64,000 nt of DNA, from NCBI GenBank assembly GCA_965223845.1, contig CBDCXR010000004.1:2496001-2560000 (forward strand), in the 5' to 3' direction. The stretch's first letter is position 1. Each line of letters opens with the position of its first letter. This DNA comes from Planctomycetota bacterium. Its GTDB lineage: Bacteria; Planctomycetota; UBA8108; SXIK01. Below the pieces are notes generated by a model. The model did no database searches and was not told the origin of the DNA. It saw nothing but the letters and a program-made list of their open reading frames with translations. Made by a program: the position numbers and the translations under genes. This document shows positions 1 through 64,000 of the stretch, piece by piece.

Positions 1-1
1 A

Positions 2-1969
2 TTGATCGAGTCTCTCGCGATTTCGCCAGACCGCGAGGGAAACTCGACGACCGTACTCTCTCGGATCGCACCCGCGACAACCCTGACGATCGGGCAACGA
101 AACCTCGAGCGGAACGGGTGGACGATCTTCTTCGACAAGGTTCACACTCGACCGCACGAAACTCATCTCGTGCAGTTGGATCCGCAGCGCGTCCGGGTCG
201 AAAGCGTCGGTGAGGACCGTGTTCGAATCCGCATCGACAAACTGTCCGCGGCGTCGTTCGAGGGAGAGCTCGTCTTCACTCTCTACCCAGGCAGCCGCTT
301 GATCCACGTCGAGAGCGTGCTCACCACGAATGAGGACGCCCGCGCCATCGTCTACGACGCCGGTCTGGTCGGATCGTTCACCACGCCGAAGGCCCGCATA
401 GGTTGGATGGCAACCGGCGGTGAGATTCGCCGCCGGAGCGTCGACCCGGACGCCGTGTCCACTCCGCTCGCCGTTCGCCATCGCGCGATCGTCGCCGAAA
501 GCGGCGCGGGATCTGTCGCGGTGTTTCCCCCGCCTCACCAGTACTTCTATCCGCTCGACTTTTCCGACAACCTCGAATTCGTCTGGTACGGAGCGAGCCA
601 TCGCGGAGTCGAGGATCGGTTCGGAATCGGCATCCGCCACCGGTTGGAGGGCGATCGGCGCTTCGTGCCCTGGTTCAACGCGCCTCCCGGAACGAAGCAG
701 CGACTCGGCGTGTTCTACTTGCTTTCGCGCGGCGACACGGCGGTAGCCCTCGAGGAGGTAAAGCGCTACACCCGCGGCGATCGCTTCAAGCGCCTTCCCG
801 GCCACGTGACCTTCTCGAGCCACTATCACGTCGAGCACACCACCGACCTCATTCGGCGACAACCGCCGGGATTCGAGCTCACCGAGGACACCGTCGACGA
901 TGTGAAGATCCCCTCTGATCTCGAGCAACCCGGTTTCGTGAAGGTCTTTCGCGAAATGGGAGTCGACATCGTCCATCTCGCCGAGTTCCACTTCGGCCGA
1001 ACTCCGCGACTTTCGGCATCGGAGCGGTTGCCTCAGCTCGAGCTCATGCATCGCGAGTGCGCGCGTCTCTCCGACGATGGCTTCCTGCTCCTCCCGGGCG
1101 AGGAGCCGAACGTTCACTTCGGCGGGCACTGGATCAGCTTCTTTCCGAAGCCGATATTCTGGATCCTCAATCGCCCAGAAAGAGCGCCGTTCGTCGAGAC
1201 GCATCCCCGCTACGGATCCGTGTACCACGTCGGCAGCGCCGAAGACGTTCTCGCGCTTCTCGAGCGCGAGCGCGGCCTCGCGTGGACGGCGCACCCGCGC
1301 ATCAAGAGCTCGACCGGCTATCCCGATCGCTACCGCACGCGGGACTTCTACCGCTCCGATCGCTTTCTCGGCGCGGCTTGGAAAGCGATGCCCGCAGATC
1401 TTTCGTGGCCGAGGCTCGGAACCCGCGTCCTCGATCTCCAGGACGACATGGCCAACTGGGGAGGGGAGAAGTACATCCTCGGCGAGGTCGACGTGTTCAA
1501 GGTCAACCCGAACCACGAGCAGTACGCCCACATGAATATCAACTACCTGAGGACTTCGAAGGTTCCTCGGTTCGAAGACGGGTGGGCGACGATTCTCGAT
1601 CTCTTGCGCCGGGGCGAATACTTCGTCACGACCGGCGAGATCCTCATTCGCCAGTTCACGATCGACGGCAAGGAAAGCGGAGAACGATTGAGCCGCGATC
1701 GACCCGAGCGATCGAAGGTGTCGATCGATGTCGAGTGGACGTTTCCGCTCGCGTTCGCCGAGATCATCAGCGGCGACGGGGAGCGAACCCACCGTCAGCG
1801 AATCGACCTCACCGACACGCGTCCTTTCGGAGAACGCACGCTCGAGTTCGCCGCCCCGCTTCGCGGACGACGATGGGCGCGCGTCGAGGTATGGGACATC
1901 GCCGCGAACGGGGCGTTCACTATGCCGGTCTGGATCGGTGAGACGACTCCGGCGGACGCGCGGGATTGA
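2..1969 (+). CDS. PHP-like (CehA/McbA-type) metallohydrolase-domain protein, 5'-partial
   Basis: Frame is open from the window edge. Metal-ligand-like motifs SSHYH, HLAEFH, PGEEPN..GGHW and WTAHP, plus a C-terminal beta-sandwich ending WARVEVWDIAANGAFT. Confidence 0.6.
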   Translation: MIESLAISPDREGNSTTVLSRIAPATTLTIGQRNLERNGWTIFFDKVHTRPHETHLVQLDPQRVRVESVGEDRVRIRIDKLSAASFEGELVFTLYPGSRLIHVESVLTTNEDARAIVYDAGLVGSFTTPKARIGWMATGGEIRRRSVDPDAVSTPLAVRHRAIVAESGAGSVAVFPPPHQYFYPLDFSDNLEFVWYGASHRGVEDRFGIGIRHRLEGDRRFVPWFNAPPGTKQRLGVFYLLSRGDTAVALEEVKRYTRGDRFKRLPGHVTFSSHYHVEHTTDLIRRQPPGFELTEDTVDDVKIPSDLEQPGFVKVFREMGVDIVHLAEFHFGRTPRLSASERLPQLELMHRECARLSDDGFLLLPGEEPNVHFGGHWISFFPKPIFWILNRPERAPFVETHPRYGSVYHVGSAEDVLALLERERGLAWTAHPRIKSSTGYPDRYRTRDFYRSDRFLGAAWKAMPADLSWPRLGTRVLDLQDDMANWGGEKYILGEVDVFKVNPNHEQYAHMNINYLRTSKVPRFEDGWATILDLLRRGEYFVTTGEILIRQFTIDGKESGERLSRDRPERSKVSIDVEWTFPLAFAEIISGDGERTHRQRIDLTDTRPFGERTLEFAAPLRGRRWARVEVWDIAANGAFTMPVWIGETTPADARD

Positions 1970-1976
1970 CGGGCAC

Positions 1977-2678
1977 TTACCCTCCCGGGTTCAGCGAAAA
2001 CTCTCGCACTAGCCAGGGTTGCCAGAGCGCCGGCTCTGCACCGGTCGAATCGAGATTCGTATAGTCGGCCGCGCGGACCGCGTCCTCGAGGGCTGGAATC
2101 AATCCAAACTCGTTGAGCCGAATGCCGAGCTTCGTCGTGTAATCCTCCTGCAGGTAGTTGCAGGCAAAACAGTGGAAACTACCGTTCGCGACGTATTCTT
2201 CACCCAGTATGTCGAATCCTCGAACCACCGCGCTGTCGTCGCGGCAAACGAGGATGCGTTTCGAGAGGTTGTCCGAAATCCCGAACACGCTCTCTTTATC
2301 CAGGAATTCGTCCACGAACGGGTCGGGTAGCGAGATCTCGAGAAGCTTGACGTTCTCGACGCTGCGCAAGTAACGCTCGTAACAGCTTCTGGCTGACGCG
2401 AGAGTCAGAAACACGTCGCCGAAGCCGAATTCTCCCGCGTCATAGAGCGCGCGAGCCCAACGGAACATTTCGTCCGACCGTGAAGGCGGTAATTCGTTTC
2501 GCCAGTACGTTCGGTATTCGTCAGAGATTTCGTCCCAAGGAACATGGATGCAAGGTAGTAGGTCGCTGAGGCAACCCAGAATCCAGAATGGATCGGGGAG
2601 TAGTTCCGACGACGGTTTGCCGCCACGGACGAGAAAATACCCGCCGAGGAAGTAATCGGGCTGTGCGTCTTCGGTCAC
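1977..2678 (-). CDS. Hypothetical protein (233 aa)
   Basis: GTG start. Protein-like aromatic/acidic composition (GFDILG..FHCFACN..LNEFGLI..AEPALWQPW), unlike the Arg-rich shadow ORFs. Convergent with the gene at 2-1969. Confidence 0.7.
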   Translation of the reverse strand: MTEDAQPDYFLGGYFLVRGGKPSSELLPDPFWILGCLSDLLPCIHVPWDEISDEYRTYWRNELPPSRSDEMFRWARALYDAGEFGFGDVFLTLASARSCYERYLRSVENVKLLEISLPDPFVDEFLDKESVFGISDNLSKRILVCRDDSAVVRGFDILGEEYVANGSFHCFACNYLQEDYTTKLGIRLNEFGLIPALEDAVRAADYTNLDSTGAEPALWQPWLVREFSLNPGG

Positions 2679-2792
2679 TTCGACTCCCAGGATCGAATCC
2701 TCAACGGAGTTTCTCCGCGGTCGTCGAGTCGGCTCGGTCGCTGCCTCTGGCGATCGGTAAGTCGCCGCTCCTCCATCTTCGCCGAAATTCCT

Positions 2793-2821
2793 TGAGGGGC
2801 TCGCACCGGATACGGCGCATT
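2793..2821 (+). promoter_or_regulatory. Candidate ECF-type promoter (TGAGG-N18-CGCATT) for the 2912-7773 operon
   Basis: Bipartite motif about 90 nt upstream of ATG 2912, after an A/T patch (GAAATTCC). Assignment to the ECF is inference only. Confidence 0.3.
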
Positions 2822-2911
2822 GCGAGATAGCCCGTCTGAATCGCCGGCTCGGTTCGGTGCGGATCTCCTGCGATCCAGCGGATTTCGATCATAAGCCAAG
2901 GGAGCCCGACC

Positions 2912-4126
2912 ATGTCACAGCAGAATCTCTTCGTCTCCTCGCTCATCGGGATTCTCGTCCTCGGTGTCGTCGCACTCGGATTCGTAGCGCTCAGCGACCC
3001 ACCACCACCCGATCCCGAAGCCTACGTCGCACGGACCGATCACGACGATCTCCTCGCCCGAAACATCGAGCTGCAGGACCTTTTCGATCGATCCCAGGAA
3101 GAGAACGCCGAGCTCGCTGAGAAGCGAAAGGAGCTCGAGTCTCGCGTGGCCGAGCTCAAGGCCGAGCTGCACGTCGAACACGAGCGCGCCGCCGCCGAGG
3201 CGGAGGCGGAGCTCGCTGCGAACGCGTCGAACGTCCCGATCGCGTTCGGACAGTGGGCCGAGCTCGAGGGCGTCAAGAACGCGAACTGGCCGGAAATGGG
3301 TGAAGCCATCGGGAACATGAACGCACTCATGGTCGAGCTCGTCGCGAGCATGCAGAACGGTGAAGTTCCGAGCGCCGAGCTGCAGGAGAAGATCCGCGAA
3401 GAGAACAACAAGCTCGTTCGCTACGCAGCTCAAGTGATGGGAAAGATCCCGACGCACTCCCCGATCAACGGCGAGTTCAGTCACCCCATCACGGTCGCGA
3501 ATCTCATCGACTCCGTGTTGGAGGGCACGGAGCTCGCACTGAATGAGGATCAGCGAGCCGCAATCGCCAGCTTCGGCGAAGACTACGACCGCGGCTTCGA
3601 TCGTCTCCAGTCGACGTACTCCGACGAGACCACCCGACTCGAAAAGCTCATCGATGAGCTCGAGCTCAAGCGAGACACGAAGCGCAGCATGGAAAGCGTG
3701 CTCACGCCCGATCAGCGCGAGCTTCTCACGCCCGCTGCAATCCGTGATCGTTCGCAAGTCGACCCTCTCTCCCCCGCGGTGATGACCGCGATGATCGCCG
3801 GTGCCAAGAACGTGAAGTCCGTCGACGAGCTTCGCGGTAGACTACCGGAGTACCTGGGCGAGTGGTTCGGGATCAAGAACGTCGCGCCCGAAACGCTCGG
3901 TGCGATCGCCGACTCTTGGATGGAGGAGATGCGGCCGATTCTGACTCCCGTCGAGAGAGCCACCAAGTTTCTCGAGCTCGACCAGACGATCACCGCGGGA
4001 AGAGCGCAGGTGAACGCGATGAAGCAGCTGCTCAGTCTCCAGGACCTAGACGAAAAGGCGCGAAAGGCAATCCTCAATCACATGGGCTGGCGCGTTCCGC
4101 AGGTCGTGGAAGCCTCCCCCGAATGA
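2912..4126 (+). CDS. Membrane-anchored coiled-coil protein with a ~290-aa helical domain paralogous to the kinase's extracytoplasmic domain
   Basis: N-terminal hydrophobic helix (LFVSSLIGILVLGVVALGFVAL), E/K/A-rich coiled coil, then PIAFG...WRVPQV, which aligns without gaps to kinase nt 6274-7143. Stop overlaps the ECF start (ATGA). Confidence 0.85.
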   Translation: MSQQNLFVSSLIGILVLGVVALGFVALSDPPPPDPEAYVARTDHDDLLARNIELQDLFDRSQEENAELAEKRKELESRVAELKAELHVEHERAAAEAEAELAANASNVPIAFGQWAELEGVKNANWPEMGEAIGNMNALMVELVASMQNGEVPSAELQEKIREENNKLVRYAAQVMGKIPTHSPINGEFSHPITVANLIDSVLEGTELALNEDQRAAIASFGEDYDRGFDRLQSTYSDETTRLEKLIDELELKRDTKRSMESVLTPDQRELLTPAAIRDRSQVDPLSPAVMTAMIAGAKNVKSVDELRGRLPEYLGEWFGIKNVAPETLGAIADSWMEEMRPILTPVERATKFLELDQTITAGRAQVNAMKQLLSLQDLDEKARKAILNHMGWRVPQVVEASPE

Positions 4127-4701
4127 GCGATGTGACGCGCATTTTGAGCGCGATCGAGCAAGGCGACCCGAAGGCTTCGGCAGAGCTTCTTCCGATCGTG
4201 TACGACGAGCTGCGTCGTCTATCCGCTCAGCGCCTCGCCCGAGAAGGATCGCAGACGCTCGAAGCGACCGACCTCGTTCACGAGGCCTACCTTCGACTCG
4301 TCGGCGGAAAGCACACCGGCGAGCAGCCGAGCTGGGATAACCGCGGGCACTTCTTCGCGGCAGCGGCGGAAGCGATGCGGCGCATCCTCATCGACCGAGC
4401 GCGGAAGCGCCAGCGGCTCAAGCGCGGCGGAGGCCGCGAGCAACACTCGCTGAGCGAGAGTGACTTCGCCGTCGAATCGTCCGGAATCGATATCATCGCG
4501 CTCGACGAGGCGCTCTCGCGACTCAGCGAAGAGGACGGCAGGAAAGCGGAATTGGTCAAGCTGCGTTTCTTCGCGGGGCTGACGACCGAAGAAGCCGCGG
4601 CCGTTCTCGACGTTTCGCGAGCGACGGCCGAACGCTACTGGGCGTACTCCCGCGCTTGGCTCTACCACGAGCTCATGAAAGGCGACACGCGCATCGGCTG
4701 A
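4123..4701 (+). CDS. ECF sigma-70 factor (TIGR02999-like, kinase-associated)
   Basis: MSDVTRILSAIEQGD..LLPIVYDELRRL..TLEATDLVHEAYLRL..HFFAAAAEAMRRILID..LVKLRFFAGLT..W.YSRAWL. Real start is ATG 4123, not 3862. Confidence 0.93.
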   Translation: MSDVTRILSAIEQGDPKASAELLPIVYDELRRLSAQRLAREGSQTLEATDLVHEAYLRLVGGKHTGEQPSWDNRGHFFAAAAEAMRRILIDRARKRQRLKRGGGREQHSLSESDFAVESSGIDIIALDEALSRLSEEDGRKAELVKLRFFAGLTTEEAAAVLDVSRATAERYWAYSRAWLYHELMKGDTRIG

Positions 4702-4764
4702 CGGTTGGACACCCGCGATTCAGCGAGCGCAGTGCGAGACGGAACGATCCCTGAGGTCCCGACC

Positions 4765-7773
<3,009 letters not shown>

Positions 7774-7895
7774 TCTCCGGCTCGGCGATCCCATCGGACC
7801 GGGAGGACTGCCCGACCCTCGTCGCATGGTATCCTCTCTTCGTCGAGGGCAGCCTGATTCGGCAAGACGACGACTCCCACCGAGAGAACGGCCGC

Positions 7896-9113
7896 ATGCG
7901 CACCTTTTTGTCTGATTTCGTCGCGCTCTCCGCGTTGTTGTTTACGAGCTCGCTCACGGCCGGCGATGAAGCAACTCGCCCGCTCGCAGATACCGTGCGC
8001 GGGCCAGTTCGCGTGTTCATTCTCGCCGGCCAATCCAACATGGAAGGAAAGGCGCTCGCGAGCACACTCGAGCCGCTTCTCCGCGATGAAGAAACACGCG
8101 AGCGCTTTCGGCATCTCAAATCGGGCGGCGAGTGGACGGCTAGGAACGACGTCTGGGTCACCTATCTCGATCGTCGCGGTCGGGGCGGGACGCCGCTTCC
8201 CGTTCACGGCCCCCTCAGCATCGGATTCGGTGGCTACAGGGTCGTGCGCGACAAAGACGGAAAGCGCCGTTCGGCACCGACGATCGGGCCCGAGCTCGGG
8301 ATCGGACACGTTCTCGGAGACCATTTCGCCGAGCCGGTCTTGCTGATCAAGATCGCTTGGGGTGGCCGTGCGGTGAAGCACAGCTTTCGTCCCCCGAGCG
8401 CCCCACCGACCGACGACGAAGTCCGCGCGCGCCTCGCTCAGGTCCGCCGCAAAGATCCCGATCGGACGTTCGCTGACTTGAAGAAGTCGTACGGAAGCGA
8501 CTACCGAAAGATGCTCTCCGAAACGCGGCGCGTGCTCGACGAGATCGCCACCTACGTGCCGATGCACGATGCGGACGCCGGCTACGAGATCAGCGGATTG
8601 ATCTGGTTTCAGGGCTGGAACGACGGCGTCGGCAAGGGAAACCCCGACTACGTCGAGCAGCTCGCATGCTTCGTTCGCGATATCCGAAAGGACCTCGATC
8701 GGCCGGAGCTCCCGTTCGTGATCGGCGAGCTCGGAGTCGACGGCCCCGGCGCGACGGGTTGGATCCGGACGTTCCGCGACCAGCAAGCTGCCGTCGCCGC
8801 GCTTCCGGAGTGGAAGGGAACGGTTCGTCTCGCGAAGACCGCACCTTATTGGGACACCGGTCCGTCGTGGATGGCCGGGAAGTGGGATGAGTTTCGGGAG
8901 GCCGCCCGCGCGAACGAGGCCAAACCGGCAGACGACCCGTCGCGTGTCGATCCCCGGCAATTCTTTCGCAAGAACTGGCTCGAAAAGTACGCGAAGGGAC
9001 TCGCCTACACATCCGACCGGCGCTACCACTACAACGGCTCGGGCCGAAGCTATTACGAGATGGGCCAGTCGATGGCGCGCACGATGCTCGAGATCCTCAA
9101 CTCGAAGAACTGA
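7896..9113 (+). CDS. Secreted sialate O-acetylesterase-like (SASA/CE6, SGNH) protein
   Basis: Signal peptide. VFILAGQSNMEG, IGPELGIG, IKIAWGG, WFQGWND and DRRYHYNG motifs. Confidence 0.85.
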   Translation: MRTFLSDFVALSALLFTSSLTAGDEATRPLADTVRGPVRVFILAGQSNMEGKALASTLEPLLRDEETRERFRHLKSGGEWTARNDVWVTYLDRRGRGGTPLPVHGPLSIGFGGYRVVRDKDGKRRSAPTIGPELGIGHVLGDHFAEPVLLIKIAWGGRAVKHSFRPPSAPPTDDEVRARLAQVRRKDPDRTFADLKKSYGSDYRKMLSETRRVLDEIATYVPMHDADAGYEISGLIWFQGWNDGVGKGNPDYVEQLACFVRDIRKDLDRPELPFVIGELGVDGPGATGWIRTFRDQQAAVAALPEWKGTVRLAKTAPYWDTGPSWMAGKWDEFREAARANEAKPADDPSRVDPRQFFRKNWLEKYAKGLAYTSDRRYHYNGSGRSYYEMGQSMARTMLEILNSKN

Positions 9114-9180
9114 ATCTCGTGGCGAGTGAGCGCGCCTTACGCTGCCGCTCCCTCGCCGTCGATCGCGTTCTTCTCGAGGC

Positions 9181-13566
<4,386 letters not shown>

Positions 13567-13641
13567 CCCCGTCCGACACCCCTCCCCGGGCTCGGCCCCC
13601 GCCGGCCGCGACTCACGACCACCGCCCCCTCGCCGCACGGA

Positions 13642-15027
13642 TCACGGCGAGTAGTAGTTGTGGCACTGCTTCAGTCGCCGGTAGTTCCGCGACGTCCACA
13701 GCCGCTCCTCGTCCGGACGAGAATTCGGCGCACGGTTGTGCAGGATCCTAAGCCGGTTCCGCTCTAGGACGAGGATCTCCTCGCGCCAGTCGCCGAGAAC
13801 ATCGGCTACGTAGAGGCGATCGGCCTCGGCGGGAATTCGAGCGACGAACTTACCGCTCATCGGTGCGAAGAGGGCCACATGGCCGCTTCGATGACGCTCT
13901 TTGGCACAGGCGAGCTGACGTTTCTCCCCCGTCCAATCGATCGTGTGGATGACCTCGATCCCGCGCGCTGTCCAGCCCTCGGGTGCGACGTCGTCGAGTG
14001 CGTAGTCGAAGACCTTCACTCCGTCTTCGTCGAAGACGAACGGAGTTTGATGCTCGTTGTGGCGAGAACGGCACCAGATAAAGACCGACTTCCCGTCACC
14101 AAATCGTCCGACCGCGGCGTTCTGTGGCTCCTGTCCGCGAAACTGCTCACGCCAGATCGGCCCCTTCAGCCCGATCACTTGCACGTAGTTCGACCCTTCC
14201 TCGAGGAGGACGACCTCGAGTCCCGGAAGATCCGGGCGAACATCCGCGACGAACGCGCTGTCCATGTGTCCGCGAAACTTCGCCGCGCGAGAGATCGTCG
14301 CTCCGTCCGGCCCGAGAATCTCGACGCCGATGACTTCGTCGCGTCCGTCACCGTCAAGATCGGCGAGCCGCGCTCCGTTGTGCGCGCAGCTTTCAAAGTC
14401 ATCGCGCCGCCAGAGTGGCGGCTTCCCGGCGATGAGCGCGTCGTAGGAGTACGCCGCGAGGTATCGACCGGTGCGGTATCCTTTTCGATTCGTCGCCTGC
14501 AGGAGGAGATCGCGGTCCTCTCCCGTGCCACGAAAATCAGCGACGGCGACGAGCTCCTGGCGCTCCGCCCCGCTCGGGACGGGCGGACGCGCCGTCGCCT
14601 CGTCACGACCCGTCGCTCCGTCGACGACGCGAAGCACACCGTCCTTCTTGAGGTAGAGCACCTCGACGCGGCCATCGCCATCGACGTCGCCCGCGGCGAC
14701 GCCCGGTCCGTGGTGTCCGGGTAGACCGCGACTCTCCGATTGACCGCCGACGACCACGTCGGTCGCGTGAGACCAGAGTTTCCGCCCCGAAGTCGTGTAG
14801 GCGGCGACGTGACCGGTGCACGTCACAAGGATCTCGGGGCGATCGTCCCCATCGAGATCGGCGGCGACGATTCCCCCCGCCGAGTCGTCGGAGCTCGCGG
14901 GACCGGGAATGTCGAGCTCGATCTCGCTCTCGCCGATCTCGATCTCGGACTCGGCTCGTACGAACTCAGCGAGGACCAGCGGGAACAACAGGACCATGAC
15001 TCCTCGGACGAGGCATCGAGTCGACAT
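13642..15027 (-). CDS. Secreted FG-GAP-repeat beta-propeller, rhamnogalacturonan-lyase(PL11)-like
   Basis: Repeated DxDGDGxxE Ca-binding blades (ADLDGDDRPEI, GDVDGDGRVEV, ADLDGDGRDEV, ADVLGDWREEI), HNGARLAD and GHMDS. Signal peptide. Confidence 0.65.
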   Translation of the reverse strand: MSTRCLVRGVMVLLFPLVLAEFVRAESEIEIGESEIELDIPGPASSDDSAGGIVAADLDGDDRPEILVTCTGHVAAYTTSGRKLWSHATDVVVGGQSESRGLPGHHGPGVAAGDVDGDGRVEVLYLKKDGVLRVVDGATGRDEATARPPVPSGAERQELVAVADFRGTGEDRDLLLQATNRKGYRTGRYLAAYSYDALIAGKPPLWRRDDFESCAHNGARLADLDGDGRDEVIGVEILGPDGATISRAAKFRGHMDSAFVADVRPDLPGLEVVLLEEGSNYVQVIGLKGPIWREQFRGQEPQNAAVGRFGDGKSVFIWCRSRHNEHQTPFVFDEDGVKVFDYALDDVAPEGWTARGIEVIHTIDWTGEKRQLACAKERHRSGHVALFAPMSGKFVARIPAEADRLYVADVLGDWREEILVLERNRLRILHNRAPNSRPDEERLWTSRNYRRLKQCHNYYSP

Positions 15028-15034
15028 CGCGAGT

Positions 15035-16564
15035 TCACTCCGTCTCGTTCGGCGCCGGGGGGCCAGATCGACCGTCGTAGAGGGGAAGCGGAAAGATGGG
15101 ATTCGGCACGCGCTCCTTCAAGAAGAGCGACTCGAGCCTCGCCACGATCTCCGGGTGCTCGGTCGCGAGATCCGCGGTCTCCTTCGCGTCCGCGTCGAGA
15201 TCGTAGAGTTCCCACGCGGACGGTTTCGTTCGCCTCAGGTTTCGACGCACGGCCTTCCACTTCCCGTCGCGAACGGCGGCGATCCCGCCGTAACCGTGGA
15301 AGTCCCAGATCATCGGCCGCGCGCGCGACGGAGCCGGTTCGCCGCGAAGTACGGGGCCGAGATCGATTCCGTCGAGAGTCTGACCGGTCGGGAGTTGCGC
15401 GCCCGCGATTCGACAGAGCGTCGGAAACCAATCGGGGAAGTACGACGGAAAGTTCGAGACGCTGCCTTGCTCCACGCGACCGGGCCAGCGAACGATGCAT
15501 GGAATGCGGATCCCACCCTCGTAGCAGCTTCCCTTGTAGCCGCGAAGGCCACCCGTCGACGCGAAGAACGTGCACGCCGCGCCGCCGACGTGAAAACGCG
15601 GCTCTCGACCTCCGTGCGTTGCACCGTTGTCGGACGTAAAGACGACGAGCGTCTCGTCGGTGAGACCGTGGGACTCGAGTCGAGCGAGAACCGTGCCGAC
15701 GTGTTCGTCGAGGTCCGAGATCATCGCGGCGTACGCCGCGCGTGGGCGCGGGTGCGGGAGGTAGGCGTTCTCTCCTCGGTAGACTCCGTTCTCTTCGTCC
15801 CATTCCGAAGGATACCGCTGGACCCACTCCTCGGGCGGTTGCATCGCGACGTGGGGCTCGACGAACGGCAGGTAGAGGAAGAAGGGGCGGTCCTTGTTCG
15901 CATCGAGAAAGCGGAGGGCTTCCTTGAGAATTAGATCCGGTGCATAACTCTCCGCTCGGTAATCTTCGGCGCGCACCTCGCCCTCAGGTTTTCGATCGTG
16001 ACCGGGAATCGGGTACTTGTTGATCCGCACCTCGCGCTCGTCGCTGTCAAGAAACGGAGGGTAATAGCTGTGGGCGTTTCGCTGGCAGTTGTACCCGTAG
16101 TAGCGATCGAATCCCTGACGGATCGGCGAGCCCGATGTGTTCGATGGCCCGAGGCCCCACTTTCCGAAGGCGCCCGTCGCATAGCCCGCGCTCTTCAGTG
16201 ATTCGGCGAGAGTCACGATGCCGGCGGAGATCGGCCACTGTCCCGGAAAGATGCGCCCGTTCCCCGAGTCACGATTCCCGCGGATCTCCGCGCGTCCGAG
16301 GTGCTGCCCGGTGAGGAGGACGCACCGAGCGGGCGCGCACACCGGTGCCCCCGTGTAGTGCTGGGTGAACCGCATTCCTTCCGATGCGAGTCGGTCGAGA
16401 TGCGGTGTTCGAATCTTTTCTTGTCCGTAGCACCCGAGCTCGCCGTAGCCGAGATCGTCGGCGAGGATGAAGACGATGTTCATCGGCGCTCCGGAGAGAC
16501 TGGCGAACGGCGACGCAGCCAATACGATAGCGACGACAAGAATGCGCGAGAGGGGGGCGGACAC
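15035..16564 (-). CDS. Arylsulfatase (formylglycine-dependent, Cys-type)
   Basis: NIVFILADDLGYGELG, CAPARCVLLTG (CxPxR), GKWGLG, FTSDNG, KGSCYEGGIRIP, ELYDL. Signal peptide. Confidence 0.95.
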   Translation of the reverse strand: MSAPLSRILVVAIVLAASPFASLSGAPMNIVFILADDLGYGELGCYGQEKIRTPHLDRLASEGMRFTQHYTGAPVCAPARCVLLTGQHLGRAEIRGNRDSGNGRIFPGQWPISAGIVTLAESLKSAGYATGAFGKWGLGPSNTSGSPIRQGFDRYYGYNCQRNAHSYYPPFLDSDEREVRINKYPIPGHDRKPEGEVRAEDYRAESYAPDLILKEALRFLDANKDRPFFLYLPFVEPHVAMQPPEEWVQRYPSEWDEENGVYRGENAYLPHPRPRAAYAAMISDLDEHVGTVLARLESHGLTDETLVVFTSDNGATHGGREPRFHVGGAACTFFASTGGLRGYKGSCYEGGIRIPCIVRWPGRVEQGSVSNFPSYFPDWFPTLCRIAGAQLPTGQTLDGIDLGPVLRGEPAPSRARPMIWDFHGYGGIAAVRDGKWKAVRRNLRRTKPSAWELYDLDADAKETADLATEHPEIVARLESLFLKERVPNPIFPLPLYDGRSGPPAPNETE

Positions 16565-16724
16565 GGCGGTGGCCTCGTCGGGTCGGCGAGTTTTCGATCA
16601 GCGACAGTCGGCAGCTAGTATCGCCGCGTCCGAGCGACGGAGCAATCGCGGGGATCGCTCGAGATCGCCGATCGAGAGTCTCAGTCGACCGCCGTTTGTC
16701 GCCGTCGAAGACTAGAGGACGATC

Positions 16725-17621
16725 ATGCTCGGTTCAAAGAACGGCCGCCGACGATGTCTCCGTCTCGCGCTGGTCGCCGGGATCGGCGCGGTCAGCTCCG
16801 GGATCGTCATCGCATGGGTTCTCGGCGGTCACCTCGTCGCACCGCATCGTTCGACGGTGGGAGCTCCACCGGATGAGTTCCCGGCCGTCTCGGTGAGCAT
16901 TCCCCTCGATTCCGCAGCGCACGTCGCCGGCTGGCACATGCGGGCGGATCGGTCTCGCGGAGTCGTCGTGCTCCTCCACCCCCTTCGGGGAACGCGGCGA
17001 TCGATGCTCGGGCGGGCTAGATTCCTCTACGAGGCGGGCTATTCGATCGTCATGATCGATCTTCCCGCTCACGGAGAGAGCCCCGGAGAGAATATCACCT
17101 TCGGCCATCGTGAGCGGGACGGAGCGCGCGCGGCCGTAGAGTTCGCGAAGGCTCAGCATTCGGGCGAGCCTGTTGCCGTTCTCGGCGCGTCGCTCGGCGG
17201 CGCCTCTGCACTTCTCGCGTCCCCGCTCGGAGTCGATGCGTTGATCCTCGAGGCGGTCTATCCGCGAATCGAGTCGGCGGTCGAGAACCGGATCGCGATG
17301 CGGCTCGGCTCGTGGCCGGCGGCGGTCGCGGCGCCGCTCCTTCTCGTTCAGCTCGAGCCGCGACTAGGAATCTCGACGTCGGATCTGCGTCCGATCGACG
17401 CCATCTCGACCGTTGACTCTCCGGTACTTCTCATCGGCGGCGAGGCTGATCTCCGCACTCCGGTGTTCGAGACTCGAGAGCTCTTCGCCGCGGCTCGCGA
17501 ACCGAAGGAGCTCTGGCTCCTCGACGACGCGGCGCACGTCGATTTTCATCGAGCGGCCCCGGAGGAATACGAACGCCGCATTCTCGGCTTCCTCCAGTCG
17601 CACCTCATCGATGATGATTGA
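16725..17621 (+). CDS. Alpha/beta hydrolase, N-terminally anchored
   Basis: VVVLLHP, DLPAHGES, GASLGG nucleophile elbow, GEAD and AAHVDF catalytic Asp/His. Confidence 0.88.
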   Translation: MLGSKNGRRRCLRLALVAGIGAVSSGIVIAWVLGGHLVAPHRSTVGAPPDEFPAVSVSIPLDSAAHVAGWHMRADRSRGVVVLLHPLRGTRRSMLGRARFLYEAGYSIVMIDLPAHGESPGENITFGHRERDGARAAVEFAKAQHSGEPVAVLGASLGGASALLASPLGVDALILEAVYPRIESAVENRIAMRLGSWPAAVAAPLLLVQLEPRLGISTSDLRPIDAISTVDSPVLLIGGEADLRTPVFETRELFAAAREPKELWLLDDAAHVDFHRAAPEEYERRILGFLQSHLIDDD

Positions 17622-17720
17622 TACGGCCTGTGCGGCGATGCGCATTCTCCATCCGCACGTCGCCGTTCCGTCGACACTCTCAACCGCGGATGACACTAGT
17701 ATCCAACTCGGAGAACTCGC

Positions 17721-19211
17721 ATGCTGCGCCGACCGATCCTCGCTTCCTTCCCAGTCGGATTGATTCTCGTCGCGCTCGCCGGGTCATTCGCTTCCGCGAC
17801 CGCCCGCGACGCGATCGAGATTGCCGATCGCCGTCAGCTCTTCGTCGACGACCACGTCGTCGACCGACTCGACGGCGAAGTGCGCCTTGAGCTCCACCGA
17901 CCGCAGCCGAGGGAAATCGTTCTTCGTTTCGATCGACCGTGGGAGGGAATCTACAGCGGCTACGAGACAGTCCTCCGGGATCGGGGACGATTCCGTCTCT
18001 ACTACCGCGGAATGCCGGAAGCAAAGCACGATTTCGATACCGAAGTGACCTGCGTCGCCGAGAGCGACGACGGCGTTCACTGGACGCGGCCCGAGCTCGA
18101 GATCTACGAAGTCAAAGGAACGAAGAAGAACAACGTCGTCCTCGCACGGAACCGCGGTTGTCACAACTTCGCACCGTTCGTCGACGCGAATCCGAATACG
18201 CCGCAAGCGGAGCGGTACAAAGCGCTCGGTGGAACCGGGAAGCCGGGTCTCCTCGCGTTTGTGTCCGCGGACGGACTGAGGTGGCGCCAGATCCAGAAAG
18301 ACCCGGTCATCACGAAGGGCGCCTTTGACTCACAGAACAACGCGTTTTGGTCGGAGAGCGAGAAGAAATACGTCTGCTACTTCCGGGTGTTCCGCGAGGG
18401 CAAACGTTGGATCGCCGTGACGACGTCGGACGATTTCATCGCGTGGTCGGACCCGGTCGATCTCGAGCTCGACGGCAAAGAGCGCCAGCACCTCTACACG
18501 AACCAAATCGCACCGTATCCTCGCGCACCACAAATCTATCTCGGCATGCCGACCCGGTACTTCCCCGGGAGACGCGTCGTCACGAAAGCCGAGGCCGCAA
18601 GAATCGGCACGCCGAAAGAGTGGAACTACGTGAGTGACTGCACCGACATCGTCTTTACCGCTTCGCGAGGCGGCATCGATTTCAGTCGCAGTTTCATGGA
18701 AGCGTTCGTCCGCCCCGGGCTCGATCTCAAAAACTGGACGTCCCGCGCGAATTACGCGGTTCGAGGATTCGTTCAGACGAGCGACACGGAGATCTCCGTC
18801 TACGTCAAACACAACGCCGGTTACCCGACGATTCACATCCGGCGGTATTCGCTCCGCGCCGATGGATTCGTCTCCGTTCGCGGTTCGTTCAAAGGCGGGA
18901 CGCTCGTGACGAAGCCGCTCGTGTTCGCCGGCGATCGACTGAGTCTCAATTCGTCGACGTCGGCGGCCGGCGGGATTCGAATCGAACTCCGAGACGCGGA
19001 CGGAACTCCGATCGACGGATACTCGTTCGACGACACCAAGGAAGTCGTCGGAGATCGCATCGACCACTTTGTTGAATGGAAGAACGGACGCGACGTGAGT
19101 GCGCTCGCGGGACGGCCGATCCGGCTCGCGATCGAGCTCCGGGACGCGGATCTCTACTCATTTCGGTTCGAGCGGGTACCGAAGGCAGAGACGGCGGGCG
19201 GTGCTGATTGA
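17721..19211 (+). CDS. Secreted five-bladed-propeller glycoside-hydrolase-like protein
   Basis: Signal peptide. RQLFVDD, DRPWEG, ESDDGVHWTRP, SADGLRW, AFDSQN, LRADGFVS, LYSFRF. Substrate unknown. Confidence 0.65.
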   Translation: MLRRPILASFPVGLILVALAGSFASATARDAIEIADRRQLFVDDHVVDRLDGEVRLELHRPQPREIVLRFDRPWEGIYSGYETVLRDRGRFRLYYRGMPEAKHDFDTEVTCVAESDDGVHWTRPELEIYEVKGTKKNNVVLARNRGCHNFAPFVDANPNTPQAERYKALGGTGKPGLLAFVSADGLRWRQIQKDPVITKGAFDSQNNAFWSESEKKYVCYFRVFREGKRWIAVTTSDDFIAWSDPVDLELDGKERQHLYTNQIAPYPRAPQIYLGMPTRYFPGRRVVTKAEAARIGTPKEWNYVSDCTDIVFTASRGGIDFSRSFMEAFVRPGLDLKNWTSRANYAVRGFVQTSDTEISVYVKHNAGYPTIHIRRYSLRADGFVSVRGSFKGGTLVTKPLVFAGDRLSLNSSTSAAGGIRIELRDADGTPIDGYSFDDTKEVVGDRIDHFVEWKNGRDVSALAGRPIRLAIELRDADLYSFRFERVPKAETAGGAD

Positions 19212-19268
19212 CGCGGTGCGTCCGGCGAATCAAGAAGCTCAAGGCGCGAGCCGAATTCTCGAATGTCG

Positions 19269-19661
19269 CTACGCCCCCCGATCTTCAAACCTCGATTCTC
19301 GCTGCATCGTCAGCGAAGAGGTCGATGGGCGCGTTCGAAAGAATGCGATCCAGTGAAGCCCGGCCGTCCCCCAAATGAGGACTGCAATCCACCACTGGAC
19401 GGCCGCGTGCGTCCTCTGAGTTTCGAGCGCATCCGTCGCCTGATCGACGATCCGCTGGGCGTGGTCTTCGAGAACCGCGCGAAAACCCTCGTCGTCCGCC
19501 GAGCTCTTACGCAGCTCGGTGAGAGTCCCTGCGTACACACGGTGTGCTTTTTCACCCTCATCGAGTGTGCGTTCTGCCCGCGAGCAACTGTAGGTCGCAA
19601 GCAGAGCAACCCCAGTGATGATCGCCGGAACAACGAGAGTTCTTGGAGATTCCGTCTCCAT
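19269..19661 (-). CDS. Small hypothetical membrane protein (two hydrophobic segments)
   Basis: LVVPAIITGVALLATY and WWIAVLIWGTAGLHWIAFF. Follows the DUF1552 gene on the same strand. Confidence 0.5.
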   Translation of the reverse strand: METESPRTLVVPAIITGVALLATYSCSRAERTLDEGEKAHRVYAGTLTELRKSSADDEGFRAVLEDHAQRIVDQATDALETQRTHAAVQWWIAVLIWGTAGLHWIAFFRTRPSTSSLTMQRESRFEDRGA

Positions 19662-19694
19662 CCGTCGCGAGCATTCCCCGCGCTAGGCCTTCCC

Positions 19695-20999
19695 TCAAAC
19701 CTCCGCAAGCGGCGCCGTCGCGTCGCCGAAAGACTCGCGCGCGACACCCATGTGGCGCATCATGCTGAGATAGAGCCGACATATCTGGCGGTCCGGCTTC
19801 TCGCGGTAGTCGAGCACCTGCCCGCCGCGGATGCGTCCGCCCGCCGACCCGAGCAACACGACGGGAAGCTGCGTCGCGTCGTGGTGCCCCGTGAGCATGC
19901 TCGAGCAAAGCAGGACCATCGAATTATCGAGCGCGGTGCGCTCTCCCTCTTGGATGGAATCGAGTCGCTTCGCGATGTAGGCCATCTGCTCGAGGAAGAA
20001 CTGATTCACCTTCAACCAGTCGTCCGTATCGTTGTGCGAGAGGAGATGGTGGATCATGTAATCGACGCCGAGATGCGGAAAGCGCAGTGTCCCGTGGTCG
20101 TTGTTGAGCTTCAGTGTACACACCCGCGTCGTGTCGGTTTGAAACGCGAGGACGAGGATGTCTGACATGAGCCGCATGTGCTCGACGATGTCCTGCGGAT
20201 AGCCGTCCTTCGGCCGCGGCATGTTCGGTTCCTTGAGCGTCGGCCGCCAGCCCTGGAGCTCACCGCGCTTCCCCGCGCTCTCGACCCGCCGCTCGACCTC
20301 GCGGACGGAGTTCAGGTACTCGTCGAGCTTCCGCTGGTCGAGCCGACTCAGCTTGCGCCGCACGTCTTGCGCGTCGCCGAGAACGGCATCGAGCACGCTC
20401 CGGTCCCCCTGCTCGACGTTGTCCTTGAACAACCGATCGAACGCGAGCGCGGGATACACCTCGAGCGGCGTCGGAGTTGTCGGACTGCTCCACGAGATGT
20501 GGGAGCTGTAGAGCATCGAGTAATTCTTGTGCACGGAAGGATTCGACTTCTCGCAGCCGATCACGAGGCTCGGCAGCTTCGTCTGGTGTCCGATCGCTTG
20601 CGCGACGACCTGATCGACGCTCGTGCCGGACTGGATCCGCCCACCGGAAGCGAGTGGCGCGCCGGAAAGGAGGTTTCCGGTTTGCGAGCTATGGATGTTT
20701 CCCTTGAGCGCTTCGGCATTGTAGAGACCACGGACGAAGACCATGCGGTCCCGATAGTCCGCGAGCGGCTTCAACACCTTGCCGAGCTCGATCTCGGCGC
20801 CCTGCCCCTTCGCCCACCACTCGTGGCGATGGAATCCGCACCCGGCGAAGAGGATGGCCATGCGCGTGGGCGCTTCACTCGCCGGAGCGCTTCCCTTAGG
20901 GGTGTCGCCCCACACCCGCAAGGATTCCATCCACGGTAGGGCCATCGTCACGCCGAGTCCGCGCAGCATCGCCCGCCGCGAAAGTCGATGGGTCGTCAT
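19695..20999 (-). CDS. DUF1552-family protein (Tat signal)
   Basis: LSRRAMLRGLGVTMALPWMESL, SVDQVVA, YSSHISWSSPTTP, KLDEYLNSVREVE, LAFQTDTTRV, HHLLSH. Confidence 0.9.
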   Translation of the reverse strand: MTTHRLSRRAMLRGLGVTMALPWMESLRVWGDTPKGSAPASEAPTRMAILFAGCGFHRHEWWAKGQGAEIELGKVLKPLADYRDRMVFVRGLYNAEALKGNIHSSQTGNLLSGAPLASGGRIQSGTSVDQVVAQAIGHQTKLPSLVIGCEKSNPSVHKNYSMLYSSHISWSSPTTPTPLEVYPALAFDRLFKDNVEQGDRSVLDAVLGDAQDVRRKLSRLDQRKLDEYLNSVREVERRVESAGKRGELQGWRPTLKEPNMPRPKDGYPQDIVEHMRLMSDILVLAFQTDTTRVCTLKLNNDHGTLRFPHLGVDYMIHHLLSHNDTDDWLKVNQFFLEQMAYIAKRLDSIQEGERTALDNSMVLLCSSMLTGHHDATQLPVVLLGSAGGRIRGGQVLDYREKPDRQICRLYLSMMRHMGVARESFGDATAPLAEV

Positions 21000-21076
21000 C
21001 GTCGATCCTCTCGCTGGATACTCCGGTCCGCCGCCCCGAATCCTCTCACCAGTATCCGTCTCCCTGCCCCTTCGTT

Positions 21077-24000
21077 TCAATTCTCCTCCGTGATCGATCG
21101 TCCACGAATCTCGCGAAACTGTGGGCTCGTCACGATGGTTTCAATGGCGACGGAAACGCGATACGCGTTCGCCGCGAGACGTCGCTCGATCTCTTCGAGG
21201 AGGGGTTCATCGGAGAGCTGGACGGCGCGCCCGAGCGCGTAGCCGAGGAGCTTCCGGCAGAACTGGCGGAGGAAATCAGCTCGTCGCGCACCGAGAAGAT
21301 AGGTCCGCAGTCCCTCGAGTCCTTCGATCTCCACGCCGTCCACCAGCGTCGTCTTCGTGTCGACGCGTTCCGGGCGCTCACGGCCGATCGCGTCGAATTG
21401 CTCGAGGGCGAAGCCGTAAGGGTCGATGCGCGCGTGGCACTTCGCGCACTCGGGCACCGAGCTGTGCTTCTCGATGAGCTCGCGCGCCGTCCGTCCTTCC
21501 GGGACGGCATCGGGCAGCTGGGGCACGTTCGGCGGCGGCCGCGGCAGGCGCTCTCCGAGGAGTGTTTCCGAGACCCAATTTCCGCGGAGAATGGGGCTCG
21601 TACGCGAGGCTCCGGACTGGCTCGCGAGCACGGCGGCCATCGCGAGGATCCCGCCGCGATTCCGTTCGCGCATCCCGCTCACTCTTCGCCACTCGTCGCC
21701 GGTGACGCCATCGACCCCGTAGTGCTTCGCGAGGGTTTCGTTGAGGAACGCGTAGTCCGCTCCGATGAGATCGAGGACGGAACCGTCGTCCCGAAAGAAG
21801 TGTTCGAAGACCTGAATCGACTCTTCGTACATCGCGCCGCGGAGATCCGCGAACTGCGGATAGAGCGCTTCGTTCTTCTCGGCGTTCACGTCGAATCCGC
21901 GGATGTGGAGCCACTGGCACCCGAACTCGATCGCTAATCGTCGCGTGCGCGGATCGGCGAGCATTCTTCGAGTCTCGGCGAGTAGAGTTTCCTCGCTCAG
22001 CAATTCGCCACTCTCGGCGGCGCGGCGGAGAGAAGCGTCTGGCATCGACGCCCAGAGGAAATAGCTCAGCCGGTTTGCGAGCTCGTAGGTAGAGATCGGC
22101 GCTGCGCCGTCGTCCGATTCGGGCGCCTCCATCCGATAGAGGAACTGAGGGGACGTGAGCACTCGTGCGATGACGAGACGCACCGCGTCCTCGTGGAGGA
22201 TGTCGCGAGTGCGCAGATCACGGTAGAGTTCGAGCAAGCCCGCCGCCTCATCTCCCGTGAGCGGACGCCGCCAAGCACGGTCTGCGAACTCGAGAACCGC
22301 GCTCAGATGCTTCGGTTCCGAGCCGATCAATTCCCGGCGAAACCGCTCGGCTCGCGCACGGATTTTCACGCCGAGCGGCTTAAACGCGACGACGAGATCG
22401 GGGCGATCCTGCGTCGCGAATTCCGCGATCTGCTCGAAGGCAACGACGAGCCGGAGCGGTTCTCGATGAATGTAGCGGAGCTCATTCCAAAGCCGATCGA
22501 GCTCGGCTGCTTCCGCCTCGTCGAGCATCAGGCGCTTCAAGTGGTCGTCTTCGCGATGGAAGAGCGTGAGAGTGACGACCTCGTCGACGGGGACGATCCG
22601 CACGTAGCAGAGCGCGAGCGGAAAGAGCGCACGGAATTCGGCGAGCGCGGCATCGACGCGAAGACGGGCTTCGCCGCGGTCCGGCGCGAAAATGGGCGCG
22701 CTTGCGACGGGCTCGGGAGATTCCATCGGCTTCGTCGTCATGAAGAGCTGAGCACTCCCGGCGTTCTTCCGGCCTACGCTTCCCGTCACGACGAGCTCAC
22801 GACCCGCGGCCAGCTCGGCCGGGATCCGTATCGTCTGGACGTCCGGCACGCGCACGACTAAGTCGTTCGCCCTTACGTCGAGGCCGAGCGGGTGTTTGCC
22901 GAAGCGCGGGTCGCTTTCGAGTTCTTCGGCGAAGACGGAGAGATCGTTGGGTACCGCCAGCGATCGGAGCTGAGCGAAGAGAACACCGTCCGGAGAATCG
23001 CGATTCTCCGGAGGCGCGCCGAGCACGAGGAGTTCGACTCCCGCGGCGAGCTCGGTCTTCTTCGCCGGGTCCGCTTCCGCGAGCCAACGAGCGGCGAGAG
23101 ATCCCGCCGGAGGTCCACTCGTCTGCCGCGAGTCCTTCACGACGTCGGCCATCGGCTCCGAGTAGAAGTGCCAGGTGGTCGCGTTGCCATACCCATCCAC
23201 GTGGGGATTTCCGGCGAGCAGATCGCCGGAGACATCCTTTGCGAGATCCCAGACCCGCTCGTCGCCACCGACTTCGGAAATGACGAGCTCGACGGCGGTG
23301 AGATCGCACGCGTGATTTCCCGCTCTCGGACCGACGACCACCGAGACGAGCTGCTCCGGACGGACCGTGATCGTCGTCTCCTTCACCTCCGCCGAGCCGC
23401 GCGTGCCGAACTCCCCTTTCGCCAGGGCGCCGATCTCTCGCCCCGTGTGATGCTGCACGACCCACTCGACACCGTTCCCGCATTCGGGATGTGCGTCGGC
23501 GATGCGGGCACGAACGCGCACGGTTCCCTCGATCGGGCTGAGCCAACCGATCGACGCCGAGTGCGACGGCGACGGGTGCACGACGATCGAACGCGGTCGT
23601 GCGATTCCCGGGATCCGCACCTCCTGATCGGATGCGTTCGCGACGATGGACGGCGTCGCGCCGCTCCCCCATCCGTTGACGAAGTCGTACCCGCCACCGT
23701 TCCGGAGCGTCTCGGTGAAATGTCCGGAAACCCGTACGGGCGGGGCGTCCCCGAGGGCGAGAAAGTCGATCCAAAGACGAAGAAACTCGGCCTCCACCGA
23801 GTGACGGCGTGCAAGCTCGCCGATGTCGTTTCCCGCGCGGAACTTGGCGGCGACGCCGAGGCATTCCTCGGTCGATTCGAAGAACTCTCGCCGGCGGTGT
23901 TCGATTCGCCGATAGACGTCGTCGATCACGCGAATGGAGAGAGCGGGTTTCCCCCCACCTTCGAGCCGAGGGTTTCGCCAAACCACGACATCGGATTCGC

Positions 24001-25186
24001 TCGGCTCGCCGACGACGAGAGTAGAGAGATAGATCGTGGGATCAGTCGCATTGGGCTCTTCCGGGAGCGGAACCCGGAACTCGCGGCTCGACGCTACGGG
24101 ATCCACCGACTCGAGCCAGGCGTTAGACCCTCCCTCCCGTCCGACGTGCCCGACGGGGTTGAACTTCCACAGCGCGTTCTGCCACGCTTCGATCTCCGAT
24201 GCGAGCTTCGCGCCCTCGGCCTCAGCCGCTTCCCGCCAGCGCGCACGAATCCCATCGAGAAGGAACGACGGGGACTCGGATCGAAGCGAGTCCCAAAGAA
24301 TACGCAGATACTTCGCGCTGAGCTTTCGTTCGCGCGCGACTTCTTCGACGGAACGAGACCCGGCGTCGAGCGCATCGCGCTCAGCGAGCGTCGCGGTGAG
24401 ATATCGCCCGAGCGGCAGTCGTCCCCCACGATTGGTATCGAACTGAATTCCCTGGAGATTCACGGCCGACGCGCCGCCGGTGTGCGTAAATGGCGCGTAG
24501 AACTCGCGGATGCGACGAACCGCGGCATCCGTCCAGTCCCGCCGCGTCGCGTAGGGGGAGAACGAGATTCGATCGGGTAAGAGCACTGCGTGCCGCGCAA
24601 CCTCCTTTGCGGCATCCAAGTACTTCGTGACGAGAGACGGCGACATGACGAGGGCATCACCCGTATTGGTAAACCCCTCACCGGCGGCTCCGTCGATCGG
24701 AAATTCGCGGGCGGGATCGAGCGTATCGACGCCGGTCAGATCGCGAATCGTGTAGGTGTACTGTGCGTTGCTCAGCCGGCGCAGCACGACGCGCCCGGGA
24801 TCGCCTGCGTGCGCCTCCGCCTCCGATCGGAGAAGCTCCCGCACCCAGTTCCGGAGCCGCTCGCGCTCCTCGTCCGTGGGCTGCTTCGCCTTCTTCGGCG
24901 GCATCTGACGCGAGTCGAGCATGCGGTCGACCTTCTGCCATACGCGGACGCCCGTTCGCACTTCCGCCGCAGTCGGATACGCCGCAAGATCGATGTCCGC
25001 CTCGGTGCGTTCGGCGGAATGGCAACGAACGCAGTAGCGCTCGAGTAAAGGTCGGACGGCCGCCGCGTACTGCTCGTCGAGCTCGCTCGGCTCGGGAGCG
25101 ACGGGATTCGCCTGGCCGTACGAGACTCCGGCCGCGACGACGGTGATTCCGAAGGCGAGCGCGATCCGTGTCGACCAGCTCCTCAT
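21077..25186 (-). CDS. DUF1592/1588/1587/1595/1585 planctomycete cytochrome-c protein with large central insertion
   Basis: CVRCH, LRRLSNAQYTYTIRDL, ELANRLSYFLWASMPD, RTSPILRGNW, CAKCH..IDPYGFALE, KLLGYALGR. Start MRSWSTRIALAF at 25186. Confidence 0.9.
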   Translation of the reverse strand: MRSWSTRIALAFGITVVAAGVSYGQANPVAPEPSELDEQYAAAVRPLLERYCVRCHSAERTEADIDLAAYPTAAEVRTGVRVWQKVDRMLDSRQMPPKKAKQPTDEERERLRNWVRELLRSEAEAHAGDPGRVVLRRLSNAQYTYTIRDLTGVDTLDPAREFPIDGAAGEGFTNTGDALVMSPSLVTKYLDAAKEVARHAVLLPDRISFSPYATRRDWTDAAVRRIREFYAPFTHTGGASAVNLQGIQFDTNRGGRLPLGRYLTATLAERDALDAGSRSVEEVARERKLSAKYLRILWDSLRSESPSFLLDGIRARWREAAEAEGAKLASEIEAWQNALWKFNPVGHVGREGGSNAWLESVDPVASSREFRVPLPEEPNATDPTIYLSTLVVGEPSESDVVVWRNPRLEGGGKPALSIRVIDDVYRRIEHRRREFFESTEECLGVAAKFRAGNDIGELARRHSVEAEFLRLWIDFLALGDAPPVRVSGHFTETLRNGGGYDFVNGWGSGATPSIVANASDQEVRIPGIARPRSIVVHPSPSHSASIGWLSPIEGTVRVRARIADAHPECGNGVEWVVQHHTGREIGALAKGEFGTRGSAEVKETTITVRPEQLVSVVVGPRAGNHACDLTAVELVISEVGGDERVWDLAKDVSGDLLAGNPHVDGYGNATTWHFYSEPMADVVKDSRQTSGPPAGSLAARWLAEADPAKKTELAAGVELLVLGAPPENRDSPDGVLFAQLRSLAVPNDLSVFAEELESDPRFGKHPLGLDVRANDLVVRVPDVQTIRIPAELAAGRELVVTGSVGRKNAGSAQLFMTTKPMESPEPVASAPIFAPDRGEARLRVDAALAEFRALFPLALCYVRIVPVDEVVTLTLFHREDDHLKRLMLDEAEAAELDRLWNELRYIHREPLRLVVAFEQIAEFATQDRPDLVVAFKPLGVKIRARAERFRRELIGSEPKHLSAVLEFADRAWRRPLTGDEAAGLLELYRDLRTRDILHEDAVRLVIARVLTSPQFLYRMEAPESDDGAAPISTYELANRLSYFLWASMPDASLRRAAESGELLSEETLLAETRRMLADPRTRRLAIEFGCQWLHIRGFDVNAEKNEALYPQFADLRGAMYEESIQVFEHFFRDDGSVLDLIGADYAFLNETLAKHYGVDGVTGDEWRRVSGMRERNRGGILAMAAVLASQSGASRTSPILRGNWVSETLLGERLPRPPPNVPQLPDAVPEGRTARELIEKHSSVPECAKCHARIDPYGFALEQFDAIGRERPERVDTKTTLVDGVEIEGLEGLRTYLLGARRADFLRQFCRKLLGYALGRAVQLSDEPLLEEIERRLAANAYRVSVAIETIVTSPQFREIRGRSITEEN

Positions 25187-25662
25187 CGGCTCGCTCCTCG
25201 CGTTCGTGAACGCAGAACTCTCGTCGCTCAGATGGCACGGTGATTCGAGATCGTCGCCCGGTACGACTCGCCGCCCCATGCCGACAGCCACGTTATCCGA
25301 ATCTCGGATGGTCAACAACTGCGGCCGAGCGTGCACGCAAGATTGGAGAAGGCCTTTCGAGAACCATCTCGCTCTTCCAAACGCTCCGATGACTGCGCTC
25401 GAGCATCGGGCAAAGTTAGGGGGAATGCGTCTTCGAGCCCTCTGATTAAGAAGTAGGATCGCTCGTTCATCTCGAGTACGGTGGAATCGGTTTGGAGAAC
25501 GAACTCCACGGTAGGATCGGGTGGACGGAGGCAGTGCGAGGCGGTTTCGAGGCAGTCGACGTAGGCTTCGACGCGCGAGTTCGCACGTCACACACCAGAG
25601 GCACGCCGCTGCCGCGAACTGGTCGCTCCCGATCTCTAGGGAATCACCTTAGCGGAGGGACC

Positions 25663-26460
25663 ATGAACGACACGAGATACTCGCGTCGGCGCTTCATCTC
25701 GACGGCTGCATGCTCGGCGGGCGTGCTTGCGCCAGGCGTCGCTCGATTGGCGACGCTGAGTGCGAGCGTTTCGGACGCCGAGTTTCCGTCTCCATACGGC
25801 GACGTTGCGATCGCATATCAGCGCGATAGCGAATCCATCGCCACGCTCTTCGAAGCCCGCGCGGCGGTGGAGCCCGGTACCGAGGAAACCGCTCCCCTAC
25901 CGGAGCTTCCTCGATCGGCACGCCTCGTCGACGCACGCGGGATCGCGTCGGGTGATTCCGCGTTCGCCCATCGCGGTGCGCGCGTGACCATTCGAGGCAT
26001 CGCTCCCCGAGCGGGCACTGAGATTGCGCCCGTCGAGATGTTCGCGCACTCCCTCGAGTGGCCGGTACCCGTTCGCTTCTGGTCCGCAGATTCCGCCGCG
26101 ACACTCGCGGGAAGAAGCTCGGGGGCGATGACGATCCCCGTTTCACGGCGAGAGGGCTTCGCACTTTCCTTCGAAATCGGTGCCGAGAACCGGGAGAGCC
26201 AGAGTCTCGAGACGCTCAGCGATCAAAAAGCGCTGGGTCGCCAGGTATTCGCGCGGTTCGCGATCGACGGCGCACGCGGGACTCCGAAGCTGCGGCGCGG
26301 GATCTACGTAGTTCGGTGGAGTGACCGTCGCCTTTCGAAGGCGCGGTGTTGGGATCGATGCGTCCTGGATTTGGAGGAGCAACGGTTGATTCGTTCGAGT
26401 GGGCAGGGCTCGGAGCTGAAGGCTGCGTGCGCTCTCGTCAGTGTCGATTACGCCAGTTAG
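25663..26460 (+). CDS. Tat-signal hypothetical protein (265 aa)
   Basis: GGAGGGA SD then MNDTRYSRRRFISTAACSAGVLA (SRRxF Tat motif). Ends 20 nt before the next gene. Confidence 0.7.
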   Translation: MNDTRYSRRRFISTAACSAGVLAPGVARLATLSASVSDAEFPSPYGDVAIAYQRDSESIATLFEARAAVEPGTEETAPLPELPRSARLVDARGIASGDSAFAHRGARVTIRGIAPRAGTEIAPVEMFAHSLEWPVPVRFWSADSAATLAGRSSGAMTIPVSRREGFALSFEIGAENRESQSLETLSDQKALGRQVFARFAIDGARGTPKLRRGIYVVRWSDRRLSKARCWDRCVLDLEEQRLIRSSGQGSELKAACALVSVDYAS

Positions 26461-26480
26461 CGCGAGGGGGTTGAGTAGAG

Positions 26481-28013
26481 ATGAAACAATCAAGGACAGT
26501 CTTCGTCGCCGCTTTCACGATCGTTGCGGTGTTTGCAGTCGACTCCGCCCAGGCGATTCCGATCATTTTCACGGACCGGGCTTCCTGGGACGCCGCGGTG
26601 CTCGCGGGCATCTCCAATGCAGAGATCCGGAAGGAGGATTTCAACGGCCAACCGCTCACTCCGGGGTCGTACGGGGACGTCGGCTACGGCCTGCCCGCCG
26701 GCGCGACGGTCCTCAATCCCGACCTTTCGATGACCCTCAACGATGTCGGAAACGGCGGAAGCCAGACCGGAATCGTGCCCGCGGGTGAGCACGACGGGAC
26801 GCAGGCGCTGAGACTTCGCGTCGTCCCCGACAGCTCGGACATCATCCCGAACGTCCTCCTCGGCGAGGGATGCGAAAGCATCGACTTCAACTTCACCGGA
26901 CCCACCGTGTTCGCGTTTGGCATCGAGTTCGAGACCGCGACGACCCACGACGGCGTGCGGCTTCAGGTGAACGGGGTCAACATTGACGTCGCGAACCACT
27001 ATCCGGAGACGAGCACGAACGACGGCGACGGCTTCCTCGGGATCATCGACATCGACGGCATCGCGTCCATTCGGATGATTCCCGACGACGAAGATCCGGT
27101 GTTCGCGGGCGAGGAGTTCGAGATCGACGAGTTCGAATACGCGATCGAAGGACCCGACCCGAACGACACGACTCCCCCGTCGTGCCGGCTGACCGCGTTC
27201 AACCCCGGCCCCCCGACGAGCATCGAGGTTACGTTCCAAGACGGTGAGAGCGGTCTGTCCGCGATCAACGTCCTAGTCGCCAACAACGCGATCGTCGTCA
27301 TCCCGCCGTTCGCTCCGGGTACAACAGACCCCGTGACCATCGTCGCGACGAAGATCGACCAGGCTCAGTCGGCGCAGGTGATCGTCGAGGCGTTCGATGT
27401 CGACGGAAACCGCGTCGTGTGCGACCCCGTGACCTTCGAGCTCGCCGTCGCGCCGGGCGAGACGGTGGAGTACGTGGTCACGGATATTCCGGAGATCGAA
27501 GGCTGGGTGACGGTCTACAACGAGACGCCCGGTTTCGAGCGGCTCTCCGTCGACGTGAACGGTCTCTCGACCTACACGATCAACAACCTTCAGCCCGGCG
27601 AGATCCGCACGATCAGCGTCTTCCCGCACATGGTCGCCGGTGCGAACACGATGACGTTTATCTCCAACGACGGCGTCGGTGGACTCGCGACGATTCTCAT
27701 AAGCGACGTTCCGCCTCCCTCGCCGTCGGCAAACACGCCACTCTTCGTCCGAGGCGACTCGAACACGGACGGGGTCGTCGACCTCTCCGATTCGATTCAT
27801 CTCCTCGACGCACTCTTCGTAAATCGGAGGCCGTTCGACTGCACCGACGCGAGCGACGCGAACGACGACGGAAACACCGACGTCTCCGACGCCGTGTACG
27901 TGCTCAACTACCTGTTCGTCGGCACCGCGCAGCCTCCGGCTCCCTACCCGGAGTGTGGAGGAGACGCCAGCGCGGACGCTCACGGCTGCGGTAAGAACGA
28001 GGCTTGCTTCTAA
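26481..28013 (+). CDS. Secreted acidic multidomain beta-sandwich protein with C-terminal dockerin-like double EF-hand
   Basis: Sec signal. Ig-like DTTPPSC..GNRVVCDP domain. C-terminus FVRGDSNTDGVVDLSD..DANDDGNTDVSDAVYVLNYLF. Confidence 0.85.
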   Translation: MKQSRTVFVAAFTIVAVFAVDSAQAIPIIFTDRASWDAAVLAGISNAEIRKEDFNGQPLTPGSYGDVGYGLPAGATVLNPDLSMTLNDVGNGGSQTGIVPAGEHDGTQALRLRVVPDSSDIIPNVLLGEGCESIDFNFTGPTVFAFGIEFETATTHDGVRLQVNGVNIDVANHYPETSTNDGDGFLGIIDIDGIASIRMIPDDEDPVFAGEEFEIDEFEYAIEGPDPNDTTPPSCRLTAFNPGPPTSIEVTFQDGESGLSAINVLVANNAIVVIPPFAPGTTDPVTIVATKIDQAQSAQVIVEAFDVDGNRVVCDPVTFELAVAPGETVEYVVTDIPEIEGWVTVYNETPGFERLSVDVNGLSTYTINNLQPGEIRTISVFPHMVAGANTMTFISNDGVGGLATILISDVPPPSPSANTPLFVRGDSNTDGVVDLSDSIHLLDALFVNRRPFDCTDASDANDDGNTDVSDAVYVLNYLFVGTAQPPAPYPECGGDASADAHGCGKNEACF

Positions 28014-28116
28014 GCGCAATCGGTACGACGCGCCGGTCGGTCCGCATCACGATGCGATCGCCCGGCGCGTCGGAAACCCGATCGAATCACCAAGGAACCA
28101 CTCTCGAGGAAGCATC

Positions 28117-28698
28117 ATGGCCGATGTTCAAGGCAATCCCACCATCGGCGTCATCGTCGCGTGGGCGCCGAATTTCGCGCCCCGAGGATGGGCGCTCTGT
28201 AACGGACAACTTCTTCAGATCAGCCAGAATCAGGCGCTGTTTTCGATCCTCGGAACGACCTTCGGCGGTGACGGCCGCGAGACGTTCGGGCTGCCGGACC
28301 TACGCGGTCGGGTAGCGTCTCACCCCACTGGTACTCCGTTTCGGCTGGGAACTAGAGTCGGTGCTGAAACGGTTGCCCTGTCCGGCTCCCAGGTACCGCC
28401 CCACTCCCATCCCATCATGAACAATCCGGTCGACGTTCAGGCCACTTCGAACGAAGGCGACGCGCTTCTTCCGGCCGCGGATCTCCGCCTCGCGGCCGCG
28501 AAGACAACGACTCTCATCGACGTCAATCTCTACAGCGATCAGGCTCCCAATACGACGGTCGGCGGTGTCGAAGTGACGGGTAACGGAGGACTCATCGCGC
28601 AGAACTCGGGCGGAGGCCAAGGACACGCGAACATTCAGCCGTACACGGCGCTCCACTACATCATCGCGCTCCAGGGCGTCTATCCCTCGCGCAACTGA
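28117..28698 (+). CDS. Phage tail-collar domain protein 1 (microcystin-dependent-protein-like)
   Basis: IGVIVAWAPNFAPRGWALCNGQLLQISQNQALFSILGTTFGGDGRETFGLPDLRGR..GGGQGHANIQP..GVYPSRN. ATG 28117 has an SD. Confidence 0.92.
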   Translation: MADVQGNPTIGVIVAWAPNFAPRGWALCNGQLLQISQNQALFSILGTTFGGDGRETFGLPDLRGRVASHPTGTPFRLGTRVGAETVALSGSQVPPHSHPIMNNPVDVQATSNEGDALLPAADLRLAAAKTTTLIDVNLYSDQAPNTTVGGVEVTGNGGLIAQNSGGGQGHANIQPYTALHYIIALQGVYPSRN

Positions 28699-28725
28699 GC
28701 CCCGGTCGGAACAGGAGAACTACTT

Positions 28726-29292
28726 ATGGACGGCACGATCGGAGAAATCGTTCTCTTCGGCGGAACCTTCGCCCCGAGGAACTGGGCGTTTTGCGAGGGT
28801 CAGCTCCTTCAGATCAGCCAGAATCAGGCGCTCTTTTCGGTCCTCGGGACTGCATTCGGCGGCAATGGCGAAACGAGCTTCGCGCTACCCGATCTGCGCG
28901 GCCGCGTTCCCGTCGGTGTCGGGGCGGGTACGGGCCTCTCGACGTACGCCAATCCAGGAGTCCGCGCCGGCGCGAACAGCATCGCGCTCACAGCCGGGCA
29001 GATCCCGCCTCACGGTCACGCCGACGGCGGCTCGAGTCCGACCGTGAAGCTTCGGGCGCACGCGGCGAATCCGGCGGACGCGGAGATCCCCGATCCCGGA
29101 AACATCATCGGGCAGAATGCCGCCGTGGCCGCATTCTCGACGTCGGACGACCCCACGACGCTCGCAAGCCTCGGCGGTCCGGCGGTCACAGTGGGAAACG
29201 GAGGCGGCGGTCAAGCCCACGAAAACCGCCAGCCCACGCTCGGTGTTCATTACGTGATCTGCCTCGTCGGAATCTTCCCCTCGAGAAACTGA
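28726..29292 (+). CDS. Phage tail-collar domain protein 2
   Basis: IGEIVLFGGTFAPRNWAFCEGQLL..ALPDLRGRV..GGGQAHENRQP..GIFPSRN. AGGAG SD. Confidence 0.93.
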   Translation: MDGTIGEIVLFGGTFAPRNWAFCEGQLLQISQNQALFSVLGTAFGGNGETSFALPDLRGRVPVGVGAGTGLSTYANPGVRAGANSIALTAGQIPPHGHADGGSSPTVKLRAHAANPADAEIPDPGNIIGQNAAVAAFSTSDDPTTLASLGGPAVTVGNGGGGQAHENRQPTLGVHYVICLVGIFPSRN

Positions 29293-29360
29293 ACTCGCCG
29301 ATCGATGCGGCAAGAAGAGCAGAATACACCGAGAACAGAACCGGCGATTAGGAGATACGA

Positions 29361-29930
29361 ATGCAAGGCACATTAGGGACCGTTCAACTGTTCGCGGGGA
29401 ACTTCGCTCCCCGAAACTGGGCGTTTTGTGACGGTCAGCTCCTCAACGTTTCGAGCTTCACCGCGCTCTTCTCACTCCTCGGCTCGACTTACGGCGGCGA
29501 CGGAAGAACGACCTTTGCTCTCCCCGATCTCCGCGGGCGAGTGGCCGTCGGAGAAGGGCAGAGCCCTGGACTCTCGCGCTACCGATTGGGACAACGCGGC
29601 GGCGCCGAGCAAGCCTCGGTCTCGGTCAACCAGCTCGGCTCACACACCCATCCCGTATCGGTCGGAACCACGCTCCCGGCATTCAACGGGCCGGCGAATC
29701 AGCACGAGCCGGGAACGGGTCGCGTTCTCGCGCAGCCCACGGCTCAGGGCGCGACCGGCCTTACGATGTACCAGGCGACCGAAGCAGCCGACGTCGATCT
29801 TCAGACAGACGGCGCGGGCAGCCTCGCGCTCGGCGATACGGGCGGCGGGCAGACGCACGAGAACCGGCAGGAGGTGCTCGCGCTGCGGTATATCATCTGC
29901 ATCGTGGGGCTGTTTCCGTCGCGGAACTGA
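29361..29930 (+). CDS. Phage tail-collar domain protein 3
   Basis: LGTVQLFAGNFAPRNWAFCDGQLL..YGGDGRTTFALPDLRGRV..GGGQTHENRQ..GLFPSRN. AGGAG SD. Confidence 0.93.
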   Translation: MQGTLGTVQLFAGNFAPRNWAFCDGQLLNVSSFTALFSLLGSTYGGDGRTTFALPDLRGRVAVGEGQSPGLSRYRLGQRGGAEQASVSVNQLGSHTHPVSVGTTLPAFNGPANQHEPGTGRVLAQPTAQGATGLTMYQATEAADVDLQTDGAGSLALGDTGGGQTHENRQEVLALRYIICIVGLFPSRN

Positions 29931-29976
29931 CCGGCAAGGCCTAAAACGAATCGAGAGTGATCTTCGGCCAGGCCGC

Positions 29977-30031
29977 GAGCTATGCCCTGATCGAGTGCGA
30001 GAAGCGCTCGGTCAGGGCATAGTTCTTTTTT
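29977..30031 (+). terminator. Rho-independent terminator after the collar genes
   Basis: 22-bp stem 29977-29998/30004-30025, fully paired with three G-U wobbles. GAGAA loop, then T6. Confidence 0.85.
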
Positions 30032-30104
30032 GAACATCTTTCCGCGAGAACTCGAACGTCGAAGCTCGTAGGCACGGCCGGCCCGACTGCGGTAGAGTCT
30101 CGGC

Positions 30105-30398
30105 ATGACAGAGATCACCCACGAACTATTCACTGAGCATCTGAATCAGATGTTTCGTATCGTCGCTCCCGACCGCCCCCCCCTCGAGCTCGAGCTGACC
30201 GAAATCGAGGTGATCGACCCCGGCGTCGAACTCAAGGGGATGCGCCAGCCGTTCACGCTCATTTTCACCGGATCGCGCGACGACGTCCTTCCCGAAGGAA
30301 CGTACGCGGCCGAGCACGGAGAGCTCAGTGTGAGCCTCTACTTCATTCCGATCACGACCCTGGGTGCGCGGCAGGACTATCAGGTCGTGTTCAACTGA
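30105..30398 (+). CDS. DUF6916-like small protein (tail-collar-cluster associated)
   Basis: F..HLNQMF..LELELTEI..RQPFTLIF.G..LPEGTY..H..LYFIPI..YQVVFN. TAGAGT at 30093-30098 lies 6 nt before the ATG, so it may be leaderless. Confidence 0.8.
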   Translation: MTEITHELFTEHLNQMFRIVAPDRPPLELELTEIEVIDPGVELKGMRQPFTLIFTGSRDDVLPEGTYAAEHGELSVSLYFIPITTLGARQDYQVVFN

Positions 30399-30508
30399 GC
30401 GGGATCGACGAGCGCCGGCGCCCCGGAGAAACGCGCGCATCCTCCCGACGTGCCGTACAATGGCCCGCTCGGTGGATGGCGTTACGTAACTAAGCGAAGG
30501 GAATCTCC

Positions 30509-33500
30509 ATGTCGACCCGATGGACCGGGGCGGTCCTCCTGGGTGTGCTGTTGTGCATCGCGAGTCCGTCTCTTCACGGCCAAGAGACGCTTTTCGTTCG
30601 CGGAGACGCCAATCGAACGAACTCCGTCGAGATCGGCGACGCGCTCGCGATCCTTCGTCATCTCTTCGTCGCGGATTTCACGGTCGGTTGTGAAGCCGCC
30701 GCCGACGCCGACGACTCGGGCGGGGTCAATATCGCCGACGCGATGTTCCTCCTCGAGTTTCTCTTCCAAGACGGACCGCCGATCCCGGCACCGTCTCCGC
30801 GATGCGGACCCGATCCGACGCCCGACGGTCTCTCGTGTGACGCCTCGCCGTGCGGTGAAATCGAAAACTCGATCCGGATCAGCGAGGTGATGGCTTCGAA
30901 CTCGGACACTCTCGTCGACTCGGACGGAGACAGTTCCGACTGGTTCGAGCTCGCGTTTCTCTCCGACGCGCCGGCGGATTCCATCGACCTCGGCGGGTGG
31001 TACGTGACGGACGACCCAACTCTGAACGAGCTCTGGCAGATCCCCGCCGGGGTCTCGATCGAGCGGGGCGGCTTTCTCGTGATCTTCGCGTCGGGAAAGG
31101 ATCGGGCTGTCGCCGGAGAGGAGCTGCACGCGGACTTTCGGCTCGACGCGGACGGCGACTACGTCGCGCTCGTCGGTCCCGACGGCGTCACCGTCGTCGA
31201 TGAGCTCGCGCCGGCGTACCCAGAACAGCTCGGAGACATCTCCTACGGTCTCGCGCAGTCGACGACGACGCTCGTCGAAGCGGGGAGCGCCGTTCGCTAC
31301 CTCGTGCCAACGGCAGACGACGCGGCGCTCGGGCAGTCCTGGACGGCTCTCGATTTTGCCGACGGCAGCTGGACCGCGGGAAACCTCGGCCTCGGCTTCA
31401 GTGACATCGATCAGGACGGCTTCGACGTCATTTACATGAAGGCGAACATCATCGTCGATCACATCGACGATGCCGACGACGTCCGTCGGAACAGCGGCCT
31501 GCGAAGCTCGCTGACGCGTGTGTCGGCGTCCTTCATCAACTACTTCAACACCGGTGGGCGCGGAAACTTTGCGAGCGACCGCCCGTTTCCGAGTCTCGGC
31601 TTCTCCGACGTGAACGATTTCGTCGTCCTCGTGCGCGGCACGATTCTCATCCCGAGCGCTGGGCCGTGGAGCTTCGGCGTCAACAGCGACGACGGCTTCA
31701 GCCTTCGGATCTGGAACGATTCCCAGTCGTTTGAGATGGCTCACCCGCAGCCTCGCGCGCCCGCGGACACGATCGAAGGCTTCACCTTCGCGGAGGCCGG
31801 TCTCTACGACGTCGACCTGCTCTTCTACGAACGAGGCGGCGGCGCGAGTCTCGAGTTCTTCGCTGCTCAGGGCAACCGATCGAGCTTCACGTCTGACTTC
31901 AAGCTCGTCGGTGACACGGCGAACGGCGGCCTCGCGCTCGCCGGGTTCGCCTCGGACATCGAGGACGACATCGCGAACGAAATGCAGGGAACGAACGCGT
32001 CGCTCTGGCTTCGCACCGCATTCGACGTCGAGGATCCTGCGGCGCTCGGTGGACTCGTCCTTCGAATGAAATACGCCGACGGCTTCGCTGCGTTCCTGAA
32101 CGGAACCGAAGTCGCGCGGCGCAATTCGTCGGGTCCTCTCGAATGGAACTCGGCGGCGACGTCGGAGCGGTCCGGCGACGAAATCGCGCTCGTCGAGGAG
32201 ATCAACCTCGCCGACGCCCTTCCGCTACTACGTCCCGGCGAAAATATCCTCGCGATCCAGGCGATGAACGACAATGCCTCCGACGGCAACTTCCTCATCC
32301 TCCCAGAGCTCGTCGCCGCCGGCGCGGCGGCCGAGTACCGGTACATGGAGACGCCGACGCCGGGCACGTTCAACTCCTCCGGTGCGATCGATTTCGTCCG
32401 CGACGTCGAGTTCAGCGTCGAGAGGGGTTTTTTCGAAGACTCGTTCTCTCTCTCGCTTTCGACTCCGACAGAAGGAGCGCAGATTCGCTACACGCGAAAC
32501 GGCGGCACTCCGACCGCCACATCGGGTTCGATCTACGATGATTCGATTTCGGTCACCGGTACCTCCATCATTCGAGCGGCCGCGTTCAAGGAAGATCACC
32601 TCGACTCGAACGTGACGACGAACTCGTATCTCTTCGTGAGCGACGTCATCCGTCAGTCGCCGAGCGGTCAGGCTCCGTCCGGCTGGCCGTCGGGAAGCGT
32701 TAACGGCCAGATCCTCGATTACGGCATGGACCCCGACATCGTGAACTCGGCGCGCTGGTCGAGCCAAATGGAGGATGCTCTTCTCTCGATTCCATCGCTC
32801 TCGATCGTCACGGACATCGCGAACCTTTTCAGCTCCTCGACGGGGATCTACGTCAACGCTCGGAACGACGGCCGATCGTGGGAGCGGCGCACGTCGGTCG
32901 AGCTGATCCACCCCGACGGCTCTCCGGGATTCGGGCTCGACGCCGGCCTCCGCATCCGCGGCGCGTTTAGCCGGAGCGGCGACAACCCGAAACACTCGCT
33001 TCGCCTGATCTTCCGCAACGAGTACGGCGCGGGGAAGCTCCGCTACCCGCTCTTCGGCGGGGAAGGCGCCGACGCCTTCGATCGCGTCGACCTCCGGACA
33101 AGCCAAAACTATTCCTGGGCGTTCTCGGGGAGCGACAAGAACACGTTTCTCCGCGACGTATTCTCGCGCGACGTAATGCGCGATTTGCGGAAGCCATACA
33201 CGAAGAGTCGCTACTATCACCTCTACTTGAACGCACAGTACTGGGGACTCTTTCAAACCGAAGAGCGCGCCGACGCTGATTTCGGCGCGACCTATCTCGG
33301 CGGCAGAGACGACGACTACGATGCGATCAAGAACAACTCCTCGGGAAATCGCGCGCTCGAAGCGACCGACGGCACCATGGAAGCTTACCGTCGACTCTAC
33401 GACGCCGCGGTCGCTGGATTCTCGAGCAATACGGCTTACCGGCGCGTGCTCGGGCTGCGCTCCGACGGAACTCCCGACCCGAACGGCGAGAAGCTCGTCG

Positions 33501-34771
33501 ACGCCCAGAATCTCATGGATTACATGGCCTGCACGTACTACACGGGCGACCCCGACGCCCCGGTCAGCGTGTGGGGACACATCTCGAACAACGTCTTCGC
33601 TCTCTACAACCGCGAGAACCCGCAGGGGTTCAGTTGGTTCCGGCACGACGCGGAGCACTCGCTCGGGGCGAACGGTGGCCTCAACGAAGGTCGACTCCTC
33701 ACCGATACGATCGACCGATCGATCGGACAGGAGTGGCGCGACTTCAACCCCGCGTGGCTGCACATCCGGTTGACGGCGAACCGCGAATACCGCATCCAGT
33801 TCGCCGATCGCGTGAACCAACTCTTTTTCGGCAGCGGTGAGCTCAGCCCGGAGCGGAACATCGCCCGCTGGGAAGAGCGCGCACAGGAGATCGAGCTCGC
33901 CGTCATCGCGGCGTCCGCACGCTGGGGCGACTCGAAGCGTGCGACGCCGCGCACGAAGGACGACTGGGAGGACGAATCCGACTGGATGCTGGACACGTTC
34001 TTTCCCCGGAGAACGCAGATCGTTCTCAATCAAATGCGATCGGTGAATATGTTCCCCGACGCGGCGATCGTCGCGTTCAACCAGCACGGCGGGGAGGTTC
34101 CGAGTGGATTCGGGCTCACTATGTCACAATCGAACGGCGACCTCGGAACGATCCTCTACACGACCGACGGAACCGATCCCCGTGAATGGGGAGGCGAGGT
34201 GAACCCCGCGGCGGCGGAGTACACGGATAGCGTCGCGATCACTGAGACGGTGACCGTGAACGCGCGTGTCCGTGACGGATCGACGTGGGGCGCGATGACG
34301 ACGGCGCGATTCACGCTTGGGCTCGAGGGGCTCGTGATCAATGAAATCATGGCGGAGAACGACTCCGTGCTCGAAGATCCCGTCGAACCGGGTGAGTTTC
34401 CAGACTGGATCGAGTTCTACAACGGAACGGCGACCGCGATCGACCTCGGCGGAATGTACCTCACGGACGACCCGCTCGATTTCCAGCAGTGGCAGATACC
34501 GGCCGGAGTGACGATCGGCCCCGGAGAATACCTCGTGTTTCTCGCCGACGACGACGGCACGCAGGGACCGCTCCACACGAACTACCAGCTCAGCCGAACC
34601 GGCGAATCCGTGATCTTGATCGATACGGACGGCGAGACGGTGATCGATGAGGTCACGTTCGACTACCAGTTCGACGACGTGTCGTTCGGACGGTATCCGG
34701 ACGGCGCGGACACGTGGGGATTTCACGACCTACCGACGCCGGGCGCAGCCAATACGCCCGTGACGCCCTAG
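30509..34771 (+). CDS. Secreted CotH-kinase-family protein with N-terminal dockerin-like, lamin-tail (x2), PA14-like and Fn3-associated domains
   Basis: FVRGDAN..DADDSG dockerin. LTDs IRISEVMASN..SDWFEL and LVINEIMAEN..DWIEF. FGVNSDDGF..FYERGGGA (PA14). IRYTRNGGTP. CotH motifs GLRIRG..KHSLRL, YHLYLNAQYWGL and HDAEH. Confidence 0.85.
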   Translation: MSTRWTGAVLLGVLLCIASPSLHGQETLFVRGDANRTNSVEIGDALAILRHLFVADFTVGCEAAADADDSGGVNIADAMFLLEFLFQDGPPIPAPSPRCGPDPTPDGLSCDASPCGEIENSIRISEVMASNSDTLVDSDGDSSDWFELAFLSDAPADSIDLGGWYVTDDPTLNELWQIPAGVSIERGGFLVIFASGKDRAVAGEELHADFRLDADGDYVALVGPDGVTVVDELAPAYPEQLGDISYGLAQSTTTLVEAGSAVRYLVPTADDAALGQSWTALDFADGSWTAGNLGLGFSDIDQDGFDVIYMKANIIVDHIDDADDVRRNSGLRSSLTRVSASFINYFNTGGRGNFASDRPFPSLGFSDVNDFVVLVRGTILIPSAGPWSFGVNSDDGFSLRIWNDSQSFEMAHPQPRAPADTIEGFTFAEAGLYDVDLLFYERGGGASLEFFAAQGNRSSFTSDFKLVGDTANGGLALAGFASDIEDDIANEMQGTNASLWLRTAFDVEDPAALGGLVLRMKYADGFAAFLNGTEVARRNSSGPLEWNSAATSERSGDEIALVEEINLADALPLLRPGENILAIQAMNDNASDGNFLILPELVAAGAAAEYRYMETPTPGTFNSSGAIDFVRDVEFSVERGFFEDSFSLSLSTPTEGAQIRYTRNGGTPTATSGSIYDDSISVTGTSIIRAAAFKEDHLDSNVTTNSYLFVSDVIRQSPSGQAPSGWPSGSVNGQILDYGMDPDIVNSARWSSQMEDALLSIPSLSIVTDIANLFSSSTGIYVNARNDGRSWERRTSVELIHPDGSPGFGLDAGLRIRGAFSRSGDNPKHSLRLIFRNEYGAGKLRYPLFGGEGADAFDRVDLRTSQNYSWAFSGSDKNTFLRDVFSRDVMRDLRKPYTKSRYYHLYLNAQYWGLFQTEERADADFGATYLGGRDDDYDAIKNNSSGNRALEATDGTMEAYRRLYDAAVAGFSSNTAYRRVLGLRSDGTPDPNGEKLVDAQNLMDYMACTYYTGDPDAPVSVWGHISNNVFALYNRENPQGFSWFRHDAEHSLGANGGLNEGRLLTDTIDRSIGQEWRDFNPAWLHIRLTANREYRIQFADRVNQLFFGSGELSPERNIARWEERAQEIELAVIAASARWGDSKRATPRTKDDWEDESDWMLDTFFPRRTQIVLNQMRSVNMFPDAAIVAFNQHGGEVPSGFGLTMSQSNGDLGTILYTTDGTDPREWGGEVNPAAAEYTDSVAITETVTVNARVRDGSTWGAMTTARFTLGLEGLVINEIMAENDSVLEDPVEPGEFPDWIEFYNGTATAIDLGGMYLTDDPLDFQQWQIPAGVTIGPGEYLVFLADDDGTQGPLHTNYQLSRTGESVILIDTDGETVIDEVTFDYQFDDVSFGRYPDGADTWGFHDLPTPGAANTPVTP

Positions 34772-34851
34772 CTTCTCTCGGCGCGATTACGCGCTGCGCG
34801 GGAGAATCGTGTAGTCAAATCAGAGGAACGAAATTGAACGTAGTTTTTCGA

Positions 34852-34880
34852 TTGCAACCCGGTCCACAGCGAATCATAGT
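34852..34880 (+). promoter_or_regulatory. Sigma70-type promoter
   Basis: TTGCAA (34852-57), 17-nt spacer, CATAGT (34875-80), with an AT-rich upstream tract. Confidence 0.55.
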
Positions 34881-34886
34881 GAGCGC

Positions 34887-35007
34887 TACAGTTCGCGATC
34901 GAGGAGAGCGCAGCTCTCCGGTGAAGCGGCGCCTGCGCCGCGAGCGAACCTTCAACTCGCCCACAACTGCCCCGACCCGCCCGGCGTCCGCGTCGGGCGG
35001 GTTTTTT
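34887..35007 (+). ncRNA. Putative structured leader or small RNA (three-way junction plus terminator)
   Basis: P1 GTTCGC/GCGAAC encloses hairpins GGAGAGC-GCA-GCTCTCC and GCGGCG-CCTG-CGCCGC. It lies between the promoter and a terminator. No family recognised. Confidence 0.35.
34975..35007 (+). terminator. Rho-independent terminator / possible attenuator
   Basis: ACCCGCCCGGCG-TCCG-CGTCGGGCGGGT (12 bp, one G-U), with a T6 run at 35002-35007. Confidence 0.75.
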
Positions 35008-35073
35008 GGTTCGCTGCTCGGCGCCACTCAGTCCGCGGGTCGCGGTGCAGCTCGGTTCTCATTGGGGACCGCG

Positions 35074-38000
35074 GTGATCAGCGCGTTTTTGGGACTCCTG
35101 GTCGACTCGTCCCTCGCCGCCGCGTCGCCCGGCCGTCCGCCGACCGCTGGGTCGGATTCGTCGGCGCAAGCCGCTGACGAAGGTCGCCAAGACCGTCCTC
35201 GCGCGCGGCGCGATCGCGGGAGAGCGAAGCGGCGCGCCGACGGTCGACGGGATGCGAAACATCGGGACAGCGGTCAACCCGCCCCCGCGCGCGATCCGGA
35301 ATTCGAAAAGTACGCCATCGATCGCAAGACCTCTCCGCGCCCGGGTCCCGTCGAGCCCATCGCGACCCAGCTGCCTCTCGAGCTGAACTCCAAGGAACGC
35401 ATCGGATTCATCGGGAACACCCTCTTCGAAAGAGCTCAGCTCTTCGGTCAGTTCGAGACACTCGTCTACCAGCACCATCCGGCGCTCGATCTCATCGTCC
35501 GCAATTTCGCCTGGTCGGCCGACACACCGAATCTTCAGCCGCGGCCGGCGAACTTTGCCGACGTCGAACAGCATCTCACACACATCCGCGCCGATGTGAT
35601 CTTCGCCGCGTTCGGCTTCAACGAGTCGTTCGCCGGCCTCGAGGGTCTCACCGACTTTCGACGGAGTCTCTCTTCGTATCTTTCCGAACTCGCACGGAAA
35701 GCCTTCAACGGTCGCTCCGCACCTCGTATCGTTCTCGTCTCCCCCATCGCGAACGAAAACGTCGATGGAGTCGCCGCAGCCGATCTCAACAACGATCGCC
35801 TCGCCGCCTATGTCGAGGTGATGCGCGAGGTCGCCGCCGACCAGAACCTCGGATTCGCCGACGTCTTCAGCGAGACGCGGGCGGCGATGGCCGATCCCAA
35901 ATCGGATCTCACATTCAACGGTGTGCATCTCACCGAAGACGGCTACGCGTTGTTCGCGCGCGTTCTCTTCCGAGCGGTCTTCGGGCAAGATCCCCCATCG
36001 ATCGACGGTACGATCCGCCGCCTCGTCGTCGAAAAGAACCGGCAGTACTTCCGGCGCTACCGCCCTCTCAACACGTACTACTACACCGGTAACCGGAATC
36101 GGGCGTACGGCTATCTCGACTTTCTTCCGGCGATGCGAAGCTTCGAGATTCTCGTCGAGAATCGAGAGCGACGCATTTGGAAACTCGCCCGCGGCGAAGC
36201 CGTTCCACCGGAGATCGACGACTCAAACGTCCCGCCGCTCCCGCTCACGCGAGAGAATCGCGGCGCGAACCGTTGGATGTCGGCGAGCGACGAGCTCGAA
36301 AGCTTCAAGGTCGATCCGCGCTTCGAGGTAAACCTCTTCGCCGGCGAGGAGGAGTTTCCAGAAATCGCGGCGCCCGTCCAGATGCGTTGGGATTCACGCG
36401 GTCGTCTTTGGGTGGCTTGCTCGACGACGTATCCGCACGTCTACCCGGGGAACGAGCCCAACGATCGAATCGTCATTTTGGAAGACACCGACGGCGACGG
36501 ACGAGCGGACTCGTCGAGCGTCTTCGCCGACGACCTCCACGTTCCGCTCTCGTTCGAGTTCGGCGACGGCGGGGTCTACGTGTCGGAAGAGCCCCACCTC
36601 TCATTCATCAAGGATACAGACGGCGACGGGAAAGCCGACTTCCGCCGGCACGTCCTTACGGGCTTCGGCTGCGAAGACTCGCACCATGCACTCCACGATT
36701 TCATTTGGGCGCCAGACGGAGCGCTGATCTTTCGCGAGTCCATTTTCCACCATTCTCAGGTCGAGACACCCTACGGTCCCGTTCGACAGCAAAACAGCGG
36801 CTGGTTTCGCTTCGAGCCGGAACGGCATCGCCTGACGAGCTTTGGAACCTACCCGAGCACGAATCCCTGGGGAGTCACGTTCGATCGCTGGGGACAACAC
36901 GTTGCGAGCCATCCGATCTACGCGTCGGCGTTCCACGCCCTCGACCCGCCCTATCCAGAACAGCATCCCCGTCCCGCCGGGCTCCGCGCGTACTCGGGGA
37001 CCTGTGGACAGGAATTCGTCGACTTCACCACGTTTCCGGACGAGCTTGCCGGTCACTTCGTCAAGGCGCGCTACAAGCCGACGAATCGCATCGAGATCCA
37101 CCGTTGGGTCGAGGGCGAGTACGGCTACGACGAAGAGTACGTCGGCGATCTCATCTTTTCGTCGAACCTGAGCTTCATCCCTGTCGACATTCGCTTCGGA
37201 CCTCGCGGCGCGCTCTACATCTGCGATTGGTACAACCCGATCAAGGGCCACATGCAGTACTCGCTCCGCGACCGACGGCGAGACCGTCATTCGGGACGGA
37301 TTTGGCGCGTTACCGCCAAGGGGAAGCCGCTTCAGAATCCGCCAAAGATCTCCGGTGCTTCGGTCAACGAACTGCTCGAGATTCTGAAGCGCCCCGAATA
37401 CCGCTACCGGTACTGGGCCAAGCGCGAGCTCAGGGAACGTGAGGCCAGCGACGTGAAGCGGGCACTCGCGACTTGGGTGAACGGGCTCGACTCGGAGCAT
37501 CCAGAGTTTCTCAACCACCGCCTACAAGCGCTGTGGCTCTCGAGCAGCACGGGCGCGGTCGACGCCGAGATTCTCCGCTCGCTTCTTCGCTCCAGCGATC
37601 ACCGCGCGCGCGCGGCCGCCGTCCGCGAGCTCCGCTACTGGCACTCGCGACTTCCCGACGCGATCGATCTCCTTCGCCGCGCCGCCAACGATCCGATGGG
37701 AATCGTGCGCATGGAGGCCGCGATCGCTGCTTCCTACGTCGGCAGTCGGGCGGCGCTCGATGCGCTCCTCGATGTCGCAAAGCATCCGCGCGGCGGTCAC
37801 CTCGAATACGCATTCGCCTGCGCGCTCGGCTCGCACACGCTGCGCCCCCATTGGGAACGGAACTCTGACTACGCTCAGGTTCCGTCTCTCCTCCGCGCCG
37901 CGAAGGCAAAGCAGCGTCTGGTCGAGCCGGCCGCGAGCGCTCGAGACTCCGCGTTCGACAACCGTCCGGGCCTGAAGCGGATCGAGATCTCGTGCCTCCC

Positions 38001-38931
38001 CGAAAAGATGAAGTACACGGTCGAGCGCTTCACCGTGAAGACGAACCAAGCGGTGAAGCTCGTCTTCTCGAACCCCGATGCCACCGATCACAATCTCGTG
38101 ATCGTCCAGCCGGGCGCCCTCGAGGAAGTGGGCATGGCGGCGAACGATATGGCGCGCGACCCGAAGAACGCGAGTTCGGACTTCATTCCCGAAACGAAAC
38201 GCCATCTCATCGTCGAAGCGACACCGATGATCGGCCCCACGCGAAAGACGAAAGTTCACGTTCTCCGCTTCGAGGCTCCCGCCGAGCCGGGCGTGTACCC
38301 GTACGTGTGCACGTTCCCCGGACACTGGGTCGTCATGACCGGGGAGATGATCGTCGTCCGAAAGCTCGAAGATGTCAGCGCCCTTCTCGCGGCCCAGGAG
38401 AAGAAGTTCGTGCGCAATTGGACCCTGAGCGATTTCCCCGACGTGAACTCGACTGGCGATGAGCGGTCGGTCATGCGCGGCATGAAAGTCTTCGCTGACG
38501 CCCGCTGCAATCAGTGCCACGCCGTCGGTGGGCACGGGGCAAAGTTCGGCCCCGATCTCACCAAGATCGCGGAACGATTCAAAGGGAAGGAGCTTTTACG
38601 TCAGATCATCGAGCCGTCGAGCACCGTGAGCGACGCGAACCGGAGCTATCAAATCGTCACCGCGAGCGGCGATGTCGTCATCGGCTCGATCGTGAAGGAG
38701 ACCGAGACCGCACTCGAAATCGCGACGAACCTGCTCGATCCGAACTCCGTTGTGACAGTCGAAAAAAGCGACGTCGAAGAGAAGACCGCGGCGACGCAGT
38801 CGGCGATGCCCGAGGGGCTTCTCTCCGTTCTGACAAAGGAAGAGATCCTCGATCTCCTCGTTTTCCTCGAGGCCGGCGGGTATCAGTTGCCGCCCGAGCT
38901 CAAGAAGAACGGGCACAAGCATGATCACTAG
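35074..38931 (+). CDS. PVC-type heme-binding protein: SGNH-like + beta-propeller + HEAT + azurin-like Cu domain + cytochrome c
   Basis: FIGNTLFE/FGFNES/NGVHL (SGNH). WDSRGRLWV, EDTDGDGRAD, NPWG, DWYN. DHNLV..YVCTFPGHWVVM (type-1 Cu). CNQCH..GPDLT..SAMP. Start uncertain (GTG 34921, TTG 35062 or GTG 35074). Confidence 0.85.
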   Translation: MISAFLGLLVDSSLAAASPGRPPTAGSDSSAQAADEGRQDRPRARRDRGRAKRRADGRRDAKHRDSGQPAPARDPEFEKYAIDRKTSPRPGPVEPIATQLPLELNSKERIGFIGNTLFERAQLFGQFETLVYQHHPALDLIVRNFAWSADTPNLQPRPANFADVEQHLTHIRADVIFAAFGFNESFAGLEGLTDFRRSLSSYLSELARKAFNGRSAPRIVLVSPIANENVDGVAAADLNNDRLAAYVEVMREVAADQNLGFADVFSETRAAMADPKSDLTFNGVHLTEDGYALFARVLFRAVFGQDPPSIDGTIRRLVVEKNRQYFRRYRPLNTYYYTGNRNRAYGYLDFLPAMRSFEILVENRERRIWKLARGEAVPPEIDDSNVPPLPLTRENRGANRWMSASDELESFKVDPRFEVNLFAGEEEFPEIAAPVQMRWDSRGRLWVACSTTYPHVYPGNEPNDRIVILEDTDGDGRADSSSVFADDLHVPLSFEFGDGGVYVSEEPHLSFIKDTDGDGKADFRRHVLTGFGCEDSHHALHDFIWAPDGALIFRESIFHHSQVETPYGPVRQQNSGWFRFEPERHRLTSFGTYPSTNPWGVTFDRWGQHVASHPIYASAFHALDPPYPEQHPRPAGLRAYSGTCGQEFVDFTTFPDELAGHFVKARYKPTNRIEIHRWVEGEYGYDEEYVGDLIFSSNLSFIPVDIRFGPRGALYICDWYNPIKGHMQYSLRDRRRDRHSGRIWRVTAKGKPLQNPPKISGASVNELLEILKRPEYRYRYWAKRELREREASDVKRALATWVNGLDSEHPEFLNHRLQALWLSSSTGAVDAEILRSLLRSSDHRARAAAVRELRYWHSRLPDAIDLLRRAANDPMGIVRMEAAIAASYVGSRAALDALLDVAKHPRGGHLEYAFACALGSHTLRPHWERNSDYAQVPSLLRAAKAKQRLVEPAASARDSAFDNRPGLKRIEISCLPEKMKYTVERFTVKTNQAVKLVFSNPDATDHNLVIVQPGALEEVGMAANDMARDPKNASSDFIPETKRHLIVEATPMIGPTRKTKVHVLRFEAPAEPGVYPYVCTFPGHWVVMTGEMIVVRKLEDVSALLAAQEKKFVRNWTLSDFPDVNSTGDERSVMRGMKVFADARCNQCHAVGGHGAKFGPDLTKIAERFKGKELLRQIIEPSSTVSDANRSYQIVTASGDVVIGSIVKETETALEIATNLLDPNSVVTVEKSDVEEKTAATQSAMPEGLLSVLTKEEILDLLVFLEAGGYQLPPELKKNGHKHDH

Positions 38932-38948
38932 CGTCTAGGCTTCACGCG

Positions 38949-39077
38949 TTCCCGTTCCCGCTCCCGGCTCTGCGATGAGAGGGACACCGGTGAACCGAGA
39001 ATCTACCGGCGACGCGGCAGCTCCGGCCGGATCGCAGAGGAAGAGAAGATGAGGTTTGTCGGGAACGGGAACGGGAA
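38949..39077. repeat. Intergenic palindromic element with (GTTCCC)n/(GGGAAC)n arms, copy 1
   Basis: 38949-38966 pairs with 39060-39077 (17/18). 38968-38976 pairs with 39031-39039. 39036-39076 is the reverse complement of 45322-45362 (38/41). Confidence 0.8.
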
Positions 39078-39191
39078 TGGGTACCACGTCTGGAACCCGC
39101 CCCGCGAAAACGGCGTGCCGAACGCCCGCGTGACCTCCGATCCCAGGGGCGCCCGTAGAATCTCGGGTAAAGTACGGGATAAACTCGAGGA

Positions 39192-42100
39192 ATGTCCCCA
39201 GCCTCCTCATTTCTTCGGGCGACGATCGCCTGCGCACTCATCGCCGCCACCGCGCACGCGGACGCGCCATCCTTCCAGCGCGACGTCCGGCCGATACTGA
39301 GCCGATACTGCTTCGCGTGCCACGGACCGGACGAAGAGTCGCGCCAAGCTAAGCTCCGTCTCGACACCTTCGCCGGTGCGACCAACGATTTGGGCGGCCA
39401 ACGCGCGATTGCACCCGGCGCACCCGAGGCGAGCGAGCTTCTCCGTCGCGTCGCGGCGTTCGATCCCGCCGAGCGCATGCCGCCGCCCGAGTCGGGGAAG
39501 ACGCTCACTCGCGAAGAAGTGGACACTCTTCGCCGCTGGATCGCCGCCGGCGCAGAGTACGAGCGCCACTGGGCGTTCGTCGCTCCCGCGAGGCCTTCGC
39601 TCCCGGAGGTTTCTGATCCCTCGTGGCCGCGCGGGGCGATCGACCGATTCGTGCTCGCTCGGCTCGATGCTGCGGGTCTTCGCCCGTCTCCTCCGGCGGA
39701 TCGCTACACGCTCATTCGCCGCCTCTATCTCGATCTCCTCGGAGTGCCGCCGACACCCGCCGAGGCGGACGCGTTCGTACGCGATTCGCACCCCGATGCG
39801 TACGAGAAGCTCGTCGACGGACTCCTCGCGCGTCCCGAGTACGGCGAACGCTGGGCGAGGCGCTGGCTCGATCTCGCGCGCTACTCCGATACGAACGGCT
39901 ACGAGAAGGATCGCCCGCGCTCGATGTGGCCGTACCGCGACTGGGTGATCCACGCGTTCCTCCGCGACGCTCCGTTCGACGAGTTCACGATCGACCAGCT
40001 CGCAGGGGACATGGTGGAGCGCGGATCCCTAGAGCAGCGCGTCGCCACCGGATTCCATCGCAACACGATGCTGAACGAAGAGGGCGGAATCGACCCTCTC
40101 GAATACCGCTACTACGCGATGGTCGATCGCGTAGCGACAACGGGAACGACGTGGCTCGGCCTCACTCTCGGGTGCGCTCAGTGCCATACGCACAAGTACG
40201 ACCCGATCTCCCAAACGGACTACTACCGGTTTTTCGCGCTCCTCAACAACGCGGACGAGCCGGATCTCTCCGTTCCGGACGCGACGACCAGAGAGCGCCA
40301 GCGGGAGATCGATTCCGAGATCGCAACGCGCGAAGCGGAACTCGAGGCCGCGTTTCCGCCCGCGCCGGGCGCATCGTCGGGCGACGAGAGCGCGCGTCGC
40401 GCGCACTTCGATGCGAAGTTCTCCACGTGGCTCGAGTCCGAAGAAAAGCGCGCCGCCCCGTGGGAAATCCTCCGGCCCCACGCGATGGTTTCCAACCTCG
40501 CGCGGCTCGAAGTTCTTCCCGACGGATCGATCTTCGCGAGCGGAGATGCAACCAAGAGGGACGTCTACACGTTTCGAGTCCAGCTGGCGACGCTCCCGAA
40601 ACCGCTGACCGCGCTCCGCCTGGAGGTACTTCCCGATCCGCGTCTTCCCGACGGCGGGCCGGGCCGAGCCTACTACGAAGGCCGAAAGGGCGATTTCTTT
40701 CTGAGCGAGCTTCGAGCGTCCGTCGATGGCCGCCCGGCTCCGTTCAGCCGAGGAACCAAGAGTTACGGCAAGATTTCGATCGGCAGCGGAAGTGCCGACG
40801 CCCGGAACGTGTTCGACGGCGAGGGATCGACGGGCTGGTCGACGTCGGGGCGAGCGGGCGAAGCCCATCGCCTCGTCCTTCAATTTGATCGTCCGATCGA
40901 ATCCGGCGACGAGCTGAGTCTCGAGCTCCTCTTCGAAAGACACTTCGTCGCGAGCCTCGGACGGTTTCGCTTCGCCGTAACGTCGTCGCGGAGCGACGTG
41001 GCGGCGACCACGACTCCCCCCGAGATCGAGGCGATCCTCGCGCGCGACGCGTCGACTCGAACGGACGACGAGCGGGCACGCCTACGGCGACAGTTCGTCC
41101 GTGTCTCACCGGATCTCGCGGAAGCGCGAACCGCGATCGACGAGCTGCGGAAGCGCCGCCCGCGCCTTCCGACGACTCTCGTTCTCGAGGAGCGGCCTCC
41201 GGACCATCCTCGCCCGACCTTTCGACATCACCGCGGCGAGTTTCTCAGCCCGCGCGAGCGAGTTCGACCGGGCGTACCCGACGTCCTTCCCCCGCTCGCT
41301 TCGTCCCGTCCCCCCGATCGTCTCGCTCTCGCTGAATGGCTCGTCAGCCGTCGGCATCCGCTCACGCACCGAGTGACGGTCAACCGCAACTGGCAGTACT
41401 TCTTCGGCGCCGGGCTCGTCCGTTCGAGTGACGACTTCGGGACGCAGTCCGACCCTCCTACGCACCCCGAACTCCTCGACTGGCTCGCCGTCGAGCTCGT
41501 CGAGAGTGGCTGGTCGATCAAGGCGCTTCACCGAGAGATCGTTCTCAGCGCAACGTACCGGCAAAGTTCGCGAGTGTCGCCGGAGCTGCTCGAGCGCGAT
41601 CCAGAAAACCGGCTGCTCGCGCGCGGCGCCCGGTTCCGCGTCGACGGCGAAGTCGTGCGCGACATCGCGCTTCGAGCGAGCGATCTTCTCGTCTCCGCGA
41701 TCGGCGGCCCGAGTGTCCGTCCGCCGCAGCCTGCGAGCGTGACGGCCGTCGCCTACGGCGGAAAAGCCTGGAGCGCTTCGAAAGGCGCCGATCGCTTTCG
41801 GCGCTCGCTCTATACCTTCAGCAAGAGAACGGCACCGTTCGCAGCTTACTTGACGTTCGACGCGCCTTCGGGTGAGCAGTGCGTTTCGCGCCGCGATCGG
41901 AGCAACTCACCCCTTCAAGCCCTGACGCTTCTCAACGACGAAATGTTCCTCGAGTTCGCCCGAGCGCTGGCTAATTCCTGCGCGACCGCAGAATCACCGC
42001 GCGATCGCGCAATCGCGATCTTCCGCCGCGCACTCACGCGCCCGCCGACCGCACGGGAGCTCGAGTCGATTCTCGAGTACCATGCGAGGCAAAGAGCGCG

Positions 42101-42227
42101 ATTCGAAGCCGATGAGCTCGACGCAGAGAAGATCGCCGGCGACGGTGACGCGAGTGCATCCTTGGCGGCGTGGGTTCTCGTAGCACGCGTCGTTCTCAAC
42201 CTGGACGAGACGATCACGCGAGAATGA
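39192..42227 (+). CDS. PSD1/DUF1549-DUF1553 planctomycete cytochrome-c protein
   Basis: CFACHGPD, HWAF, YGERWARRWLDLARYSDTNGYEKD, CAQCHTHKYDP, PTHPELLDWLA, RRSLY, PLQALTLLN. Confidence 0.93.
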   Translation: MSPASSFLRATIACALIAATAHADAPSFQRDVRPILSRYCFACHGPDEESRQAKLRLDTFAGATNDLGGQRAIAPGAPEASELLRRVAAFDPAERMPPPESGKTLTREEVDTLRRWIAAGAEYERHWAFVAPARPSLPEVSDPSWPRGAIDRFVLARLDAAGLRPSPPADRYTLIRRLYLDLLGVPPTPAEADAFVRDSHPDAYEKLVDGLLARPEYGERWARRWLDLARYSDTNGYEKDRPRSMWPYRDWVIHAFLRDAPFDEFTIDQLAGDMVERGSLEQRVATGFHRNTMLNEEGGIDPLEYRYYAMVDRVATTGTTWLGLTLGCAQCHTHKYDPISQTDYYRFFALLNNADEPDLSVPDATTRERQREIDSEIATREAELEAAFPPAPGASSGDESARRAHFDAKFSTWLESEEKRAAPWEILRPHAMVSNLARLEVLPDGSIFASGDATKRDVYTFRVQLATLPKPLTALRLEVLPDPRLPDGGPGRAYYEGRKGDFFLSELRASVDGRPAPFSRGTKSYGKISIGSGSADARNVFDGEGSTGWSTSGRAGEAHRLVLQFDRPIESGDELSLELLFERHFVASLGRFRFAVTSSRSDVAATTTPPEIEAILARDASTRTDDERARLRRQFVRVSPDLAEARTAIDELRKRRPRLPTTLVLEERPPDHPRPTFRHHRGEFLSPRERVRPGVPDVLPPLASSRPPDRLALAEWLVSRRHPLTHRVTVNRNWQYFFGAGLVRSSDDFGTQSDPPTHPELLDWLAVELVESGWSIKALHREIVLSATYRQSSRVSPELLERDPENRLLARGARFRVDGEVVRDIALRASDLLVSAIGGPSVRPPQPASVTAVAYGGKAWSASKGADRFRRSLYTFSKRTAPFAAYLTFDAPSGEQCVSRRDRSNSPLQALTLLNDEMFLEFARALANSCATAESPRDRAIAIFRRALTRPPTARELESILEYHARQRARFEADELDAEKIAGDGDASASLAAWVLVARVVLNLDETITRE

Positions 42228-43735
42228 CGATGGCACCAGCTGAATCTCGAGCGACGGCGAACGCGATGGACTCCGCGATTTCCGACTCCGTCCTTCGCCC
42301 GATCACCAGGCGGCATTTCTACGCGCATTGTGGCGTCGGGCTCGGAAGGATCGCCCTCGCTTCACTCATTGCGCCTGGCGCGTCCCGTCGAGCGCACGGC
42401 GAGAGTGAACTCGCAGCCGTCCGCCGCGTCGAGGAACCGACGCGACCGAGAGGCACTCACTTCGCGCCTCGCGCCAAGCGCGTCATCTTCCTCTTCATGG
42501 GAGGGGCGCCGAGTCAGCTCGACCTCTTCGACCCGAAGCCGAAGCTCCGTGAGCTCGCCGGAAAGCCGCTTCCTCCGTCCGTGATCCGAGGCCAACGGTA
42601 CGCGTTCATTCAACCAGACGCGGCGGTATTGCCGCCGGCGTTCGAGTTCGCTCGCCACGGCGAGAGCGGCGTGGAGATCTCCAAGGTTCTCCCTCACACC
42701 GCAAGAATCGTCGACGACATCGCGATCGTTCGATCTCTCCACACCGATCAATTCAATCACGCTCCCGCGCAACTTTTTGCCAACACCGGAAACGCGATCC
42801 CCGGCCGCCCGAGCATCGGTTCGTGGCTCAGCTACGGCATCGGCTCGGAAGCGGACGATCTTCCGGCCTTCGTCGTCCTCCAGGGCGGAGGGAGCGTGAG
42901 CGGCGGCGCGGCGCTTTGGTCCGCCGGAGCTCTTCCGTCCGTTCACCAAGGCGTTCCGTTTCGCAGCCAAGGCGATCCCATCCTCCACGTCGCCCACCCG
43001 CGAGGCCTCGACTCGACCTCGCAGCGCGACGCGCTCGATCTCGTCGGGCGGCTCAATCGCGAACGTCTCGAGCTCGTGGGCGATCCGGAGATCGCAACGC
43101 GCATCAACGCCTACGAAATGGCGTATCGCATGCAATCGCGCGCACCCGAGCTGATGGACCTCTCGCGCGAGTCCGACGCGACGCTCGCTCTCTACGGCGC
43201 CGAGCGGGGCGGCTCCGGGTTCGCGAATCGTTGTCTCCTCGCGCGGCGACTCGCCGAGCGTGGCGTTCGATTCATTCAGATCTATCACTCCGGCTGGGAC
43301 CACCACAGCGACGTGGCCGGCGGGGTTCGCGCTCAGGCGCGACAGACGGATCGCGCTTCGGCGGCGCTCATCCTCGACCTCAAGCAGCGTGGGATGCTCG
43401 ACGACACTCTCGTCATCTGGGGCGGCGAATTCGGACGGACTCCGATGGTCGAAGCGAGCGCCGCGCTCGGCCGGAGCCGCGGTCGCGACCATCACCCGCA
43501 GGCGTTCACGATGTGGTTCGCCGGCGGCGGGATCCGTCCCGGAACCGTATTCGGGAAGACGGACGAGCTCGGCTTTCACGTGGCGGAGGATCCCGTGCAC
43601 GTCCGCGACGTGCATGCGACGCTCCTCCACCTGATGGGTCTCGACCACGAACGACTCTCGATCCGGAATCGCGGACTCGATGTGCGCCTCACGGGCGTCG
43701 AACCCTGTCGAGTCGTCAGCGAAATCCTCGCCTGA
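42224..43735 (+). CDS. DUF1501-family protein
   Basis: TRRHF Tat-like motif, AKRVIFLFMGGAPSQLDLFDPKP, FNHAPAQ, CLLARRL, GWDHH, WGGEFGRTP, GRDHHP. ATGA overlap with the upstream gene. Confidence 0.92.
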   Translation: MTMAPAESRATANAMDSAISDSVLRPITRRHFYAHCGVGLGRIALASLIAPGASRRAHGESELAAVRRVEEPTRPRGTHFAPRAKRVIFLFMGGAPSQLDLFDPKPKLRELAGKPLPPSVIRGQRYAFIQPDAAVLPPAFEFARHGESGVEISKVLPHTARIVDDIAIVRSLHTDQFNHAPAQLFANTGNAIPGRPSIGSWLSYGIGSEADDLPAFVVLQGGGSVSGGAALWSAGALPSVHQGVPFRSQGDPILHVAHPRGLDSTSQRDALDLVGRLNRERLELVGDPEIATRINAYEMAYRMQSRAPELMDLSRESDATLALYGAERGGSGFANRCLLARRLAERGVRFIQIYHSGWDHHSDVAGGVRAQARQTDRASAALILDLKQRGMLDDTLVIWGGEFGRTPMVEASAALGRSRGRDHHPQAFTMWFAGGGIRPGTVFGKTDELGFHVAEDPVHVRDVHATLLHLMGLDHERLSIRNRGLDVRLTGVEPCRVVSEILA

Positions 43736-43868
43736 GCCGGTCTCGGATCGCTCTCCGACCTGGACGCGACGTGACGAGTCGGCGAGAATGCGCCTGACGC
43801 CCGCGAGACGGCTCGGTCTCGTGGGAAAGCCCGAACCGCACGGTGGAGAGAGCCGCGGGAGAGTGCGC

Positions 43869-45308
43869 ATGATCGAGCGGAATCGCGAAATGGAATCCGC
43901 CACGGGATCGCGAGTGAGCATTCGCTCCTCGCTCCTCAGTCGAAGGGGAGTGCTTTCGATCGGAGCCGGCGCGTTCGGATTGTCGCTCTCCGGCCTGCTC
44001 CGCGCCGACGCTCGACGCGAAACGAGCGTTCCACCCGGGGGCGGTGCACGACCGATCGCACCGCGCGCGAAATCGGTCATCGTTCTCTACTTGAACGGCG
44101 GCCCGTCCCAGCTCGACATGTGGGATATGAAGCCGGAGGCGCCGCGCGAAATTCGCGGGACGTTCTCACCGATCCCGTCGAACGTGCCGGGGATTCAGGT
44201 CTGCGAGCACATGCCCCGGATGGCGCAGCTCGCGAATCGCTACACGATCGTCCGGTCGATGAGCCACTCGGAGTCGGACCACCTCCGCGCCGGTTACTGG
44301 GTGATGACCGGTGGACGACTCACGCGGCCGATCGATGCGTTTTCGAGCATGGAACGAAGCGACCGCCCGCACTTCGGGTCGATCGTCTCCCGTGTTCGAC
44401 CGTCGAGCGGCCTTCCGTCGTTCGTCGTTCTTCCCGAGTACGTCTCACCGCGAGGACCGGCGAGACCCGGCCAGCACGGGGGGTTCTTGGGCAGCCGACA
44501 CGATCCGTACGCTATTCTCAGCGATCCCAATCTTCCGAATTATTCGCCCGGACCGATTCGCGACGGCCAGACGACGTCGCTTCCGCGCTGGCGAAGTCGG
44601 CGCTCTCTCCTTCACTCGTTCGAGGACGCATCACGCACCGCGCTCACGAACGGCGAGGACTACGACCAGTTTCGCGCGAAGGCTCTCGATCTCGTCGCAT
44701 CGGGAGCAGCGAGGCGCGCGTTCGACCTCTCCGATGAATCCGATCGAACGAGAAACCGGTACGGTCGTCACGTCTTCGGCCAATCGGTGCTCGTCGCACG
44801 CCGGCTCGTCGAGGCGGGCGTCCGCATCGTTCAGGTCAACTTTGTCCGGAACGACGACGGAAAGGGAGGCCAAGGCTACGACTCCCACAGCTCTCCGCCC
44901 AATCCGCCCCACCTCTCCTGGGCGAAGAAGGAGCTACTCCCTCCGACCGACGCGGCCTTCGCCGCGCTCATCGAGGATCTCGTCGATCGCGGCCTACTCG
45001 ATGAAACACTCGTCGTCCTCATGGGAGAGTTCGGACGAACGCCAAAATTCAACGCGAACGGCGGACGCGACCACTGGCCGGACTGCTACAGCCTCGTCCT
45101 AGCGGGCGGAGGAGTCGCGGGCGGACACGTCTACGGCGCCTCGGACCCGATCGCGGCGAAGCCCACTCGAGATCCGGTGTCTCCCGACGATCTCCTCGCG
45201 ACGGTCTATCACCTCCTCGGAGTCGACCACCGCGCGGAGATTCACGATCTACTCGACCGGCCGCATCTCACGGTGGACGGTGAGCCGGTGCGCGGGCTTC
45301 TCAGCTAG
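43869..45308 (+). CDS. DUF1501-family protein (second subtype)
   Basis: LSRRGVL, AKSVIVLYLNGGPSQLDMWDMKP, ARRLVEAGV, GEFGRTP, GRDHWP. Start 43869 or 43890. Confidence 0.92.
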   Translation: MIERNREMESATGSRVSIRSSLLSRRGVLSIGAGAFGLSLSGLLRADARRETSVPPGGGARPIAPRAKSVIVLYLNGGPSQLDMWDMKPEAPREIRGTFSPIPSNVPGIQVCEHMPRMAQLANRYTIVRSMSHSESDHLRAGYWVMTGGRLTRPIDAFSSMERSDRPHFGSIVSRVRPSSGLPSFVVLPEYVSPRGPARPGQHGGFLGSRHDPYAILSDPNLPNYSPGPIRDGQTTSLPRWRSRRSLLHSFEDASRTALTNGEDYDQFRAKALDLVASGAARRAFDLSDESDRTRNRYGRHVFGQSVLVARRLVEAGVRIVQVNFVRNDDGKGGQGYDSHSSPPNPPHLSWAKKELLPPTDAAFAALIEDLVDRGLLDETLVVLMGEFGRTPKFNANGGRDHWPDCYSLVLAGGGVAGGHVYGASDPIAAKPTRDPVSPDDLLATVYHLLGVDHRAEIHDLLDRPHLTVDGEPVRGLLS

Positions 45309-45317
45309 GTTCGAGTT

Positions 45318-45380
45318 CAGATCCCGTTCCCGTTCCCGACAAACTTCATCTTCTCCTCCCCTTCGTCGGGACGGGATCTG
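45318..45380. repeat. Palindromic (GTTCCC)n element, copy 2, between convergent genes
   Basis: 45318-27 pairs with 45371-80 and 45335-40 pairs with 45365-70. Shares 38/41 nt with copy 1 in inverted orientation. Confidence 0.8.
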
Positions 45381-45417
45381 CGCGCTGCAGGCGCTTCCGA
45401 CCGTGGACCCGTCGAGC

Positions 45418-46767
45418 TCAACCCCGCGGAATCCGCCACCCGTTCTTCTTCAGAATATCGAGCACCACTGCGCCGAGAATCACGCCGCCCAGAACGACCA
45501 TCTGCGTGTTGCTTTCGACGTCCGTCAGATTCATGCCGTTTCGAATGACTGCAATGATGAGCGCACCGATCAGCGTCCCGAGGATCTTCCCCTCCCCGCC
45601 CGCGAGGCTCGTCCCACCGACGACGACGGCAGCGATGACTTCGAGCTCGGCGCTTAACCCGTAGGTCGGATCACCGCTCTTCAGCTCCGATGCGCGGATG
45701 ATCCCGCCGACTCCGGCGAGCGCGCCACAGAGCGTGTAGCAGAGTAGGAGCACACGCTTCACCGGCACTCCCGAAAGCCGTGCGGCCTCGGGGTTCCCGC
45801 CCACCGCGTAGACGTAGCGTCCGAAGACGGTTCGCGTCATGACGAAGTGCGCGATGACGTAGAGAACGAGCATCAGCACGACTGCGTTCGGAACACCGAA
45901 GAGGAATCCTCGCCCGAGCCTAGTAAACGTCGACGGTAGCTGATAGATCGACTGAGAGTTCGAGAGTATGTAGGCGAGACCGCTCGCGATTTGCATCATG
46001 CTGAGCGTTGCGATGAACGCCGGCACACGGAAGAGGGTGACCATCAAGCCCGAGAACGCGCCCATCAGCGCGGCGACCATGACCGCGACAAGAGACCAAG
46101 CCGTCATTGCGAACACGCCGGCTTCCTCGGCCCCGCCGAGCTCCCGGATGAGGTAGGCCGCGACGACGGCCGAGAGAGCGATCAGACTCCCGACGGAAAG
46201 ATCGATTCCGGCAGTGATGATGACGAGAGTCATCCCGATCGCGATGATCGCGATCACGGCGATGCGATTCGCTACCGCGCGCAGATTTGCGGCCTTGAGG
46301 AAATCGGGCCACGAATACGTGAGCGGCACCTCGAGTTCGGCCGACGCTATCGCTGGGAAACGCTCGGCGCGCTCGCGCAGAAACCCGTAGTTCGCGATCG
46401 CGCGCGAGCACGCGATGACCGACACGGGCCGCTCGGAAACGACGGACTCGAGCCCGCTCCGAAGCTCGGGCGGACCGCCACGGATCTCAGCGCGCACGGA
46501 TCCCCCTCGCGCTTCGAGCTCGGTCCGCACCGCGCTGGCGAAGCTTCGACCCTCCTCGGTCTCCGCAGCGAGGACGACGACACCGACGCCACCCCCATGC
46601 CGGCCGGCGATGTCGCGCGCGAGCTCGATGCCGGCGTCGGCTCCGGTCGGATTCTGCTCTTTGAACGTCGCGATCGAAAAGAACGCGCAGAGGAGCAGCA
46701 ATACGAAGACCATGCCGTAGTCGGCCGTGAAGCGGGATAGCGTGGCTCGTAGACTCTTGGCAACCAT
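45418..46767 (-). CDS. Monosaccharide ABC transporter permease (RbsC-like) with ~120-aa extracytoplasmic insertion
   Basis: AIIAIGMTLVIITAGIDLSVGS, VPAFIATL, GRYVYAVGGNPEAARLSGV, ELEVIAAVVVGGTSLAGG. Confidence 0.9.
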   Translation of the reverse strand: MVAKSLRATLSRFTADYGMVFVLLLLCAFFSIATFKEQNPTGADAGIELARDIAGRHGGGVGVVVLAAETEEGRSFASAVRTELEARGGSVRAEIRGGPPELRSGLESVVSERPVSVIACSRAIANYGFLRERAERFPAIASAELEVPLTYSWPDFLKAANLRAVANRIAVIAIIAIGMTLVIITAGIDLSVGSLIALSAVVAAYLIRELGGAEEAGVFAMTAWSLVAVMVAALMGAFSGLMVTLFRVPAFIATLSMMQIASGLAYILSNSQSIYQLPSTFTRLGRGFLFGVPNAVVLMLVLYVIAHFVMTRTVFGRYVYAVGGNPEAARLSGVPVKRVLLLCYTLCGALAGVGGIIRASELKSGDPTYGLSAELEVIAAVVVGGTSLAGGEGKILGTLIGALIIAVIRNGMNLTDVESNTQMVVLGGVILGAVVLDILKKNGWRIPRG

Positions 46768-46789
46768 GTCGCTGATTCGGACTGCGGAT

Positions 46790-48289
46790 TCAACCGATGG
46801 CGAGCCGGAGGACGTCCTCCTGCGTCGCCGCGGAGACATCGTCGATTTCGCCGGTCACTCGCCCCTCGTGAACGACGATGATACGGTCGGACATCCCGAG
46901 CACCTCCGGCAGCTCGGAGCTAATCATGACGACCGCTTTTCCGCGGGCGGCGAGGTCGTTCATGAGAAGGTAGATCTCGTACTTACTTCCGACGTCGATG
47001 CCCCGGGTCGGCTCGTCGAAGATCACCACGTCGCAATTCCGCGCGAGCCATTTTGCGAGAACGACCTTCTGTTGGTTGCCGCCGGAAAGATTGCCGGCTC
47101 GTTGTTCGGGCCCCGAAATCTTGATCCGTAGCTGCTCGACGTAAGAGGCGAAGCGATCGCGCTCGAGACGTCCGCGAAGGACTCCGAGTCGAGAGTGCGC
47201 GTCGACGTTGGGAAGACCGAAGTTCTCGAGCACCGAATGGACCAGTGCGAGCCCCTGTCCCTTTCGATCCTCCGTGAGGAGGCAGATACCGACGCCGATC
47301 GCGTCCCGAGGTGATTCGACTGCGACCGTATTCCCGTCGACCTCGATCGTTCCGGCGTCGCGAGAGTCCGCACCGAAGATGAGCCGGGCGATCTCCGTTC
47401 TTCCGGCGCCGACGAGTCCCGTGAGAGCGACGATTTCGCCCCCGCGAACGTCGAACGAGACATCGTTCACCTCTCGGCCGCGACTGAGACCGCGAACGCG
47501 GAGGCGAACCTCCCCGACGCGCGGCTCGCGCGGGGGAAACTCCTGCTCGAGCGTTCGTCCGACCATCATTTCGATCAGCTTCTCACGCGTGACGTCAGCG
47601 AGCGGCCGCGTCCCGATGGGCTGACCGTCGCGCAATACGGTGACGCGATCCGCGAGAGCGAAGATCTCATCGAGGCGATGGCTGATGTAGATCACGCCGA
47701 TCCCCTGCGCTTGCAGGTCGCGGACGATCGTGAAGAGGTGCTCGACCTCCTGGGGAGTCAGCGTCGCGCTCGGTTCGTCCATGACGATGATCCGCGCGTC
47801 GAGCGAGAGAGCCTTCGCGATTTCGACGGTTTGCTGCTGGGCGATCGAAAGGCGGCGGCAAGGAACCTCCGGATCGATGGCGACCCCGAGGCGCGCGAAG
47901 AGCTCGCGCGTACGCCGCACCTCTTCGTCGCGGTGGATGAATCCCGCGGTGCTTTTCTCGCGGCCGAGAAAGAGGTTCTCGCGGGCGGACAGCGCCGGAA
48001 CGAGATTGAATTCCTGGTAGATCACCGCGATGCCGAAGCGCTGCGCGTCGCTCGGCTCCGTGATTTCGACGGGCTCGCCGTCGATCTCGATCGTTCCCTC
48101 GTCCGGTGTGTGGGCGCCACCGAGCACCTTGATGAGCGTGCTCTTTCCGGCGCCGTTCTCTCCGAGGAGCGCGAGAACCTCGCCCCGATGGAGCTCGAGG
48201 TCGACCCCGGCGAGCGCACGAACTCCCGGAAACGACTTCTCGATCCCCCGCATCCTCAGGAGCGGAGGCGAGTCGGCCGCGACGATCAC
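46790..48289 (-). CDS. Monosaccharide ABC transporter ATP-binding protein (RbsA-like, tandem NBD)
   Basis: GENGAGKST, MDEPSATL, ISHRL, GLVGAGRTE, LSGGNQQKV, DEPTRGIDVG. GTG start overlaps the upstream stop. Confidence 0.95.
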   Translation of the reverse strand: MIVAADSPPLLRMRGIEKSFPGVRALAGVDLELHRGEVLALLGENGAGKSTLIKVLGGAHTPDEGTIEIDGEPVEITEPSDAQRFGIAVIYQEFNLVPALSARENLFLGREKSTAGFIHRDEEVRRTRELFARLGVAIDPEVPCRRLSIAQQQTVEIAKALSLDARIIVMDEPSATLTPQEVEHLFTIVRDLQAQGIGVIYISHRLDEIFALADRVTVLRDGQPIGTRPLADVTREKLIEMMVGRTLEQEFPPREPRVGEVRLRVRGLSRGREVNDVSFDVRGGEIVALTGLVGAGRTEIARLIFGADSRDAGTIEVDGNTVAVESPRDAIGVGICLLTEDRKGQGLALVHSVLENFGLPNVDAHSRLGVLRGRLERDRFASYVEQLRIKISGPEQRAGNLSGGNQQKVVLAKWLARNCDVVIFDEPTRGIDVGSKYEIYLLMNDLAARGKAVVMISSELPEVLGMSDRIIVVHEGRVTGEIDDVSAATQEDVLRLAIG

Positions 48290-49284
48290 TTGAGCGTCGG
48301 ATCCTTCTCGGCGTCCGCCTTCCGGTACGAGGCCGTGGGAATGAGTTGCACCGGCTCGACGGACTCGCCGTTGAAGTACGCGATCATGTTCTCGACGGTC
48401 TGGATCGCCATGCGGTCCGGAAACTGAACCGGACTGTCGAACAGCCTTCCTTCCTTGATCGCCACTTTCGCTTCCGGCTGTCCGTCGAATCCGACGACGA
48501 CGACCTGATCCTCCTTCTTCTCGGCTTCGAGCGCCGCGCGCGCACCGAGGGCGGCTGGGTCGTTGATCGCGAAGATCCCGCCGAGATCGCCGTGCGCATT
48601 GAGGGCGTCGCGGGCGGCGTTCTGCCCTTCCTCCTTGTCTCCACCGCACTCGAGAGTCGACACGATTTCGATCTTGTTGGTCGCGGTCTCGTTGTGCTCA
48701 CCGATGCGCTCGAGGAATCCCTTCACGCGATCGATGCACGATTCGACCCGCTTGAACTCGAGCACGGCGACTTTGCCGCCTCCCTCGCCGAGAGCGTCGA
48801 TCATCGCCTGCCCCGCCACTCGACCGCCGCCGAAGTTGTCGGTGCCGACATGGGAGACGACCTTCGCGGTGGGGTCCTCACAAATCGTGTCGATCGTGAA
48901 GACGGGAATCCCGGCTTGATTGGCCTCGACGATGACCGGGCCGATCGCCTTGGTGTTTCGCGGACAGAGTATGATCGCCGCGACCTTCTTCACGATGAAC
49001 TCTTTGACGTGCTCCTTCTGAAGCGCGATCTTCCCGTCGGGATTTCGGACGAGCGTTTCGTAGCCGTGCTTCTTCGCTTCAGCCGTGACGGTGTCCGCGA
49101 TGAGCTTGAAGAACGGGTTCGTGAGTGTCTGAACTGAGATCCCGATCTCTCGCGTCGATTCCGGCTCTCCACCGGACGAGCCCGCCGATGCCCCCAGATC
49201 GGCCGGAGACCGCTTCGAGTCCGCACAACCGAGCGGCAAGAGGATCAACGCGAGGACGACGAAGTTGAGCCAAGATCTGATCAT
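48286..49284 (-). CDS. Monosaccharide ABC substrate-binding lipoprotein (RbsB-like)
   Basis: Lipobox LPLGC. TLTNPFF, AGIPVFTID, VGTDNFGGG, IFAINDPAALGA, VVGFDG. Confidence 0.92.
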   Translation of the reverse strand: MIRSWLNFVVLALILLPLGCADSKRSPADLGASAGSSGGEPESTREIGISVQTLTNPFFKLIADTVTAEAKKHGYETLVRNPDGKIALQKEHVKEFIVKKVAAIILCPRNTKAIGPVIVEANQAGIPVFTIDTICEDPTAKVVSHVGTDNFGGGRVAGQAMIDALGEGGGKVAVLEFKRVESCIDRVKGFLERIGEHNETATNKIEIVSTLECGGDKEEGQNAARDALNAHGDLGGIFAINDPAALGARAALEAEKKEDQVVVVGFDGQPEAKVAIKEGRLFDSPVQFPDRMAIQTVENMIAYFNGESVEPVQLIPTASYRKADAEKDPTLK

Positions 49285-49820
49285 GGAATACATCCGGTCG
49301 CTAAGGCCCATCCGTTCGCTAAGGAATCGCGCGCTCACGGTAGATGAACGACGCGCGGCGCGTCCCGATTCTGACGAAGAAGAACCGAAACATCTGACAG
49401 ATCTTCGCACTGATTGTCGAGGGTTTTGAGGATCGCGCGCGAGTGGATCGACGGAAGGCACGGGAATCACAGGCTCGACGAACGCTCCGGAGTTCGCCTG
49501 GCCGGTTCGCGTCCGACTCTCGTCGAGGAGATTCGCGTGAGATCGGGGAATGAACCCGAAGAAAGTGCGGCAAGCATTGTCCCCTCCGGCGAGGGCGATC
49601 GATGGGATTCACGGGACGGGTTGAGAACGCTTTTCCAGTTGTCCTCGTCCTTGAGCAGCAATGCATCTCTCGCTCGTAGAGACTCGCCGCCCGCTGCGGA
49701 TAGTATTGCCTGTGCTTAACCCGGACTTCTCACCAGATTCTGCTACGACGCCGTAAGACAAGAACTGAGCATCGGATGCGTCGCCACCCGGCCTCAGGTG
49801 GTGCTTCGGGAGAACCCGTA

Positions 49821-50171
49821 ATGACGAGGATGACGCGCGCCGGCGAGATCACTTCCTCCGTCGGAGCCCAGAGATGGACTCTCGTGTGTGTCACCGCCCT
49901 CGGCGCGCTTCTTGTGGCCGGTTGTAGGCAGCCCGCTGCGCGTTCGAGGGCGGCAACGGCTGTGCAGGCGAGAGACTCTACGGTGAGTCCGCCAAACCGA
50001 ACATGGCCGATGGTGCTCGAGGACGACTTCGAGAACGAGGAGCTCGCGGATTTCTGGGCGCCCGGAGACTACGGGAGCGGCCGTTACGAGGCCGGCGCGG
50101 TCAAGATCACCAGGAAGCGAAGGAGTCGATGCCGCTTTCGTCGGCTGCCAATGCGGTTACGGGCAAGCTGA
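49821..50171 (+). pseudogene. Possible truncated lipoprotein fragment
   Basis: Lipobox LVAGC and a globular start LEDDFENEELADFWAPGDYGSGRYEAGAVKIT, then an abrupt Arg-rich tail and stop. Confidence 0.35.
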
Positions 50172-50488
50172 CGATCCGGAGCAGGGAAACCGACGAAACG
50201 GTCTCGTTCATGCCCTGATTGCTTCGACGGACGAAACGAGTTCCACGCGGTCTTCGGTATGGATCTCCAGATCGATCCGCGGGAGAATTCGGCTCTTTTC
50301 AGCGCGAACGCGGAACGACCTGCGGCCACGGCGATACGCCCCGACATTCCCTTCAGTTGGTCCTGTAGACACCTGTCGAAATGTCGAGAACGTCGTAGAC
50401 TGTCTACCTCGTTCTTGCGCCAAAGTATCGCCCTTCTCCTGCGCCGGTCACGGTCACGACCATACCCGGCCTCAACCCGGCCGGATCC

Positions 50489-53400
50489 ATGCCGATTCAG
50501 AAGCTCCTCGTCGCGAACCGTTCCGAAATCGCCACTCGCACCTTCCGTTCGGCCTACGAGCTAGGCATCCGAACCGTCGCGCTCTACGCCTACGAGGATC
50601 GATTCGCGCTCCACCGGCTCAAAGCGGACGAGGCCTACCAGATCGGCCGTCCCGGCGAGCCGATTCGCTCCTACCTCGACATCCCCGGCATCATCGCGAT
50701 CGCGAAGCGTGCGGAGGTCGACGCTATCCACCCCGGCTACGGGTTTCTGTCGGAGAATCCCGAGTTCGCGCAGGCGTGTGTCGACGCCGGGATCGAGTTC
50801 GTCGGACCGCCCGTCGACGTCCTCCGTCGCCTGGGCGATAAGACCGCGGCGCGTGAGATCGCGAAGCAGGTCAACGTGCCAGTACTCGAAGGGAGCCCGA
50901 AGGCGCTCGAGACGGCCGAGGAGGGGCTCGCGGTCGCCGACGAGCTCGGCTATCCGATCATACTCAAGGCAGCGCACGGCGGGGGCGGTCGCGGCATGCG
51001 TGTCGTGCGGAGGAAGGAGGAGTTCGCTCCGTCCTTCGAGCAGGCGCGAAGTGAGTCGCTCAAGGCCTTCGGCAGCCCGGACATTTTCGTCGAGAAGTTC
51101 ATCTCCCGTGCACGACACATCGAGGTGCAGCTCCTCGGTGACCGCCACGGCAACCTGGTCCATCTCTACGAGCGCGATTGTTCGGTGCAGCGACGCCACC
51201 AGAAGGTGGTCGAGTTGGCGCCCGCTCCGCAGCTCGACCCGGCTGTGCGCACGTCCCTCTGCGAAGCCGCGGTGCGTATCGGCACGTCGGTTGGGTATCA
51301 GGCCGCGGGCACGGTCGAATTCCTCGTCGACGCGGATTCGAACGACTTTTACTTCATCGAGGTGAACCCGCGGATCCAAGTCGAGCACACCGTGACGGAG
51401 GAAGTCACCGGCGTCGATATCATCCAGGCACAGATCCTCGTTACGGATGGAAAGCGACTCGACGACGAGGCGATTGGCCTGCCGAGCCAGGACGCCGTCG
51501 AGACGCACGGCTTCGCCGTCCAGTGTCGTGTGACAACGGAGGACCCGGCGAACAACTTCCTCCCCGACTACGGCCGCATCGCGCACTACCGATCGGCGAG
51601 CGGGCTCGGCATCCGGCTCGACGCCGGAAGCGCGTTCTCGGGGGCGTTGGTTTACCCCTACTACGACTCGCTCCTCGTCAAGGTCACCGCCCGCGGCCGT
51701 CGCTTTGTCGACGCGGTCAAGCGCATGGACCGCGCGCTGGCCGAATTTCGCGTCCGTGGCGTGAAGACGAACATCGCCTTTCTCCACGAGCTCCTCCGTC
51801 ACGAAACGTTTTTGGCCGGGACCTGCACGACACGGTTCATCGATGAGCATCAGGAGCTCTTCGACATTCCGTTGCGGAAGAATCGAGCGCAGAAGATCCT
51901 CTCGTACCTGGGCGACGTGATCGTCAACGGCAACGAGCTCGTTGCCGGCCGCCCCCAAGCGAAGCGCCGACACCCGGCGCCGATACCAGACTACGATCAG
52001 CACGCCAAGCCGCCCGAAGGCACCCGCGACAAGCTGAATCGCCTCGGCCCGAGAAGGTTCGCCGAGTGGGTCCGTGACCAGAAGAACTTGCTTCTGACGG
52101 ACACCACCTTTCGGGACGCGCACCAGTCGCTGCTCGCGACGCGCGTCCGTACGCAAGATCTGGTTCAGATCGCAGGGGCGTACTCGCATCTCCTCCCCGA
52201 GCTGTTCTCACTCGAGATGTGGGGCGGAGCGACGTTCGACACCTCGATGAGGTTTCTCAAAGAGTGTCCGTGGGAACGCCTCACGCGAATGCGAGAGAAG
52301 GCACCGAACGTGCTCTTCCAGATGCTCCTGCGCGCGTCGAACGCGGTGGGTTACACGAACTACCCCGACAACATCGTCCGGGAGTTCGTGAAGGAGGCAG
52401 CCGACGCCGGAATGGACGTATTCCGCATCTTCGACGCCCTCAACTGGGTACCGAATATGCGAGTCGCGATCGAGGCGTGCCTGGAAACCGATGCGATTTG
52501 CGAAGCCTCGATCTGCTACACGGGCGACATCACGAACCCGTCGCGAACGAAGTACTCGCTCCAGTACTACGTCGAGCTGGCGAAGGAGCTCGAGAAGCTC
52601 GGAGCGCACATTCTCGCGATCAAGGACATGGCCGGCCTGTGTAAGCCCGACGCCGCGCGCCAGCTCGTCAAAGCGCTCAAGAACGAGATCGGCCTTCCGA
52701 TTCACTTCCACACGCACGATACGGCGGGCACGCAAGTGGCGGCGATCTTGGCGGCGGCGGAAGTCGGCCTCGACATCGCCGACGCCGCCATGGCGCCCCT
52801 GTCCGGTGGAACATCCCAGGTGAACCTGAACACCCTCGGCGAGGCCGTCCGCTTCGCCGATCGTCCGACGGGCCTCGCTTCGGAGCACCTCGACGCGGTC
52901 GCGGACTACTGGCTGGCGGTGCGCGATTTCTACACCGCGTTCGAGAGTGCTGTCCTCCCGGGAACGGCGGATCTCTACAACCACGAAATGCCCGGCGGCC
53001 AGTACACGAATCTGTACCAGCAGGCGCGTGCGCTCGGCCTCGCCGATCGATGGCGTGAGATCTGCCGCATCTACGCCGACGTCAATCGCCTGCTCGGCGA
53101 CATCGTCAAGGTCACACCGACCTCGAAAGCCGTCGGCGACATGGCGCTCTTCATGGTGGCGAACGACATCACCGCAAACGACGTCCTTTCGGGCGGCCGC
53201 GACTACTCCTGGCCATCCTCCGTCATCGACCTCGTCGGAGGCGCGATGGGCCAGCCGCCCGGAGGGTTCCCCGAAAAGGTGAAGGAGCGGATCCTGGGCG
53301 GCGAGAGCGGCTTCGACGGGCGCCCGGGGGAGACGCTTGCTCCGGCAGACTTCGAGGCCAAGGCGCGGGAGCTCGAAGAGCTCCTCGGCCGCGCCCCCAC

Positions 53401-53929
53401 GACTCGCGAAGTGCTTTCGTCGCTGCTCTACCCAAGAGTGTTCGAGGACTTTGCCCGCTTCCAGATCGAGTTCTCGGACACGAGCGGTCTCCCCACCCCG
53501 GCGTTCCTCTACGGTTTGGAGCAGGGTGAGGAGATTTCGATCGACATCGAGCGGGGGAAGACCCTGTTCATCAAGTATCTGGCCACCGGAACGGTCCACG
53601 CCGACGGCAAGCGATCGGTCTTCTTCGAGCTCAACGGCCAACCGCGCGACGTGCTGATTCTCGACAAATCAGCGGAGCCCGAGACGGTAGGAAACGTCAA
53701 GGCAGAGCCCGGCGACATCCAGCAGGTCGCAGCGCAGATGCCCGGCATGGTCGTCGCCGTCAATGTCGAGCCCGGCACGAAGGTCTCGAAGGGCCAGAAG
53801 CTCCTCACGCTCGAGGCGATGAAGATCGAGACGACCGTCAACTCCGAAATCGCTGGCGTCGTCGCCGAGGTTCTCGTCAAGTTCGGGAGCCACGTGGAGA
53901 CCGGAGACCTTTTGGTGCGGCTCGAGTAG
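50489..53929 (+). CDS. pyc: Pyruvate carboxylase
   Basis: Biotin carboxylase (LVANRSEIA, IHPGYGFLSE, GGGGRGMR, RDCSVQRRHQK), carboxyltransferase (TDTTFRDAHQSLLATR, WGGATFD, IKDMAG, HFHTHDT) and biotinyl domain (EAMK). 1146 aa. Confidence 0.98.
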   Translation: MPIQKLLVANRSEIATRTFRSAYELGIRTVALYAYEDRFALHRLKADEAYQIGRPGEPIRSYLDIPGIIAIAKRAEVDAIHPGYGFLSENPEFAQACVDAGIEFVGPPVDVLRRLGDKTAAREIAKQVNVPVLEGSPKALETAEEGLAVADELGYPIILKAAHGGGGRGMRVVRRKEEFAPSFEQARSESLKAFGSPDIFVEKFISRARHIEVQLLGDRHGNLVHLYERDCSVQRRHQKVVELAPAPQLDPAVRTSLCEAAVRIGTSVGYQAAGTVEFLVDADSNDFYFIEVNPRIQVEHTVTEEVTGVDIIQAQILVTDGKRLDDEAIGLPSQDAVETHGFAVQCRVTTEDPANNFLPDYGRIAHYRSASGLGIRLDAGSAFSGALVYPYYDSLLVKVTARGRRFVDAVKRMDRALAEFRVRGVKTNIAFLHELLRHETFLAGTCTTRFIDEHQELFDIPLRKNRAQKILSYLGDVIVNGNELVAGRPQAKRRHPAPIPDYDQHAKPPEGTRDKLNRLGPRRFAEWVRDQKNLLLTDTTFRDAHQSLLATRVRTQDLVQIAGAYSHLLPELFSLEMWGGATFDTSMRFLKECPWERLTRMREKAPNVLFQMLLRASNAVGYTNYPDNIVREFVKEAADAGMDVFRIFDALNWVPNMRVAIEACLETDAICEASICYTGDITNPSRTKYSLQYYVELAKELEKLGAHILAIKDMAGLCKPDAARQLVKALKNEIGLPIHFHTHDTAGTQVAAILAAAEVGLDIADAAMAPLSGGTSQVNLNTLGEAVRFADRPTGLASEHLDAVADYWLAVRDFYTAFESAVLPGTADLYNHEMPGGQYTNLYQQARALGLADRWREICRIYADVNRLLGDIVKVTPTSKAVGDMALFMVANDITANDVLSGGRDYSWPSSVIDLVGGAMGQPPGGFPEKVKERILGGESGFDGRPGETLAPADFEAKARELEELLGRAPTTREVLSSLLYPRVFEDFARFQIEFSDTSGLPTPAFLYGLEQGEEISIDIERGKTLFIKYLATGTVHADGKRSVFFELNGQPRDVLILDKSAEPETVGNVKAEPGDIQQVAAQMPGMVVAVNVEPGTKVSKGQKLLTLEAMKIETTVNSEIAGVVAEVLVKFGSHVETGDLLVRLE

Positions 53930-53979
53930 TACACCGTGCCGCACGCGAACGCGCTTCGGATCCAGGACGCCCGGCGCAC

Positions 53980-56900
53980 TCAGTCGCAATCGAGCCCGTC
54001 CCCGGTTGGATCCTCTCCGATCGCCGCGATCGGAGGTGGCGGGGAGCGACCGCCGAGGAAGAGGTACGAGAGCACGCTTACGACGTCAGAGATTTCGACC
54101 GCGCCGTCATCGTTCGTGTCCGCCGCGTCCCGGCAATCGAGCGCGCCGTGCGCGGCATCTTGGAAGAGAGCGTCGAGTATCTGCACGCAGTCGCCGATGT
54201 CGACCCTGTCGTCCCAGTTGACGTCACCGCGCAGGAAGAGCGGCTCCGGAGTCATGAGCTCGAACTCTTCGAGCGTGAGTACGTTCCGATCGAGCGATTC
54301 GTCCTGCGCCTCGGGACAACGCGTCGAGTCGTAGGCGCCACCGTCGTCGACGCACGCCGCACCAGGCCTCGCGTCGTGCGGAACGCAGAACGTAAGACTC
54401 CCCTCGCAGGTGTCTCCCTGGTCGTCCGCCGCGACGAACCGAATCGTGTAGACGCGGCCGTTTCCGGTCCCGTTCCGCTCGCAGCGCACGGCGGCTGCGT
54501 CGGGCCGGCCGTTTCCGTTGGTGTCCACGAACACGCCATCGGGGCAAGTCTGGCCGCTGCCCTGCCCATTCGATCGGACCGGCTCGTCCTGCGTGATACC
54601 GAGCACCTCGATCGCGATCGGACCGCCCTCCGGATCGACCACTCCGACGATCTCGGTGAGTACGAACCGGTGATTGGGCGGCCAGCATCTCGTTTCGCTC
54701 AGCACCGCGGCGCTGCAGTCCGGCGGTTCGTTCGGTGCGAGAACTGTAAGCAAAATGCACTCCGGGTCGCTCACGTTTCCCGCGGAGTCCGTGGCGACGA
54801 CACAGAGCTCGTATTGACCTGCCTCCGCGAAGGCGAGCTCGGCACGCGCGGTCTCGAGCGGCCCATCGAACGCGCCGTCGGAGGCCTCCATGGCGATGGG
54901 GTCGCCGCCATCGACGACGAGAAGAGCCTCGACGATGTTCGAGCCGCCCGCCGCCGTATCATCGATCGTCGCCGATACGTCCACCGACTCGCCGACCGCC
55001 GCGGGGTTCGGGTCGGCGTCGAGCCCCGAGACGAAGGGAGCCTCCGTGTCCGGCACGACGACCGCAACCGTGGTGCACACGGGTTCGCTCGTGTTTCCGG
55101 CCGCGTCGCTCACCGTCACGCACACCTCGTAGTCGTCCGGAACGTCGAATACGAGCGCCGCGACCACGTCCTCGACCGGAGAGTCGAAGGCGCCGTCGGC
55201 GGCCGCCATCGCCATCGGTGCACCGCCATCGATCGAGTACGACGCGCCAGTGATGACCGAGCCGCCGCTCGCCACGTCGCTCCCGTTCGCGGAAAGAACG
55301 GTCTCATCGCCGGCTTGCACCGGGTTCGGGGTGGCGACGACGCCCGAAACGCTCGGCGCCTCCTCGTCTCCTTCCGTCGGAGTGCCGAGCTTGAAAAGCT
55401 CGCCTCGGATCCCCAAGGCGGCGGCCGCGAAGAAGAGCTCTCCATTCACGTCGGCGAGCCCGGAGAAGGCTTGAAGATCGTCAAAGGGGAGCGGGGAGCT
55501 CCCTTCGGGAGTTCCGTCGGTCATCCAGAGACCGGCAACGCCTCCGACGTTTCCGCCGACGTTCGCCGTGAAGAAGAGAGTGTCGCCGACGACCACCGCC
55601 TCGACGATCCCTCCGAACCCGTTCATCGCCGTGTTGGAGAGAGGCGCCGGATCGGCGATGAGCTCGACCCCTCCCGCTACGGGGTCGTGAGCGTAGAGCG
55701 CGTGACCGCTCGTTCCGATCCCGCTGAAAAAGAGCTTTCCCGCGAAACCCACCAGGGGTTGCGGCGACGCCGCGTCGAGCGGAAAGTCCGTCAGCTGCTC
55801 CGTGACGTTCGCCGTCAAGTCGTGCCGCCAGAGCTCGGCTCCTGCGTCGGTGACCGGGACGAAGTAGAGTGAGTTTCCGAAACCGAGCAAGGACCGGGCG
55901 AACGCGTTCCCGCCCGGACGCACATCGATCGCGACGGTGGCTCCGGTGCTCAGTTCGGTCTTCCAAAGAACCTCGGGCGCCGCCGCGTCCTCCCGCGCGG
56001 TGAAGAAGAGCGTGTCGTCACCGACCAGCGTGAGCTGCCGCGGGCTCGAGCCTCCGGTCGGATTGATGTCGAGGAACTGCTCGGTCGTTCCGTCCGAAGT
56101 TTCGTGCCTCCAAAGCTCGACGCCGCCGCCGTCGTTCGCGGGAAAAAGGAGCGCCGTGCCGACAAGGACGACTTCCGGGACGATCGGGCTCACGGCCACA
56201 TCGGCGGCCGGCTCGACGTCTCCGGTGACGATGTCGAGCCGCCAGAGGCGACCGCCCGTCCCGTCATTGGCGACGAAGTAGAGCGACCCTCCGACCGGAA
56301 TCAGGTCTACCGGTGGATTCAGCGAGCCGCCGTTTGGGTCCAAGTCGGTCCGTCGCTCGGTGATTCCGGTCGCGGGATCGTGACTCCACAGCTCGGTGCC
56401 AGTCGTCCCGTCGGAGGCGAGGAAGAACACCAGTCCGAACGCCTCGGTGAATTCTGTCGGTCGCGAGCTACCCTCGGGGTGGAGGTCGACGACGCGCACG
56501 GTTCCACCCGGCGTCCCGTCACTCTTCCAAAGCTCGACGTTAAATTCCCGAAGATCGCCGCCGGAAAAAGGAAAATCGTCCGCAGCGAAGTAGAGATCGG
56601 AACCCACCACGACTCCGGCCGCAGGATTCGGGAACGACGACAGGGTTTCCTCGTCGCCGAGACGAAGCTCCACGGTGCCGGCTTCGGTTCCGTCGGTCTT
56701 CCATAGCTCGCGCGGCGTATTCTCCAGCCCCCCCGAATTGGTCCTCGGTCTCTGCGCCGCGAAAAAGAGCTCGCCGCCGAAGCTCGTCAAGTCGGTCGGG
56801 AAGGCGGTCCCTTCCGGGTTGACCACGATCTCGACGGTGCCGGCGGCCGTGCCATCGCTCATCCAGATTTGCATCTCCCCTGAGCCGCCGGCGAAGAAGA

Positions 56901-58092
56901 GCGTGCCCTCGACGTCGGTCAGGTCTTGGATGCGGAACGCTTGAGGTCCTGCTGAAGGCTCGGGGTTGAAGTCCGTCACTGTCACGGTTTCGCCCGCAGC
57001 AAAGTCGTGACGCCAGATCTCGAATCCCGTCGAACCGTCATCTCCGGTGAAGTAGAACATCCCGCCGACGTCCGTAAAGTTGCCGACGAGCGTGCTCCCG
57101 CCGCCACTCCAGTTGATGGGCGAGATCGGCGCGGTCTCGTCGGTCGCCGGGTCGAAGCGGTAGAGTTCGAAACCGGGACTCGGGTCGCCGTCGAAGAGAT
57201 AGACGAGAAATCCTCCGACGGGGACAAACACGCGTCCGACGACGTTTGCGGGAACGATTCCGAGATCGACCGTGCCGCCGGCCGTTCCGTCGGACTTCCA
57301 CAGGGTCGGACCCACGATTGCGTCGTTCACAGTGAAGAAGAGCTCCCCGCCGAGAACGGTGATCGGCGTCACGTCGGCGAATCCTCCGGGGTTGAAGCCG
57401 CGCAGGAACTCCGTACCCGCCTCGGTGCCGTCAGAGCGCCAGAGTTCCTCGTGAAGGGGAATTCTCGAGGTCTGTCGGGCGAAGAGGACGATGTCACCCA
57501 GAGCGGTGATCGACGCGACGCCGCCGTCGTCGGGTCCCGGGGTGACGTCCTTCACGAGGACCGTTCCGTCCTCGGTGCCGTCGGTCTTCCAGAGCTCGCG
57601 GCCGTGGACGCCGTCGTCCGCCGAGAAGTAGACCACTCCCCCCGCTCGAGTGAATCCGCCCGGATCGCTGCTCCCCAGGGGGTTCACTCCCGGATGGATC
57701 TCTTTGATCTTGACCGTACCGGCGAGCGTACCGTCGCTCTTCCAAAGGTCACGACCGGTACCGTCTACCCGGCTGAAGTAGAGCGTCCCGTCGCCGCCGT
57801 CCGCGAGGTTGCTCGGCTGTGTGCCGAGGACGGGCCGCGGAGCTTCGAGGATGCGGGAACCCGCCTCGGTGCCGTCGGTGACCCAGAGCTGTCCCAGGTC
57901 TAACTGCGATACGAAGAACAATCGAGATCCGACGGGAGTGAGGCCCGACGGAAAGACTCCGGTCGCGAACGGTGTTTCGTTGATGTCCCGGATGAGGATG
58001 GCGTCGAGGTCATCCGTTTGCGCTGACGCCGGACCGATGGGCACTACCGAAAAGAGAAAGATCCAGACGAGAAAGTTTCGGGATGCGTTCAT
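53980..58092 (-). CDS. Large secreted ELWxxDGT-repeat beta-propeller protein with Ig-like, WPPNH-type and C-terminal dockerin-like domains
   Basis: Signal peptide. Many LWKSDGT/ELWKTDGT/ELWRSDGT repeats. Two GAFDSP/GAFDGP Ig repeats, CWPPNH..GNGRVYTI, and FLRGDVN..DTNDDG..LSYLFLGG. Confidence 0.9.
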   Translation of the reverse strand: MNASRNFLVWIFLFSVVPIGPASAQTDDLDAILIRDINETPFATGVFPSGLTPVGSRLFFVSQLDLGQLWVTDGTEAGSRILEAPRPVLGTQPSNLADGGDGTLYFSRVDGTGRDLWKSDGTLAGTVKIKEIHPGVNPLGSSDPGGFTRAGGVVYFSADDGVHGRELWKTDGTEDGTVLVKDVTPGPDDGGVASITALGDIVLFARQTSRIPLHEELWRSDGTEAGTEFLRGFNPGGFADVTPITVLGGELFFTVNDAIVGPTLWKSDGTAGGTVDLGIVPANVVGRVFVPVGGFLVYLFDGDPSPGFELYRFDPATDETAPISPINWSGGGSTLVGNFTDVGGMFYFTGDDGSTGFEIWRHDFAAGETVTVTDFNPEPSAGPQAFRIQDLTDVEGTLFFAGGSGEMQIWMSDGTAAGTVEIVVNPEGTAFPTDLTSFGGELFFAAQRPRTNSGGLENTPRELWKTDGTEAGTVELRLGDEETLSSFPNPAAGVVVGSDLYFAADDFPFSGGDLREFNVELWKSDGTPGGTVRVVDLHPEGSSRPTEFTEAFGLVFFLASDGTTGTELWSHDPATGITERRTDLDPNGGSLNPPVDLIPVGGSLYFVANDGTGGRLWRLDIVTGDVEPAADVAVSPIVPEVVLVGTALLFPANDGGGVELWRHETSDGTTEQFLDINPTGGSSPRQLTLVGDDTLFFTAREDAAAPEVLWKTELSTGATVAIDVRPGGNAFARSLLGFGNSLYFVPVTDAGAELWRHDLTANVTEQLTDFPLDAASPQPLVGFAGKLFFSGIGTSGHALYAHDPVAGGVELIADPAPLSNTAMNGFGGIVEAVVVGDTLFFTANVGGNVGGVAGLWMTDGTPEGSSPLPFDDLQAFSGLADVNGELFFAAAALGIRGELFKLGTPTEGDEEAPSVSGVVATPNPVQAGDETVLSANGSDVASGGSVITGASYSIDGGAPMAMAAADGAFDSPVEDVVAALVFDVPDDYEVCVTVSDAAGNTSEPVCTTVAVVVPDTEAPFVSGLDADPNPAAVGESVDVSATIDDTAAGGSNIVEALLVVDGGDPIAMEASDGAFDGPLETARAELAFAEAGQYELCVVATDSAGNVSDPECILLTVLAPNEPPDCSAAVLSETRCWPPNHRFVLTEIVGVVDPEGGPIAIEVLGITQDEPVRSNGQGSGQTCPDGVFVDTNGNGRPDAAAVRCERNGTGNGRVYTIRFVAADDQGDTCEGSLTFCVPHDARPGAACVDDGGAYDSTRCPEAQDESLDRNVLTLEEFELMTPEPLFLRGDVNWDDRVDIGDCVQILDALFQDAAHGALDCRDAADTNDDGAVEISDVVSVLSYLFLGGRSPPPPIAAIGEDPTGDGLDCD

Positions 58093-58215
58093 GAATCGCC
58101 ACTCTCTGAAGTTCCGTTTCTGGCGGGTACCTGAAAGGGAATCTGCCGAATGGCGCCAGGTCAGCTCATCGCGAGCCCATTTTTTCGTCCACCCACCCCG
58201 TTTCGCCCTCCGTCT

Positions 58216-61200
58216 TCAGTGACGATCGCTCTGAAATCGGACCCGAACATCGATCGTCGCCGGAGGCGGTCCGCGGCGGGGCTCGCCGCCGTCCTCCCAG
58301 TCGAGCCCGATCTCTCGGAGCGAGGCTCGCAGCGCGGCTACGTTCCACACTCGATTCCCGACCGAGAGGTACTCACCTGCCGGACTGAAAACGGGACGGT
58401 ACGACTCCTCCCGGTCGGGAGGCGAGAGCGTGAGGAGCTCGTCCCCACTGCGAGCCGAGTAGAGGACGACGTCTCTCGGCCCCTGGCGGCATGCAAGGAC
58501 GCGACCGTCCGGTGAAAACGACGCCTTGCCGCCGTTCACACCGGGAATGCGCCGCAAGAGGCGCCATGTGCCCACCTCGATGAGCGACCACCCTTCGCGC
58601 GCTCCGACGACGAGGAGCTCGCCGCGCGGACTGAACTCGCCGTGGGGATCCGCTCCGAAGTCGTGCTCGCGTACAGCTCCAGACGCGAGATCGATGGTGC
58701 GCAGAACGCGCGCTTCGCGGTCGTATCCTCCCACCGCGAGCCAGCGGCCGCGCGAGCAGACAGCGAGCTGGTCGAGCCGGTCGAACGGCCCCCACTCTCT
58801 GGTGACGGTTCCGGTGTCCAAGTCGATCGCCAGGATCCGGCGTGCGCCGTTCTTCTTCTCGGTCGCGTAGATCGTACGCTCGTCGGGAGCGACGCAAGCG
58901 TAGCTGAGCGTTCGATCGCTCACGATCCTCGCGGCTCCGACGACGAGTTCGACGCGATCTTCGGTCGTCTGAGCTTCGAGCGAACGCACCGAGATGCCGG
59001 CCTCCCCGGCAGCGAGCAATTCCGTTCCGTCCCGGAGGAACTTCAGGCACCTAACCGCGCTGCCGCTCGACGAACCGAGCCGTCGGCCGTCACGCGCGTC
59101 CCAGAACCCGACGCCGTCGTAGCCGGTCGCGAGGAGAGGCAGCGCAGGGTGAAAAGCGGAGGCGCGCGCGGAGTGCCTGCGCGCAGGATCTCGGAGCACG
59201 GCGTATACGGTCGGTAGCCGCACGTGGCCGAGACCCACGTGATCGCCGCGCCAGAGTGCGGCCTGCGCACCGTCGCGAGAGAAACGAACCGGCCGACCGT
59301 CTCCCTCGAGGATCTTCGTCCGCGAGTCCAGGTCGAAGACGCCGAACACGTGCCCCCAACCGCCCGCGAAGAGGAGATTCGCGTGCGGGTGCAGAGACAG
59401 TCGATCGAATACGATCCGTCGGTCCTCGACGAAGTGAACGCGCCTTCCGTCGGTGGCATCCCAAAGTGTGATGCGACTCCCGCCCCCCGGAATGAAGCGA
59501 ACGGTGAGGAGGCGCGGACGGAGGGGGTGCCACACCGCGTGAAACACAGGCCCATCGTGCTCGAGTCGCTGGACCTCTCTCGATGCTAGGTCGAGGATCG
59601 CGGCGTCCTCCGTTCGGTGAAAAACGAGCGCGACCCGATCGCCGCTCGGGGAAAGATGCGGATGCGCGGTCCCCTCGACATCCGCGACGAGATCCTCCAG
59701 GTCGAAGCGCGTTTCGACGGCCTCACCGCGCGTCGAGAGGTCGATGACGATCAGGTTGCTTCCTGAGCAATAACTGAGCCGAGACGGCTCGGCGAGCGAG
59801 GCGATTGCGTAGTTCACCGACTCTACCCGTTCGCAAACTAGGTCGGGAGTTCCTCCGGGACCGAGCGACCAGACGCGCAGGCGCTGGTAACCGACGGCGG
59901 CCAGGGTCGTTCCATCCGGCGAGAGGAATACGCGATCGACGGCCGGGAACTCCGCATCACGGAAAAGCTCCTTGCCGTCGGGGAGCGAGTGCACGAACAC
60001 CGTCTTCGTCTTCGTATCGACGAACGCCGTGCGAGCGAGGTCGGCGTCGAATCGAGCCGAGCGCACGAACCGCCCGAACGGCACGCGTCGTTCGAGCTCG
60101 ATGTCAAAGAGGTGGAGAGCGGCGACAGCGTCGTTCCGAAGGTCGAGTCCGGGCCGGATCGCGGCGGCGGACTCGAGCGCATCGATCGCCAGAGATCGAC
60201 GCCCTGGCTCGTGGCTAGTGCGGGCGATGCGCGCCGCGTTGTGGTGCGCTGCGCGCAGGCTCGTGCGCGTCTCGGCGAGAGCGATGACCACGAGGACGAG
60301 CAGGGTCACGATCGTCACGCTCGCCGCGGTGGCGGCCGGGTTGCGCTTCACCCAACGCCAGAGTCTCTGCGCGGGGCCGGGCTGACGAGCGAGAGGCGCC
60401 ATGCCAGAAACGAATCGCCGCAGGTCCTCGGCGAGCGCTCCGGCGGACGCGTAGCGATCGCGCGGGCGCTTCTCCATCGCCTTGAGAATGACGGTCTCGA
60501 GGTCCCGCGGGACGCGAGAGTCGAGTCGGCGCGGAGACACAGGAGCTTCGCTCACGATGCGCTGGGAGAGTCGCGTGCGGTGGGTGTCGTCAAACGCCGG
60601 CTGCAGCGTCACCAGCTCGTAGAGCGTCGCACCGAGACCGTAGACGTCACTCGCCGGTTCGCTGCGCTCTTCAAAGGCCTCGGGCGCCATGTAACGGCAA
60701 GTGCCGACGAGCTCGCCGGTGTGAGTCAGATCGTCCGCGTCCGCGATCTTGGCGAGCCCGAAGTCCGTGATCCACACGCCTCCCGCCGCATCGATGAGTA
60801 GATTCGACGGCTTGATGTCGCGATGGAGCACGCCGCGGCGGTGCGCGTAGTCGAGCCCTTCGGCGGCCTGGATGCCAATCGCCGCGATGTCGAGATAGCG
60901 CTGCGGGTGGGAGCTCCTCCGAGGTTCGCCGGATTCCGAGCGCGAAGATCGTAGGGCCGAATCCATCGCTCGCCCCGAGGGGAGCAACGCGTCATCGCGT
61001 CGATCCGCCGGACGCGCACGCAGCTCCTCGAGCACGGCATCCAGCCCGTGGCCGTCGATGCACTGCATGGTGTAGAAACAAGCGCCATCTTCCTCGTGAA
61101 AGCCGAACACCGGAACGATGTTCGTGTGATGCAAACTCGCCGCGGCGCTCGCTTCGCGCCGAAAACGTTCAGCGAGTCGCGGATCGAGCCGTGCGTGCCG

Positions 61201-61545
61201 CGGCAGAATCTTGAGCGCCACGCGCCGCCCCAGGATTTGCTCCTCGGCCTCGTAGACGAGACCCATGCCGCCCCGGCCGAGCTCGCGCACGAGGCGATAC
61301 TTGCCCAGCCGCTCGGGTGGGCTTTCGTGCTCGCGCGAATCCGCTTCGATCGCCGGGACCTTCAGCGTGTCGAGACGCTCGAGCGCCGGCAGGATTCCGC
61401 GCAGCTCGTCCGCGAGGTCCGGGTGTCGCCCGACGAATTGTTCGACAGTCTCGGGCCGCCCGCCGCGCTGCAGCGTCAGGAACTCCTCGATGGCCGCGTC
61501 GAGACGCTCGGTGTGGGCGTGCTCCTCCGAGGGTTCGCGAGTCAT
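58216..61545 (-). CDS. Hanks-type Ser/Thr kinase with TM helix and C-terminal WD40-like beta-propeller
   Basis: LGRGGMGLVY, VALKIL, HRDIKPSN, DFGLAK, GTCRYMAPE. TM VTIVTLLVLVVIAL. FSPDGR/WD-like repeats. ATG 61545 overlaps the sigma-factor stop. Confidence 0.92.
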   Translation of the reverse strand: MTREPSEEHAHTERLDAAIEEFLTLQRGGRPETVEQFVGRHPDLADELRGILPALERLDTLKVPAIEADSREHESPPERLGKYRLVRELGRGGMGLVYEAEEQILGRRVALKILPRHARLDPRLAERFRREASAAASLHHTNIVPVFGFHEEDGACFYTMQCIDGHGLDAVLEELRARPADRRDDALLPSGRAMDSALRSSRSESGEPRRSSHPQRYLDIAAIGIQAAEGLDYAHRRGVLHRDIKPSNLLIDAAGGVWITDFGLAKIADADDLTHTGELVGTCRYMAPEAFEERSEPASDVYGLGATLYELVTLQPAFDDTHRTRLSQRIVSEAPVSPRRLDSRVPRDLETVILKAMEKRPRDRYASAGALAEDLRRFVSGMAPLARQPGPAQRLWRWVKRNPAATAASVTIVTLLVLVVIALAETRTSLRAAHHNAARIARTSHEPGRRSLAIDALESAAAIRPGLDLRNDAVAALHLFDIELERRVPFGRFVRSARFDADLARTAFVDTKTKTVFVHSLPDGKELFRDAEFPAVDRVFLSPDGTTLAAVGYQRLRVWSLGPGGTPDLVCERVESVNYAIASLAEPSRLSYCSGSNLIVIDLSTRGEAVETRFDLEDLVADVEGTAHPHLSPSGDRVALVFHRTEDAAILDLASREVQRLEHDGPVFHAVWHPLRPRLLTVRFIPGGGSRITLWDATDGRRVHFVEDRRIVFDRLSLHPHANLLFAGGWGHVFGVFDLDSRTKILEGDGRPVRFSRDGAQAALWRGDHVGLGHVRLPTVYAVLRDPARRHSARASAFHPALPLLATGYDGVGFWDARDGRRLGSSSGSAVRCLKFLRDGTELLAAGEAGISVRSLEAQTTEDRVELVVGAARIVSDRTLSYACVAPDERTIYATEKKNGARRILAIDLDTGTVTREWGPFDRLDQLAVCSRGRWLAVGGYDREARVLRTIDLASGAVREHDFGADPHGEFSPRGELLVVGAREGWSLIEVGTWRLLRRIPGVNGGKASFSPDGRVLACRQGPRDVVLYSARSGDELLTLSPPDREESYRPVFSPAGEYLSVGNRVWNVAALRASLREIGLDWEDGGEPRRGPPPATIDVRVRFQSDRH

Positions 61546-62168
61546 AGTCCGCGCAGCGACTCTTCGAAGCCGTCGAGTGCACTGCGAAACTTTTTCAGCG
61601 CGCGCACGAATCGAGTGCTCGCAGTCGATTCGTTGATTCCCAAAACGCGCGCGGTTTCGACGTTCGACAGCTCCTCGAAGTAACGCAGCGCGAGCGTCTC
61701 GCGGTCGAGGGGATCGAGGCTTTCGAGCGCCGCGAGGACGATCCTCCGTGTTTCGTGGAGCGAGCACACCGAGCTCGGCGAGAGGACGCCCGAGGTGACG
61801 ATGTACTCGGCGAGCGCGGGGCAAGACGACTGGCCGATCCGCACTTCGCGCTCGACCGTTCGCTTGGCTGCGGCCAAATGGCGTCGGTGGAGCTGAAGGA
61901 GCCGCTGGTGAGCGAGGAATCGAAGCCAAAGATAGAGCGAGCCACTGCGCTCCTCGTCGAATTCGCCGTAGCGCCGAATCGCCTCGACGAGAGTCTCCTG
62001 GACGATGTCCGAGGCGTCGAGACGCGCGCGAAGGCGCGCATCGAGGCGCAGCTCGACCGAGCGTCGCAGGCGATGGCGGTAGGGTTCGAGGGCGCGAGCG
62101 ATGGTCTCGTCGCCGCTCGGGGAACGCTGGGCCTTCGGAGTTGGAGTCGGAGTCGCAGGTGCATTCAT
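61542..62168 (-). CDS. ECF sigma-70 factor (planctomycete TIGR02984-like, kinase-associated)
   Basis: YRHRLRRSVELRLDARLRARLDASDIVQETL, WLRFLA..HRRHL..KR..RE, SPS, DRETLALRYFEELSNVETA..STRFVRAL. Confidence 0.92.
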   Translation of the reverse strand: MNAPATPTPTPKAQRSPSGDETIARALEPYRHRLRRSVELRLDARLRARLDASDIVQETLVEAIRRYGEFDEERSGSLYLWLRFLAHQRLLQLHRRHLAAAKRTVEREVRIGQSSCPALAEYIVTSGVLSPSSVCSLHETRRIVLAALESLDPLDRETLALRYFEELSNVETARVLGINESTASTRFVRALKKFRSALDGFEESLRGL

Positions 62169-62214
62169 GGCTAGCCCGGGGTTCTCACCAGATTCTACGC
62201 CGGTGACGTTTCCA

Positions 62215-63999
62215 TCATGATTCGTCCAGCAAGAACTGCCGCATCCTGCGAACGACCTCGTCCTCTCGCTGAATGAAGCAGAAGTGGTCGGTGTCCTTCA
62301 GCTCGACCACTTCCGCATGAGGGGCTTCTTTTCGCAGTTGCTCGATGGAGCTACGCGCCCAGGGCATCCGAACCTCGCGCCAAAACGAATGGGTCCGCTT
62401 TCGAAGCTGCGGTGAGACAAACTCGGGAATATCACGGTTCGTCTCCGATACGGCATAGAAGCTCAGAATGGGCGGCTTGATTCGAGAATAGTCCGGTCGG
62501 AACGACAACATGTTCTGCACCAGCAGCGCGTAGACCTCCGGACGCATCCGCAAAGCGACCGATCCGTTGGGACGGATGAGGACCTGGCTTTTCAGGTCCG
62601 CTTTCCGCTTCGCCCACTGCGACTTCAGCTCGGGAGTGAGGCTTTTCATGAACTCCGCATACCTGGAGAAACTCGAGAAGGCGTCGCCGGGAATGCTGTT
62701 GTAGGCAGGCGCGAGGGGATTGCCGGCCAGGAGCCCCCTGCCTGTCGTCCGATCGTAGGCGGCGTCGAGATAGACGAGCTTGAGCGTTCGCTCCGGGTAC
62801 TTGGCTGCGAACGCCGTCAGCTCGCCACCGGCGATGGAGTGCCCCACGAGGATCGCCTTGTCGATCTTCAACTCGTCTAAGAAGTGCCGAATGTCCTCGG
62901 CGAGTGTCCCGGCGTCGTAGCCCGAGCGAGGCGCCCCCGAGAGCCCGTGCCCTCGACGAGTCAGAGCGATGACCCGGAACCGATCAGAAAGCCGAGTTGC
63001 CATGCTCTCGTAGATATGGGCGGTGTTCCCGAGCCCCGGAAGGAGCAGGAGCGTCTCGCCAGTACCACGCCAGTCGAGGTAGTGGAGCTTGACCCCGTTC
63101 GCCTCCAAGGATGCCGATCGATAGACCGGTGTACCTTTCGCCGGCTCGGGAAGCGTCCGGGCGAGCGCCATCACGGACATCGCCGTTCCGTAAGGTTTGG
63201 TGGTCGAAGCGATCCAGAAATCCCAGAACGAACCGTCTTTCTGCTGACACTTGAGGATGTCTTGACGCAACCTCAGCGCCCAGTAGTCGCGGCTCACCGG
63301 CGGCAAGGTTTCGATGACCTGCGCGGCGTAGTAGTGGGCGAAGAGATAGAAATACGGAGCGTTGGCGTAGTAGGCCTCGTGCGGAATCGTCTTGTTGCGG
63401 GCGACGTCGAGGAATCTGTGATAACGGAAGAAGAGCTCGAGGCCCTTTTCGCGCGCCCGGGCGGGAAGCGACGCCGAACCGGTCCGGTAGAGCGCGAAGT
63501 TGCAGACCTGGATGCGCCCCAGGGAACCCTTGATCTGGTCGATGGACTCGAGCCTCAAGTGACGGGGAAACGCACCGACGCTATAGGAATAGGCGCCGGT
63601 CGGCAGTCGACAATGCTCCACGGCACGGACCGCAGCGCGAAAGACCTTGTCGGGCACTTCGACCTTCGCCTCGCGCGCCTCGACGAGGGCGAGGAGAACG
63701 ACCGCGGTCGTGAAGGACGTCGCCCACTCCGGACGCCATCCAGAGTTGGGATTAGCGTAGTAGCCCCACCCTCCCCGCGGCGACTGATAGCGCCTGAGCC
63801 CCCGAACCATCGTAACGGCGGCCTTGCGCAGGACCTCGGCGCGAGGGGAGTCCCGGTAGCGTTCGTGCTGGAGGGCTCGAGCCAAGGTGTGAAGGCCGTA
63901 GCCGAGGCCCCAGACGTTGTCTACGTCCCACTCGGCTGGCCGCTTGAGGTCCGCGTTGTCGATGAGGAACTGCAGCCCTCGGTCGACCGCGGCGTGGGC
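62215..63999 (-). CDS. Prenyltransferase/terpene-cyclase-like alpha/alpha barrel fused to an alpha/beta hydrolase, 5'-partial
   Basis: Frame is open to the window edge (AVDRGLQFL..). YQSPRGGWGYY, SFTTA, QQKDGSFWD, YGTAM, then LHYLDW, PGLGN, RGHGLS, GHSIAG, VYLDA and DHFCF. Confidence 0.8.
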   Translation of the reverse strand, partial: AHAAVDRGLQFLIDNADLKRPAEWDVDNVWGLGYGLHTLARALQHERYRDSPRAEVLRKAAVTMVRGLRRYQSPRGGWGYYANPNSGWRPEWATSFTTAVVLLALVEAREAKVEVPDKVFRAAVRAVEHCRLPTGAYSYSVGAFPRHLRLESIDQIKGSLGRIQVCNFALYRTGSASLPARAREKGLELFFRYHRFLDVARNKTIPHEAYYANAPYFYLFAHYYAAQVIETLPPVSRDYWALRLRQDILKCQQKDGSFWDFWIASTTKPYGTAMSVMALARTLPEPAKGTPVYRSASLEANGVKLHYLDWRGTGETLLLLPGLGNTAHIYESMATRLSDRFRVIALTRRGHGLSGAPRSGYDAGTLAEDIRHFLDELKIDKAILVGHSIAGGELTAFAAKYPERTLKLVYLDAAYDRTTGRGLLAGNPLAPAYNSIPGDAFSSFSRYAEFMKSLTPELKSQWAKRKADLKSQVLIRPNGSVALRMRPEVYALLVQNMLSFRPDYSRIKPPILSFYAVSETNRDIPEFVSPQLRKRTHSFWREVRMPWARSSIEQLRKEAPHAEVVELKDTDHFCFIQREDEVVRRMRQFLLDES

Positions 64000-64000
64000 C

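Follow-up and report, generated by a model that had tools for sequence, protein, structure and literature searches.

Why should three genes for tail-collar proteins stand in tandem on a bacterial chromosome, and what could their products do there? The question is raised by six co-oriented open reading frames at positions 25663–30398 of the window (the whole stretch of 64,000 nucleotides of planctomycete DNA that was analysed), which were found on the forward strand just as the original prediction had described them. They encode Tat265 (25663..26460; 265 aa), Sec510 (26481..28013; 510 aa), the collar proteins Col1 (28117..28698; 193 aa), Col2 (28726..29292; 188 aa) and Col3 (29361..29930; 189 aa), and a protein of 97 aa (30105..30398), for which the suspected relationship to DUF6916 was verified (Pfam PF21880, E 9e-18). 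The best explanation, offered tentatively and with somewhat less than an even chance of being right, is that the collar proteins make up a trimeric, probably heterotrimeric, binding head of the T4 gp12/gp37 type, which would be exported in the folded state and held by a secreted partner.

The window had been considered free of phage genes, and indeed 0 of 20 further ORFs in it matched a phage family; the only matches of the genome to sheath, Baseplate_J, HK97-capsid and portal proteins are all situated outside the window. A search of the genome for contractile-injection or prophage genes placed the nearest contractile-injection genes 421 kb away. The collar triplet resides in ordinary, non-phage chromosomal DNA. 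The phage-type collar fold might suggest the remnant of a decayed prophage tail module without present function; this is very unlikely, since all ORFs are intact and preceded by SD-like AGGAG sites, the base composition of the locus equals that of its flanks, the surroundings are devoid of phage genes, and the same genes have been kept together in many phyla and in two families of the order.

Col1, Col2 and Col3 match Pfam Collar (PF07484) with E values of 1.3e-28, 1.7e-28 and 3e-27, respectively, comfortably beyond the cut-off, and the domain begins 6–11 residues from the start codon; inspection by eye confirmed that none has an N-terminal signal sequence. The expected design of three paralogues with a common N-terminal collar, a common C-terminal block and divergent middles was recovered by Pfam and by regional comparisons: pairwise identities are 55–57% in the N-terminal part and 55–65% in the C-terminal part, but 6–23% in the middles (nt 28411–28602 in Col1, 29020–29196 in Col2, 29652–29834 in Col3). 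The C-terminal block reads GGGQxHxNxQ...FPSRN, with YPSRN at the end in Col1. An HxH motif is present in each protein (HSH at residues 96–98 of Col1, HGH at 96–98 of Col2, HTH at 95–97 of Col3), and the histidine pair is invariant in 71 of 71 aligned collar sequences; in gp12 and gp37 this pair binds metal on the trimer axis.

PHROG tail families match Col1 over its full length, and full-length matches of the collars to phage minor tail proteins were also obtained. Col3 matches 474 phage records, all with less than 60% identity (36–37% among the matches listed), and in 216 of the 474 at least 80% of the query is spanned by a single place. Cellular collars are 40–54% identical across phyla, as against about 36% to phage proteins. 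The profile of the collar family matched a solved phage long tail fibre, 8kec_A, with E 1e-9, a second, weak stretch of this match (5.9 bits) covering the C-terminal QPYL-type block; T4 gp12 was matched at E 1.6e-5, and by the Col2 sequence alone at E 1.5e-4. Col1–Col3 would thus appear to be complete tip modules of the gp12/gp37 type without a shaft, composed of collar, HxH as a putative metal site, a variable excursion and a C-terminal strand block.

For comparison, 80 collar loci from many phyla were surveyed, together with nine other genomes of the phylum which carry DUF6916. Tandem arrays consisted of one collar gene in 32 loci, two in 18 and three in 30, and never exceeded three. Collar triplets do occur outside prophages and beside large proteins, as had been proposed: 13 of 32 triplet arrays are immediately preceded, on the same strand, by a stop-to-stop ORF of at least 1000 aa. 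Among the 30 triplet loci, a GNAT gene is found in 27 and a DUF6916 gene in 24. In the canonical form of this cassette the paralogue clades A and B are supported at 97/81 and 97/92 in the tree, and HMMs for types A, B and C assigned 69 of 75 sequences correctly, in-sample. The collars of the window fall outside clades A and B; Col2 and Col3 cluster together (90/84), the type HMMs differ by margins of 2–8 bits, and scores are 146–176 compared with 198–290 for members of canonical loci. A GNAT gene is absent from the locus and from the genome. The present locus is an atypical variant of the canonical cassette, without GNAT and with collars which are not of the A-B-C types.

The three paralogues would fold in the cytoplasm into a single trimer, for which a 1:1:1 heterotrimer is the likeliest composition; their divergent middles could together create a composite surface, with a glycan as the probable ligand. 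Three separate homotrimers, each a binding head with its own specificity, are a rather unlikely alternative, in which the tandem would reflect diversification instead of co-assembly. The low identity of the middles would be in accord with it, as would the T4 gp12 and gp37 tips, which are homotrimers. Homotrimeric structure of the gp37 tip is also stated in PMC12724248. Arrays of one or two collars are common (50 of the 80 loci), so homotrimers work in the collar family. Free diversification, however, should yield arrays of more than three genes. Triplets arose more than once, as shown by the within-locus clustering of copies in L049 (100/99), L083 (84/76) and L026 (84/99), and these independent triplications halt at three. 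Moreover, each paralogue type is represented by a single copy in the canonical cassette, although this argument cannot be transferred directly to the window, since its collars do not sort into A, B and C. A precedent for co-assembly is the virophage DSLV2, for which the same report (PMC12724248, J Virol 2025) describes three consecutive PF07484 proteins that were purified together at a ratio of 1:1:1, in a complex of about 55 kDa; this tripartite tail complex assembles into fibres of ~16 nm and has lipopolysaccharide of Synechococcus as its ligand. A literature search for "tail collar domain" and "heterotrimer" yielded nothing beyond this paper.

Since the collars are signal-less, a folded trimer would exit attached to a partner with a twin-arginine signal. 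Candidates for this partner are Tat265 at the present locus and, in related loci, a form of DUF6916 with a Tat signal. Tat265 carries the twin-arginine-type motif SRRRFIS at its N-terminus, followed by a hydrophobic stretch. Its designation as a Tat protein held with respect to the motif (S-R-R-x-F-I) and the hydrophobic stretch, but not with respect to the Tat models of Pfam and NCBIfam, which were unmatched, as were all other families of both collections; the label derives from the motif, its conservation in one homologue and the presence of TatC in the genome. A word-based search of 5.8 billion proteins returned Tat265 itself only, and the family was found in two of 59 genomes of the class. 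The GC content by codon position is 0.66/0.58/0.71, a weaker bias than that of the neighbouring genes, and a single-sequence fold reached a pLDDT of 32. Profile comparison showed Tat265 and DUF6916 to be unrelated. A Tat-like motif was detected by a regex heuristic in 13 of 51 DUF6916 ORFs, and within the phylum the gene immediately next to a Tat-motif DUF6916 is often a collar gene without signal sequence (L015, L016, L019, L021, L022, L115).

Outside the cell, Sec510 may hold the trimer and fix it to the surface. Sequence searches resolved this protein into a predicted Sec-type signal peptide (residues ~1–24), m1 (~25–230), an Ig-like pair, m2 (~225–411), and a dockerin-like double Ca-binding module (416–510; nt 27726–28010); two separate modules with many relatives were apparent. 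The notion of a dockerin tag was upheld as far as a terminal dockerin-like module is concerned, but the Dockerin_1 match of 9 bits (E 2.2) is below the Pfam cut-off of 22.9. Homologues of the module are found at about 280 further places in the genome, and therefore adjacency of Sec510 to the collars is by itself weak evidence; such modules occur every ~19–28 kb in these genomes, so that some adjacency is to be expected by chance. A gene with a dockerin-like end is present within 1.2 kb of five of five collar loci in the order, the related genomes being non-independent samples. At the present locus a secreted protein of 1420 aa follows (30509..34771, forward strand), with an N-terminal dockerin-like module (Dockerin_1, E 0.0069) and LTD, CotH and CHB_HEX_C domains (Pfam); it is probably not part of the cassette, and a relative was seen near a collar cassette in one of the 80 loci (L043). 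The relatives of m1 are proteins of ~250 aa, most with PEP-CTERM-like ends. An m1 domain of the Sec510 type was found in one of 401 genomes of the phylum, and none of the 11 metagenome loci with m1 relatives, a good many being short, showed collar genes nearby.

The proposed link of the triplet to Sec510 and the Tat-motif protein recurs in one genome, G406, from another family of the same order, but not in 100 other loci (9 + 80 collar loci and 11 loci of m1 relatives), where homologues of Tat265 and Sec510 were not found. In G406 the same five gene families are rearranged: a Tat265 homologue with 33% identity and the same motif lies directly upstream of the orthologous collars C1, C2 and C3, and directly after these follows a secreted protein with signal, m1, TSP3-like repeats and a dockerin-like end. 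Col1 pairs with collar 1 of G406 in the tree (95/95), and the best matches of Col2 and Col3 in G406 are collars 2 and 3, respectively. On the basis of this second genome, the two upstream genes look linked to the triplet.

Between Col3 and the DUF6916 gene an intrinsic-terminator-like hairpin is located (29977..30033, forward strand), with 22 perfect pairs, a loop of 5 nt and a subsequent T-run; its folding energy is -48 kcal/mol, compared with a mean of -23.9 for shuffled sequences (z -7.5), and none of 200 shuffles folded equally well. Of the supposed operon, the co-orientation therefore stands, but the six genes are probably not one transcript, and at this locus the DUF6916 gene probably forms a transcription unit of its own. 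Nevertheless its role as a conserved companion of collar genes was corroborated, as it adjoins them in all nine further genomes of the phylum which have DUF6916, besides the 24 triplet loci mentioned above. The copy in the window, the only one in the genome, was modelled as a six-stranded split beta-barrel (pLDDT 91.5), with generic split barrels, YcgR-N/MrkH, as best structural matches (Z 8.2–8.7); it may serve as a small conserved accessory. This fold is common to cytoplasmic ligand-binding barrels, the DUF6916 protein of the window is as signal-less as the three collars, and the GNAT of the canonical cassette is of cytoplasmic type. Hence the collars could be cytoplasmic and non-adhesive, perhaps with a sugar nucleotide or a precursor of the cell envelope as ligand, beside unrelated secreted neighbours. 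We regard this as unlikely in view of the recurrent exported neighbours (DUF6916 with Tat motif, giant upstream ORFs, partners of dockerin-like or PEP-CTERM type) and of the characterised relatives, which are all extracellular receptor-binding tips.

The exported binding head would be for the cell's own use; the triplet might, however, supply tail fibres in trans to the distant contractile injection particle. The corresponding locus is on the same chromosome of the present genome (G000; C4:2.089–2.100 Mb) and encodes sheath, gp19-type tube, hub, Baseplate_J and P2-I; the sole paralogue of Sec510 (residues 210–415, 40% identity) lies ~2.5 kb from it, and G406, the only other genome with the variant cassette, was the only sheath-positive one of 10 other collar/DUF6916 genomes tested. 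Yet the remaining nine of these collar-bearing genomes gave no sheath match, sheath-positive relatives (G338, G401, G408, G414, G081) are without Tat265, and sheath occurs in 7 of 59 genomes of the class, mostly large ones, so that two joint occurrences with the cassette are weak evidence. In addition, the injection locus has its own PKD/PASTA protein at the fibre position, the collars possess neither an N-terminal shaft nor a baseplate-attachment part, and in a comparison of the G406 sheath contig with the injection locus sheath alone matched. Supply in trans is accordingly quite improbable.

A literature search found no published description of the canonical cellular collar cassette and no publication on DUF6916. 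The cassette is a widespread, unstudied bacterial gene set, which probably provides a three-chain binding head.

Several known systems invite comparison. With the canonical cassette (collars A, B and C, GNAT, DUF6916, and often a giant upstream ORF) the present locus shares three tandem collars, a linked DUF6916, a gene for a secreted protein directly upstream and a non-phage setting; it differs by an upstream protein of 510 aa instead of at least 1000 aa, and by a Tat-motif protein unrelated to DUF6916. T4 gp12 (1ocy, 1pdi, 5iv5), the T4 gp37 tip and 8kec_A have the same collar domain, HxH and C-terminal block returning to the collar, whereas here free-standing proteins of ~190 aa, lacking shaft and baseplate-attachment part, are encoded by three chromosomal paralogues with phage genes absent nearby. 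Tat hitchhiker export of signal-less subunits is known from HybO/HybC and DmsA/DmsB of E. coli; alike are signal-less proteins, for which folding and oligomerisation would have to take place in the cytoplasm, encoded next to a partner with a twin-arginine motif and the presence of TatC, but those systems are cofactor-containing redox enzymes, and the Tat motif here is a sequence motif without an HMM match. In the type I dockerin-cohesin system of cellulosomes, too, Ca-binding loop-helix repeats stand in a pair at one end of the protein; the planctomycete variant contains Cys, is sub-threshold to Pfam and occurs in ~280 copies in the present genome. Comparable in arrangement is the tripartite tail of DSLV2, in which the three consecutive PF07484 proteins are similar in size; those are viral structural proteins purified as a complex, whereas the genes of the present locus lie in a cellular chromosome, alongside those for the Tat-motif protein Tat265, for Sec510 with its dockerin-like end and for DUF6916.

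The collar locus is genuine and belongs, as a divergent member, to a cellular cassette constructed from phage fibre tips. Its six open reading frames, between 25663 and 30398, lie in one orientation: Tat265, a 265-aa protein with an N-terminal twin-arginine-type motif (25663-26460, +); Sec510, a 510-aa secreted protein (26481-28013, +); the three Collar paralogues Col1 (28117-28698, +), Col2 (28726-29292, +) and Col3 (29361-29930, +); and a 97-aa gene of the family DUF6916 (30105-30398, +; PF21880, E 9e-18). The gaps from Tat265 to Col3 are, in order, 20, 103, 27 and 68 bp, and an AGGAG-like site is located 5' of each collar gene. Col3 is followed by a 22-bp perfect hairpin with a T-run (29977-30033, -48 kcal/mol, z -7.5), and DUF6916 starts 174 bp past the end of Col3; therefore, judging from these sequence signals, DUF6916 is probably transcribed separately. 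Of the six-gene unit in the original prediction, the six co-oriented genes were recovered, with the last of them probably standing apart. Neither Tat265 nor Sec510 matched a Pfam or NCBIfam family at E <= 0.01, and PADLOC models gave 0 families for all six proteins. Codon bias is less pronounced in Tat265 than in its neighbours. An antisense ORF of 116 aa (window 26143-26493, -) overlaps its 3' end and has a slightly better GC3-GC2 contrast with a crude gene picker; Tat265 is argued to be the real gene, because it is conserved in G406, a genome of the same order and another family which carries an orthologous collar triplet.

Scores against Pfam Collar (PF07484, curated cut-off 24 bits) were 99.2, 98.8 and 94.8 bits for Col1, Col2 and Col3, respectively, with E values of about 1e-28 each, which bears out the claim of three collar paralogues. 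The proteins matched phage tail PHROGs across nearly their full length, and T4 gp12 at the sequence level. Comparison of Col3 with phage records yielded 474 matches (phage minor tail proteins), 216 of them with one place covering at least 80% of Col3; identities were 36-37% among the matches listed. Past the collar domain an HxH motif is present (HSH in Col1, HGH in Col2, HTH in Col3), both histidines of which are invariant in all 71 aligned family sequences. The profile of this 71-member family matched the solved phage long tail fibre 8kec_A with E 1e-9; within the match HxH was aligned to HQH of 8kec_A, and a second stretch, the C-terminal block G-x-Q-x-x-x-x-QPYL, matched weakly (5.9 bits). 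Pairwise identities between Col1, Col2 and Col3 are 55-57% in the N-terminal part and 55-65% in the C-terminal block, as against 6-23% in the middle, so the divergent middles described from the sequence are confirmed. The collar domain starts at residue 6-11 in each protein, and therefore there is no N-terminal shaft on the same chain. Col1, Col2 and Col3 are thus complete fibre-tip modules without a shaft, cellular, conserved and without signal sequences. That they are the remnant of a decayed phage is very improbable, since the genes are intact and conserved.

The setting is that of an ordinary chromosome. Base composition is flat along the window, and 20 other ORFs in it are ordinary planctomycete genes (PSD/PSCyt families, DUF1501, sulfatase, kinase, pyruvate carboxylase, ABC transporter). 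The genome of the window (G000; 7.9 Mb, 4 contigs, 91.7% complete) contains a single collar locus and a single DUF6916 gene. Its sole sheath gene and the nearest Baseplate_J gene are located on contig C4, the contig of the window, at 2.092-2.100 Mb, 421 kb upstream of the collar locus. They belong to a compact locus of contractile-injection type outside the window (C4:2089059-2103149; loci L103 and L104), which comprises sheath, gp19-type tube, GPD/base-V hub, Baseplate_J, a P2-I-like gene, a PKD/PASTA gene in fibre position and a 760-aa patatin-like gene. A second Baseplate_J match occurs at C4:7.788 Mb. Contig C3 (42,048 bp) encodes a portal (2138-3127, E 3e-98) and an HK97-type capsid (5263-6129, E 2e-41) and is probably a phage or prophage piece; no collar genes were found on it. 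The search of this genome revealed no sheath, tube, baseplate, capsid or portal genes adjoining the collar genes. With the sheath and Baseplate_J genes 421 kb away, portal and capsid on another contig, and ordinary neighbours, the collar locus lies outside any prophage or injection locus, and its description as phage-free holds.

The only paralogue of Sec510 in this genome is a 618-aa secreted protein (C4:2084748-2086604; L103:6748-8604), situated about 2.5 kb away from where the injection locus ends; the two proteins share 40% identity over residues 210-415 and the dockerin-like end. This proximity, together with the presence of sheath genes in both G000 and G406, would fit a role of the collars as fibres supplied in trans to an injection particle. 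We regard such a role as quite improbable, since 9 of 10 other collar-bearing genomes gave no sheath match, five sheath-positive relatives are without Tat265, and a sheath was found in 7 of 59 genomes of the class. On the sheath contig of G406, the sheath is the only gene in common with the injection locus of G000.

Sec510 consists of a signal, a domain termed m1, an Ig-like pair and a C-terminal module. The latter scored 9 bits (E 2.2) with Dockerin PF00404, for which the curated cut-off is 22.9; hence the end of Sec510 is called dockerin-like only, and the proposed dockerin tag persists in this weaker form. Such modules were detected at about 280 places in G000 by tblastn, and 199-538 first-look candidates were counted in four examined genomes of the order; since they are so common, adjacency alone is weak evidence. 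A gene with a dockerin-like end is present within 1.2 kb in 5/5 collar loci of the order, which are not independent samples, because the genomes are related. The window itself has three of these modules, at 27726-28010 (Sec510), at about 30590 (in a 1420-aa CotH/LTD protein) and at about 53986 (in a 1370-aa ORF, 53980-58092, -). The m1 domain was found in one of 401 sampled genomes of the phylum, namely G000 (the sample did not include G406). Its relatives elsewhere are proteins of about 250 aa, and 9 of 11 aligned relatives end, as judged by eye, in a PEP-CTERM-like anchor, which Pfam confirmed for one of two tested. A first scan of metagenomes gave no m1 relatives; a second one (query P0006) gave 11 distant loci, none of which contained collar genes, many of the contigs being short.

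Tat265 possesses an S-R-R-x-F-I motif and a hydrophobic stretch, both of which are kept in the G406 homologue; no Pfam or NCBIfam Tat model matched. TatC is encoded in G000. A word-based search of 5.8 billion proteins found no homologues, making Tat265 an orphan there, and a search of 20 relatives found one, in G406, with 33% identity and the same motif; the family occurs in 2 of 59 genomes of the class. Single-sequence folding reached a pLDDT of 31.9, and an Atlas search gave Tat-signal-like neighbours only (0.83). The notion of Tat265 as a divergent DUF6916 was rejected (hmmsearch 2.4 bits; hhalign probability about 1%).

On contig C302 of G406 the Tat265 homologue comes first, followed by collars 1, 2 and 3 and then by a stop-to-stop ORF of 438 aa, whose product combines a signal peptide with the Sec510 m1 domain, thrombospondin-type-3-like repeats and a dockerin-like end. 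Best hits pair the collars of the two triplets one to one (E 1e-60, 6e-50 and 1e-56). Therefore, the same five families stand together in two genomes, in different order. Another contig of G406, C157 (L114), carries a cassette-type GNAT and DUF6916 back to back at the contig end (9829-10771) and no collar genes; the remainder of this cassette may be unassembled, and no overlap of the C157 end with the start of C302 was found. The claim that flanking genes are conserved with collar triplets thus applies to Tat265 and the m1 protein with dockerin-like end in G406, and widely to DUF6916, but not to Tat265 and m1 at other collar loci, where neither family was found (9 in the phylum and 80 in the survey described below).

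A Tat-like motif was also detected in 13 of 51 DUF6916 ORFs from all loci, by a simple regular-expression test in which at least one case is doubtful; within the phylum, such forms often lie directly beside a collar gene without signal. The window's own DUF6916 lacks a signal; here it is Tat265 that bears the Tat-type motif. A purely cytoplasmic role of the collars would agree with the lack of signal sequences on them and on the DUF6916 of the window; we consider it rather improbable. The DUF6916 model (pLDDT 91.5) is a six-stranded split beta-barrel, for which Foldseek found nothing at E <= 0.001 and a word-based homologue search returned only the protein itself. The best VIA-align results were generic split barrels of the YcgR-N/MrkH type with Z 8.2-8.7, which is close to the typical chance best of unrelated models, and thus no function was assigned.

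Among 401 sampled genomes of the phylum, 10 have DUF6916, and in all nine other than G000 it is directly beside collar genes (three collar genes at 2 loci, one at 5, and an array cut by the contig end at 2). A scan of species-representative genomes with the collar alignment gave 563 confirmed relatives, from which the best 80 loci were scored with HMMs built in this analysis. These span Bacteroidota, Pseudomonadota, Myxococcota, Acidobacteriota, Chloroflexota, Verrucomicrobiota, Planctomycetota, Gemmatimonadota, Bacillota and others. The largest tandem array had one collar gene in 32, two in 18, three in 30 and more than three in none of the 80 loci; collar triplets recur, as had been expected. 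Two loci had two triplets each: in L072 (Anaerolineales MAG) and L082 (Lysobacterales MAG) these are side by side, with DUF6916 or GNAT plus DUF6916 between them. A specific GNAT accompanied 27 of the 30 triplet loci, DUF6916 24, both 23 and neither 2. Of 32 triplet arrays, 13 were immediately preceded, on their own strand, by a stop-to-stop ORF of 1000-3000 aa. The leading collar gene of the triplet in a Thalassolituus MAG (L070, 9495-9991) gives two HMM hits that overlap and lie in different frames, pointing to a frameshift or a misassembly. No description of the cellular collar cassette was found in print, and literature on tail-collar heterotrimers led to the virophage paper PMC12724248 only; the cassette on phage fibre tips is widespread and apparently undescribed.

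Like the canonical cassette, which consists of collar types A, B and C, GNAT and DUF6916, the window has exactly three tandem collar genes and a linked DUF6916. The GNAT HMM had no match in the window, and in G000 just a weak generic match 2.1 Mb away. Type HMMs built from 23 canonical loci placed 69 of 75 own-locus collars correctly by position; the six misassigned ones belong to two loci with permuted B-C-A order. Collars scoring in this order, a circular permutation of the usual A-B-C, were noted in the canonical cassettes L043 and L078. The canonical planctomycete triplets L014 and L017 sorted correctly, with margins of 10-47 bits. The collars of the window scored 146-176 bits with margins of 2-8, versus 198-290 bits for canonical-locus members. 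In a maximum-likelihood tree (63 rows), whose support values are rough because the bootstrap had not fully settled, canonical clades were obtained for A (97/81) and B (97/92), and the window collars fell outside both; Col1 paired with collar 1 of G406 (95/95), and Col2 and Col3 clustered (90/84) within a clade (99/92) that includes the GNAT-less triplets L049 and L083. One copy each of types A, B and C was therefore not borne out for the window by either method. In each of L049, L083 and L026 the three copies of the locus cluster together, and therefore collar triplets seem, from sequence relationships, to have arisen more than once. The triplet of the window is GNAT-free, seems to be independently derived and has lineage-specific exported partners, which is the local novelty. 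It indicates that GNAT is dispensable, and that exported partners are swapped between lineages around a constant collar core.

The collars are thus linked to DUF6916; in the lineage of the window they are also linked to a protein with a Tat motif and to a secreted one that combines m1 with a dockerin-like end. Col1, Col2 and Col3 may form one trimer, probably a mixed one, which would be exported in folded form with the partner bearing the Tat signal; the secreted partner would hold the trimer at the surface, and the variable middles would bind a ligand, probably a glycan. Taken as a whole, this appears to be the best reading, to be taken tentatively, at a little under even chances. A single, probably mixed trimer is suggested by arrays which never exceed three genes, by the repeated origin of triplets, by the three fixed types in canonical cassettes and by a virophage precedent, in which three consecutive PF07484 proteins are reported to co-purify as a 1:1:1 fibre and to bind lipopolysaccharide (PMC12724248). 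Three separate homotrimers, with which the common arrays of one or two collar genes would agree, are an unlikely alternative, yet the least unlikely of those considered here. The observation behind the original prediction is confirmed, and its interpretation as a heterotrimeric mini-fibre with variable tips, displayed on Sec510 and tethered through its dockerin-like end, is supported in part.

No devices for the specific recognition of cell surfaces are better understood than the tips of phage tail fibres. A broader possibility, more doubtful than the mixed trimer with its exported partners, is that bacteria of many phyla took over the receptor-binding tip of phages as a recognition head. Such a head would be a trimer with a metal staple and as many as three different chains, assembled in the cytoplasm, carried out in folded form by a Tat partner and held by a lineage-specific surface anchor (here a dockerin-like end, in other lineages PEP-CTERM or giant adhesins). 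The planctomycete locus would then be a form of it that lacks GNAT, was triplicated independently and has a Tat carrier of its own. If so, the three-chain design would be convergent rather than inherited, and the cassette would represent a new class of bacterial surface-recognition device and would supply natural binding heads of three chains whose specificity loops could be exchanged. The locus also offers a compact system in which to examine Tat co-export of folded fibre tips, its five genes being present in two genomes with different gene orders.

Compared with known systems, the locus shares three collars and DUF6916 with the canonical cassette, whereas GNAT and the A-B-C types are absent from it. 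From fibre tips of the gp12/gp37 type, with which Col1, Col2 and Col3 have the HxH motif in common, they differ in the absence of the N-terminal shaft. Although the viral setting of the tripartite tail of virophage DSLV2 is absent from the window, its three consecutive PF07484 genes are found here as well.
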